Shown: piece after piece, positions 1-64,000 of the stretch
Position numbering within the stretch: the stretch's first letter is position 1
How the letters are laid out: each line of letters begins with the position of its first letter
Assembly: GCA_002633005.1 (NCBI GenBank)
Contig: NMRA01000023.1
Location: 640,205 to 704,204 of the forward strand
Source: Phoronis australis
Taxonomy: Eukaryota; Animalia; Phoronida
Direction: 5' to 3'
Length of the DNA stretch: 64,000 bases
Position numbers and translations under genes: made by a program
The notes under the pieces: model-generated
What the model saw: the letters and a program-made list of their open reading frames with translations, nothing else
Told to the model about the DNA's origin: nothing
Database searches by the model: none

Positions 1-1866
1 AATCTTTTAAATAAAGAAAAGTATTCCGTACACGTCGCATTCAGTCAGTGGCAGCGGCATTGGCCCTTACAACAAGACAATCGTGTGGTAAGTTGGTACA
101 AGGGTATTAAATGTTGGCTCAGCGGGGTCACAAGTGCTGATGAGCACAAAAAGGATGATGTAACAAGGGCCGGGATTATATATTTTTCTCAAAAACGAAA
201 TTATTTTTTAACATTTTCCGTCCTACTTTGATATGAACTCTTATTCTGAACTCGAGTGCATTACGGCTCTCGTGGATGACTGTGCAACTGTATTTTGCAC
301 TTGGTGACCCCATAATTTAAGCTCTAAATCCTAGTCTATACTTGACATCTCGAGTTGTTGCGCGAGTTTATAGGAAGAGTCTAGAGGTCATCAAATGCGA
401 ATTTGGACTACCCGGTTCAAAATGGTTTGGGTAACCCGTAATATATTCAAGGACAGAACAAATAAAAAAAAACGTACCGAGAGAGGTGTATATAAAGTAA
501 TAATCCCACTCGAAATTATTTCGTGCATCGACCTAGACTGAATCCCATACGATTCGAATTCCTAAGTTTGTTTCATTTTTCGCAGAGTTTATAATACTTC
601 CGGCAGACTGTTCACGTGGCGGATCACATCCTGTATGTACGACATGTACTTGGTTGTTAGGTTACAGGTTTTCTCTAGTAAAAACAGTTTTAAATGCAAC
701 AATTTATTACTTGATAAGAGATAACAAATATGAAAACAACGGTGATTGTGCATTGAACTTGCAACAATTCCTGAACATAGCTTAAGTAACCAAAATAACG
801 AGGAATCGGCGCCTGAGTTGCAGACAATATAATATTTAGCAATTGAAAACTAAGACAGAAGTGTCATACAATTAACAGTTTTGTTCCAGATGTTACGTTT
901 GGGACCTGATTGCATGTTGAATGTTATATACACTGCTGCAATTGTTTTACTTTAAACTATTTTGGGAAAGTTTGATGATTGAACCGGCTAACGACGTCGA
1001 GTCGACTTTGACCTACCTTTTGAACTTTACATGTAAGAGGGCGCTGTTAAAGTAGTCCGGTAGGGAAATACGGAAAACAAATATCACTTTTCCGTATTGC
1101 ACTCGACTGATTCAACGTGTAGGTGATAACAGATAATTATCCTGAGTTCGAAGGAGAAAGACAAATGTAAAATATATTTTCAAATAAAAAGATTAGCACC
1201 CAGGGACATGGTGTCATATGATGCAGGTGGTTTACATGAACGAGCAGCTTAGAGATGTATATAGGAATAGTCGTCGTTATGTAAATCATCAGAAAGGAGG
1301 GTTGTTGGGTGATAGCGAGGAACAGTGCTTAACTGGTAACACACAGCAGGCTTCTTAATGAAACGCTATATCCCATCGTGTCGAGTGAATGACTTGTCGC
1401 GACTGGCATAGAGGTATGCCTGAAGAACATTGGGTAGGGCATGGTTTCGATTCCTGCTCCTCGATATATCTCTCCGCAGATGTATTTCCTTGGGGTTGAA
1501 CTCGTTTCTCGGCCGGGGATGTACTGGCGATCGTTGACACGGATTTGCTCATAGAAATTTGATTTTGCCGCTCCCATAGATCACGTGCAGAGAAAACTTG
1601 GCTGCGGATCTCAACTTTAACTTTTAAACGGTGATCGCAAATTCACACCGGATACTGGTCCGTCACCTAACGTTTATTTTTGAAGCTCGTACTCCAATTC
1701 AGTAATAACACTTTGGGCGACAGTGTTCCTTTTATAGTCTTCGCACGACCGATGTAGCTGAAGGTAGGATCATCTTGAAGACTAATGAATCAATCAGGGG
1801 AGACCATCAATAGGATGAAAACTTAAGCAGAAGGGGTAGTCACGTAGGACGAAACAAATCCATCTC

Positions 1867-1997
1867 ATGGGAAATAATACAAGCAACGGAGTAAAACGAA
1901 GTGCACAAGGACAAATAGTATCTCCAGACTGTTGCACACAATGTAGTAGGGCACATAGGTCTAGAAGTGGCGATGAACTCCAGGAAAAGAGCTTGAG
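1867..1997 (+). CDS. CATSPER4: CatSper4 putative first coding exon
   Basis: [11 protein letters not shown]...EKSL, donor AG|GTTTGG, phase 2 matches next exon; no homology support. Confidence 0.45.
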
Positions 1998-4900
1998 GTT
2001 TGGTGTGTTTTTTGACAACCAACAAGCTAACCTGAGAAATAGAGGTGCCAGTTTCACACTTTTGGCTGTTGCAACTTTCTTCGAAGGACGAGTGCCCGTC
2101 TTGAGACCACATTGGTCAGTGCTCAATCACGGTGATCGTCTGGTGAAGAGTAAACACTTTAGCAGTTAATAATGTTTTGAATTTTGGGACTTCTTACCAC
2201 GGCACCCTAAAATAGGTGGGTGAACGAATATACTTGGCACCGATGTTCAATGAACTCTGGGGCGCTGTGAATAGTCTGTTTTTCTCATTCATAGCGTGAT
2301 TTCAGTCTTTAATTTCTGCTCTAAGGAACGACACAGAGTAAACATAATAAGATTTAACTTAAAAGTGCGAGTCAGAGACAGAAATAACGCTTGATCATGA
2401 ATTATGTCCACAGTGTGTGGATACTGGGGGATTGTTTTAAGTTGATGATCTGTAGTTTTTTCGCCTGAACTGAAAGATAATTCAAATATTTACGTTAAAA
2501 TAACTTTAGGATGTCTCATTTCAGTTGTCCCTCTGTACAAAGACGCTTTTTATTTGATGCTGCAGCGGTGAGTTAATATTGAAAATTCTGTTTCTAACCT
2601 GTAACATTTTAAGAGGTGACATGTGTAGGAAATCTATTTTTTCAATTTCAAAATCAGGAAAATTAAAAATAGTTTTCTTTGCTCAGTCAAATCCTTTTCC
2701 TTGCTAGCTTGTTGACAGGAAACACATGCTTTTTCATGGAGACCCGCCGCCATTGGAAGATTTTAACGATATTGTTGACATTGACGATAACAGAGCTGAA
2801 GATATTGTGTCCCAGGAACTATGCAGGAAAGTCCTGGAGTCGGGACCATTTAGGTTTGTATTTCTTATTCTAGCAACAACGGGGTTCAGACTAAATGCGA
2901 TTTCTCACATGACCTGTAATGTGTTACGACAAGACTGCTTAATAACACCGAGTACTTAATTTTTTTTTATTACATGAGCGAATCACAAAGTAGTGCAGAA
3001 TAGAAATTCATACGCCTTACATTTTATCATCCGCAAAACATTAATACCAAGAACCAAACAATGCCGGAATTCCTCGATGAAAACAAGGTTATGGATGACA
3101 AATTGGGTATCGCAACTGTAATTAAAAGAGAGGGTGTTCTGTACACGGTAAAAATAGTTGGGACAGATTTTTTTAACATTCATGACGCCAGACTAGCAAA
3201 ATTAGCTGAAAGTGAAAAATATCTTAGTGTAACCACTGGCGGGTCAAGTCGGTTCGTCGACTGCCACCCTTACCAAGTCAGTGAAACATATCTATGTACT
3301 CCCAGTCGAAAGGACATGCAAGCAATTTCATAACGGATCCATCTTCGGCGGCGAATTCCATATCCACATACATTGAAACTGGGAAGAACCTCAACTCAAC
3401 ATGTCACACGGTGAGCTGACCAGTTGTGCTGTCTCAAGGTCATTTCAGTGCTCAAGCACGGGGTAGTCCTGCTGACTCTGTTATTTATAACAGTTTGTTA
3501 ACTTTTAAAGTTATAACTCCAAAGAGCATTTATTAGGTTCTAACTTCAACGTTTGTTACGAAAGCTAAATGAAATTTAGAATTGTCAAGTTTGCAATAAA
3601 ATTATTAGCAAAAATTAACCGGGTTTACTTTGGATTGCCTAATCTTGCATTTACAAAACTTGCGTCATGTGGTTGAAAGTTCCAGACAGGTCGAGTTTTT
3701 CGGGAAAAAGATGGTTTTACGGTTCACGTGAGAAAACAAATCCTACACACGTCTCAGGTTTGTGACATGGGCAAAACCTCTTGGAAATTTCCAAAAGAGT
3801 TTGCCTTGATATCATAAAACTGAGACTCGTGTAGGATTCTCTATATCCCTTTCACTCAACTGAAATTATATTATAGCCATCGTTTGACATTTTTATTAAA
3901 GGTGTTACTAAGTTCTAAAAAAATAACAATACTAGGCCTATACCTTTGAGATAAGGCGTTGCAATGTTTGGTTTCTCAACCAATGTATCTTTACAAACTG
4001 CACTATTGACCTGGTAAAACTGTCAAAAGCATAACTTCGAAAAACAACAAGATAAAAGTAGACGAAAATTACGAAATAGGACAAAAATATTCCGAGTGGA
4101 GCGCTCTTCGCCAGCCGCTGCACTGATCGATACATAAGAACACACCTCTCAGAATGTTCAGCTATTGTTAAACTGAATGTGTACATGTATATTTACCCGT
4201 TTTTATATTCTCTTTAAATGATAAGTCGGTGATGCCGTGCTTCTATTTATATCCTTATGTGGAATCCATTATTTCATACGTAACGCCTGCGGATGAAAAC
4301 GTTTCTCCTTTAAGTGTGAACCACGTGTGTTTAATCGTATCATTCATTTGTATAGTACTAAATTTACTCAAATGTTCAATAAATTATTCACACTACGTTG
4401 CTGAAGTACATGAAATGGAAGAAATTAAAGGGACATTGTCATTATTAAGGCTTAAACCCCACATTGATAGACGGGGTAGACCTTAAGGTCTTAGCAACAA
4501 CAAAGTATGTTGTAGTTCTGCGATGTTATTACAAGTTGCGAACTTCTCGGCGTTGCTTGCTAGCCATTCGCTGAAATCAATGTCGGTGACTTTACCAGTT
4601 AATACGGGTAAAATATGTTTATTTATCGAGTGGGATTGAGCTCCGCCACCACAGCATCAACCGCGGGCTGCAGGTTCGAGTCCGCGTTGTGGCAAATCTC
4701 AGAAATTCATTTTCTTCCCGATAACGACCCTTTAACGAAGTAGACCGACGAGGCGATGTTCGTATTACACTTCGGCCTGCGTTTGTTTTAGGCTGGTGAT
4801 ACTTGGTCTAATCATAATCAACGCCATTCTCATCGGTATTCAGACGAACGAAGAACTGGTAAGTCAATACGAATCCGCCGTTTTTAAAATCCCAATATCA

Positions 4901-7900
4901 AATTATCATCTTTGACGATTTTTGTCATAACTTTAAAGCGTCTAAAAGCCATATTCTGATATTTGCTCTTTCTTTGCGTTCTCTGTTTGAATCGGCACTG
5001 GTTACAGTAAAACGAATATAATTTCTTTGCCGACTAATACGAACCGGATATGAGAAGTTACTTACAGAGCCCTCTCTGGAGCAATAACCAACTGCCGGTT
5101 CTTCTCAAGTCTAGCAGCCATTACTAAACCAAGTAAAGATCACGTTAAGACCGATTTTACAACTGCAAGCGGCCTAAGTCAAATGTTTGCCCTTTTAAGG
5201 TGACTGAGTAAATTCACAACCATAATAATTAAAGCTGTGTTCACAAAATTTGTTTCAGACTATAGATTACTTCTATCTGTTAACAATCTTCGACCAGTTT
5301 GTGCTTACCATCTTCATCTGTGAGCTGCTTCTCAAGTGGTACTACGGCTTCTGGGTGTTCTGGAGAGTTGGCTGGAACGTCCTCGACTTTATTATTATCC
5401 TCCTGCTATTAGTTGGACCAAGTCAGTATTTTCTTGGAGCTCTAGCTTTGCTGATTTTTAAGGTTACGTAAGACTTCATTGGCCAGTCTGTGTGTTTAGC
5501 CAAATGTCTATAAAATCAAAGATTTTGCTTTGAGAAAGTATGAACTTTTGCTGATATAAAATCAAAGATTTTATATCAGCAAAAGTTCATACTTTCTCAA
5601 AGCAAAAGGCCTGCAGAGTTTAATGTTTGACTTTATACCAATGGGCCGTTAATTGGGTCACGCAACCATGTTTTAGTAAAATTTATCTAAGATAAAAGAG
5701 AAAGATACATTGATAGCAAAACAACAGTATCGATAAATGATCCAATTTTATTTGATATGAATGTCGAGGTGAGATCTCAAAACAATATTGCAGTAGATTG
5801 CAGCAGGTTTCTTAAATATCCTTTTGTATTCGTTTCATGTAGCTTTAGAACGTTTTCATCATCACCATGATGCCATATAATTACATTACATGCATTTATA
5901 CATACTTATATAATCGTTTCAGCTCTTACCTTCCTGGGAAGCAGCAGAATCCTTAGAATACTCCGCGTATTTCGAGCTTTCCGAAGCATACGTAGGTACG
6001 TGAAAAATGGGCACTGTACCACCACACCATTTTTGAAGCATCTGATAAACGAGTCGATCAACTGACTAGCTTGATGATTGATTAATTGTGGATGTTTTAC
6101 CTTCAGCGTTGGCGCCTTTGCTGGCTTGTCCACTGTTGTGCAAACTATTCTCCAATCAATTCCCGGTAAGTCATTTGTGATAATTTAGAAATACAGTTGT
6201 CAAAGATTCCCAGACTTAAGTCCTTCAAGCAGTCACGTGGGTGCACTTTCTCCCATTGCCTTGTTTGACAGAAACGTTCACGTTCATCAAAATTTCTCAA
6301 CTACATCGCTTGTCTACAGTTGCGAAGTCGACGTACACAGACAACTTTTAAAAGAAGTCTCCAGTCCCACGTGACCAATTACGACCATTGAGGAAGCATT
6401 TAAAGCTCCTGGTGCCAAAAACGACTTTGTTCACGGGCGACGACATTTGGTCTTCCAGAACAACGTCATCGTTTTCTTATCCTTTGGTTGAATTGGTAAA
6501 ACCTGAAGACTTTCATATTTTGACTTTATCAATTGGGTCACGTGACCATGTCTTTTAAATAAAATTTAGCAAAAAAAGAAGTTATTTCCAAGCAAAACAA
6601 TGGTATCAATAATGTGACCAAATTTGATTTGATATAAAAGTTTAAGAGGAAATCTCGAAAAAACACTACTACTTTTCTAAATTTTTATTTCCTTTTCGTT
6701 TTTAGTAACTTTTTCATTTTCTTCATAACAATCAAAAAAGTCCGATTTTTGGTAGCCCCTCGTGCAAGTACAGAACATTTTAAAAACAAGTGTCACATGG
6801 ATCCATTCAACCATTTTTGAGATAAGATGTTTCGAAGTCTGCCTAATTTGGTCAGTTTTCGAAGGCCCTAAATACCGGGAATTTCCGAATATAGGTACAT
6901 GTACGTGGACGGATATTCGGAAAACAACCTTTCCAAGACATCATTTGAAATGGAATATGCCTCTCGGTGGTATGTTCGGAAAGCGAGGCCTATTGTGGGA
7001 AATTGTACCAAACATTTTATGAAGCAGTTTTTGTGAAACAAACATGAGTTGGGAAGTTTTTTGAAATAAACAGTTCGCTTTTTATGTGTGCTCTAGTAGT
7101 TGTTCTTCAATACTTACTTTGCATCTAAATACATTGCCTTAAAACTGCCATTCGTACTGGGCTAACAAAAGAATCCATAAGATTTTCAAACATGCAAACA
7201 GTTACTGAAAATACACCCATGGGCGTACTTTTGGGTAAGCCTATTTTCGAAAAATTTCGTTAACCTTAAGCAGCCCAAATTCTATTGGTAGGTAAACGCT
7301 ATAAAACTTGATAACTTCGAAGCGCATATTTTGGATAGGGTCAACGGCGCTTTTTAAAAGTCAAAGGTCAATGGATGCAACAGAGACTTTTGAGCTAGCC
7401 TTTTCACTTCATAACATTCACAAACTTTGGGGGTAATTAGTGGCAACCGTGCGTAATTAAGAGCATTATGTTCAGCTAATTTGTACTTTTATTCTTTACA
7501 AGGGATAACTCTCATTTTCACAGTGATTCAACGAACCAAAATATCAAATCTTACTGGTTATATTGTTCAGACTTACATGGGCTACGAAGGGGTCAACCAG
7601 TAAATTTCTTGAGTTAGACTCTGGAAGTTATATTACGAAGCAGACGTAAATAGATGCATCAGCGGGAGAATTTTAGTAAAGCAATGGCAGCTTACCACGT
7701 GGGACCGATGGCTCTTATCGCCACCACAGAACTCTAGCCCTGGAATGCCAACTCCGATCTCGTGGCCACGTGTAGTCTATGTTACCGCTAACAATAGACA
7801 TTATAACACATTTTTACGATTGTTATGTTACTAAAGAAAGTGGACTTCTCAAAGAGACAACGTTATTTTGAACACCTATTGCATAGTTGTTACGGTAAAC

Positions 7901-10900
7901 ATTCGAGAACGAAAATGCGGAACAACTAGTATAAAGAGTGGGACATCAGGATAAATGCCGGGCATTTGGGTCTAAGCCAAAAGTTAAGGATGTAATGTTC
8001 GCTGCAAAACACAAAGACGTACCGAAAGCGTTTTCTGGTCGAACGGGAGATGTTGTTACTTGAGGGGGAAATTGCGGGTGCCGCAAAAACCCATGAAACG
8101 TCCAGTTTTTTTCTTTTTGTCCATCGGGAAAATATGGCTATGTCGCTTGGAAAATTGCACTAGTATATGATAATACATGTACGTCAATTTGGCTGGGTGT
8201 CTGAAAGCGGGGCATTTAAGTGGTGTAGCGGACTGTCGGAAAAAATAAAAAAGTGGGACAGTTCGCCAAGAGCTGGACAATTGGCAGAAACTCTGGACGC
8301 TCTCAGCAACAGGATGTTCTGGATTGATTCCTTTTACAAGGCAAACATTTTTTAACATTATATTACCCGGGTATAGGGAAATACTACAGATAACAGTAGG
8401 CCTAATACTCAGAAATCGAATTAACAACAAACGGCATCTGGGCAACAGTTGAATATTGCACAAATGAACTATAATAGAAACAATTGAAAACAGTAATAAT
8501 ACACACGTGCACACGGACGCACGCACACACACACATANNNNNNNNNNNNNNNNNACACACACACACACACAACAACAACAATTATGAGTAATTTTTTGAA
8601 AGTTACGTAAGCACGTAAATGTCTTGTCGAAACACATCTGCCATGTAGTATGATAGGTTGTCGAAAGCGGTTCTACGACTGGAGCTGAAAAGACGTTAGA
8701 GGCCAAACTCTACTGGCATCTACCCAAGGACACAGGTTTAGTGCTTATATGACCACTGCAGTTGCCGGATTTTTTGACTAATTTTGGTGATTATATGGAA
8801 ACACATCTCAAGAGTCTCGCTTGATGAGCAATAATGACAAAATGAAATTGAAGCAATGAAATTAGGCTTGATTTAATAACTACGACTCTCAATCAAAACC
8901 TGGTCGAGCAGGCAGCCGGAAATTCTCAGTGCGAACTCTCGGGTCGCAAGCTGCAATAATAAAATACATTGGTCACACGCAGAAGTTGGCATTCCAGAGC
9001 AACAGTTCTATGTCGCCACGTAGCTTTACCAGGACGTATTATTTCTTCTTCGCAACTGGTGGCATAGGGGGACACTTTGACTTCGTGAAAATACCCATTT
9101 GCAATGTATGTGATGAGTGTTAAACAAAATGTATGCCATGTGACATTTACAACTCCATTGTCACAACATGAGGGCACTATGACGAAACGTACCAACGATT
9201 TCCAAACTTCTGATGGGATCTAGTGAACCCGTTTAAAGGGTCATAGGTCAATGAGTATAAAAGTGTAAATATTAATGTATGTCAAATCCATGCTTATGTT
9301 TGGCTCATCCAAAACTTTAGGTTACCAGGTTAAATTTTGGGATGAAGAAGAGTATTTTTCTGTTGAACTGTACAGCTTTACCTACTTGCCCTTTATAACT
9401 GTATTAGAGAAAACTCTGAAATCCATGCCAATCAATATCTGTGGTCAGTCTACGACTCACTGCTCACGAGCGTACGCCACGCACATAGTTCTAAGGGCTC
9501 ACACCCAATTGACTATCACGTGTTTATGTTCTTATTTACATTTCCTCAGATATGGCGAACATTGTTCTTCTGCTCTTGATAATCCTGCTCGTCTTTGCCG
9601 TGATGGGATGTGCTCTCTTCGGAAAGGAGTTAGACCATCACTTTGGCGACCTAATTATTGGTAATAGTTACGAGTGATTGGCTGCACTTGATTTACTTCG
9701 CCGGCTCAGCCGAATCAGCCAGTTAGGACATCTGATTGATCTGTTAGCCGGAAGTCGTCGTAAAGAAACAATCGGTTAAAAGTTCAGTAGCTGTTTCGCG
9801 GGGAAAAAATCTAGCCAAAATCACAATATCCCCCGTAATCTTGCGAAGTTTGGATTTGTAGCGAGGTCCTAGCGTTAGTCCTAGCTATACTGAACTCTAC
9901 ATGTACGCAGATGTCTTATCCGTTTGACCAGCGAATTGAGTCAACGTTGTTTTGTTCAGTTTTACCAGTGCAAGACTGTAAGTATCGTAACGTTCGACGA
10001 TGCTTGCATGTGTACTTGTGGACACACTTTCTCGTAATACATGGTTGTCCCAGTATGTGAGCATTTTAAAACCATGCCCTCAATACTATCACTTTTTGTA
10101 TCACACGTCATAAATTTGCGACTACTGTTTCATAATGTGTTCGTGAAATATAAACGGTAGGCCTACACCTGCATTACGTCGTTCTCCAAGCTCTTATTGA
10201 TTTCAGCGTTATTCTCGCTGTTCATCTTCGTCACTCAAGATGGATGGGTAGGCATATACCACGATTTCAAGGTAATTTTGAGTATTTTTCAGTACTCACT
10301 AAACGTTAAACTTGATTATCGCACGTCGCGATGTGCCTTACGTGTACTGCTGGTGATATATCGTACTTAATTTTAATGTGCCACGGGCAGTGGAGGTGGA
10401 CAGAAAAAGAAGAGTGTAAGGAAAGATGGATGAGAAACTAGAGAATAAACGAAAGGGCAAAGCAGAGGAGAGAGAGAGAGAGCGAACTAAAAAGGGGGAA
10501 CTTGGCTAGTCAATGGCACTATGGGAGCCAACGATTAAAGTATCCTGTATTGTTTCATTGCTTCTGCATTTCAGAACACCAAAACAGAGGTAGAGGTCCT
10601 TGGTGCTGTATTTTGTTTTCTTGTCATCTTACTGGGTGCCTTCGTTTTCGCTAACCTGATCGTTGCAGTGGTCGTCACAAACTTGGTATGTTTTCGTTTT
10701 TCTTAGGATAATTCCCGTATTCCGCAGTCCCGCTCTTCTTGACCGTGAGGTAAGATTATGTTTATTGTACAACGGTGGCGCTGTGTTCATGACGGGCTTC
10801 GCTGCCAATCATCCAGGGTGAAATGTGGCATCCCGCATCCATGGATATTTATCCAGTTTATCCCACTTCCTTTGAATCGGCATTACAGCCAACGGCACAG

Positions 10901-13900
10901 CAGAAATATTTTCCCGGCATGACTTGAATATGGTCCAGTCATTCTAGGGCTCCAGAGGACACAAGCTAGAAAAAATTGCAACAGAGGGTTTTTTGCATAA
11001 ATGGCATCTTCAAACATCTCTTATTGTCAGAAAAAAATCTACCGAAATCGGAGTGGCGGAAGTCGGTTTTTCAAGATGGCGGAAAAATGACCGACAAAAC
11101 GGGTGTTTACTGTTTTCTGGCATACTACTCTTATGTAACAGCTAAAAATAAAACAATAAAGTTTGTAATTGATTATATACTTTTCATAACAGGCATACCA
11201 ATCAAAAGACGCCAATTTTCCGTAAAACCAATATGGCCGACAAAATGGCGGCCGAAACGGCAATTTGGTAAATGTTGCAAGATTTCTTTTATATTTTGCC
11301 CTGAAAATGGCAAAAGTTTTATTCTTTTGTAAGTTAGACAATTGAAAATGTCTGGACCTTACAATTGGTCACTGGTTTGCGAGAAAAAAATCAAGATGGC
11401 TGACAAAATGGCCACCAAAATGGCTGCCAATTCACAAACCCCAATTTACCGCACTTACGTTCTGCAAACTTTGTTTGTAACCTGATACGCATTTACACAA
11501 AAACATTTTACAATCTACAGTCAGGGTTAATGAGTTCTTTGTTTCTATAATTTGTTTTTAAGATTTATATACTAAATGTGGAATTTTAATCACATTTTAG
11601 ACTATATAACATAAAAGTCGGTGTTTTCAGAAAAGGCTTTAGTTAAATTTTCATAATATATTTTACAAACTCATATATTTTTCTGTAAAATATATTCATA
11701 TGAGGTATCAAAATAATATTTTTTAGAAAAATGTGTTATTCTGGTGAGTTATTGGCTTATTCATTATACAAACCCTTAATAAAATTGGGCAGGAAGTGGC
11801 TTTTTTCTCTGTTATTGGAGATATTATTAGTTGTTCCCAAGCACCGATTTCGTCTGCTGCTGGCATGTATTGAGAATTTGGCTGCTGATTTCACCTGAAT
11901 TTGATGAAGAGCAAATAGGATTGTGTAACAAAAAGTTATTAATTAAATTTTAATAGTTAGGACTCACAATTTGTTTATATGAACATAGGTAACTGATTTT
12001 AGAGGAAATTAGTGCCTGCAAACAAAACTACAGTGACCTGAAGTCACTTGTTCTTAGCCAGGCTTGGAAGATTTCATACTCGGAGATGAGCTTTCTGGAA
12101 TGTATTGGATACGTAATGTCAAGCACAGGGCTTCAAGAAGTTCTTGAGACGGTGTAAGCATCAAACAGTGTGATCCTTATATTAAATGGAAAAAGTGTGG
12201 ATAGAGCAGTGAGGGGGCATATGTTGGTAGACTCAGCACTGAATGCTATCATGAAAGCCAGAACATTCAACATTCCACTTCCAAATATTGACAGATCAAG
12301 TAACGCCAATCCAAAACCAATGAAGAAAGAAATTCATGTTCTTCAGAAATTCCAGGAGTCCAGAATGTCACCAACACAGAACACACAGATTACATGCCAA
12401 GAGCAGTTCAATGCTTGTACACAGCCTTTGGCTCGTCAGAAGATGAAGACAGATTTTCAGACATCTCAGACATCCCAACTGATCACATAACTAGATGTAT
12501 ACTATGGGGCATGCCATATCCAGCCAGTGTCTTCCGATTCTGAACCTTGGATTACGGTGAAATGCCCTCACGAGAGTTCACTTCTGGTTTCCGACCTACT
12601 GCCACTGGTATATTCAAACACGACTGAATCAGAGTATAGGTCTTCAGAATTCACAGTGACAGAGAATAGTTCGTCAAAAGAATCAATGTCCAATGATATT
12701 CTTCATGATGATTTGAGAGCTGGTCTGAAGCAGTGTGATGATCTTATTGCTGGCATGACGTCTGTGTGCGACGATGTATGCTGGACGGAGTGTCTTGTGG
12801 GTGTCCATAAAAAATCAAAGCACATAAATCAGACTTGTCCGTGCAAAGTCGAATCATTAGTCTTTGACTACAGTATATGAAGATGATTGACATCCTTCGA
12901 CTTTTTTAAAAGCAGAAATAACGTCAGATTGGGAGCTTCACCTAAAAGCAGTTTCTGAAATGCTGCCTTACTTTGCAGCTGCTGGTCACAACTCTTATGC
13001 AAAATCTTCATACATATACTTGACTGAAGCAGACATAGCACCCGTCCAGACGTCTATGACCAACAAACCATAAGACAAAGTGACAGATTATGGGCAGGCT
13101 TGTCATGATGAGATATGATCTGGTAATTGAACAACTGCTCATGAAAAGTATTAAAGCAACAGGAGGTTTAACTAGAGGTTTGCGAAATGGGAGATACACA
13201 GAGTGCACCGTTGAATTCCTCCACAACAGTAACCCATTTTAAAGAGAAACATTACAGAACATCGCCATTGGTGTGACTGCAGACACATGCGTCAGTGCCG
13301 AAAATGCCGGAGAAGTGGGGAAGGAGGTTCACTTTTCTATGGAGGGGTCAAGTGTGAACGACTTCACATTCAGAAAGAAAGACAAGGTTGTGGCAATGAC
13401 AAGTCAATCAGTTCATGTTGCTAATAGTAATTTTACACAAGTGGATCCACGACTGCTATTTCAGCGAATCCTGACAGCTGCAAAAGACAACAGTGAAAGT
13501 TCATCAAGCCTTTTGAAGTTTGAGCTGTGTGTTGGTTCCCCTGTTCTTTTTGATACATCTGGTCTTCCCAGATTCGCTAATAAATCAATATGAGCTGATG
13601 CACTCTGATCCAGTGGAGGACTACCTGAGGATTTCAATTTCCAGAAAACACGGTGATGCACGTAATCGACGACGGTTCTCTCCTTCACCGTATTCCATGG
13701 CCTAGAGGCGAAACGTTTCAGTCATTTGGTAGAGCTTATGTGGATTACATCAGCAAGTGCACCCCGCCTACTGTTGTTTTTGATGGTTACTGAGACGGAC
13801 CATCAACTAAAGATGTCTCCCATGTTCGAAGACTGGGTGGGTTGGTTGAAACTGAAGTTCACTTCAATGGTGATATGGTGATCAAGTAAAAAAGGAACAT

Positions 13901-16900
13901 TTTTGGCAAAAAGCAAAAACAAACGATTCACTCACTTCTTGTCAAGTTTGCTAGGAAATGCTGGTTGCACAGTGGTACAAGCTCAAGGTGACGTAGATGT
14001 TTTAATTGTAGAAACAGCAGTAGAGAACGCAGCACAGGGTCCAACTACCCTTATTGCAGACGATACAGACTTGTTGATTCTTTTGCGTTACCATGCTACT
14101 TCACAACAAATTTCATGTTCATGAGACACCAAAGCAAGAGAAGAGTCTGGGACATCAAGGAACTACAGTTGTCTCTTGGTGCCGAAACTTGCGCAGATTT
14201 GCCATTTGCGCATGCAATAGGTGGTTGCAACACAACATTACAGCTGTTCGGTATTAGCAAAGGCTCTCCCATTCAAGAAACTGCGTGATCGAGAATTGTG
14301 CAAAAACTCTGGTCAGAGTATTCACTAGACACATGCAGCTGAAGCAAGACATATTTGAAGCTGGTAAGAGTTGTATCTGTGCTTCATGGCGGTAGTGGCT
14401 CTGGAAATTTGGACGACTTGTGATACAGGCAATTTGTGGATGAGGTGTCAGACTAGCCACAGTCCAAATACAGTCATTATCACCAACTTTCTTCAGTAGC
14501 TAAATTCCATGCTGCCGGGACATATTATCAAGAGCAAGAGCGGTCAAATTTCCGTGGCAGTGACTCGCTGTATTGGGGATGGATGATGGCAGGTGGAAAA
14601 TTCATTCCCACGACGACGGACCATTCAGCAGCACCAGATAACCTGCTGAAAGTAGTGAGATGCTCGGGTAAGACCAACTGCAGTTCCAAGAGATGTTCTT
14701 GCAGGAAGTTAGGATAGCCGTACTCGGTTGCATGTGGAGAATGCCGTGGTTTTAGCTGCAGCAGTTCATTCTGAGTTGACAGAGATTAGTTGTATAAATA
14801 CTGGTTGATTGTGTATAGATTCACTAGCATTTACAACTAACTGGAAGTGACACAGACAGTATGGATAGCAAATCACTGAATTAATTACAGAGAGTTATTT
14901 TCAATACAGCACATTTTTCAGGAGGAGAATGATCCTTCAGTTCAGACAAACCTGATGTTTTTCACCCAAATAAGTTATTCGTTAAACCATCTTGAAAATG
15001 GTAGTCGTAATCATCAAGAGCTAGACAAAAATTATTGTAATGGATGTGCTGACTTAAAAAGCTCAGGATGTGGCGTGTCTCTGGAATCTGAAGTTCTTAC
15101 ACGAAGCAACTATTTGGTGGCCATCTTAGAAAATGGTGGAAGTAATCATTAGAGCCAAACGCAATGAGTCTAAATGGATTAGCCGACCCAGAAAACCAAT
15201 GATACTTGAAGCAAGACGACACACTAATCTGTTTGTGCGAAGTTGTGCGATTCGAAATAGTTTTGAAGGCCATCTTGGAAAATGGCTGATGGTGTCACCA
15301 CGGCCATGCAAAACTTTTCCAATGGATTTGTTGACCCACAAAAGATAGGTAAACATTTTTGAATTTTTAATCTATCACATTTCACTCTCGAGTTATAATG
15401 ATCATCTGCAAATCTGGTGGAAGTAATCATTAGTGCCAAATGCAATGCCTCTCAATGGATTAGTCGACCCACAAAACCTATGATGCGATGTTTGAAGCAA
15501 GACGACACACTAAACTGTTCGTGTGAAGTTGTGCAACTCAAGTAGATTTGGCGGCCATCTTGGAAAATGGCGGACGGTGTCACCACAACCATGTAAAACC
15601 ATTTTCAATGGAATTGTTGACCCACAAAACATAGGTAAACCTTTTTGAATTTTACTCTATCACATTCCACTCTTGAGTTATAGTGCGCATCAGAAAATCT
15701 GGCAGCCATTTTGTCCGCTATCTTGAAAAACCAACTTCCGACACTCCGATTCCGGTAGACTTTTTTCCCACTAAGGCGTGTGAAAGGATACGATTTATGC
15801 AATAAAACCTTCTGTTGCATTTTTTCCGGGTTATCCTTAGAATGACTGGACTAACTGGACTATAAAATATTCAGGCAACAGATTCTAACATGTGAATCTC
15901 CATTGGAGCAAAAGCGTGGCTGCTGATCTGCTTGCTTGGAGGTGTGCCGCTATTTCGTACCTCACGGCATAGGTGAGTGATGAATGCGGAAGGCGAGAAT
16001 TACTGTTACATGAGATCGTTTGATTCTGTAGTACTTCAACGATGAAAGCCAATGTTTCGGGTTATATGCGTTCTAAAACCTCATTATCTTAAAAACTTGT
16101 TTCGTCATTATCACTGGCTCTTGTTCACTATGAATGAAGAGCCGTAGTTATGATACCTATGAGATGAGCAGTTACATGTTAGTGATATATAATCGCCTCA
16201 ACAATGAGTTTTCGGCATCGTACACAGAGGTCCTATTCAATGGATGTTTCGACAAAATCCGTTAGGCCACGCCAACAATAGTTATAGTTGAGAAGTGTCA
16301 ATCGGGAAAATCAAATTTGACGGAGGTCCTCTGCAAGTGCACAATGATGATATTTTAGTAAAACTGATACCGCATATGGAACCAAAGAATCATGAAGAGC
16401 CTCGGAGGAAAATTAAACGTTAGCCGTTACACACAGCGATACCTTTTCGATACCTTGAGTCAGTTTGAAGATTTCTTAACCATTCCCATCAACAGTTTCA
16501 TAAAGATATCGATATCGTTGCAAACAGCCTGGTACTGTGGTTGGGTTGCTAGTATGGTTATTTTACTCTGCATTTAGTATTCGGGAACATGATTAGATGT
16601 GCTGGTCGTTGATATGAATTGTAAATGTTCATCGAAAAGTCATATTCTTGCTTTCGTTTGTAAGGAATGTTTTTAGAACTAAAGACGGAGGGGGGAGCGT
16701 AGTGTTCAGATCTTCCCACGCCCTGATTGGCTGGAATTGATATCATGATACCCATATTAGTCGGTCATGGTGTTTTCTCAGCTTAAATGAATGCAGAGAC
16801 AAAATGCTAGAAACTCACTGTTGGGTTGTGGACGCCATGTCATTATTGTTCCGCGAATAATTAATGATGCCTCAGGAATAGTAGTTAAACCTCAACGTTG

Positions 16901-19900
16901 TTTCTAAGGAGATTTGGAAACATAGCAAATATGTTGCTTGTTCCTTACCTGAAAGCTTGACAGAAATGAAATCTCAAGTTTGTGTTCAGTTTAAGTATCA
17001 TGCGTTTTTTCAGTCACAATTTGTGATTTCCAATTGCAACTGCGACAATTACATTCAGCTGAACGAAATTTTTAGTTCTGTCAATAAATGAACCTTCTGT
17101 GAAAAAATAACTTAAACAGCTTTGCACTTATTAAACTAGCACCAGCCTGTGCTATAAAAAAATTCTTGGCTTGGAAAGAACTGAACATTTGATTGAAGTC
17201 ACGCTCAATAATTTGGGATAACCCACCTCGTCATTTTGTGTGATCAATGCGTCTCGGATGATGCACTGAAGTTGTACTGCTTGCTTGTCGTAGGAAGTCG
17301 CCATCCGCGAAATCAGAACAGAGCAAAAAGCCCACGCTGATGTCTTGTCTGTTCCTGAAGCGGGGTCGGAGGACAGTTTCCATGAGTTTACTAAGAACAA
17401 AAAGGTCGACATTATTCCCGATCACGGAGCACGAGAAGAAGCCGATATCGATCAACAAAAGCCTCTGCTATTAGTCGTGAGAAAACACATTCATTATTCT
17501 GTCAAATTGATATCAGTTTAAATAGAGCGGTTTGATGTACTGAGTTGGCCTCGGGTGAAAGAATGGTGATTTAATTTGGTACAAACATAATATAATAGAA
17601 ATGCCGGAGTCAAAGGTTATAAAATAAGCATTTCATTACCTAAATTACTAATACTAACTTATAAATCCCAGTACTAGTGAGCCCAGTCGCCTGACTAAAA
17701 AACCGGTCGTAAACCCCGTATTCGTAATTCGCGCACAAACTGTTCCGGTAAGCTAGGTAGGTCACCTGCACCCGTTCCTCTTAAAGAGGCATAGAACGTA
17801 AAAATTCGCAAACAATACCTTTTGAACAGATCGTGGCAAATCTACTTTTTAGGGATACTAACGCAAGAGTCATTCACTTTGAAAATTGTGAAAATTTCGA
17901 GAAAAATTCGTGAGATTCACCATTTTTAAAATTCAGACGAAAGATAAACTCTTTCATCCTAATACGGTTTCCAAATTTTCCGACCCTAAAATATGTATGC
18001 GCGCATGCGCTCAAAGAAGTCGGCATGGCTGCTGCCCGAAATTGTCATTTTTTGTTTACATTAAAGGTCAAATGTTACATTTCCCATATAAGGAAAATGT
18101 GTTACGTCTATATCTTGCCATACCAAACAAGGATGGGTGCTTTCCCGTGTTGGAGAAAAATTGACGAAGTGACGACCAGTTGACAGATCTCTTTTTTGAA
18201 ACTTGAAACTATAGGAAAAATGCTTTGAGCAAACCGTAAAAATACCTGGTGAACAGTTTGACCTCTATTTCAGTGGCAGAGAACAACTTTGGTTAATTCA
18301 ATTTAGTCTGTTTTTTGCTTTCTATACCACTTAAATATCTCGTGCTGTTTTCTTTGCGGCCTGTTCCTCTAAATAACCTTAGCCTCGTTCTAGCCTTCTA
18401 CGCACAATCAGTGTCGGCAGAAGCCGGTAACCCACGCAAGCATTATCTCCTACACTTCCTTCTTTGTAGAGTCACATGGGTTGTCTTGTCTGATAGGGGT
18501 GATTCAGTGCTGTCCCCTTACTACGAACTGACACAAGCATAAGTGGAATTATCATGTGTTGCCGTAACAAAGATTTATTGTGATGAGGGGACCAAGTTTG
18601 TACGTTTGTTGAGATGGCCAACCATTGTTGCTAAGTTTCTCGAAATCATTCCATGACCATCATGAGTCGGAATTAATTGCAATAGGAACCCCGTGAGCGT
18701 GCGCCTCTCATTTAAAGCACGTTTTTGACCAAATTTGCCATCCCAAGATCGTCTCATCGATGTTAAAATGGGCTCTGAGATTGAGAATGATGTCCCCAAG
18801 CTCAGGAAATGGCCTATTTAGGGACCCAGGCGTTTTTACATTATTTGCATTATAGTATATCGTTCGGCAATCTTCTTGGTATATGAGCCATACATGGCAA
18901 AAACGCTTGTGATCTCTTCAAAGGGTCTAAACACTAGCCGTATAGAATGCTACTGATTTACAGTATAATTGCGAATTGCATTTCGCCCTGTTTACTCTTT
19001 TAATATCGGTCTCGAACGTTTTCTTACTATGACAACACTTGGCTTGTCCCGTTACAAACTTACAGACCAGCAACAGGTCAAGAAACGCGTCGGATTCCAT
19101 TCAAAATGGACCAGTATGGAGGCACAAAGACTATCTCCGCTTGTAAATCGCAGATCGGCTGTTGATTTTGATTCTTCGGATGAGAACTCTAATTATATTT
19201 AAAGTGACAGCTAAACACGACGAAATACAGCTCTTTCAAGTGTCATTTCTATTTTCAGGAACTGAACCACGTTCCCCTAGATTCCATGGTATCCTATTTT
19301 GTGATCTTAAATGCAATCGAGGAAAATTTAACAGAATACAAGGCTATTCGAGAAGACTTGGATAAGGTTAGTTTACAAATTCTGGTCTGAACTCAAATTG
19401 GCGTTCTCTGGCACTCGTCGCATTTGTGTTTGATAGACTAATACGATGTTCCAAATGAGCTCAACTCTTAAACGGTAGTGACACATAGGACGGATGATGG
19501 ATATTTGTAATGAATGTGGTCTCTGTGAGCCGGCAATATTTTCTGGCATAGAAGCTAAGTTGAGACGATACACTTGCACATGTTAAAAAGGAATCACTGG
19601 TATTTACTACGTCGCTTTCCATTTCTTCCAGATAGCAGAAGTAATCATGGCGGCCAATTTTGGTTCCGAGCGAGAGGACGGAGAAGACCATTACGCTGAA
19701 TATTTAAAACATTCAGGAAAAAACGCGCCGTCCGACATGTCTATGGTGGCAGATAAGCTGGCATGTACTATTGTGACGTGCAGTATTTGTTGACTCGCTT
19801 TCTCCTCACTTTCTGTTTAAATATGGAAATCATGAAATGAGCTAATTAACTGTATTGAACTGGACTCGAAATTTTCTTTGCCATGAGAGCAATTGGCCTT

Positions 19901-22900
19901 CAAAACGGGATTGGTTTAATTTTGGAAAGGCTGGCGATCCTTTTCAAAGTAGAGACTTTTGACACTCTTTTTGAAAAGTTACTCAACTTGCTAATGCCGT
20001 GGACTACTCATGTTCTGGAGTTTATGTCTCCAAAGGTTGTTGTACTTTTCACTGTTATCATTGTCAGTGAAGGGAAATCATACTTATTAAGTTAAATTAC
20101 AGAAGAAAGGTGACATATTGTCGAATCTCATGAAGATGAAAACAAGCAACATAACGGGATTTGACCGCAAACCGCGGAGGCAAAGCACTAAGGTAATATC
20201 AAATCGTCTGCGATATGAAACATTCTCTAAATGCTTATGACTACGGTGGGCTAACAAAGATGTCTACTTTTTAAGAACGATCATGGGCAGGCCTCGACGT
20301 TTTAATAAACTGTACGTGCAAGAAATGGAATGACTAAAATGCTATGGATGATTTCCAATACCTTTATTCACGTACAGTATTTTGGGTAATAGTCGCTTAA
20401 AGAGGTCCTGGATTTTGAAAACACTTTTCCCGTTATTCAGTGGGGGAAATAAGTTCTCAAAAAGCGGGACCCCAGGCTTTAGGGGTGCTGCATGTGTATA
20501 TTGTGCATTGTGGTTAATATACAGTGGCGGATCTAGGATATCACAAGGGGGGGGCAACATTTTGTCCGGCTGTAAGCATTTGCGCAAAGTGAACCACAAT
20601 TGTAGATGCGCATAGCACCGAATGGGCGAACCCCCCTCCCGCTCAGGAAATTTTTCTGTTTTTACCTCTAAAATTCAAGCATTTTCCTTGATTCCTGAAG
20701 TAGTATCCAAGAAAAAAAGGAAAAAAAATGAAAACACGGAGAACGTGTCAAACAGGAAAAACTGAACGTACCAAAGACTCGAACTCCCGACCTGGCGAAC
20801 GAAGAGCACTTGCGTAACCACTACACCACCACGATTTACCTACAAATCTGTTACTAAAAGACCTACTTGTTTATGGTCCACAGCGTTTGCGTGCGAAACC
20901 TACTTCTTTTCGTAATGCTATACTTTTTATATTTTGTGCCATCAATTCTTAACAAATTTGTTGTATTTTTAAATAGTCTTCAAATGCCCAAAAGACCAAA
21001 TCCGTTTTTCGTGTTGGCAATAATGACGGGATTGCTTTGGAAATCGTCTTAAGATAAGGTTTGACAAAGAGAGTATTGCGAGTTTCTGAGTGATTCACTA
21101 AGGCTTCGATTAACATTCACACCTCACCAGCAGCTTCTGTTTTTTCATCGTCACTCAGGTTCCATTCTCTTTAAATTTTCTTCATTGCACAGTGGAGCAG
21201 AAGACAAAAACGGGGTCGTAGTACGCAGCGCCACTGCCGGTCGCCTGGGATATCGCGGGAAAGCCTATACTTAGCCATAGTTCCGTTACGAATGCGCCGT
21301 GTTCCGAATTTGACGCTTGAAATTGGGTTTGAGCCCCCCAAACTCTAAAACTGCACACATTTAAATCTTTTTTCATCCGTATAATTTTAATTACCGGGGT
21401 TAATTAATAAACTCACCATTTCCCTAAGCTCTTACTTTTTTATTGTTTATGCGGCAGCCAAGGGGGGGGGGGGGNNNNNNNNNNNNNNNNNNNNNNNNNN
21501 GGCACGATTACAGACGTGACATTGTCTGGTTCCTGAAAGACAGCGTACAGGCTGTGTATGTGCACGTGTTTATGTTAGGTATTCCCGCGAGGGGACAGTA
21601 TTGAGTTTATCCGAGAGTTATAAGACACGATTACAAATGTGACTTACATCCTCCGTCTGGTTCCTGAATGACAGTGTATATGTCCCTAACGATCTTCTTT
21701 TTGATAGTTGCTTTGATCCATTCTTGATATGGGAGATGATGAGAAAGGTCACACGCACTGAAGTGAGGCTAATTTGTACTTGTAGGCTGGTCTAGATGAG
21801 TTCATCATGAACGCTGCCTGTGATTTGATGCACGTACCGGACAAAAGCATGTCCAAGAAACAAGTGAATAACAAACTGTTCAAGATAGGGAAAGGCTTGT
21901 CCGAGGCTTTCTCTGAAGTAAGATCTATTTAAACGTCATTACAAAAATGGGGCTACACAAACGTATGATTTCCGGGCACTCATGGAAAAACGTCAAAAAT
22001 CTATCTTACAAAACTATAGCGCGTTGGTCAAGTTTTTGTCATTCGACATCAACTGGTGTTTTTTAGGAATGCCGGTATTAATTATAGACAGAAATTCCGT
22101 AACGTCTTCTGTCCGTATGTTACTGAATAAGTTGCGATGTGCCTCAGCTCGACCGGGAGATGCGTTCTAGATGTACATGTACGTTCTATACTTTTAGTCA
22201 TTGGAAGATGAGTTTGCAATCCGAATAGAATATGTTCTCTGAATACCATTTACTATTTTAAACCTGTTACCCGTATCACAGTTTATACATTTCTATTAAA
22301 AATGACAATCGCCTATGATTAGACTTGATCCGAGGAAAAACGTTCAAAATTTCTGTCTGCAGGAACACGTTATTTCAAATGGTGGTGGTCGGCGTGGAGT
22401 AAAATCTGTTACCAGCAAAGTAAGTCTCCCAGTCACGTGTGTACAATAAGTTTCCATTGGGTATGTTTCTATGTACATGCATGATTCTAAGATCGCGCGT
22501 ATCGTTGGCAGCAGAATACCGATTTATTAGTGTAATTATTACCAAATTATTTCAGTAATAATTCTTTAGCCAGTCAGAACCATAATAATAACAGCAATGA
22601 ATATTTATTACTGTGACACTTCTTTATTACTATATATTTATTCCTGGCTTCTGATTGGCTTAAGAATCATTATTGAAATAATTCTATTAGAGTCATTGGG
22701 TAAAAAATCGGACCACTTTGTCTGTCTCGCAGACACGTTTGCTGGTTGATCAACACTGCTCGCGCACATAATATTTCTGTGCTGGGGGTGTCATTTCTGT
22801 GCTCACGAAACATCTCGCCGATAGAGCTATTGGACTATTTTTGTTGCCGTTTCACTTTTTCAATATGTTAATATTTCTCTCTGCATGCGATTGTCAAGTT

Positions 22901-23773
22901 TGTTTTAAAAATTAAATGTTGATTCTTTATGGATACTCGTGTTCACGGGATCATACATGTAGTATACGCGAGGACATCCGACATGTATTGTTGAGCACAA
23001 AGTGAGGTCAACAGTGTTTCATTGTGCCCTTAAACACACTTCCTTATATGTGCGTTTTTAGCTGATTTTTTGTTTTCATTTCATGGCTTAAAGCTGCCAT
23101 TCGCCCTATTTAGCTGGCTAAAAGCAAACATTGAATTGGTCCTTTTACTCTTATGCAATCGGTCTCATAATATTCCTTACCGTGATAGGACCCCATTTAC
23201 CTAGCCATATCAAGTCTCAACAAATGACTACGAGCCACTTTCGAAGCTGCAATTTTAAGGTCGACCAACCCCAAGCATTTTCTCGGGTCACTAGTGGTAA
23301 TGGAAACTTTCACAGTAAGGAGTATTATGATACCTGCCCATATTTATAAGAGAATAAAGTACATAATTGGATTTTTTAGCCACCTAAACATAATATATTA
23401 TTATTACCATCATTATTATCACTTATCATTACCATTTATCATTATCATTGTCAGTATATTTATTCACAAAATTCTTAAAGAGAATGGTGCGACATTTTCA
23501 TTGACTGGACTAATTTTGTTTTGAAAACCTTATAACGTTGTTATATTTGGAGGTCAACAATTTGCAGGAGTTTGCAGCAGTTAGCAGCAGTTTGCTTAAA
23601 TCTCATTACGTGTATTTGTGGTGACTGGTAATTTCATTGACTTACTTCTGTTTCAGGATAGTCATTTCAAGGAAAACAATAAAGGTACAAGTGTTGACAA
23701 GACTAAAGAAAGGAATTTAAAGCAAAAAAAATTCAGCGTACCGCCGACAAGAGGCTCTGGAAGTCGTAACTAA
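1867..23773 (+). CDS. CATSPER4: Cation channel sperm-associated protein 4 (CatSper4 pore subunit), 16-exon model, about 576 aa
   Basis: Phase-compatible exons: 1867-1997, 2719-2853, 4792-4858, 5259-5421, 5923-5995, 6107-6165, 9550-9660, 10207-10271, 10575-10685, 17294-17476, 19259-19366, 19632-19760 (or -19745), 20103-20192, 21786-21917, 22363-22419, 23657-23773. The product has 6 TM segments, S4 [16 protein letters not shown], pore [17 protein letters not shown] (TQDGW is the CatSper4 signature; CatSper1 TLDDW, CatSper2 TLDHW, CatSper3 TVDGW) and C-terminal [22 protein letters not shown] resembling human CatSper4 LEAIQENLRQYKEIRDEL (recalled). First exon and last three exons are less certain. 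Confidence 0.92.
2719..2853 (+). CDS. CATSPER4: CatSper4 exon, pre-S1
   Basis: gacag| KHMLFHGD...[16 protein letters not shown]|gtttgt, joins S1 exon in frame. Confidence 0.8.
4620..4770 (+). mobile_element. Degenerate tRNA-derived SINE-like fragment
   Basis: Pol III B-box GGTTCGAGTCC at about 4673-4683; A-box eroded. Confidence 0.3.
4792..4858 (+). CDS. CATSPER4: CatSper4 exon, S1
   Basis: ttttag| [22 protein letters not shown] |gtaagt. Confidence 0.9.
5259..5421 (+). CDS. CATSPER4: CatSper4 exon, S2-S3
   Basis: tttcag| [54 protein letters not shown] |gtcagt. Confidence 0.93.
5523..5607. repeat. Perfect inverted repeat, 41-bp arms, 3-nt loop
   Basis: TTTTGCTTTGAGAAAGTATGAACTTTTGCTGATATAAAATC-AAA-exact reverse complement. 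Confidence 0.95.
5923..5995 (+). CDS. CATSPER4: CatSper4 exon, S4 voltage sensor
   Basis: tttcag| [23 protein letters not shown] |gtacgt. Confidence 0.93.
6107..6165 (+). CDS. CATSPER4: CatSper4 exon, S4-S5 linker
   Basis: cttcag| [19 protein letters not shown] |gtaagt. Confidence 0.92.
7725..8880 (+). mobile_element. Non-autonomous DNA transposon, terminus CA(T/C)AGAACTCTAGCCCTGGAATGC (P-like termini), copy 1
   Basis: Same terminus at 40184 (+) and ending 58553 (-); 7790-8230 matches 56590-57030 reversed; 8575-8875 matches 40230-40620 reversed. Confidence 0.75.
8508..8580. repeat. (CA)n microsatellite spanning an N gap
   Basis: Direct observation. Confidence 0.9.
9550..9660 (+). CDS. CATSPER4: CatSper4 exon, S5
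   Basis: cctcag| [36 protein letters not shown] |gtaata. Confidence 0.92.
10207..10271 (+). CDS. CATSPER4: CatSper4 exon, pore loop
   Basis: tttcag| [21 protein letters not shown] |gtaatt. Confidence 0.95.
10575..10685 (+). CDS. CATSPER4: CatSper4 exon, S6
   Basis: tttcag| [37 protein letters not shown] |gtatgt. Confidence 0.93.
12040..14772 (+). pseudogene. Academ transposase pseudogene (C-terminal part)
   Basis: Motifs broken by stops and frameshifts: [160 protein letters not shown]. Confidence 0.85.
15133..15700 (+). repeat. Two tandem subterminal repeats of about 285 bp inside the Academ element
   Basis: TGGTGGAAGTAATCATTAG... unit recurs at about 15134 and 15416 with collinear similarity. 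Confidence 0.85.
17294..17476 (+). CDS. CATSPER4: CatSper4 exon, post-S6 cytoplasmic
   Basis: tcgtag| [11 protein letters not shown]...[11 protein letters not shown] |gtgaga, phase 0. Confidence 0.8.
19259..19366 (+). CDS. CATSPER4: CatSper4 exon, C-terminal coiled coil
   Basis: tttcag| [36 protein letters not shown] |gttagt. Confidence 0.9.
19632..19760 (+). CDS. CATSPER4: CatSper4 exon, C-terminal
   Basis: ttccag| [17 protein letters not shown]...SMVADKL; donor either GCATGT at 19761 or GTGGCA at 19746, both phase 0. Confidence 0.75.
20103..20192 (+). CDS. CATSPER4: CatSper4 exon, C-terminal
   Basis: ttacag| [30 protein letters not shown] |gtaata; DILSNLMKM resembles human DLLSALVSM. Confidence 0.75.
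20522..21500. mobile_element. MITE beginning CAGTGGCGGATCTAGG; right end in the N gap; contains a tRNA-like segment
   Basis: Typical non-autonomous TIR start followed by G-runs; tRNA-like A-box TGGTGTAGTGG and B-box GAGTTCGAGTC on - at about 20776-20828. Confidence 0.55.
21786..21917 (+). CDS. CATSPER4: CatSper4 putative C-terminal exon
   Basis: ttgtag| [12 protein letters not shown]...KGLSEAFSE |gtaaga, open, phase 0. Confidence 0.6.
22363..22419 (+). CDS. CATSPER4: CatSper4 putative C-terminal exon
   Basis: ctgcag| [19 protein letters not shown] |gtaagt, phase 0. Confidence 0.6.
22546..22683. mobile_element. Small palindromic MITE
   Basis: AATTATTTCAGTAATAATTCTTTAGCCAGTCAGAA and inverted TTCTGATTGGCTTAAGAATCATTATTGAAATAATT. 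Confidence 0.65.
23657..23773 (+). CDS. CATSPER4: CatSper4 putative last coding exon
   Basis: tttcag| [10 protein letters not shown]...[13 protein letters not shown]. Confidence 0.6.
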   Translation, partial: DSHFKENNKGTSVDKTKERNLKQKKFSVPPTRGSGSRN

Positions 23774-23983
23774 TATCAGCTGGAATGGGTTTACCCTGCC
23801 AATCTTGATTCAATGCAATATTATTTGATAGAGTTGGTGAATAACCAATAACGTGTTGACCACACTATCACTGTTACAAGGTTTAGTGTTTGTCGCTTAT
23901 GGGTTGGACAGTTTAGTTGTTGCAATTTAATATCAACTCAGTTTCATTGAGAGACTAATACATGCTTGGATTCTTGTCTGATG

Positions 23984-23989
23984 TTTATT
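23984..23989 (-). promoter_or_regulatory. Polyadenylation signal of the Kazal gene
   Basis: AATAAA on -, 37 nt after the stop codon. Confidence 0.55.
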
Positions 23990-24026
23990 GAAAAGTTCAC
24001 CTGTCTCTAACCAATTCAACACGGCT

Positions 24027-24132
24027 TTATTGCTCAGGTTTGGTAGTAGAGCCTTCCTCTGTCGGTCTTACAGGTTTGCAAAAGGCAGGGCGGATGGTGT
24101 TATCTTTGCAGTAGGCCTGGTAGAAGAAACAC
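24027..24132 (-). CDS. Kazal gene last exon
   Basis: ttgcag| CFFYQAYCKDNTIRPAFC...KPEQ TAA. Confidence 0.88.
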
Positions 24133-27100
24133 CTGCAAGGATAAGATACTTTGAATGATTGTGACCTGAATACAAGTACTGTAGGTGTGCTCATGTAATC
24201 TCGTGTGAAATAAGACATTTGTTTTATCTATCAAAGGAATACTTATTAAGGGTACTGCAAACCGTCATCCTGTAAAAAATACTTCTGCCTTAGGGTGCAT
24301 GCCGTTTTTTAAACTGGTCTCTTGTTCTTGCTCACTCAGAAAAGAATGGATTTTCTTGGATTGGGAAGCAACTACAGTTCGTTACCACTTCAGACCGGGC
24401 TCGTCAAGTTTGCTTAAACTCAGGCTAGTTGGAGTTTAGAAAATGGGCGCACCCAGCCTGTAAAATGGGGGAAGGCTCTAATTTTTTGAGAACAATGTGG
24501 GCTTTTTACTGAAAACAATTAGTAGTTTCTGCCTTTTTAGTGGATTTTTGTTTCGTTTTCTACTTTTTTGGAGTTTTTGTTTCCCTGAGGCGGACGTTTT
24601 TGCCCACTTAGCGAAATAAGAGGTTCGTTCGAGCCCTCCGAGCCCCCTTCGGTGGGCGCGTGTAGAACACGGCCTCCTTGCTCATTCACATAAATCATTC
24701 CCAAGGCTGACACAAAAGTTTAGGTCACGAACCAGTTTGAGCTGCACAAAGACAGAATCTTTTATATCACAGAGACAGCTGCGTTTCCCTAAATTATTGC
24801 AGTACACTTAAGATGCTGATTTTGCCCATATAAATCGGTCTCGTAATATTCGTTACCGTGGCAGCAATCTACTTCCGATATCATCTAAAGCCACAGGCAA
24901 TGTGTACATGTGCCATTTTCGAATGCACAGATTTTGGGTTGGCCAACTGCAATAAGCTCCAAAGCGTTTCCTGGAGTCACTGATGGTTTTGATGTTGTTG
25001 TTTTAAGGGAACACGGAAGGGAATATTACGAGATCACATCTATGAGAGTGAGAGACCTAATTCGATTTTTCGTTTTTTTATCCAGCTGAACAGAGCGAAT
25101 GCAGCGTTAAGTGCGCACAGTTTTGCAGTGAAGAAGGTGCTGAAATCTTCACTTCACACTGATTCAAGGAACACCAACAAAAATGAACAGTACAGATTAC
25201 AGCAATTACGAAGTAACGCGCAAAATAACGTGATTACTAAACCAGCATGAGCACAGCATACTTTTACGGACTTCGTATAAGGTTCATTCACTGTTTTTAC
25301 CAACGTTTGGATAGTCAAGGACGTTTCTTAACACGCCCGCTTTACTAATTCAAAGCAGGCAAATTAGCTTTTGAAACAACACAAACCTACATTAGTTTTA
25401 TCAAATGTTTACACTCGTACCTGTTGTCGTACACATTCTGGTCCGAGTCACACATTTTGGTGAAGACGTTACTTCTGCTCTTGGTGCAGTCCTGCTTCAA
25501 CCAGTAGTCTTTGCAGCTATCGAAAGGGGGCGGTCTGGTGGGCAGCTCCTCGCACGTGCTGCCTCTAGCCTTGACGTAGACTTTAGGAGCTCTGTAGGGT
25601 CCGAACTTGGCGACATCATTACAGCGAGCTTGGTGGAACTCACAGCTGAAAGCAAATGCCAAGGGTCGGTCTGTTATGGTCTTCAACGTCAGGTAAACTG
25701 AACACGCAAAGACAGATTACTGACTGCCTAACCTATACCGGAGAGTTTTCGTTCAATTATGTTAAAGCGGCATTAAACCTGTGGTTTTTGTCAAAATACT
25801 TTGATTAAGACCACATAACGAGATGTAGTTGGTCTCGTTCCTCGTTCAGAAGCGATTTCTGAACTCGGGGCCGTGACCAAAAGTTGTATAAGCTTGGTTT
25901 GAAGAAGTAACGTTTTTTCCAAGACTAGAAATCACACTTATTTTGACTTTAGGACAACTTGAGACCAGGTCCATAACAGTAAGTGGTCTATACCCATTGT
26001 TGACAAAATTACAGGTTTAATATCGGTGGTAAATGAATTCCTGTTAGTGATAAAGCCATACTTTATTTGATCTAAAGTCACGAGACATTCAGTGAAACAT
26101 TTTCAAGCCAAGAAAACATATGAATATAAGTTCTCAGTTTAACAGAGTTTGCCACACATGCCGTTTATAAGCAAGAAGAAAGCCGTTAGGCTTTTCCGTA
26201 ACATATAGATGTCACAAAGTCGGTGCAACACGAATTAGTGCCAACACTAGAATGGAACATCCTGGTATTCATTGAATAAAGGACCCGTATGTTGGCGTTG
26301 TATAAACGTAGGACACTGAGCCCGGAGGTCTCTTTTTAATGTTGATCACGATCCGACGAAAACTGTTGACGTCAGAGCCCAGAAAATCTAGTACACACAT
26401 TTTCTAAACTAAAAAACTGAAACTGAAATCCACCATCGTTCTGATATCAACGGGTAATTTGCGGTTATGTTTTACTTATATTTTTGAGTTACATGACCTT
26501 ATGAATGATTAATGTCACATACATCACAAAAAGCTGCTCAGGCAGACGTGAACGACATCGTATCGTCACGAGTATAACTTTGTACGCTAACAGGTGTAGC
26601 AGGTGGTAGTTTTTGCGACAGGGAAATGCTCAAATTTTTGTTAGTCCTATTTGAAATACTGTTTTAGAGTGTTTGCGGAATCGTAGTATTTACGACACTT
26701 GATGAATTTTATCTCGCTTTCCAGACTGGGCCCACCCTCGCCAACCCTGATTCTTATCATGCCAAACATTTGGAAACCTGCTTAAAAAAACAGTGCGAAG
26801 TAAACAACCTGTCAAATTGTTTAAAAATTTTAGGTACTTTCAAGTGATTTTTTTCGAAGAGTAAAAACAGGAAAAGAACCTTGATTTTTTTGTTCATGTT
26901 GACATACAAGGGCACTTCCGTTTGCGGCAGGAAGCGAAAGAGTACCGCCTCTCTGGGTTGTTCCTAAGTCGTAATTACAATGACGAATACTGCGGAAAGC
27001 TAGAAACAGCCATTCTCGTTTAAAGTCACACAATCTGTTCTAAGGTGAAAATATGCATTATTGAGATTAGTGTTGTGTAGGGTGGACTTCTTGGGTTATC

Positions 27101-30100
27101 ACCTTTAAACAGAGCTATTTTTGAAACAACAAAATAAGCTATGTTTTGTGAACTTATAAGTCGCGCAGATTCCCTTCATTGGCGTCTAGTCATTCGGGTG
27201 ATTTCAAATACCTCACATTGTCACCGATAATATCACTTGAATGCCTACATGCTTCATGAACGACGCGAGCAATGGGATGAGTTGTTTATTCATGTGGAGA
27301 ATCATGTAGCAGATCACACACGCTTCAACATTGACGCTGCCGGTGAGTGTGCACTCTTGGTAAAACAGCTTTACTTACCCGCGTCATTTCAAAACTTGAA
27401 TTATTCCTCCTGGCACACGCAAAATCAATACAAAACAAGGCCCACCGTTGAAATACCTTCTGTACATTTGCAACTCATACAAGGTAGTCTTTACAAGAGC
27501 CTAGTGTTTTACGACTGCTTATAGAAATGTCTTCTGTACGTTTGCAACGAATAGTCATAGCAAGAACCTGTTTCACTCCTAAAAGGCGTAATTCAGAAAT
27601 TCCTTCCTGCTGATAACATAACTATTTCCTAAAATGGTGTAACTCCAATGCAGTAAAATACATTTAGCTTTTGGAAACATACCAAAATGCTAATCAACCC
27701 GGTAATCTTTATACACGTACATTATTGTAGAACTGTCATTCATTAACAAAATGCAAACTGTTAACTCAAAATACGTTAAATAGTAGTGAAAGTTCAAGTG
27801 CTTGACCTATGCCCCCAGTCATTTTTTTTCAATAAAAAAACAAAACAAATTGTGATGAGCCTAGAGAGTGCAATCTTATTTCAACACAGGCTTAGATCAT
27901 TAACAGGCTACCAAACAGGCGAGAATCTGTTGATTTACGGTTTTAGTCGCTGCAAGGAAAATTATAGAAAATATTGTGCAGGCAATTCTTAGCTGTATTG
28001 ACTAGTCATATCGGACTGTGTAAGACTAATTTCTTACAAGTTTGGTGAGATTATGCGAGTCTTCGCGAGATATGCTATGCTCCTTGTGCGGTACGTGATC
28101 TCACGTGCTTTTAAACAACCTTCGCTACCGAGGTGTAAAATGATCAATGTGTCATATGTATAATGTACATGTACTCATATCACCTCTACCTAACGTAGTT
28201 TGATTCGGAAACTTACTAATTCTTGTAGGTCTTCATGTCTGAGCCGCACAGCGGTTTGCTGTTTTCGTCACATTTCAGGTACTTCGCTGCCCATTGTTCT
28301 GAGCACTTGTCTTGTAGGGGCGGAAGTGTTGGTTTGTCGTCACAGTGCCCGTGATAGATCCAGTGAAGGGCGTGGCCCAATAAACATTCGGCTTTCGCTT
28401 TTTCGCATCTGGAACACAGAGACCGGTAAAGGAGACGAACTGATAGGACTGATTCCCTTATATTCTGAACAAGAGCAACGCAAAACATTGGGATACGCGC
28501 AAGATGGTGTCGAAAACGGTTTGCCCCTAGAGAAGTTCATTGGTACCAAAAATAAAAAACTTCATCGCCTTCCTCACAGGAACACGTTTGCAAAATTTTA
28601 TGAAAATCCGTCCAAGACCTCCAAAGAGATAAAAACGGCCATGAAAATAGAATGTGACAAAGCGGTGGTCGTATACGTCCGAAAAATGCTGTCGTCAGTT
28701 GTATTTGTTATAATTTCCTTCAACGAGTTTAAGATATACTGCCGTGAATGCAAATTACCACAAATGTTCCTGTGGGAAGTTTGACGCATAGGGAAGCTGA
28801 CGCTAAACATCCCCTGGTCTACTTAATAGAAACCCATTTGCCAAACTTCATGAATTTCTGTCAAGGACGACACAGGTGTAAACGTAAAAAATCAATTAAA
28901 AACTGTCCCAAGGGGACACATATATAGTCAGTTGTGTCCGGAAGTCGTCGTCATTTGTTGTGGCATTCATGAAAACACTTGCCAAACTTCACATACATCT
29001 TGCAAGGGTTAAAGAGATAGCAGCTGTGGACAAAAAAATTCTTTCCAGGTAGCACCACGATAATTAGACCAGTTCGAAACTCAGCGTCAGTTGGTGTCTT
29101 CTCAGCAGCAGGGACACATCTGCTAGTTTCCATAATGATTCTTGAAGCGGTTTAGCAGAACCATAGGTGGATGGCAAGAAATGTAAACAAATAAACTTGA
29201 CCACTGGGTGGCATAGAATACGTGGGATGTATCCCGAAATTGGAAAAAAACGTTGTCCCCTTCATAGAAGCCCTTTTGTCACATATTATGAAAATCTGTC
29301 CAGAAACTAGAAAATGAGGGGTAAACGTAAATTAACTAAATTTGACACTAGGGAGCGCTGCGGTGTCAGTTCTTTCCAAAAGTCGTCGTCATACGTTGAA
29401 ATATCGAAAATTCCTCAAGTTCCTGGAACGGGGGACATAAAAAATACCAAAAAGACCACAGTAGTCGGGGCGGTCCGAAAATCAACGTCAGACGTAGACT
29501 TTATGGTGGGAACAAATCTACATGGTGCCAAATTTGTTAAATCCCCCTGAAAATTGGAAGAAGTCGTAGTCTCCTAAAAATTTCCATTTACCAAATTTCA
29601 TGAAAATCCATCAAGGGACTCCTAATATACAGGACAAACGTAGACAAAAATGCCACTAAGGGTCACAGTGGTAGCCAAATCGGTGTGAAACTCATTTTTA
29701 TCTGTCGTAAGAACCCCCATGACAAATCTCATCAAGATCCTGCAGAGGGTTTAGGAGATCCCGACTCGCGTACGACCGGTCAGAGATGACGGAATATGCA
29801 TTCACATATGTATACGTAGGCGCATAAAAAGGTGAGGTTTCCAGATATTTAAAATCGACTGAAAACAATTTAAAGAGGCACAAAACAGCAACTCTTTATA
29901 ATGAGGTTAAAGATCATCCTTTACCAGACCCACACACACACAATCTGATTTCCGCGTTACTATAGAAACTAGGTTGCCTTGACAAACAGTGGATCTTCCC
30001 CGATTGCTTTATTGTTGTAAGTGGTCGACTAGGATCTAACGCTAACTAGAAAACATTTGCTTGTACAGTACATGTATAAACTCCATCACCGAAATCAAGG

Positions 30101-31212
30101 AATTGCAGAATAGAAAAAAAGGATGTATAGAACTTACGTGCTGTTGTATGTAACGCCGTTGTCAGCGCAGTGGGGTCCTACGTGAGCATCAAGTTTGTCG
30201 AACTTGTCACAGTCTACTTTGCTCATGAGTTCACAATATTTTGACTTTGTCTGCGCGGCCACAACTGGAAGATTATGCCGAGAAATTTTAGGATACGAAA
30301 ATATTAAAAATCACCAATACACTATTTATCTTCATTCATATGAGGTGATAGAGGGAGAGTACTGCTTGCGGTGTTTAAGAGTAGGAGTCTTAAAGTTTGG
30401 GTTTGAAATGAATATATTTGCATCACGGAGTCACCTTTTGTACGAAAAACGTTGATTTCTTAGGATGTAAGAACAGACACATAGATATGTTTTGAATGTA
30501 AAATCGTCTGATGTCCTAAATTATGTGAAAAATCAGTGATTTATTAAACTTATTATGAGGTTCTGAGATTTATCCATTAATTTGCCGTCTTGAATTTCTC
30601 AGGGGTTAGTGCCTACAAGTTTTCTAAAACATGCAACCAGCTATGGATACTCAACGGTGACGCATACTACACGTGGCAGTCACGTTTCAAAGTTATAAAC
30701 GAATAAACTGCACTTCAGGAAAATCTAACAATTAAATGTTAAACCCGATTTGAATAGAATATTTCGAAAAGCTTAGATTCCAAATCTGTTAAAACACATA
30801 GAATTAAACGATGATTGTGGACTCCCCTTACAAACTGACGCAATTACTAAGCTCATAACTCAAAAACAAAATTGATTTAGGCGTACCGGCCCATATCACG
30901 GATATAACCCGGTAGCGTTCCTTAGAAGCAAAGCACTTGCGAAAAAGCAACATCACTGTGAAATCACGAGAGTGTTTCGCGAACATGGTCGGAACATTGC
31001 TATCGCGCAGGAGCAAACAGGTGGCCACCGAAATGATTAATCAGCGTGGATGGAATTTTGAATCAAAATTCACTGCCACCATTCCATAAGTAAAGAGTTC
31101 TCACCGCAAATGCCTTGCGATTGTCTTGTGTTTATGGAACTTATCCCCGATATAGAGCCGCTAAAGACAACTTACCGGCCAACGCCAGGGATGCAACGAT
31201 CAACTTCAACAT
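24027..31212 (-). CDS. Secreted two-domain Kazal-type protease-inhibitor-like protein, 164 aa
   Basis: Exons 31176-31212, 30138-30264, 25421-25645, 24027-24132, all GT-AG, phases 1/2/2. Product MLKLIVASLALAVVAA|QTKSKYCELMSKVDCDKFDKLDAHVGPHCADNGVTYNSTCEFHQARCND...GSTCEELPTRPPPFDSCKDYWLKQDCTKSRSNVFTKMCDSDQNVYDNRCFFYQAYCKDNTIRPAFCKPVRPTEEGSTTKPEQ; two Kazal cores C-x10-C-x6-C with TY/VY. Confidence 0.88.
25421..25645 (-). CDS. Kazal gene exon 3
   Basis: tttcag| CEFHQARC...MCDSDQNVYDN AG|gtacga. Confidence 0.9.
25762..26032. mobile_element. Kolobok-like MITE in a Kazal gene intron
   Basis: TTAA-AGCGGCATTAAACCTGTGGTTTTTGTCAA and inverted TTGACAAAATTACAGGTTTAATAT. Confidence 0.55.
28540..29830 (+). 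mobile_element. Helentron-associated (HINE/DINE-1-like) non-autonomous element with diverged internal tandem units
   Basis: Recurring CCAAA(C/T)TTCATGAA(A/T)..TC.GTC and GTCGTC(G/A) blocks at about 28590, 28840, 29280 and 29590; ends ...GCGCATAAAAA. Confidence 0.5.
30138..30264 (-). CDS. Kazal gene exon 2
   Basis: ttccag| VAAQTKSKYC...HCADNGVTYNS |gtaagt. Confidence 0.9.
31176..31212 (-). CDS. Kazal gene, signal-peptide exon
   Basis: ATG LKLIVASLALA G|gtaagt, phase 1. Confidence 0.85.
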
Positions 31213-32967
31213 GATGGAGACGATGTGGATGATGGTGCAAATGCTCACAGTGCTTTAAATTCATGGCATTGATCGTGGGCAGTTTGGGTGCGCCCAAAAG
31301 AGAGGGGGTAGAGGAATGACGAATGGTGAACGTAATGAAGAAGTGACTAAAGTGAGTGTCTCGGTCAAAAACACCCCCTAATGACAGTGCAAAATATTTG
31401 ACCAACCAAAATTGACTTATGCAAAGTAGGTACCTTCGCTACAAAGGGTCACACTTCTTTAGATATCTGTGGAAATACAACTCGTCACCCATTGAACCAT
31501 ATGTTTTTCAATTCCTAGATGATCACAAAAAAACCATCATGCGCACCAAACCAATGCTTTAGTGTCTTTATCTACGTGCTTGTGTTTTTCTTGAAAATGC
31601 GATATATCTGCATTTGGCGCGGGGTAAGTCGCAGCTGCATGTAAGCGACAGATTTTGCACGGATCTTGAGCGTTATACCTCTATCTTTTGGGGTCTGGAA
31701 AACTAGCAAAGCCTTTTTAGAATAAAAACCCACTCAGCAAATATCAAGACCACGATGAAATTACCGAGGTCTTATATCTCTACTTCGTTGGCCTTTGCTT
31801 GCTGCATGTAAAAGTTTTCTCTTCCAACGTGTCCGCCTATTCACGCGAATTTCTCTCGCGTAGCTCGCTCACGTATAGTCTTGCCAGACTTAAGTCTCGA
31901 CGAATTCCGAGCGAAATGTAATTGCTTCCTGGAGAATTGTGTTGTCGACAGCAGCGCACGGTATCGTTTTGGTCAAAAAAGTAAATTACAACTTCTCTAT
32001 TTAACGAAATATGTCCGTCCGAGTGGTGTCGTCGTAGCGACTAGTTATAGATGTTGTTGTCTAGATTGACCCTTTTTTTGGAATCGTCCTGTTAGAAATG
32101 AGGTTACGGCGAGGTGATGCAAAACAACCACCGTCAGACACACTTGGCGCTTCCCAAGTAGATACGATAGATTAAAATGTCTCCCGCTGAGCCGATAACG
32201 CGCCTATACCCTGTCTTCCACGACCAGCCGCCATCGTGATTTCTGCCTCACGAATCTTACTTTAAATATTTTCATTTCCGGTTTGGTATTACCTCGGTAG
32301 ATGTGACTTCAAAGTACAATTCCTGGGGTCAGTGACAATAAAATAAACATTTCATTAGCGGGCTTACTAATTCCTAACCCGAATATTAGACCAGTTGTTA
32401 CTCAATTAGTCCAGGCATTCTTTCGTTTTTTGCAATTTGCGCAAACATGCTCCTGGTAACCCCGATAAGTTTGCCGTCATACACAGTGTATTGGCAGTGA
32501 GTGACCCAGGGAATCCTCATTTACTTCGTAATCCAACACTTCCGTGTATTATCTTATTCATATCGTGCAAAAACGCCCGGCAAAAAGTCCCACAGTTTGG
32601 TCACCCTAGCGCCGCACGATGACTTGCCAGGCGGCGTTGTCGGGCGACTTTTTAGCGATAAAAATGTCTTGCCATTTACTACGTAAGCCAACACTAGCGT
32701 GTGTTGTCTAAGTGCTGTCCACGTACTATATGCCACCCCAGCCAGCTCAGAGCATGTTAAACTGTTAAACCTCACGAGTTGCTGTTGTTGCATATAGTAC
32801 TAGTGTGAGCATACTTGGGCAACTGATCGCACGTGTAACAACTTACCTCACCCATTTCAAGATGGGGTATTTTGTTCTTGTTGCANNNNNNNNNNNNNNN
32901 NNNNNNNNNNNNNNNNNNNNNNNNNNNNNNNNNNNNNNNNNNNNNNNNNNNNNNNNNNNNNNNNNNN

Positions 32968-33000
<33 letters not shown>
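32968..33000. repeat. (AG)n microsatellite next to an N gap
   Basis: Direct observation. Confidence 0.9.
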
Positions 33001-33002
<2 letters not shown>

Positions 33003-33114
33003 TCCTGCTTGAACAGACCATCGGATATTTTTCTAGTCCCAAATGTTCCCTCGGAGTTGTTTCATGTCTGCGCATGTGCCAACTTCAGCAAAGAGAGGTC
33101 ACGGCATCAGCCTA

Positions 33115-33340
33115 ACAGGTCTTAAAAATCGCCAGCGATGTCATTTTCTTTACTCTACCAACTGCAGTACTGTTAACTCTTGTGTAAGCCTATCGCAGTG
33201 GTATGCCGGCACGTTCAACGGCATCCTCCATTTTGAAAGTCACATGATCTGCTGATAGAAGTTCAAACATTTGCAGGTATGAAAAAGCCCCAATGGATAA
33301 TTTGAGCCTCGAAAATACCCGAGTTGTTCCGGATGATCAC
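33115..33340 (+). repeat. Dispersed repeat, second copy at about 43795-43990
   Basis: Shared GGTCT(T)AAAA(A)TCGCCA, TTGAAAGTCACATGA and CGAAAATACCCGA in the same order. Confidence 0.65.
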
Positions 33341-34739
33341 CGTTGTGACTACGCGCTAGTCGGGCTGACTAATCATCCACTTCTCAGTGTTGTTTTCTGA
33401 TAAATTGTTTGTTAATAACATCTGCACCCAACATCATTTATTGTATGAATTTTTAGTTATACAATCGAGTGCCATGTACGAATTATATAGCATCTCGGAC
33501 GCGACAGCAGTATCGCGAGATCTCGTTTAATAACCGCGTTTTACGGTTTTGGACAGCATGAACGGCCACATGCATGAACGTACACGTAAAGTGTTCTGTG
33601 GGCATATATAGTGTGATCCTGCACCAATTTACATGTACATCGTTTTGACGTCGGAAGTGTGGTCGGTAATTATTTCAAGTTTCTCCAACACTTTTTCCAG
33701 CACACACAAAAAAAATAAGAAATGATGTGACATAAAAATATCCCGACACCAAAATATCACAGAACTAATTCTACATGTATAAGCCTTCTGTGACCTACAA
33801 GCAAACACGGAGCAACTTTGCACATAGCCAGCAGCTGTCCTATACTGTAGAGTATAGTCGATTCGTGGATTTCACTAGCGCCGTCTTCGCAGAAAATATT
33901 AGTGTTGCACTATCTGTGCAAATGTTTTGTTTCTGTAGGTGTATGAATTTGACTCATCTAGTGTAGTAAATTATCTCTAGTACTACATATTCAGTGCTAC
34001 GAATTATAAAATAGCATAGGTGACATTGATTGTGTTTTTTAAAGTGAAAAGTATGTATCAGATTGCACCATCGGAGCTAATGTTTTGTGACGTAACTGTG
34101 ATTACATTGGTGTTTTTGAACTTCATTCAATCTAACATATTCAGCGTACGCACAAGCACATCTATTCAATGCAACAGGTAATACATACGTGGCTTGGAAA
34201 TGTATATTATCTCAACTTTTGTTCCAGTGATTACTTGAAAAGTTAGTGGCGTGAAAAGACGACAGTCAGCACAACCGGAGCCTGTGTTTCTATGACACAG
34301 TTGTTATTGTGAAATGCCATTCCTAGCCCTAGGCCATGACCTTACAGGCGAAAAATGCATATTCTGTGATTATTTAAAAATGCGAAGCTTCTGAATACAA
34401 GACTATGTTCCTATACTAGAAAACAAGGTCATGTATGCCTGAAGTGTCGTCCACACCACGTGTTAGAAAACAAATTACTCCTGGAACGAGTTGTAGCTGG
34501 GTTTAGTAGAAGTGTGAATGGTATTTGCAATGGGACAACTTAAAACGGTGGAGACAGAGTTTCCAGTACCATTAAAGTAGGTTCATGAATACATTACGTT
34601 CGCAACGGTGAATCTCCCCCCCTCGTGCAATCCATGAACTAACCCGCCGTGACAAGCAATCGTGATGACGAACTGTCAGTTCGGATTAAGGAAGAATATG
34701 AGACTGATGATTTAACAGTCAGGAACCTAAAGCAAAAGT

Positions 34740-35000
34740 TCTTTTTTATAATAAGGTGCAGGTGCACGAACACAAGTTAAAACATTAGACCGAGTTCAAT
34801 ATGAGCACAGCTCCAGAAATTTTGCATCATGTCCAGGCTCTCCCTTGCACGCATTTACATGTACTAATAAGACTGAGCTCAGGGGAGTAGGCGACACCTA
34901 TGTGCATTGCTCGATTTTCAGCCAGGAAAGACGTTATTCAAATCCAGGTTTCCCAAACGAGAGTCCGGAGCTCAAACCACTGAGCCAGATTGTCTCCCTG
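34740..35000 (-). mobile_element. tRNA-derived SINE
   Basis: On -: A-box TGGCTCAGTGG, degenerate B-box GGATTTGAATA, A-rich end. Confidence 0.5.
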
Positions 35001-36323
35001 CTGAGTATGTTAGACCTGCGTTTGGATTTCGGGCCAATGCGAAGCAAACATTTTTCGGACAGGAATAAGATTAAATATCCGCGATGAAAACATCTTATTA
35101 ATTGTTAGGGATTTGTGCAGTCATGGTGACGCTATGCTTACATGCCCAAATGGACTGATTCGAGCCGATAACTTTTCTAGTCCGTGGTTTTATTGCATGT
35201 GCCTGATTGCCAACATAGGGAGGCCTGGGTTATTTAGCGAATGCCCAGGAAGACGTTTCGTTAGGAAGAGGTGCGTCACACACTTGTGTCGAGAAGCCTT
35301 CGCTACGGAACATAAACCGTAAAGTTATTCCAGCAATTGACCTATCTCCAGGACTTAACTTATTGTTTATTAGTCGACATTACGCAAGGGGACAGAGCTT
35401 AATTGCGATAGGTCATTTCACTATGCCAACCTGCCCGACCGATCGCTTCAGTGACGGGCATTTTTTCAATTTATGCTAATTAGGTCTCGATATATTTCAC
35501 GCGAAACAATTAATTTTAACGTGATCTTGCCTTTCTTTCAACTTAATTAAAGTGCGTTTTGGAATTCAGCCTCGAATTTGCCATTCAAAAAGTGGAATTC
35601 AGCCCAGCTGGATGTTCCACTCAAATACTTGTTGGCCGGACACTCAATTCAAAGATCAACTGAGTACCTACACAGGGGTGTTCATTCAGGGCAGTGCACT
35701 CTTTCAAAAACATGAACACATAGACTCATCGCCTTCTATGGTGTCAAAGTCTCGGTGTTGTACGTCCAGAATTGAATCGACTCCGAGCACGAGCGATATT
35801 CTCATAGCAAAGGTACCCTAATTCAAAATGACTTATTTCAATACTGATGTAATATGAAATGAACTGAATATAATCGCAACCTCAAATTCAGGTGACGTCA
35901 CAATGAAATGACACACATGCGTCTGAAGGAGGTGACAGGTCGCCGTACCCGGGGGAATTCCCCGGCCAATTCTAGACAAAGCATGGAGGGTGGCATTCTG
36001 CCTACATGTATGCAAGGTAAGCACGATGACAGACATTTTCGAAATAACAGTTGTCAGACGCAACTAAGGGTCACTTCTCAATAGGAACACGTGTACCGAC
36101 TTCCATGATGGTGACTTACTCAAGGAAAACCAAAATTGTCACTCGGGTCGTACCATCTGTGCTCTCCTCAATCGAACAGATAATACTAATTTCATTGAAA
36201 TCCATCTAGAAAACTTGGAAGATAATAAGCTTAATAAATCCTATACTAGTCGCAAACCATATCAGCAATGCTATTCTTATTGGGAACACACACTGCCACT
36301 TTTCATGATTCCTAAAACCTTTT

Positions 36324-36737
36324 CAAGGTACCTAAACTACACGGTTAACGGACTCATAAACACGGCCCACGGACGCATGAACACGACTCACGGACCTGCA
36401 AACACCATCCACTGACTCACAAACACGGGAACGGACTCACAAAACACGATCAACGCACCCAAATACACGAGAAACGGACTCATATTTACGAGCAAACATG
36501 GTTAAAGGACTCATCGGTTTCCTGGGTCAGCTGACATCTTCATTTTGTCGTAAACCGTGTTTGGCCGGTTCGTTAACCGTGTTTCCTTGTGAATATGAGT
36601 CCGTGTCCCGTGTATTTGGGTGCGTGGATCGTGTTTTGTGAGTCCGTTCCCGTGTTTGTGAGTCAGTGGACCGTGTTTGCAGGTCCGTGCCCGTGTTAAT
36701 GAGTCCGTTGACCGTGTACAGTAGTTTAGGTACCTTG
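36324..36737. mobile_element. Foldback MITE with long TIRs built from about 20-bp tandem units
   Basis: CAAGGTACCTAAACTAC...GTAGTTTAGGTACCTTG; unit (A)AACACGG..ACGGACTCA; flanked by direct CTTTT. Confidence 0.85.
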
Positions 36738-37887
36738 CTTTTGGACGATAAAAACTACGCTAGGCAGTCAATGAAGGCCATGCGGAAAAATAAGAATACG
36801 GCCAAAGGAAACGGGGCAGGTGCCACCGTTTCCACGATAGTGTCTTTTTTGTCAGCTTTCCTCAACATCCATCAAAGAATTTGGGAGATATCGACTCAAA
36901 AGCAAAAGGAAACAACATTGCTACTGGGAGACTCCTCAGTCGGATTTGTCCTATAATTCTACGTCAGCTACACAAGCAACACATACCAGATATGATGAAT
37001 TTCCATCAAGGACGCTTATAAATAATCAGCTGTGGTCTATTTTGTCCGTTCACGTTGTCACGTTCATAGAAAAACTCTTAACAAATTTCACAACGGTCCT
37101 GCAAGGAGTTTACGGGTTATAGCTGCGGTGTCGGACAGGCGGACTCGAGATACCGGACTAACATGACAGCAATGTGCACAGTAATAGTTTTAATTATGCT
37201 TCCCATGTATAAGATATTCACATTATTATACGCCCGTGCGTGGGAGTCTTTTTGTGTTTTTCCAAACTCTTACAAATTTTTCGCCTTAACGCAAAAAAAT
37301 CGAAATTGTTAGGCGTGCTTACTGGAAAAAATGTTGAGAGAAATTCTCTGGACTCAAAGGAACAAGCCTACATGTGTATTGGATAAAAAAGGCTTAGTTG
37401 ACACTTGGATATTAAGGTTGAAATTTCAAAATCTGTGCTAACTTACAAAGTTTATGTGAAAGATGGGTTCAATCAGTAAACATGAAATAGGCTAAAAATC
37501 AATGCATTACTGTAGTTTTCTCATGTTTTAGCACTTAAAACGCAGACCTCGACGAACGAGCCCATCAAAGTGACGCCCAGCACCATGGGCACCACATGGT
37601 ACGTTGTTGTTGTAACATTCGTAACTACTCGGCTATTACCGTGAGTAGTGAACAGAAGACACTTTGACACATTCAGGCTAGACATTGAATGGAAACATTC
37701 GTAACTACATGTACTCGAGCAATACCATGCGCAGTGAACAGACGCAATGGCTAGAAATTGATCGTTTTACAATTTTTATTTGTGTCAATGTGCGGAGGAT
37801 TAGCATTGGAGAGGTTGTTGCAAAAATGCTCTAAAAACTGTTTCCTTTATCTTTAACAAAATGTGCGATAGATGTGCGAATAGTTAA

Positions 37888-38251
37888 AGGGATACCAAAC
37901 TCGGTTTTGGCCTCAAATTAACAGAATACTAAAACAACTTTCCCATACAGTTTTCTGAAACAAAACAGTGCTCCTTAACCCTCTACACCCCTCAGTAGTT
38001 TGGAGGAAAATTTGAAAACTCCTTTCGAAGTCTGCTAAACGAACAAGCGTGGCCTACGCTTTCCGTGAGTTACACGGTAACAGTGGGAAAAGACCGCCCA
38101 CCAAGGACCGTAATGTCCAATTTATGAAATAGGGGTTATGAGGTTTTAGTTAATTCTTGCTTTTATACTTTAAGATTGACACCACTGACGCAATTATCAG
38201 GTGATAGAACGAGGATTGGTTGAAATCATCAAAACAGGGTTCAGTATCCTT
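37888..38251. mobile_element. Kolobok-type MITE, TTAA target-site duplication
   Basis: TTAA|AGGGATACCAAACTCGGTTTTG ... CAAAACAGGGTTCAGTATCCTT|TTAA. Confidence 0.7.
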
Positions 38252-38940
38252 TTAAAAAGACACTAATCCTTGTTTGTTTTTGAGCTTTCATCAAAACCTG
38301 TTTATGTTATCTGTTTTGCACAATGGTACCTCCTGTACTTATTCATCTAAACGCTTGCATATTCGCAAAGTGGTAACATAGTTGAATTTCGGCTGTATTT
38401 CCTCAGTCGCTCGTCAACTCTGTTGGAGATGTAAAACTGGCTCCAAAAATATGAAGGTTAACGAATGGTACAGAGAACAATTTCAGTGGTTTCTGATATA
38501 TAGGTCATCTATTTATAACTAATTCCTGTTAATAGGACAAAACAGTGTTTAGCATCTTTTCGACATGAAGACGGAATTGAAATGTAAATTATGCAAAATG
38601 TATGTTGTTGGCGAGTTTTTGTCAGCAATGATTAAACGTACAAACACCCTATTAACACCAGTCCTGCTATCATAACGCCGGAAAATTTTCCTTTATGGGC
38701 GATGTGATATACTATTGGCTTACGGAAAAAGGCAAAACACTTGAAATATGCACGAATGAAAGACATATCCCACACATTTCCATCCAGCATTCGAAATGCA
38801 GGCTGGCCCGGTGGCCCGGGGCCAGTGGATTTGCGGCCGGGCTAGTAACTTTTGAAAATAATTGGCTCGGCGGGCCAGTTACTTTCGCATATAGGAGCTA
38901 CGTGGATGTAGTCTTATGTTCAATAGTCTTTTTGTGAGTT

Positions 38941-40073
38941 AATAACAATAACGCGAGATTCTTTGAGACTTAACTGTAACGTCACCGGAAGTAGGGCAAA
39001 ATCTTGTCGTTTAGCCGTTTTGCTCTATGCGGTAGCAGAGTGAATTTTGTTCAGTTTACTTCGACTTCGAAAGCTTTTAGTGTGGAAAATGCCAAACAAG
39101 CATTGCAGTTATGGGAAATGTAATGCAGATTCGCGCTACAACATGTCCCATCGCGTTCTGTACTAATTTCTTCCCGTGTATTTTAAACGGGCGGTAGGCG
39201 AAATCCGCTCACTGATTAAGAGTTTTCACTACGTCAAAAATACATTCTACACTTACAACTATCACTTAAAAAGACGCTTACTTTCTTCAGTGATTCTTTC
39301 TGATTCTAAACATATCTTTGATGAAGCATAGCTACGAGAATTCAGTCGATTTTGGCGAAGAATTCCAAATCCACTTTTTGGTTTCCATTAGTTTTTTCAC
39401 CGCATGCGCGATAACCCCAAATTATTTTAACTGAATCAGGTGTGTATAAGGCAAAGGGTAGCGCGAGACTGAACAAAGCACGTGACCTGGCGCGTGACAC
39501 TTGCAAAATAGCATCGGAAGATATCAAGTGAAATTTGTAAGATTTGTGTCCCTTAGCTTTTTTGTTCGTCAACAGGCGTGATTTCACGTAACTTTCTCAA
39601 ACTGGCGCCCGGTGAGAGAAACTCGAGGGAACCGCGAGATTTTCATGGACATGTTCAAGTTATTTGTTGACTAAATTGCATCCAGAGTCATGATGGTATG
39701 TCTTAATTATAACTTCATGTGCACATGTGCATGTTTGATTTGATTTTATTTGCTGAATTTTGAAATAAGTAACTTTTTATAGGGATATACTATCGACCCT
39801 ATATGCCTGTGATCAAGTTCCAGTTTCAGTCCGTTCACAGCTCCTCACACCATAACAAGTTCACATTTTCTTCGTCCTTCACAGTTATTCCACGATCCAT
39901 CTACCATCTCTTAAGTTGTGTTAACGTTTTAAGCGTAAAATTCTCCATAAGAACTCCAGTAAGATTTAGCGTGTTTAGCAAAGACTCTGGGCAAAACAAG
40001 AGCAATATAGCGGGGTTTGCCCTACTTCCGGTGACGTCACATTGATTAACTGGAAACTCGCAAGTGAGCTATT
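38941..40073. mobile_element. Internally deleted ISL2EU-like (PIF/Harbinger-related) transposon
   Basis: Imperfect TIRs containing ACGTCACCGGAAGTAGGGCAAA; + remnant MPNKHCSYGKCNADSRY (THAP-like start, 39089); - remnant MENFTLKTLTQLKRW*MDRGITV (SAP-like start, 39948). Confidence 0.7.
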
Positions 40074-40183
40074 AATTCAAAAAGTTTATTGTCTAATTTT
40101 GTTTGCTTCTCAACTCTTGAACGCCAACGAGTTTGAACATTGTGGGCAATATATCCGCTAAAGCCCCATTCACTTTGCATACT

Positions 40184-40630
40184 CATAGAACTCTAGCCCT
40201 GGAATGCTAAGTCCAGCACGTGACCATGTATGTCAAGCTTAATTTCATTGCTTCATTTTCATTTTGTTATTATTGTTCATTAAGTGAGACTTTTGAGGCA
40301 CGGTTTCATACAATCAGCGATTTCTCGGCAAAATTAGTCAACAAAGTCGGGAATTACACTCAGTCTGGTAATTCTTTATAATATAAGCACCGACCTGTCG
40401 ACCTCGGTGGATGCCGGGAGTAGTTAGGCCTCTGATATATTTTCAGATCCAGTCGTAGAACCACTTTCGACATGACAAAAGTTTTTTAACAGGACATTTT
40501 TGGGTGTTGAAATCATGATACAGTATTTTACTGAAAGAAGTTAAATTTGGCCTAAATGAAAAGTTTAGGCCCTAATAACAGGTGTGTTTACGTAACTTTC
40601 GAAAAATTACTCATAATTGTTTGCTTAGCT
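40184..40630 (-). mobile_element. CATAGAACTCTAGCCC family, copy 2 (opposite end of the element)
   Basis: Terminal match plus reverse-complement similarity to 8575-8875. Confidence 0.7.
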
Positions 40631-41899
40631 GTTTAATAATGTTGGTATGCGTTATATACGTTCGGCTATTGTATTCTGAATAAAATGATCAGAACATTGT
40701 TATGTGGTACAAGTTGTCACTTGACAAAATCACGCGAAGTTGATGTACATAAACGTATATTTTAAGGGAAGAACATGAACGCTACCTTCACACGCTGAAA
40801 TGTGTACTGAACACGTGTTTTAACGAGCCATGTGACCTACCGGAACTGCTATATCACCACGTGGATAATATATGCGATTTGACCAAGAGTAAGATGACAT
40901 CGGTTGTGACCTTGGCATTTGAACTCCTGGAAAAAATATGCAGAAAAAAATACGTAACTGTAAGTAAATCTCTCGGATAGACTTCTGCGCAAGTGATTTT
41001 TAATGAGTCTATATATCTATCACCTGACCCACAAAAGTTAAAACTATAGGTTTTTCAAGGTTTTCATATCTAATGGACATCCTGATTGAAAGAAAAAAGT
41101 CCACCAAAATCTGACAACCGTAAATGGGCAAAAACTACATCATTTCCAAAATGGCCTCTTAGACGCTTTAAAAACAATGAAACATTCATTTCTTCTTCAG
41201 AAACATAATTTTCGGTTGTAGTTCATGGTTTTATACACAGAAAACCACGCTGATATCAAAACAAAATTGTACCTGACAATTGGCAAGAAAAAGTCAATAT
41301 CTAAAAATCCACAACTTTCATTATATTCCGTATCCCGAAGGACAATGGTGTATCAATATTCTGAAAAAAGTCACTGCTGTGCATGTCCTCAGTAATAAAC
41401 TTAGGCAAGCACTTTCCTTAAACATACGTGTATATAACTATCGATTAAAACCCACTCTCAGAATATGGCCAGCAGCTTGGTTTAGTTGTTCACTGTAATA
41501 CTATTTACTATGTCTGGTATATTTCTGAAATTTTGGTGTTTGTTTTGAATCCATTACTTTTGTTCCTTGGAAATAGATATTATTAAAATTGACATTTGCC
41601 TTATGACCAAAATTGTACCGGCAAAATGTCATCTTAACGTCAAGTATATTGGTTGGGGCCAACACGACTGAGCAGCAGATGCCGGTGAAATGATCATGGG
41701 AGTTTAGATTACCCCTCTTTCATATCCATTAAACATAAGGTTTGGAAGACTTATGTCACCCTCCATCACCACTCAAACCATGACCTAGTAGCAAACTCGG
41801 AGGCAGATTCCGTTGGTGGAAGATACGCTTGAGTAACGGCAGACTTCAACAGCTTTCTTGGTAAATGTCTTACAACTCGTAGGTACCATAGAGTATGTA

Positions 41900-42330
41900 C
41901 TGCAAATGTCTTCCATCTTAAATGAAGAACCCAAGTTTGTTACAAATGTTTCAGTCGTTTGACGTGAAAAACCAACAACAAACGGCTCATGAATACGGTT
42001 TCTGTTGCAACTCTTACGGTTCCTCATTGCAGTCGTTACGCGTGCCGAATATATCTTCACTTACTGTACATGTAGGTCTCTTTGTTGTTCTCAAAGGCGC
42101 AGCACGTTCAAAGTGCACTTGTTCCAGAACGCTTTGGAATCCCGTAGCTTACGCGACTTCAGAGAACCTACATGTATTGCTCCAAGCAGATTCGTGAAAG
42201 TGTGAAAGGCTACAAGTTCGATAAAGATCCCCGTAAATTCACTTTCCTGTAGTGCTGCAATGGTGATCCCAGATGACTTCATGTATAGGGATTGACAGAA
42301 CGTGACTACTAGATGTATACGTCTGTCCAT
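41900..42330 (-). mobile_element. Possible decayed LINE endonuclease fragment (RTE-like)
   Basis: GITIAALQE motif typical of APE-type LINE endonucleases; the rest is unrecognisable. Confidence 0.3.
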
Positions 42331-42479
42331 ACCGTGAAATCCAAACTGGACAGGGTGCACCTTTTGTAGATATCGATCATTGGCAAGCAGAATGGATTAT
42401 GCACCGTGTTGACGAAAAGCCAGTAATCCCCCCTACGTATTAAAATCTGCCTGCTTGAAATGGAAAGATAGTTCCAAAA

Positions 42480-43240
42480 AGTTGCCAACCTTCGCACAAC
42501 ATACATGTACTCCCAGATTCGGAACACCTAGGATCTGAATGTTCCGAATAACGTGGATGACGAAAAATATTATTTGACGTATTTCCTCTGTTCAGCAGAG
42601 ACACCGTCAATGTACACAACCTCATTTTCCTGACGTGTTTCGAGGTACACTCCCCATTCACAAAGGTGGAGGGGAGGAACAAGCATTATATAAAAGTCAA
42701 GTAAAAGGTCTTTGCAGGTGCGAGACGTAATAGGTCAACATCTCAATGGTAAACAAGCCTCTACTCTAAACAATAACCTCAAAGTAATATGAGACCAAGG
42801 TAGTACACCTGCACATTCAGGAATGGTGTTATCCTATGAATATACTATGCTATAGTCAATCCTCGCACTGTCCAAGATCCTAAACTTAGACACGGAGTAT
42901 TCTGACAAGCATTCTAGATGGTCAAGCAGATGCTTGTAGACCACACCAGCCTCACATTGTGTTGTGGTTATTGTCCAGAATAGAGGCTTGTTTACATTTG
43001 TGTTGTTGACGGATACATTATTTCCTTTTACTTGTTACCTCGACTTCAACATCGTACTCGTTCTTGTACCTTTGATAATGAGGAGTGTACCTCGAAAGGT
43101 GTCAAAGAAATGTAGTTGTGTACTATTTGACGGTTAATCAAAATTTTGATAAATACTGAATTTTTGATAACTGTAATATGTTCAAATCTGAAATATTCTG
43201 TTTTGTCGCGAGATTATGTTTTACCACTAGCTGCCTTCTG
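42480..43240. mobile_element. Old foldback element, diverged arms of 250 bp or more
   Basis: CCGTCAA..GTACACAAC..TTTCGAGGTACACTCC..GTAAACAAGCCTCTA on the left and inverted on the right. Confidence 0.65.
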
Positions 43241-45400
43241 AAAGTTTTAATTAAAAAACACGACACAGACCAGCTTGTTCCAGACTATACTTAGTCGAGC
43301 TTTTGGATCAAATATTCACAATTAAAAATGTAAATGCGATTATCATTTGTCATGGCCTTAAGGGAATCTATCATTTGTGTTTAAAATGTTGGTTCAGTCA
43401 TAATTCAGTCATGTACGAATGGCGATATAATTTGCATGTGTATTGGGCAAATTGTTTCTGTTCCTTTGCATGTTGAGTGGTTTTTGTCACAAATTGACCA
43501 GCTTGTTCTCAGATGATTAAAAAATGCCGTTTCAAAACTTTTGCCAGCATAATCGCAATGTTGGACAGAGGACTGTGCCACTAAAAAGGCCCACGACTGG
43601 TTATTTTGTCGTAAATTTGATTATCTGATCTCAATTAGTTCGAACTTGTTTCTCAGACTTAAAACAAGTAAGTTCCGGAGCACCTCAGGTATTTTCGTAA
43701 GCTCAAATTATCCCTACGAGGTGTTTCATACCTTCGCCAGTGCTAACGCAAATCATTACAGCTAAATTTGTTCATAGAGTAGCTTCATTCTAGAGGGTCT
43801 AAAATCGCCAAGTGACGGCTACTGTCAATCCTTTGTCTGCCATCTAATGTACTCTTAACTCTTGCTTAGCCTAATCACTGGGGCATTCGAATACATTTTG
43901 CATTTGAAAGTCACATGACTCGTTGTAAAGATATGAAACACCTTTGAGGAATAAACTGGAGCTACGAAAATACCCGAAGTGTCCCTGATGCTTGGCAAAC
44001 ACTCGCCTTTCACTTACGAGATGTTGTGAGGTATTGCGACAATCTTGTTTCTTCGCTAGAAACTTGGTTTACAGAACCTTCTGTGGTATCAATTAGTGTC
44101 TGTGCTAATTAAAGCTGCTTCAATCACACCAACCACCAAAAGTCAATTAACTTTTTATCCAGTGCCCATTTGCATGAAACAGTCCCAACTAGGGACTCGA
44201 CCAAGTTTTTCAAAGCTACTGCGTATTCGTAAGCTTGTGAAACACTTATTGTCCCTTAGTCGGTTTGATACAAATCGAAATACAACTCTACGTTGAATTC
44301 CTAATATTCTTGAAAATAATTAGGGATCTTTTCATGCAACTCCCCTAATTTAAGGATTGCGACACTATTTATTATGGCTCAATTAAGAGCTGGTTATATT
44401 ACTAGAAAATGTCATAAGTCAAAGACGAGCTCATAATAAAGATAAACTGATAAAAATATAACACCTGCGATTAAAGAACGAAACAAATATGCAAACGATT
44501 TAGGGAACTTAGCTGAGTTCCAGTTGCTACTGGTTCAAGCAGCCGGGCACAGAGCCCCTGCTGTTAGACTCAGTGAGGTTCTGTACTAAATTCCGGACGA
44601 CTTCAGAACTTGGACAACGTGGCAGTTTGCTACTGCTTTAGATCAGGATCCATGAGCTGGCTCGTCTTTCTACAACCATAGTGTCAAGTATTACCAACCT
44701 GTTTGTACATTCCACGCGCTAATTTCATTTCCAATAAGTACTTGTGTTGCGGAAAGTGATCTAAACAGTAAGTTTCCTTGACGGAATTCGGACCTAAAAC
44801 AGCTTTCCGGTATTGAGTTTTTTCAATATCCAAGAGAAATTCAAACCCGTTCATTTCAGATTATTATATCACCATTTGTGAAAAAAAATATTTGTAACGA
44901 ACCCAATACCTGAACATGGCGCGTTGTGTACATCTGAGATTGGGTTGATATTCAACGAACTGTTAAGCAACGTATTCGTTATCCTTAAAAGCTGCCTTAC
45001 AAATGTGATTCATGTACTTTAAAACTACAAGCCTCTTTTACAAGTAGTAAACGCGGACTATGAAATTCAAGATATACAAACCTACTTATGCCGAAATATG
45101 CATAGTAAGGAAACTTTATTTTATAGGACCGCCCTATGTTAGTAACATTCCTAGTTTTCTTTCCAATGGACTTAATAACTGGCAACCAAAAGTTGGTGTT
45201 TTCTGCTTGAGGGCACATCAGTTTTGCCAACGAATATATTCGTAGACTGTGAATCGCACTGCACGAAAGAGGTAACCACCTATTTACTTAAATCTTCGCA
45301 AACATAATGATTTTGAATTATTTTTTCACAGAGACACGACAAAATAATCCCCTCCATAATGGACGTGATACGTGACAGCGGCGGAAGTTTAGTTCAAGAA

Positions 45401-48039
45401 ATGGCTGAATCCGTCTTACAAACAGTCGTGTCCTACTGCGACCACGAGATGGTGATATTGGGATTGATCGACGGCTGTTACAGGTAACAATCTAAAACGA
45501 CTGGTATCCGTCTTTCTAACAGTCGTTTCCCGGAGTGCGAGCACGAGATGGCGACACAGGGTTTGGCGGAGGGCTATAACAGGCAGTATTCTACAATTTT
45601 AGAGGAGACACGTTCACTAATTCTCGGCCCGGAATCTAATCTGTGTTATCGACATCAAACTCGAAATCATACTTAAAAGCTTATGCTCTGTGCGCACATT
45701 TCTTGATTTTGTGGACATTAAGTTAATTCGTTATAATATTCACCACACGAAATCTGTGTCGGCGTTTGTCATATAAATATCCCCTCCATTTTGCTGTTTA
45801 ACAACAAGTGATCACAATGTTTAGTTCAGTTTAATTTTAATTACAAGTTTCACTTCCTGTCCATTAACTAAAGAGAATTGAGAGATGCACGTAGTTCCAA
45901 ATGCCAAGCTCACGTCTAACTCTGCACAGTTACGAACTATATTAATGAGTGTGACATTCGTATTGTTTCTACCCTTGAAAATTCTGAATGTTCACCAGAA
46001 ACAGGCAAAAAATACCATCTATAAGCTAATCGAAGCACGCACAGAGGTGACATCTTGCAAAATCGAGCTAACGTGAGCGCTGGCAAGCTCCACCAAAACA
46101 TAACCGAGATGGTTTGAAACTTGCGAGTCTGCACCTTGTTGATCGCACCCGACCGAGTTCATATTAACCGTTTCAGTTCTAGCCACCTTATCAGAAAAGT
46201 TTGTTCATCGCGCTTAGTCAACTACCTGGAGTTCAAGAAACTTACCTATGATGACAGTATTGCTGAACTTTCCCAAATGCTACTTAGCGAAGCGGACCCC
46301 ATAACAAGGTACACCATTTTGTTTGTATCTTCAAGAAGTTACAGTTAGAAACAACCTCGTCTACTCCTAATGGGAAGAATCCTACATTGACATCCTAACT
46401 GGTCGAGATTGGGCAACACGACCAGTTTGCGCACTTTAGAATCTGCCGGTTTCGATCAAAGACATCTTGCTGTTGTGGTTAATTGAATCACCTCAGGCTG
46501 CCGATGTTATCGTTCTCTAGATCAACACTTTGGGAGCGACAATAGTATCGAAAGTTTGTAACTAGCATACCTGGACAGTTCGTGAAAAGCACGCGTGATT
46601 AGGTTTTGCATTTTGATAATAGGAAAAGAAATGTGACTTTTACAACCTAAAACGTTTGTTTAATGCTGCAATAATATGTTCGTCATTAATTCTGCTGGGT
46701 GTGCAACACCATTGAGCCAATTACCAAACCACCAGCCAGCCCTTGGATTTTGAGGTAAGCCAAGTGTCACCGTACAACTCTCGGCACGTTGCACTGACCT
46801 CACTGACAAGTTTTCTGCTTAGTATAGTCTAGTTCGTACACTCCCTCCAGTGTATCTTTACAACCGGAGAGTTAAGGGATGTTAGGCAGTTTGAAACCTT
46901 TACTTCCAGCATGTTACATGAGCTGATGGGAACAATAACTCCACCTATTTCAGAAAACATGCGCGGCGCAGCACTGAGATAAGTGGGGGGCTATAGCTCC
47001 CCCCAGTTCCCTATGGTGCCCCGCCATGGAAAATGGGTGGGCCTAAACTTGCAAAAAACTACCAACGGTAATAGTTGAAATCTATCATGAAAGATTCAGT
47101 GCGGAGACTGGATGCGCGAACACATCGGTTACATTTTGTGAAAAGTCTGTTAACTATGTTTGATATCGATCTGTTGAAATCGCTATATTTTCTTGGTTAA
47201 GAATAGTTTAGAATTGAGACCAGACACGAATTTACACGAGGTTTTACAAATTTTGAATTTCCCAACAAACGCGTTGAAGTCGACTTCGAAGCGCGACTTC
47301 GGGGATTTTTCTGTATGTACCTGGATCAGAGATGAGGATTCGTTTCGGTGTTTAACAAGCGAACAATTCCGTTAAGTTAAATACCAAAACTCGGGTCCAG
47401 CAAACTCATTCAATTTTCAATACCAGAAACGCAATTCGGAAATTCAAATTCCGTTTCAATAAGTAAAACATAAAATCCCATTGTTGTTCAATTTGTAATA
47501 TGCAAAACGAAAACTGAAAATCCGTGTTTCTTCTGTCATGTTGATTAGTAAACAAACTGGTCCGCTACAGGTAAACCTTCATTTTCTTTGATGCGGATTC
47601 TTACTTTTTCCTTTTCCATGTGGTTCATTAGACCAAAATACCCAAAAAGGCGAAGCACGTAGTTCGAAATGCCAAGCACGACGTTTCTTACCTATGTACA
47701 ATGTTTCGTGTACTTCTGCCAGTACTTCCTGTTTGAAGGTAAATTTTACTTGTCCAAAGCCACTTCACATTCTTGAGCGAAAACTTTCTATTTGAAGGTA
47801 ACTGTGTTCTATCCAAGGTCACTGATTCGCATTAAGTTTTGACCAATCCTGTTTATGACCTTCTGTGTTTCAGATCTAACGGCAGTATGCTGCAGTATTA
47901 CGTAGAGAGAACTTTAAGTGATCACTCTTTAAAACGAATCAAGTGGAAAATGAAGCAAAGCGAATTTGCCATGAAACAGTTGCGTCGAAAACCTACTAGT
48001 AGTGCAATAAGGCAGATTAGAATTCCTTGGAAATATTGA
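45401..48039 (+). CDS. Candidate 4-exon gene, 140-aa protein of unknown function
   Basis: Exons 45401-45451, 45999-46072, 46177-46308, 47874-48039, GT-AG and phase-compatible; CGGAAGT just upstream; AATAAA at 48109 and 48132; no recognised domain. Confidence 0.55.
45408..45600 (+). repeat. Tandem duplication of about 98 bp covering exon 1 and its donor
   Basis: ATCCGTCTT..AACAGTCGT..TGCGA.CACGAGATGG.GA..ACAGG occurs twice. Confidence 0.8.
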
Positions 48040-48199
48040 CGAATCCCAGATGAATGGTTTGTATCAAAGAATTTGGAAATCGGTTTGTGAGCGTCTGTTA
48101 CGGATTTAAATAAACCAATTTGCTGAATGGCAATAAATTTTATCGTTTGATAAACTACGACAACCGGCAACAATAGGTATCATACTGCCACTAGACAGA

Positions 48200-48372
48200 A
48201 CGAGTGGGAGGGGAGGTAGAGGAAAAGTGAGAAGAGAGAAAAAAGTGAGGAGGGGCTGTGGAAGGCGGGGAGAGGGAGAAAAATAGGGAGGGAGATAGGG
48301 AGAGGGAGACGAGGGTGGGGGGATAGAGGGAGTGAGAGAGCGAGAGGGAGGAGGTACATGTATAGAGAGAAA
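48200..48372. repeat. Polypurine (GA-rich) low-complexity tract
   Basis: Direct observation. Confidence 0.85.
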
Positions 48373-48764
48373 GCTTCCATGGCAAGACTTTAATGGCTAC
48401 ATACGAAACGTTTTGTGTCCGTTGGATCCAAAGGTGAGAGTGAGAGGTCCAAATGACCACAATCTAATTGTTGTGACAAGTGGGCGTTGTGAAAATTAAG
48501 ACCTGAACAACGGTGTCACTTAATTGTCATGTCACCAGTAAGTAAACGATCGCTCAATAACACATGCTACAAGCATTACTCCAGGATACATGGACCTGAA
48601 GCATAACCATGGATACTCGTGTTTTTTAGCTAAACAACGATCACATCCTGTTATCAACAGTCGTATTATAATTGTCATGACAAAGCCAACACCAAAAGCT
48701 AGGAAATCGAGTGAATCGAATCACTGAATGTATCCCAGGATCCCGATTTGCTCTTCCATTCTCT

Positions 48765-50325
48765 TTACACACACCCGCCGTAACATCTACATTTTCTGTA
48801 GCGATCAAACTCCCAGGATGCACAACCCATTCTACCGCACTTACTCCTGCAGTCGGTCCATGTAGACGCCCATGTAATTCTGTAGCGTTTTGGTATACCA
48901 GAATTGAGGAATCCCTCGTCGAACAGAACTGAAAATATAGGATATCGCAAGATTGAAAAATGTGAATTTAAACTGCTTCTCATTGTTGAAAGATTTAAAA
49001 CTTTAGTTTAATGAGGTCCGTACTTAGACTGCTCTTTTCAGTAATTATATAATTTCATGCTTAGGCCAATTAGAAAATTCTGAGTTTGATGTCTGAAAAG
49101 ATAGGTTTGGGCTAGCAGATGCCTTTCAAACATGTTAAGTTATGTTTCAGCTATGCTTAGGAAATGTCACGTACATGTACACAAGGACTAGTGTCTAGTG
49201 TTTTGATTTAATTTTGTGCTCGTCACAAAAATCGTATCGTGATATAATACACTTCTTTAAATGCATTATGTATACCCCAAGTATACGAGTTGTTTGGGTG
49301 TACTTTAATTGACTGGGCAGATCTTTATCGATCAAATCCAGGCCTTTAAATTTTCGAAAGTTTTGGCCGTTTTGAAAACTGATTTCTCTTTTTTAATTAG
49401 TGCACGAGTCAGTTTCCATGGAATTTGTGCGCCCATATTTTGTAGTCTATGTACGAGAGACTGCCAAAAAACTAAGACTTACGACGGTATTTCAAAGGGG
49501 ATTTATATGACTGTTTGAGGATAGATAAATCTCTGACACACGATACCCTGCACATTGACCGAATTCATAGTCCTAAGAACGAAATCACCTGCAGTTTAGG
49601 TTTTTCTAAAAATTCGTATTCAAAATATGCAAATACACAATGACAATTCCATAAAATGGCAGCCCTTTAGGATAAAAACAAAATTCGCGAAACGAATTCG
49701 TAAATCTACAGTAATATTGCTGTGAATATATCGACTCAAGTCGACGTATAGTACATTTTAGAAACGTTGTGCTCTAGATCATTTAACATATGATGGGTGA
49801 GTTAAAAATTCCAGATTCCCGGCCTGAGATGTTGTCATGGCAAAGGTGTGGACATCATATCAAACTTCATTAGACTAGTTAACTCAGAAGTAACTTACAT
49901 CGCTTTTCACGTTCACTTCGTCCCTCTGAAAGGCTCACTGAAAAAATAGAATGCAAAACAACATTCTGTATTCACGATATTTTATGTCCTAAACGGTTTA
50001 TGTAAAATGTTCAGTTTGCTAAGGATATCAAATATTCACAATCCATGGCAAAATGTCTTCGTTAGGTTTAAAATCTTCACAAATCAACACAGAGTGAGTC
50101 CTCGTAATAACGTTTGCCTCGTAAAGTTAGTCTTAAAGTGACACAGGCGTTTATTTTTTCATCACCAACGCCTCATCGTTAGGTTCAGGTATGTTTAACT
50201 ACTATGGAGATTGTTGAGCGGAGGAAATTACGTCGTTCCATACTTATACATGCAATTAGGCAATGTAACTTACCCAGAACGAGGACACAAAGGACGAGAG
50301 CACAGACGAGAATGAAGCCTCTCAT
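48765..50325 (-). CDS. Secreted six-Cys defensin-like peptide precursor A, 84 aa
   Basis: Exons 50274-50325, 49899-49937, 48765-48928 (GTAAGT donors, TTCAG acceptors, phase 1): MRGFILVCALVLCVLVLVSLSEG|RSEREKR|FLFDEGFLNSGIPKRYRITWASTWTDCRSKCGRMGCASWEFDRYRKCRCYGGCV; clear paralog at 54589-59058. Confidence 0.88.
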
Positions 50326-50736
50326 AATTCTTGTTTTAATTTCTAAGATGAAAGAGAAAGTTTATAGTACACATTTTGACATAAAACTGAACTGTCAAGT
50401 GTTATCCTTTGCGCCACATCAGTGACCTGCAGGACATTGGTCCAATCAACAGAAGAACAAAAGAAGGGAAACAGCAGGTCGTTTCCGTAGATTCGAGGAA
50501 TGCCTGGAATCGGGCTGGAAATTACAATAGAAGTGATCAAATTATGTCACGTTAACATTTACTTATTTTTTCCATTCTATCAAAGTACAAATATTTTCGA
50601 CTTCTGATGTCACACATGAAACATTTAACAACAATCTGAACACTGTATAGTGTAGTTGTTATTCAGACTCGACTTAAGGAATAAACGCATCTATAACAAC
50701 ATCAAGTTTGAGCGCGTACGTACCAGTCAAACTTAC

Positions 50737-50809
50737 AGAATATTAGACAAGGCCCAAGTCTTCTTCACAGTTCAGTGTAGTAGTAGACGTGCACGCTCTC
50801 GTATTTATA
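50737..50809 (-). promoter_or_regulatory. TATA box and non-coding first exon of peptide gene A
   Basis: TATAAATA at 50802-50809 on -; GTAAGT donor at 50731-50736; acceptor CTTAG just before the signal exon (exon starts 50342). Confidence 0.7.
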
Positions 50810-53794
50810 GGTCGCCTCCTATTTGCACCGACGTGTAATTGACGGATTGCTAAGTTGACTGCAAACAGCCAAAATTACCGATGATAGTCGACAGCGCTTG
50901 TTGATTATGGCAGACATAATTAAAGTAGGTGTGTTCTGTAGAACACAGATTAGATATTAACTACTGAAATAATCTAATTTGTTTAATTAACTTACACGGG
51001 TAAATAGTAGTACATGTATGGATTGTGCTAAAAACAGGAAATATCTCTAGTTAACAGACAAACATTGGACAGAGATGATGATTCTTGATTACGGTGTCTT
51101 AAAAATTTATTAACTGTTCGTTATTCTACGTTTAAACGTTTTTTGGTGGCAACAAAATAAAGACTCAGAAGAGTCTTTGAACCTATTGATTTCACAATAT
51201 TGGGATAGTTGTACTTTGTTTGTATGCATCAGTCGAAAGATGCTCGTTGGGCGCCTGACCGGGAATGTGCCTAGTTACGTAAACTCATTACAATTTGTAA
51301 CATATTGGGGTAGCAGGTCAGTTACATGTACATAATGCTGAACACTTTCTCCATCTTGACGAGTCTGGTATCTGCATCTTCACTGCCACAAATTCCAAGA
51401 GCCTCACTTGACCCAGTGTATATTGGCAGCTCTCTCGGCTACGAAGCTGTTAGGTTACGTAGGACCCTAAAAATTCCAAATTTGGTTAACATCTCACCAT
51501 CGTATTTCAAAAATGGCTGAACGGATTCTTATGGAACTTCCAGACACTAACTACGCTTTAGGCACTGTTCTGTAACCTAACTATTCAGAGTTGTTTTTGA
51601 ATTGTTCCATATTTGGTGAAGGGCTATAAAATTGGACTTTTTAAGGTTTTCATAAAAAGAACTCAAAAGCTGTACAAGACGAAAACGAAATATTTTAGAA
51701 AATTGTGACAGTATTTTTAAGATTTCTCCTTGAACATTGAACAAATGTTTGGTTATGTTTTTGATAGTGCTGTCCTATTTCGATGTACCTTCCATTTTTG
51801 CTATTACTTATGTTCACCTGAACAAATTTATGTTACATTAGTAAACATTCATAACTCCAATTTTAGAAGCTACAAAACACTGTGAAGACAGCTGTACATC
51901 TGGTTGTTTCACAGTTCTGGATTCAAAAAAATATTGTCGAAATCTCAAGATCAAAAAAGCCTTTTACATCTAGTATGGGTTGTTCTAGAACCCCCTTGAC
52001 CCCCTCTATCCATGACCCTTAACCCACTCGACCCGCGACCTCCGACAATAGAGGCCTCTTGGCGTTTGTTACAAATTTCATAATTTTTGCTGTCGATTGA
52101 CTCTCGCATAAGACTTACCTACACGAATCTGCTCTGGCTCAACACTGGCGGTAAAAACAGAATTTTCGTAAGAACACGATCTGAAATGACGGATTGTGAG
52201 GGCGTATCATTGTCACGGAAATAGTTAGCTTTAGTGCAGAACTGCAACTAAATATACAGGTTTGCGCCGCCGTGGGTAAATAAAAACGACCAAACAAAAT
52301 CTGACACAAAATTAGAGTCGTTAAAAACTACACTCTCCCTTGAGTAAACTACGTTATTTACACGTGTTGGAAAAAATGGCGTTCCACCCGTTATTCGCCT
52401 GCTAAAGTTGTGATTCGGCTTTCGACACCATGAAATATTGCGTCACCTGTCGAACAGTTTCTTTTTCCCCGTTTTTTCAGTCAACTGTTCTTCTTTTCCA
52501 CGAGGTTGCGTACGTATGACAACAAATGATCGGAACAGGCTCGCGCTAGCCGCTTGCCAGCTCGTCATTGGCGAATTCTGAGCGGCACTGGCGATGGTAG
52601 AGTTAAGTCCAATGAGATAAATATAACTAGTATATAGCTCATTGGTTTAAGTCCATTCGCCAATTTGGCGAATGCTGTCGCAACTTCCTAATAAAAATTA
52701 ACTTCGGGAAACCTACTCTCGTGTCGACTCACAGTCAACTCAAATCAAGTCGCTCTGCAAACGATATTCTTTCTTGGATTCAGAGTCCTAAAAATAACAA
52801 GCGAATGTTTCATTTCATGTTTGTCACTACCCCTGAAATCACTCTTTTACGGCAGCGAAATGTTCAGCTGTGTAAACGAATAGAAGACTATTTTCGGTGG
52901 TAAACGCGACCCAGTCTCTCAATAACTTTTTACACTGGCGACGTGATGTGAACCGGTCAGACGGTATTTTAATACCGTTAAAAATTACCGAAGGATAAAA
53001 CTGAACTGAGTTGACCAGCCTCAAACATGCAACATGAACTCAAAGTTTAAATTTATTTTCACATTACACGAATCTCCTAATTCATTACTAAATTTGCGAA
53101 TTTTCAGCGCACAGTTTGTCGCATCAAATATTGTTTGAGACTTGACAATGACAGGTTTTCTTTTCAAGGAGTAAAAGGCGTGGATGACGCCGGGAACAAC
53201 GAGTTGGTTATCTGTTTTTAAGTCAAAATACATCAGATGTCATACCTAGTCAGCTCGCTATATGTTGCAAGTGTAAAAACAGGTGCCCGTGGTTTCTGAG
53301 AGGGCATTTTTTTAGGTGGAGGGGAAAATTCTACATCCCGATCACAATCAATAGCACCCCACCACCATTTTGCAAGCCCTCGTAGGCTCTGCCCCAAATA
53401 CGGTAGCCAAAAGTCAAATTTTTGCGCTATCTCAACTTGTGACCTGCGTGAGTTACAAATGATTCGAACCTCGAGGGGGATTTTTCAATCAAGGAAGGAA
53501 TTTGTGAACCTCATGAGCGGAACGGAATTTTGCATGATTTTTCAATATCTTTCAGAGGGGAATGGGGTTGATATTCCGCCCCAAAATCAAGGGATTGAGG
53601 GCCCTGAAAAGGATATTGAGACACCTGGACCCGTTTGCATTTCGGTGACGCCGGAAAGAAAGCAAGTCACTTAATGAGTTTTATATTCACTACCCGGCAC
53701 GATTCAGCTTTATTTTGCAAGTCTCAAGTTAGGTTAACGTTTTTGGACTAACATGTAAATGTCTTGCTCATCAAAATGCCCACATTGACCGGCG

Positions 53795-53940
53795 TACCTC
53801 TGCCGTAACCCGGGGATGGGGGGGGGGGGAATCCCTGCTCAATGTTTTTAGGTCAGCATCAATGAAGCACCCATGTCCATGTGGCCAGCCTACCTCCGCC
53901 GTAACCCGGGATGGGGGGGTGGGGGGAACTCCTGCACAAT
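53795..53940 (+). repeat. G-rich direct duplication
   Basis: TACCTC(T/C)GCCGTAACCCGGG(G)ATGGGGGG..GGAA twice, about 96 bp apart. Confidence 0.75.
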
Positions 53941-54481
53941 CACACGCAGGGGGCCAAGGGGGAACTCTGTCCAAACTTTTTTGGTCATAATTAAATACAT
54001 ATTGGCTGACATTCTCCCAACTTATTATGCTGCTATGTGACCTTAGAATATTGATCATTTGTTTTTTCTTAAAGCAAACGTCTTTTCTATCCTACATTTA
54101 TGAATAGGAAATGTGCATAACATTAACAATACAATGTTCTGTCCGTGTAACATTGTTTTTATAAATTGTGCGGGTTGGGAAAAGAGAGAGTATTTGACTA
54201 ATAATTTTTGAAATGGCTAAAAGTTTTCAAAGGCTTTAAGGTAATGTTGAAAAACATCTACACGGGTTTTCTTTGCGTATCTTGAAAGCGTTGTCATTCA
54301 TCTCGATAGGTCAATCATCGAAAATACTTACAATGCGACTCAACTATCTAGTTTCACTTTCTGTGGTTGGATTTGTGTTTCGTGCCCTTTTTATTTCATG
54401 ATAGCTCGAAATAACAGCATTTTGACAAAACGAGCTGTCACGTAGGAAGTCAGTGCAGTCGAGAAAGCTAAACAAGTGAAC

Positions 54482-54487
54482 TTTATT
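54482..54487 (-). promoter_or_regulatory. Polyadenylation signal of peptide gene B
   Basis: AATAAA on -, about 100 nt after the stop. Confidence 0.6.
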
Positions 54488-54588
54488 AAGTGGCATGTAC
54501 TTGTATTCCATTTGGCAAACATTCCATCGAATTCAGTGGCAGATGGATGTAACTGTCAAATGCACGTCATAGAGCTGGGACCGAGAAT

Positions 54589-57500
54589 TTACACGCATCC
54601 TCCCCAACATCGGCACCTGTAGTATTGTTGCTGAAACTGGGAAGTTGAGCAGCCCATGCTGCGACACATGTTCTGACATTGCGACAACGTGAAGGAATGC
54701 CCAACTTTATATCTTTTCGGAATGTCTGAAAAATTAACGAATATTGCATTGTGTTTTAGCAGACAAAACAGATTGAAAGTTAGATATAACCGTCTGGTTA
54801 CTTCCTGTCACCACTGCGTCGATCGTTCAGCGAAGTGAATGACATGTATCAGTGTTGTCTACATGAATGAATGTTGCCATGTTGGTCTTTTTATATGCGC
54901 CAGGTGCAAAGTGCTCCGAAGCTATAGTTTACAGTGAAACAACAAAAGTGAAGCTAAGATACCAGGCCAGACAAACGAAAATACTAGATAGATGTTACAG
55001 ACAAAACATAAAGCGGCCACCAATCCGCGTTTCGTAAAAAATACATTGATTTAGACCCTTTGCCTCCGTACAGCAGAGTTGCATGTTGTTCCTAACTCAG
55101 ATAAGAAGCTGCATCAAAATTTGTAAAACTGTCTGTTCCTTATGCTCAAGACCATGCTCAGCACATAAAGGGACTGACCGAAATACACGTGACTTCGTGC
55201 ACTTAGTGAAACCCAAGACAACTTTTTTACACTTGTGTAGGTGATGGAAAGGTCTGCTGATGTCAGTTGCTACATGTATGACCAAAGAAAACTGGCTGAT
55301 GCTGCTTTGTCGCTAAAAATTTAGTCACAAAAATATGGAGCTCACTTATAGCTTTTTCCAGAAAAACTCTTTTTAAAAACGTTCCAGAATATTTGGAATC
55401 TATGATTCATCGTATCCAAAGTCTGGTGCTGCTTTATATTTTATGATAGCCGCTACCATTGTAGCGTTTTTAAATTACATGATTGTATTATGTAATGGTT
55501 ATCATCCATAGGATACATTCATCCTCAATGTTGTGATTAGGGAGTTCAACTGGAATGATAAGTTGAGCACAGGCATACTTACTTCGTTCAACGCGTTCAG
55601 ACGTGCCCTCCGAAACTACAACAAAAATTGAAAACAACATTAAAACAAGAGCAGTAACAATAACACCCACACGTACATTTCATCCTATAATTCAACGCTG
55701 CCGGTGTAGCGATGACGAGAAATTTTGAAGTCAGTCATTCAGTACATAGATGTATTACGTATTTATTTTAGTGGAGTTGCATTAACTGACTTTATGAAGT
55801 CTTAACACGTGCAGAGTGTTGAATTAAAAAACGAAAAAATAAATGTTTTGCTTAACTTCGTATGCCTGTCTGCAAAAACGGACTCTATGTTCAGACCAGT
55901 AACAGAAAGAAAAGAAGCCCAAAGTGGCGCATTGTGGTACCTTTTTAGTGTCACTATTTGATTTCGTGTAATACTTTTTCTCCATATGTTGCGAACCAAA
56001 ATCTACATGTAGGTACATGTGTGTTTACGTACACACATCCTTGAATATTAGAAAGGATATCCAAGTACCGATTTCATTATAAACTATCACAAGAGATGAA
56101 AACACCACAGAGATTTAACGCAGATTCAGGGTAACGACTCGTATTATCTCTCAAAAGCAACCTTTTGCTTAATGAGTGTTGACTTCCGTTTCTAATCAGC
56201 GGGTGTACAGAGACTCGATGCTAATATTGCACATGTATTATCACCCGCTGTTTGATTTGTTAATGAGGCGAAATGTACAATGCTTTCCAGAAAGAATGAC
56301 GTACAGTGTATGGTATTTATTTTCAAGAAGCGCGGCAAAGGTGACTACGGCCGACAAGGAGGAAATTAACAATTGGTATGACTTCAAAACCACTTCTTTT
56401 AAATTCAACCATAGTTCTGTTAAATTCATTTCCTGGCAACAAATCAAACAATATCTACTTAGCCTTATTGAAAGAAATGACAACTCCGATTTTATTAATT
56501 AATAAATCAATTAAATAATTTATTCATTCATTTATTTAATTGTCGTCTATCTTGTCACTTCATCCTACAGTTCTTTGCAGCTCATTTTTCACCCATGTCC
56601 CGCTTTTTGATACACGGTAAAATTGACATATTGTTATATACTGTTGTAATTTCTCACGCTCCCTATCCAAATTTTCCCGCTCAGCACCCGCAATTTCTCA
56701 TTCAACAATAAGAAACAACAACAGAAAACGCAGTTTTGGGTTTAACATCTCTTGTTCGATGAAAAGTGCCATTCTTTCGTCACTGTGTGCGGCAGCGAAC
56801 ATTTCATCCTTACTTTTTGTCTTAGACTCAGATGTCCCGCTTTTTATCCTGAAGTCCCGCTTTTCAATCCAGTTGTTCCGTTTTTCCGTTCTTGAATGTT
56901 GACCGTGACAACTATGCAACAGGTGTCCAAAATAACATTGTGTCTTTTTATGAATAATGTTATTTTCCAGAGTGCACTTTCTTTAGTAACATAACTATTG
57001 TATAATGTGTTTCATTGTCTCATGTTTACGGTAACATACAATATATGTTACTATCAGGATCAGTAACTTTTACTTTCTGAAGAAAAGAGTTTCTAAACTT
57101 TTCTAAAAAGTCCTACACCGCAACCAATCTGATGAGCTATCCACAGTAAATTTCAAAGTTACCTGATACATGTTGATGTTAGCCCAATTTTTATCTAGTC
57201 CATCAGAAAACCTTTATCTGCGAACTTCGGATAGATACTTGGAGTAGTTTATCGCAATTTTCGTAAAATCCACTGCATTCCGAGTTTTTAGGGCACTAAA
57301 GGTCCAATTAACTATAGCTAAAGATGTTTAATGTTGGATGAATCCCTGACTAAATTATCCACAGCAAGTGTGAGGGACCTATATTCTAAAACCTTTCTCT
57401 TTATACGATGGAAATCTTTCGAATCATTGAAATTACATCTTTAATGGCTTAACTAGACTTTTAAATTTACTCTCTGGTTCATTTCCTTTTGATTTTACTA

Positions 57501-59058
57501 TTAAGCGCTGTTCTTTGTCGCATCTTGGTAACCCTCTTGATTTTCATGATTAAAAAAATATTTTTAATCCGGCAGCTATGTGAATACCTTTTAATATTTA
57601 TATATTTTAAGCTGCATAAAAATATGTAAAATGATATATGAAATTGTTTGCCAAAACAAAAGTTTGCCTATTGCCCAAAAAGATTTCAAGAAGAAGGTTA
57701 TAACATTGGAAGTGATGACTGGAAAAGTCATTGTCTTTTAAAAGTTATGTACACTGCAGTTTAAATTATTACATAGAATACTTGCAACGAACTATTTTCT
57801 TAAGAAAAAAAGAACTTGGTGTACTCTGATGTATGTACTTTCTGCCAGTCACAAACTGAACCAGTAGATCACATCCTTTTCTAATGCAATAACATAAAAA
57901 TATTGACAGAAGAATTATACAATTCGGCGTTGTCAGTAAAAGTATCAATTTGATTATTGACAAAATAACAATGATATTTGGCTTGGCCAAAACTAACGAA
58001 AATAAAGTTTTAAATGGGATTCTTTTGCAATTAAAATATTTTATTTACGTACCTAAGTGTAAAAATGATATCCAGTTTCTGTCATTTTCTTAAGATATTA
58101 GAAAGAGAATTTTATATTCAATGAAGACTTTTATTAAATTATGGTAATTTAAATGAATACCAGGCAGCCTGGAGAAACTGGTGAACCATTACCTTTCCTG
58201 ACAACATCCTACCTAAAGTGGGTGGGTATGTTGAGGGGTTTGGGTGCGTGTGTGCGTTTGTGCGTGAGTGTGCGTGTTAAGAGTTTTGCAGTTTTTGTCT
58301 TTCGTGTCTGTATGTTTGTTTTTTATACCAATGATAATTACTCATGAAATAAATTATTTATCTTTTGATTCTGGTATAAAAAAGAAATGATAATGATATG
58401 ACTCTTATGCAATTCGGTTGAAAAACGGCGGAGTTGCAAAACATTTTAAATTCACAACCCGGAACAAACGAATGCAAACAAGTCAAACGCATGCACTGCT
58501 CAACCTCAGTGGCCGCGAGATCGGAGTTGGCATTCCAGGGCTAGAGTTCTATGGTAAAACGAAGTCGAATATGTAAAATAGGGAGAAAATTAGTCGACCA
58601 ATGTAACTGATAATCTTTAAGCTACGAGGCTGAGTTTGAACTCACGGAAAATCTCAAGAGTTTGCAGTAAAGCTCAGGCTCCTGTACTGTGTTGTGCTTA
58701 ATTTCATCTCAGTCTGTTTTCACAGTTTTGAAACGATGGTTTAAATGTACATGTAAACTGAAACGCTTCATATAATGATTGTATAAAAGTAACCGTAAAT
58801 AAATTTCCTCGAAAATGCTCTATTGTTTCTTGCAGTGGATACTTCATTTAGGGTTTATCCAAATCTAGATACAAAAATGTATCTAGATTGAGATGAAGCA
58901 GGTTATGCCACAACCGTGGTTATGGAACAGTCCTCAGTCTATATGTAAATTAGATTTTAAACAGTGAGTTCTCGACAATTATCTCTGAGTGTCCAATCTT
59001 AATACTTACTAAGAACCATCACACAGATGAGAGCACAGGCTAGGACATAACGACGCAT
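54589..59058 (-). CDS. Secreted six-Cys defensin-like peptide precursor B, 72 aa
   Basis: Exons 59010-59058, 55583-55615, 54589-54725 (GTAAGT donors, phase 1): MRRYVLACALICVMVLISEG|TSERVER|NIPKRYKVGHSFTLSQCQNMCRSMGCSTSQFQQQYYRCRCWGGCV. Confidence 0.86.
56590..58553 (-). mobile_element. CATAGAACTCTAGCCC family, copy 3, interrupted by a LINE fragment, in an intron of peptide gene B
   Basis: Terminus at 58509-58553; body 56590-57030 is the reverse complement of 7790-8230. Confidence 0.7.
57600..58390 (+). mobile_element. L1/Tx1-clade LINE 3' fragment
   Basis: LQFKLLHRILATNYFLKK, CTFCQSQTEPVDHILF*C (zf-RVT), LNGILLQLKYFIY, then TG-rich UTR and A-rich tail. Confidence 0.8.
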
Positions 59059-61639
59059 TGCTGATGAGTTCCGGTGCTAAAGAGAGAAGGACAATTGTAT
59101 GTTACAGTACGTGTTGCCTTTACGAGGAAAACTGCTGAATCTTTTGCAAGCAGTTATTGGGGACAAACAAAACAACAAGAATAATATATGTTTTTTAAAA
59201 CTTAAAAGCTGTATAGGAAATTTCAGGGTCACAACTCTACAAGAGATAACACACACATTTACGATTCCCAATGTGTAATTGTGTATAGGATACTAAGTGA
59301 ACAAACAGCGCTACCACCGAACTAGGTAGGAACTAACTAGGAGTTGGATATGAAGCATGAAGGGATGTATAATGGTATTTGCCCAAACAATAGGAATTAT
59401 GTCAGAGTGCCATAAATCTCATCATTGTGGACAAATAAAACAACAAGAAACATATATATCTTAAGTCGTATTTTGAATTTCAGGGTCATAGCTCTACACA
59501 TAAATATTTCTCACAAGGTTCCTTAATTAAATATTTTTGTTGGATCAAAACAAAACAGGCTCGGGGGGCTTTACTCTTTTATTGACAGAATAAGTAGTGG
59601 CAGTAGTAGGTAAACTGAAATATAAAAAAAACTATGTTCATGTTTACACGTTACATAATGCTATACCATGTATAAACAGTTCAATGCTCCGGACAACGCC
59701 CAAGAAAATGTCGACGGGCAAAGGGCATGCATTACTAGCAAGCGTTCAAAACGTTAAATACATCTCCTGAGAGAACAGGGGGAAACTGCACTGAATGTAA
59801 ATAAACTAGTTTATATCAAAAACACGAGTACTTACGCCGATATCGCCCCAAGTCCAACCAAATTCCGTTGAAAATAACTATGTACAATAGACGTTTCTCC
59901 ACGATAGACGTTTGTGGAATGATATTCGAAAAAAGGCGGCACCAGAACAAACAGTTAGAGAAAGCGATATCTGGCGCAAAAACTACACAGTAACAAATTT
60001 ACTTACAAGGCGAGTATTCGTACGCTTAAATCAAAATAACACAACAAGGCAGTCTGCAGTAACAATTTTATTGAAAGTAAAACGTTTTTACAAACATAAC
60101 AGACCTCTTGAGCAAAACGGAGGTTTATAATTAACAGAGTCAGAGCATCACTTTCCAAATCACTGTAAAGCAAGAAAAAAGGTAATTCTGATTAAAATCC
60201 CTTTTAAATAGGGACATAAACAAATGCAGAAAAGTAAACACTCGAAGGCTGTAGAAGGTGCAGAACCTGTCCAAAATGACACGGTTCCAATATCCGAAAT
60301 GCAGAGTGTCACACAGCATAAAAAGAGTTTTTTTGTCACATATTAGGGCCGCTATGCAGTTACTAACGACTGTGTATCACGATATGTGCCACAGGAAAAA
60401 CTTCATACGGAAGCTTGCATGTCTATTATATATCTATGAAAGAAAAAGAAAATATCTACAAAAATCTTCCAGAACACAACTATACGGTAGGGAAGCAACA
60501 AGATCTCTGGAATAATAATACCGCAAAAAGTCATATAAAATATACAACACCCAGTACACAAAATCAGGTAAGCAACTTGGTATACAAAATATGATTGCCA
60601 GTAAGAAAACCTAGCACCGTATCAAATGTGTTCAACGAATAATCTATAGCTAAGCAAAAGGACAAATAACATTTGTGCCTGCGATGTCAGGAACAGATGG
60701 ACTTACATCTAGTCAGTAAATGCAATTAATCCTAGGGTTCCTGTTTCATGAAAGTTTAGTCTAGAAAGTCCCATTGCTAGCACGATGTCATCAGCACTAT
60801 GCAACAAGTTTTTATGTAATTGCATAAGAGTGAAACCACAGGCTCCAACTGAGTTTGGGCTATTCGGATCCCAGGGTGCTTTGGTGTTGAAACAGGCAAT
60901 TTAGCCTGACACAAAGGTTAAAAAAATGAAAAGTTTCAAAATTTTGAAATCTTAAATTAATAACTTTGTGTTAGACACTACTGGTAGCCTGAGATGATTT
61001 ATGCGCCTAAACGGCCAGAAGTAATCCACTAATGTTACAGTGACACGCTTTCGAGAACTTGGCGCAGTTACATGTATACTGTTTACTAATAGCCCGGGTG
61101 TTGTGGCTCCCGGGTTGCTGATGAAGACAACCCTACTTAACTGGCTTACGACAACTGTTAGAGTGACTGGCTTAGACATAATCACACCAAAATGAATAAC
61201 TAATGAACGAAAATAGTAAAAATGAATAAAAACAGCTTACCCTTTTCGTCTTGCTCTTGCCGTGGTGGCACTCGAGCGCGGATTTCGTAAGACGAAGCTA
61301 TACTCGCAAACGGGCCAGCCTGGGAAGTGGACAACTTAGCAAGGATGTGTGACGTGACCTCGTCGATCACTACGTCCGCCTATCTGCCGGCAGCTCGACC
61401 ACTGCCTGCACTTCCGCGATTAACTGAAACACCGCTACAGTAGCCGTCTATTCGAAAATCGTCATGGTGCGAAATGCCCGACCACGTTGCGAGACGAAAA
61501 CAAAGTTGACGCATTACCGTAAATTAAGCGCGGTTGGAATAGGTTAAAAATTATGCCAAGGGGACGAAATGTGAAGTATTATGTGGTACAAATCGCCACG
61601 AGTCTTTTCAAATGTCGTTTAAGCACGTTTTGCTGATAT

Positions 61640-61802
61640 TTTATTATCATTTTTGGATTATTGTTTTTTCAATTATCATTTATTTATTTTTATCATTTTT
61701 TCATTTTAAGTTTTATTTTTTATTATTTTTATTGTATTTTGTTATTTCTATTGATTATTTTATTTTATTTCTTAGTTTTTAATTTTAATTATTTTTTTAA
61801 AC
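61640..61802. repeat. T/A-rich low-complexity tract
   Basis: Direct observation. Confidence 0.8.
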
Positions 61803-62179
61803 TTTTCGAACCGAAGGAATTATGTGAGTAAAACACCGTAGATAAATATTTGTACGGGCTTAGGGTCAGAGCCGAAGTATTTGAAAAGGCCTCAACAAAC
61901 AGTCGAATAAAATATCAAAAGTGACCTCCGAATAAAAGTTTTTTTAGCTCATGCTGATAACCCCACCGAAATCGGTTCTGCGCTACAGGACACTTAGGTG
62001 TGTGAAACACGGCGCTTTGGAGCTTTACCTCACCAGGCTCCACCGTGATATGCGATAGATTCCCATCTAAATTTCATCTGTTTACACCAATAATACCTCC
62101 TGTCATGTTGGAATAGCACCAAGTAAGTCTAGTGTTATGTAATTCCAGTATCCACCATGCACCCAAACCATCAGTAAAG

Positions 62180-62472
62180 TCACACATTTGTCAAACCGCT
62201 GGCACTCAAACGCATTCTACATGGGTACCCAGACCACAACTGTGCTTCACTCCTTGTTCAACGCTTAAAACAGCTTTAGATTACAATGTAAGGGCACGAA
62301 AAGCCACACCACAGCAAGAAACTGGACAACTCACAGCAACTCACCAACCCCAGCAGGCGTGGGACAAACTCAAAGGAATGGGACCTGAGCCGCATGGCTG
62401 GCCCCTGTCTTACCCGCCCCAGTGATAACCTTTGTACCTCGCCGCTGGGTATCCTACCCAAACCAGACGGGG
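62180..62472 (+). mobile_element. Ngaro (DIRS-order) retrotransposon RT N-terminal fragment
   Basis: Frameshifted LKRILHGYPD..FRLQCKG..WDKLK/EWDLSRMAGP..PSDNLCTSPLGILPKPDG, matching KE..LGR.AGPF...P..N...SP.G..PK. Confidence 0.75.
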
Positions 62473-62708
62473 ATGATATCCCACTTATACCCAGGGAATT
62501 GGCTGTTTGGAATGTACCAGGGTCATGTGAGAAGGCGTCGCCGTATTGGCGAGGGGATTGGTTTGGATTTGAGTGCGACCAATCCCAAAAGACTTTGAAT
62601 CGTTGATGGTTGAGGTGTTGTTTTTGGTATGGGAAACAGAGTTCTATCACGTTAAGGAATAGTACATGTAGTATGAAATAGTATATGTGTGAGGAATACG
62701 ACGTTGTG

Positions 62709-63298
62709 TATGACGGGCCCTCGGGGGAAAGTGTCGCCGGAAAAATACGAGCATAATTGTGTACATTACGCCGTTATTTACGCCGTTAATTACACCGTAA
62801 GCGTAATTTAATTATTTACGGCGTAAAATTACGCTCGCAATTTAGTTTAAACCAATGACGTTGGGTTTTACTATCCACGATCGCGCGCGCTCATGGAAAT
62901 ACTTATTTACTGACGAATTTCATGTCTACGATACGAGCGCTGAATCATGGTGGATCAAATCGCTGCTGCCATGTCAGCGATTGTGCAAGAACGAGCTGCC
63001 CAGCAACAGTCGTGTATGTTAGGTCATCACTCATAGGTTTAATTTTGGAACGTTCTTAAGGTATTTTACGAGCGTAATTTACGGCGACATTTCCCCATTT
63101 TATTTACGGGCGTAATTTTACTGCAACACTTTTGCAATTTAACTTACGCTCGTAATTACGATCGTAATTTTACGGCGAAACTTTTCTTACATTCAATCTA
63201 CGAGCGTAATTGTACGGCGACACTCCTGCAATTTAATTTACGCTCGTAATTACGAACGTAATTTTGCGGCGACACTTTCCCCTCAACGGCCCATCATA
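62709..63298. mobile_element. Non-autonomous IS3EU-like element, 590 bp, 6-bp target-site duplication
   Basis: GTTGTG|TATGACGGGCC..GGGGAAAGTGTCGCCG ... CGGCGACACTTTCCCC..GGCCCATCATA|GTTGTG; many TTACG(A/G)(G/C)CGTAA subterminal units. Confidence 0.75.
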
Positions 63299-64000
63299 GT
63301 TGTGAAACAAACGCGTTGCAAATTAAAAACCCAGTATCTACGAGTACGAGTCTTACCTGTTTTTCCACTGAGTGCACTGTTTCTCTCGTGTATGACTGGG
63401 ATTGATCGCTTACTTCTGATTTTCTCTTACTTATATACCGTTTCCTATCTCTAAATATGATGAGTGCGATAAGCACATTTACCAATGGTTCTTCAGTGAT
63501 CGCGTGGGTAGGGGTAATTGTTTACAATATGACGACAAAGACTTAGACATATGATTTTGGTATCGTTCGATTCCCCGCAATGTTATCTTTCCAAATATAC
63601 GTAGAAATTTGTCCTACCCTGTTCCCTTAGTTTTTTATCGTGAAATTTCTGCTTGCACAATTTCCTGGTACTGGCGGTAGTAATACTGCCATTTTGAATG
63701 GATAAGGAGTCACCTGGCGGTCAAAAACTGAACTAATCTACCGACTTGCAGATCGTCGCTTTTCATAAGTTCAAATTGACCGAGACCCGTCAATCCACTG
63801 CCCGAGTTACGTAACCAAGGGTTCGAATTCGATCCTATGGTGACCCTGATATACGCATCTGCTAGCAAGAATCTGCCAAAAAGCGGAGGTTGTTTTTGAG
63901 GTCCAGATTTGTGAAAAAAGTATCACTTCAGACAATTTCATGGAAAAATGGTCACTGAATGGTCACAATTCTAAAAAAATGGAAAAGGTAAAATGCTTCT

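Follow-up and report, generated by a model that had tools for sequence, protein, structure and literature searches.

Two minus-strand genes, here called A and B, in a 64-kb window of the Phoronis australis genome (the window being the whole stretch of DNA analysed, 64,000 nt) are predicted to encode small secreted peptides with six cysteines. We read these peptides, with a probability of roughly 0.55, as cationic CS-alpha-beta host-defence peptides of a new disulfide variant. The novelty likely resides in the six-cysteine frame, which is absent from the CS-alpha-beta arrays checked; the kind of scaffold itself is known.

Organization and conservation of the gene pair

The initial annotation had proposed the same layout of three coding exons for both genes, joined in phase 1 throughout, and this layout is confirmed. 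All four introns between coding exons (336 and 970 nt in gene A, 3394 and 857 nt in gene B) are GT-AG introns in phase 1, and the frames, described as intact, are open to the stop codon, giving predicted precursors of 84 aa (A) and 72 aa (B). The peptide sequences quoted in that annotation match the DNA exactly. Features of both genes are given in Table 1.

Table 1. Features of genes A and B predicted from the sequence, in window coordinates.
Feature	Position	Strand	Details
Gene A TATA box candidate	50804..50809	-	putative function
Gene A likely non-coding first exon	50737..50780	-	5' end placed from TATA box; GT donor 50736
Gene A first coding exon	50274..50342	-	acceptor AG 50344-50343, ATG 50325; coding 50325-50274; 17 codons, signal-peptide-like; phase-1 donor
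Gene A 39-nt micro-exon	49899..49937	-	last part of signal, then short pro segment closing in R-x-K-R; both flanking introns phase 1
Gene A last coding exon	48765..48928	-	acidic spacer of ~10 aa, P-K-R site, 39-aa peptide, Cys spacing 3,4,10,1,3, stop
Gene B first coding exon	59010..59076	-	acceptor AG 59078-59077, ATG 59058; coding 59058-59010; 16 codons, signal-peptide-like; phase-1 donor
Gene B 33-nt micro-exon	55583..55615	-	last part of signal, then short pro segment closing in R-x-x-R; both flanking introns phase 1
Gene B last coding exon	54589..54725	-	P-K-R site, 40-aa peptide, Cys spacing 3,4,11,1,3, stop
Gene B AATAAA polyadenylation signal candidate	54482..54487	-	about 100 nt past stop

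Scored with a crude matrix made for this analysis, six of the eight coding splice sites outrank 98% of the GT or AG dinucleotides in the window, and the other two about 94%. A strong acceptor is located 17-18 nt before the ATG in both genes; therefore, each gene probably has four exons. The TATA box candidate of gene A (50809) lies ~480 nt 5' of the ATG, upstream of the likely non-coding exon. The polyadenylation signal claimed for gene B was found (AATAAA at 54487). AATAAA is absent within 1200 nt after the stop of gene A, where there is only an ATTAAA at 48394.

A scan for an ATG with a hydrophobic stretch and a phase-1 donor returned exactly two sites in the 64 kb, those of A and B, against an average of 0.15 in 40 shuffles. 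The full cysteine array followed by a stop also occurs twice in the window and in none of 200 shuffles, a count that shows rarity only, as the pattern was taken from the two peptides themselves. Neither the signal-exon scan nor a search of 3536 six-frame fragments by profile and pattern turned up a third copy inside the window; gene B is ~5 kb from the window end, and the copy count covers the 64-kb window alone. Rfam and ARAGORN gave no match in the window.

The two products had been called homologous, and BLASTP agrees (E 4e-14, 20/44 residues identical; the last exons are 45-47% identical). Identity at the three codon positions is 28/43, 30/43, and 14/43 (pS 0.83, pN 0.33), and the saturation of synonymous sites together with the retained protein identity is a sign of old purifying selection. 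Signal (59% identical) and mature part (47%) are about equally conserved, one of the six cysteine codons is common to both genes, and the peptides have identical ends, I-P-K-R-Y and G-G-C-V. The pair thus appears in the window as two old copies and not as a large variable cluster. It is very improbable that the genes are no longer expressed or that the proposed exon joining is wrong: although gene A has no canonical AATAAA and the protein collections searched contain neither product, two independent copies have retained frames, phases, splice sites, and cysteines across synonymous saturation.

Relatives of these products were sought widely. Each last exon was compared with 5.8 billion proteins in a word-indexed search limited to near lengths, which found no true homologue. 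None of 598 pattern matches in metagenome contigs was confirmed; one of 78 in prokaryote genomes was, and it was rejected as an 8-residue chance match between stops. HMMER against 1.84 billion representatives gave four matches, all via summed repeats, two of them low-complexity and two multi-PAN proteins. Pfam and NCBIfam returned nothing meaningful for A or B, and PDB sequence searches nothing at E <0.1; the three best PDB matches to a joint A+B profile are all CS-alpha-beta peptides, at non-significant E values of 0.54-0.64. A literature search returned no description of the cysteine array in its listings, and three short motifs matched no relevant paper. The claim that the peptides match no named family therefore stands for Pfam, the HMMER search, and the reference array table considered below. 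The label "lineage-specific" is not established, because a control search with a neighbouring Kazal exon likewise yielded no scoring relative. For the same reason the missing homologues of A and B are weak evidence, and the databases seem to cover this lineage poorly.

Cysteine frame and predicted fold

Both peptides have the array C-3-C-4-C-10/11-C-1-C-3-C, whose cysteines correspond to reference C3, C4, C5, C8, C9, and C10, i.e. to the mollusc/nematode eight-cysteine CS-alpha-beta array minus the C2-C6 pair. This six-cysteine array is found in none of the 533 rows of the reference table. Myticins, mytilins, and ASABFs have the same C4-x4-C5 spacing, and by the C5-x4-C6 spacing Phe30 takes the C6 position (PMC5116183 supplement 1); this Phe is invariant in A and B. 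The CSH motifs C-x3-C and C-x-C (reference C3, C4, C8, C9) are present in both peptides, which lack the C2-C6 bond and the gamma-core GxC/CxG of classical three-disulfide defensins and have no cysteine ahead of the helix or within the hairpin's first strand. Because this third CS-alpha-beta disulfide is absent, A and B are not typical defensins.

AlphaFold2 models from single sequences (pLDDT 88.5 for A, 73.8 for B) predict a helix at residues 13-23 bearing C-x3-C, followed by an antiparallel hairpin at 27-39 bearing C-x-C, with an extra N-terminal strand in A only. The initial annotation had named a fold without a helix tied to a hairpin as evidence against its assignment, and both models have helix and hairpin. 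VIA-align puts mytilin 2eem at the top for B (Z 4.0, rmsd 1.5, 32/34 aligned), and for A its rmsd is the smallest of the 50 matches listed (1.4 A, Z 3.8, 31 aligned); the rmsd is low, yet Z scores of 3.8-4.0 are tied with other folds. Five of the six cysteines appear to be in register with mytilin, judging from the ends of the aligned ranges in the models. All five matches listed by Foldseek for B are CS-alpha-beta peptides. Foldseek gave no E <0.001 for either peptide, and no CS-alpha-beta family matched significantly in sequence or structure, all Z being <=5.2. The ESM features of A are near scorpion-toxin and defensin clusters (0.76-0.81; a lead only), and for B a PAN cluster is the sole named lead (0.75). 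Macins, MGD-1, and ASABF are not among the top listed structural matches, which carries no weight as a test.

For A, PAN/apple chains come first in VIA-align (Z 5.0-5.2, rmsd 1.7) and reach TM 0.69-0.72 in Foldseek, versus ~0.5 for most plant defensins. The CS-alpha-beta signature of the initial annotation thus holds for the predicted helix and hairpin and the nearness to mytilin, but not for the third disulfide, and for A the PAN/apple fold does equally well or slightly better. One reading of this likeness, which we regard as unlikely, is that A and B are a PAN/apple module trimmed to its strand-helix-hairpin core plus one C-terminal disulfide, serving as small secreted carbohydrate or protein binders (agglutinin, opsonin, or adhesive). 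A would have a core in common with the modules of SML-2, MIC4, HGF N-domain, and plasminogen (1.7-2.0 A over 38-41 residues), and PAN 2ll4 fits B at rmsd 1.2 over 32 residues, with Z 2.8. The four PAN cysteines (C1-C4, C2-C3; PMC3338822) map onto the first four of A and B, some aromatic positions align, and PAN cores often have an aromatic five places after the third cysteine (F or Y in 21/30). The multi-PAN proteins, moreover, are the sole non-repetitive matches among 1.84 billion proteins, aligned over profile positions 5-40, but their best single domains have i-E 130-210.

Further evidence against a PAN origin comes from a profile of 30 bacterial PAN cores picked without regard to A or B. 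It gives A 3.7 and B 2.5 bits, values reached by 14/500 and 66/500 shuffles with cysteines fixed, whereas four true PAN repeats score 18-26 bits, reached by 0/500 shuffles each. The C2-C3 gap is five residues in 26/30 of these cores and four, as in A and B, in 1/30, and none of the 30 has a cysteine two places after C4. PAN accounts for only four of the six cysteines, Pfam has no PAN match for A or B, and the peptides are about half the module length and stand alone behind a pro segment, with a C-x-C-x3-C tail. An initial PAN search in one genome found none, and a PAN profile made from the HMMER matches, which gave A and B 21-22 bits, was discarded as circular since its proteins had been picked for likeness. 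It is also quite improbable that A and B bridge PAN/apple and CS-alpha-beta, superfamilies treated as unrelated, a stripped PAN core with a C-x-C-x3-C tail having become a defensin-like effector; if it were so, the pair would be either a living link from PAN modules to the defensins and toxins of CS-alpha-beta type or a clean instance of convergence of the two.

Related peptide families and possible roles

Among the nearest known systems are the mytilins and myticins, with which A and B have in common the C-x3-C-x4-C ... C-x-C ... C framework, a cationic character, a predicted helix and hairpin (1.4-1.5 A over 31-32 residues of 2eem), and probably four-exon genes (PMC7168163). Unlike these families and ASABF, they have six cysteines instead of eight cysteines in four disulfides, the mytilin C1-C5 bond being the one missing. 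Compared with mytilins and myticins, the hairpin is shorter, the N-terminal arm longer, and three residues instead of two precede the last cysteine; the pro segment is N-terminal, and in place of an anionic C-terminal extension (PMC7168163) the stop follows one residue after the last cysteine. With nematode ASABF/ABF, sponge ASABF-type peptides, and MGD-1 (the "mollusk/nematode defensin" array, PMC5116183), C3, C4, C5, C8, C9, C10, and C4-x4-C5 are in common. A and B are without C2 and C6 of ASABF/ABF and MGD-1, whereas the "ASABF 6-Cys-alpha" group retains C6 (PMC5116183). MgCRP-I genes of Mytilus (PMC4558851) are alike in having a 5'-UTR exon, a 17-codon signal exon, a phase-1 intron, a pro exon, and a last exon starting just before the dibasic site, but differ in their C-C-CC-C-C array, phase-2 second intron, and hypervariable mature region.

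The initial annotation had left the choice between an antimicrobial peptide and a toxin. It is quite unlikely that A and B act on ion channels as toxins of a venom or a defensive mucus, in the manner of four-disulfide alpha-KTx6 or centipede SLPTX15 peptides. The alpha-KTx6 toxins (maurotoxin, Pi4, HsTx1) have a close spacing (5,3,5,4,4,1,2), a cysteine after the helix, and a terminal cysteine; A and B have one disulfide fewer, no dyad Lys, and a longer hairpin loop. SLPTX15 peptides (SsTx, Sm2a) also do without the third classical disulfide while retaining the helix-sheet bonds (PMC7232367), a pattern with which A and B are compatible, and 6bl9 aligns with the model of A (Z 3.4, rmsd 2.8), where the N-terminal strand is predicted in A only. 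A and B are shorter than this class, have an extra cysteine pair, and show no sequence match to it.

The two-disulfide CS-alpha-beta class was reportedly defined by Dash in 2019. Scorpion toxins are among the weak structure, feature, and sequence neighbours. The pre-pro-mature layout and phase-1 introns resemble scorpion venom genes (PMC5308243), but many secreted proteins share a phase-1 intron, and the animal has not been identified as venomous. Going by the spacing, A would have Glu and B Gln just before the C6 position, where maurotoxin has Lys23 of its dyad (PMC11477167). The cysteine codons and the similar conservation of signal and mature part also differ from hypervariable families with biased cysteine codons (PMC4558851). 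A toxin role is thus less likely than defence, because the dyad lysine position is Glu or Gln and the pair is old, conserved, and not hypervariable.

It is rather unlikely that A and B use a defensin scaffold for signalling, as hormone-, chemokine-, or pheromone-like ligands that are secreted, released at convertase sites, and act on a receptor. An old pair with identical ends despite synonymous saturation would fit such ligands, as would dibasic sites resembling the ones in neuropeptide precursors; LURE, a signal peptide of plants, is structurally near B (Z 3.7, rmsd 3.1), and cytokine-like properties have been reported for myticins (PMC7168163). On the other hand, no known ligand family matched in Pfam or among the 1.84 billion proteins of the HMMER search, the window showed no receptor gene, and the strong positive charge (about +4.7 in A and +3.8 in B) and 6-7 aromatic residues suit membrane-active peptides. 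Against the host-defence reading itself, a cysteine array by itself does not predict activity (PMC5116183), Sm2, a CS-alpha-beta peptide with two disulfides, reportedly lacks antibacterial activity (PMC12284004), and the window has two old copies instead of a large variable cluster.

Proposed maturation and significance

Under the host-defence reading, the precursors are likely secreted, the signal probably being cleaved near the S-E-G motif, and convertase may cut where the micro-exon ends and again behind P-K-R, so that cuts at basic sites would release cationic peptides of 39-40 residues. Counted from I-P-K-R, the peptides of A and B would be almost equal in average mass, at 5158 Da. The acidic spacer of A may mask charge until release. 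The helix C-x3-C would bond to the strand C-x-C, and the third cysteine to the last, as in mytilin; a short C3-C4, C7-C8 pairing, shown by maurotoxin to be possible on this scaffold (PMC11477167), is a possible alternative. Phe30 and the N-terminal strand may occupy the place of the missing C2-C6 disulfide, and killing would proceed via binding to anionic microbial membranes or cell-wall precursors.

Micro-exon genes like A and B escape ORF tracks and protein collections. If the host-defence reading is true, the pair would represent an unannotated family of short cationic peptides, easily made and tested as antimicrobial leads. It would also mean that an aromatic core can stand in for the classical third disulfide while the fourth bond of the mollusc/nematode array is retained, which bears on the evolution of the defensin scaffold.

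Gene structure and origin of the pair

A and B are genuine, well-built genes that lack annotation; they form a pair, with B upstream of A, and encode six-Cys peptides that are likely secreted. The layout proposed in the initial annotation, two minus-strand genes built alike, holds: each has three predicted coding exons, all coding introns are GT-AG and in phase 1, and both frames are open. Six of the eight coding splice sites lie above the 98th percentile and two at about the 94th, relative to all GT or AG in the window and by a crude matrix made for the present analysis. Because a strong acceptor stands 17–18 nt upstream of the ATG in both genes, each probably starts with a non-coding exon; that of A would likely span from just past a TATA box at 50809, as claimed for A earlier, to a donor at 50736. 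The polyA signal assigned to B is present (AATAAA, about 100 nt past the stop), and the sole polyA-type signal of A is an ATTAAA 371 nt downstream of its stop. Strong minus-strand donors also occur upstream of B at 61240 and 63356, one of them following a CpG-rich stretch and the other having a TATA-like site no more than 150 nt away. Each may mark the end of B's non-coding first exon or be part of another gene. The window as a whole has 39.7% GC, a CpG observed/expected ratio of 0.91 and a 14-fold enrichment of the 8-mer TACATGTA, values that would suit the genome of a marine invertebrate.

Features of the window
Feature	Position	Strand	Remarks
Gene B, coding exons	59058-59010, 55615-55583, 54725-54589	-	open to stop, 72 residues
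Gene A, coding exons	50325-50274, 49937-49899, 48928-48765	-	open to stop, 84 residues
Kazal-type protease inhibitor gene, multi-exon	25387-30310	-	Pfam
Kazal gene exon	near 28216-28408	-	Pfam Kazal_1, E 2e-4
Kazal gene exon	25421-25646	-	Kazal_2, E 0.013
Kazal gene exon, probable	30134-30310	-	
Broken reading frames, presumably a decayed transposon-type gene	12158-14288	+	no Pfam support
Dispersed repeats	7723-8054, 40184-40229, 56744-57038, 58509-58555		common to B intron 1 and other places
Tandem duplication, 285 nt	15134-15702		

A scan of the whole window for signal exons (ATG, hydrophobic stretch and phase-1 donor) returns two sites, coding exon 1 of each gene; the mean in 40 shuffles is 0.15. 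The last exons, which encode the six-Cys mature part, share 20 of 44 residues (E 4e-14) in an alignment that matches all six Cys, and different codons are used at 14 of the 20 identical residues. Codons agree at 28/43 first, 30/43 second and 14/43 third positions, with pS 0.83 (saturated) and pN 0.33. Together, the identities, the codon-position pattern and pS and pN point to an old duplication in which selection has preserved the protein product; that the genes are not expressed is very unlikely. Within the window, profile and pattern scans and the signal-exon scan found no third copy.

Precursor anatomy and cysteine array

Exon 1 of both genes, basic and then hydrophobic (best nine-residue hydropathy 3.6 in A and 3.2 in B), is read as a putative signal peptide. 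The micro-exon ends in R-x-K-R in A and R-x-x-R in B, and a conserved I-P-K-R-Y in the last exon is followed by 39 (A) or 40 (B) residues; one of these basic sites would give the mature N-terminus. The Cys spacing is 3,4,10,1,3 in A and 3,4,11,1,3 in B, the net charge about +4.7 and +3.8, and the number of aromatic residues 7 and 6, respectively. In A, but not in B, two basic sites are separated by an acidic-hydrophobic spacer of about 10 residues (48897-48928), which may serve to mask charge or may be released alongside as a small peptide. The peptides from I-P-K-R (48768-48896; 54592-54723) agree to the dalton in average mass (5158) despite differing at over half their residues, which is taken as coincidence. 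PMC4558851 describes the same arrangement for the mussel MgCRP-I genes, in which the last exon likewise starts just 5' of a dibasic site but the Cys array is different.

The array was compared, by spacing numbers, with the ten-Cys scheme for CS-alpha-beta peptides and the supplement 1 table of PMC5116183 (533 rows, headings included, dated 2016). On this scheme A and B have C3, C4, C5, C8, C9 and C10. The assignment to the CS-alpha-beta class stands in part: these six Cys and a predicted helix and hairpin are present, but C2 and C6, whose bond completes the classical fold (PMC5116183), are missing. The array also appears new, in that none of the 533 rows of 2016 has this combination. The nearest rows are eight-Cys mollusc and nematode defensins, myticins, a sponge ASABF-type peptide and alpha-KTx6 toxins, in which four residues separate C5 from C6; a Phe common to A and B would stand at the C6 position by the same count. 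A two-disulfide class was defined by Dash 2019, as cited in PMC7232367 and PMC12284004, and that work may list such arrays. The available sections of PMC10608444 and PMC2575384 do not describe the array, and a full-text search with three short motifs, which reaches few subscription journals, gave no relevant paper. By default, the helix Cys would pair with the C-x-C, leaving the third and the last Cys to bond with each other. Maurotoxin provides a short-range alternative on the same scaffold, and a Gly ahead of the final Cys reportedly favours it (PMC11477167).

Relatives, predicted fold and the PAN/apple comparison

In a word-indexed search covering 5.8 billion proteins, neither last exon had a candidate of near length. 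Pattern matches were confirmed in 0 of 598 cases in metagenome contigs and 1 of 78 in prokaryote genomes, the latter a match of 8 residues flanked by stop codons. No meaningful result came from Pfam or NCBIfam. HMMER against 1.84 billion representatives gave four matches at E up to 0.001, two low-complexity and two multi-PAN proteins (best single domains i-E 130-210); all were rejected as homologues, each passing through summed repeats. The peptides fail membership of every named family tested; the initial annotation likewise matched them to none. However, an exon of the neighbouring Kazal gene, used as control, also lacks a scoring relative among longer proteins. The lineage therefore seems poorly covered, and the absence of homologues is weak evidence for lineage restriction.

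AlphaFold2 without alignment predicts strand-helix-strand-strand for A (pLDDT 88.5) and helix-hairpin for B (pLDDT 73.8, N-terminus disordered), in agreement with the helix and beta-hairpin expected earlier. Structure searches with these models are not decisive: Foldseek gave no E <0.001 and no alignment exceeds Z 5.2. For A, chains of PAN/apple, a fold with a similar strand-helix-hairpin core, rank top (SML-2, Z 5.0-5.2, rmsd 1.7; HGF, Z 4.6-4.8). Scorpion and plant CS-alpha-beta peptides (Z 4.2-4.4) trail them by up to one Z unit, and mytilin has Z 3.8 (rmsd 1.4, 31 residues). For B, mytilin ranks top (Z 4.0, rmsd 1.5, 32/34 residues), followed by LURE (Z 3.7) and a MIC4 apple chain (Z 3.5). 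ESM features, leads only, are likewise divided: those of A point to scorpion toxins and defensins (0.76-0.81), those of B to unnamed clusters and to PAN (0.75-0.77). With model 11..41 or 11..42 aligned on mytilin 1..34, five of the six Cys would be in register if the unaligned residues sit in the hairpin and mytilin's first Cys lies at its presumed position. The mytilin array used is that of PMC7168163.

The four Cys of a PAN module are bonded C1-C4 and C2-C3 (PMC3338822). These map on the first four Cys of A and B, and the multi-PAN matches align over profile positions 5-40; a profile built from those matches scores A and B at 21-22 bits and was set aside as circular. A fresh profile was made from PAN_4 matches in bacteria: 31 of 301 genomes had one, 30 loci were retrieved, and of 40 cores cut by Cys pattern, 30 non-redundant ones from 20 loci were kept. 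With this profile A scores 3.7 bits and B 2.5 bits, and 14/500 and 66/500 Cys-fixed shuffles, respectively, do as well, whereas four true PAN repeats score 18-26 bits (0/500 each). Between C2 and C3, 26 of the 30 bacterial cores have five residues and one has four; none has a Cys two places past C4. Since the cores are bacterial and the profile test was run for the PAN side alone, the comparison is one-sided and PAN remains a rival; a PAN-derived binder is unlikely, and a link between PAN modules and defensins is quite doubtful.

Function

Antimicrobials, toxins and signals all use the CS-alpha-beta scaffold, and they are not distinguished by the array (PMC5116183). Defence is the most likely function (probability about 0.55), because the peptides are small, cationic, aromatic and likely secreted, and their Cys frame is closest to mussel, nematode and sponge antimicrobial peptides. 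Sm2, a two-disulfide relative that is reported as not antibacterial (PMC12284004), counts against this reading. A signalling ligand, which the scaffold can also provide, is improbable here. A channel toxin is less likely than defence, and rather doubtful, because Glu or Gln occupies the dyad-lysine position, just one of six Cys codons is common to A and B, and the mature part shows no hypervariability when set against the signal. With a disulfide frame absent from the reference set, the 533-row table of 2016, A and B likely work like CS-alpha-beta host-defence peptides.
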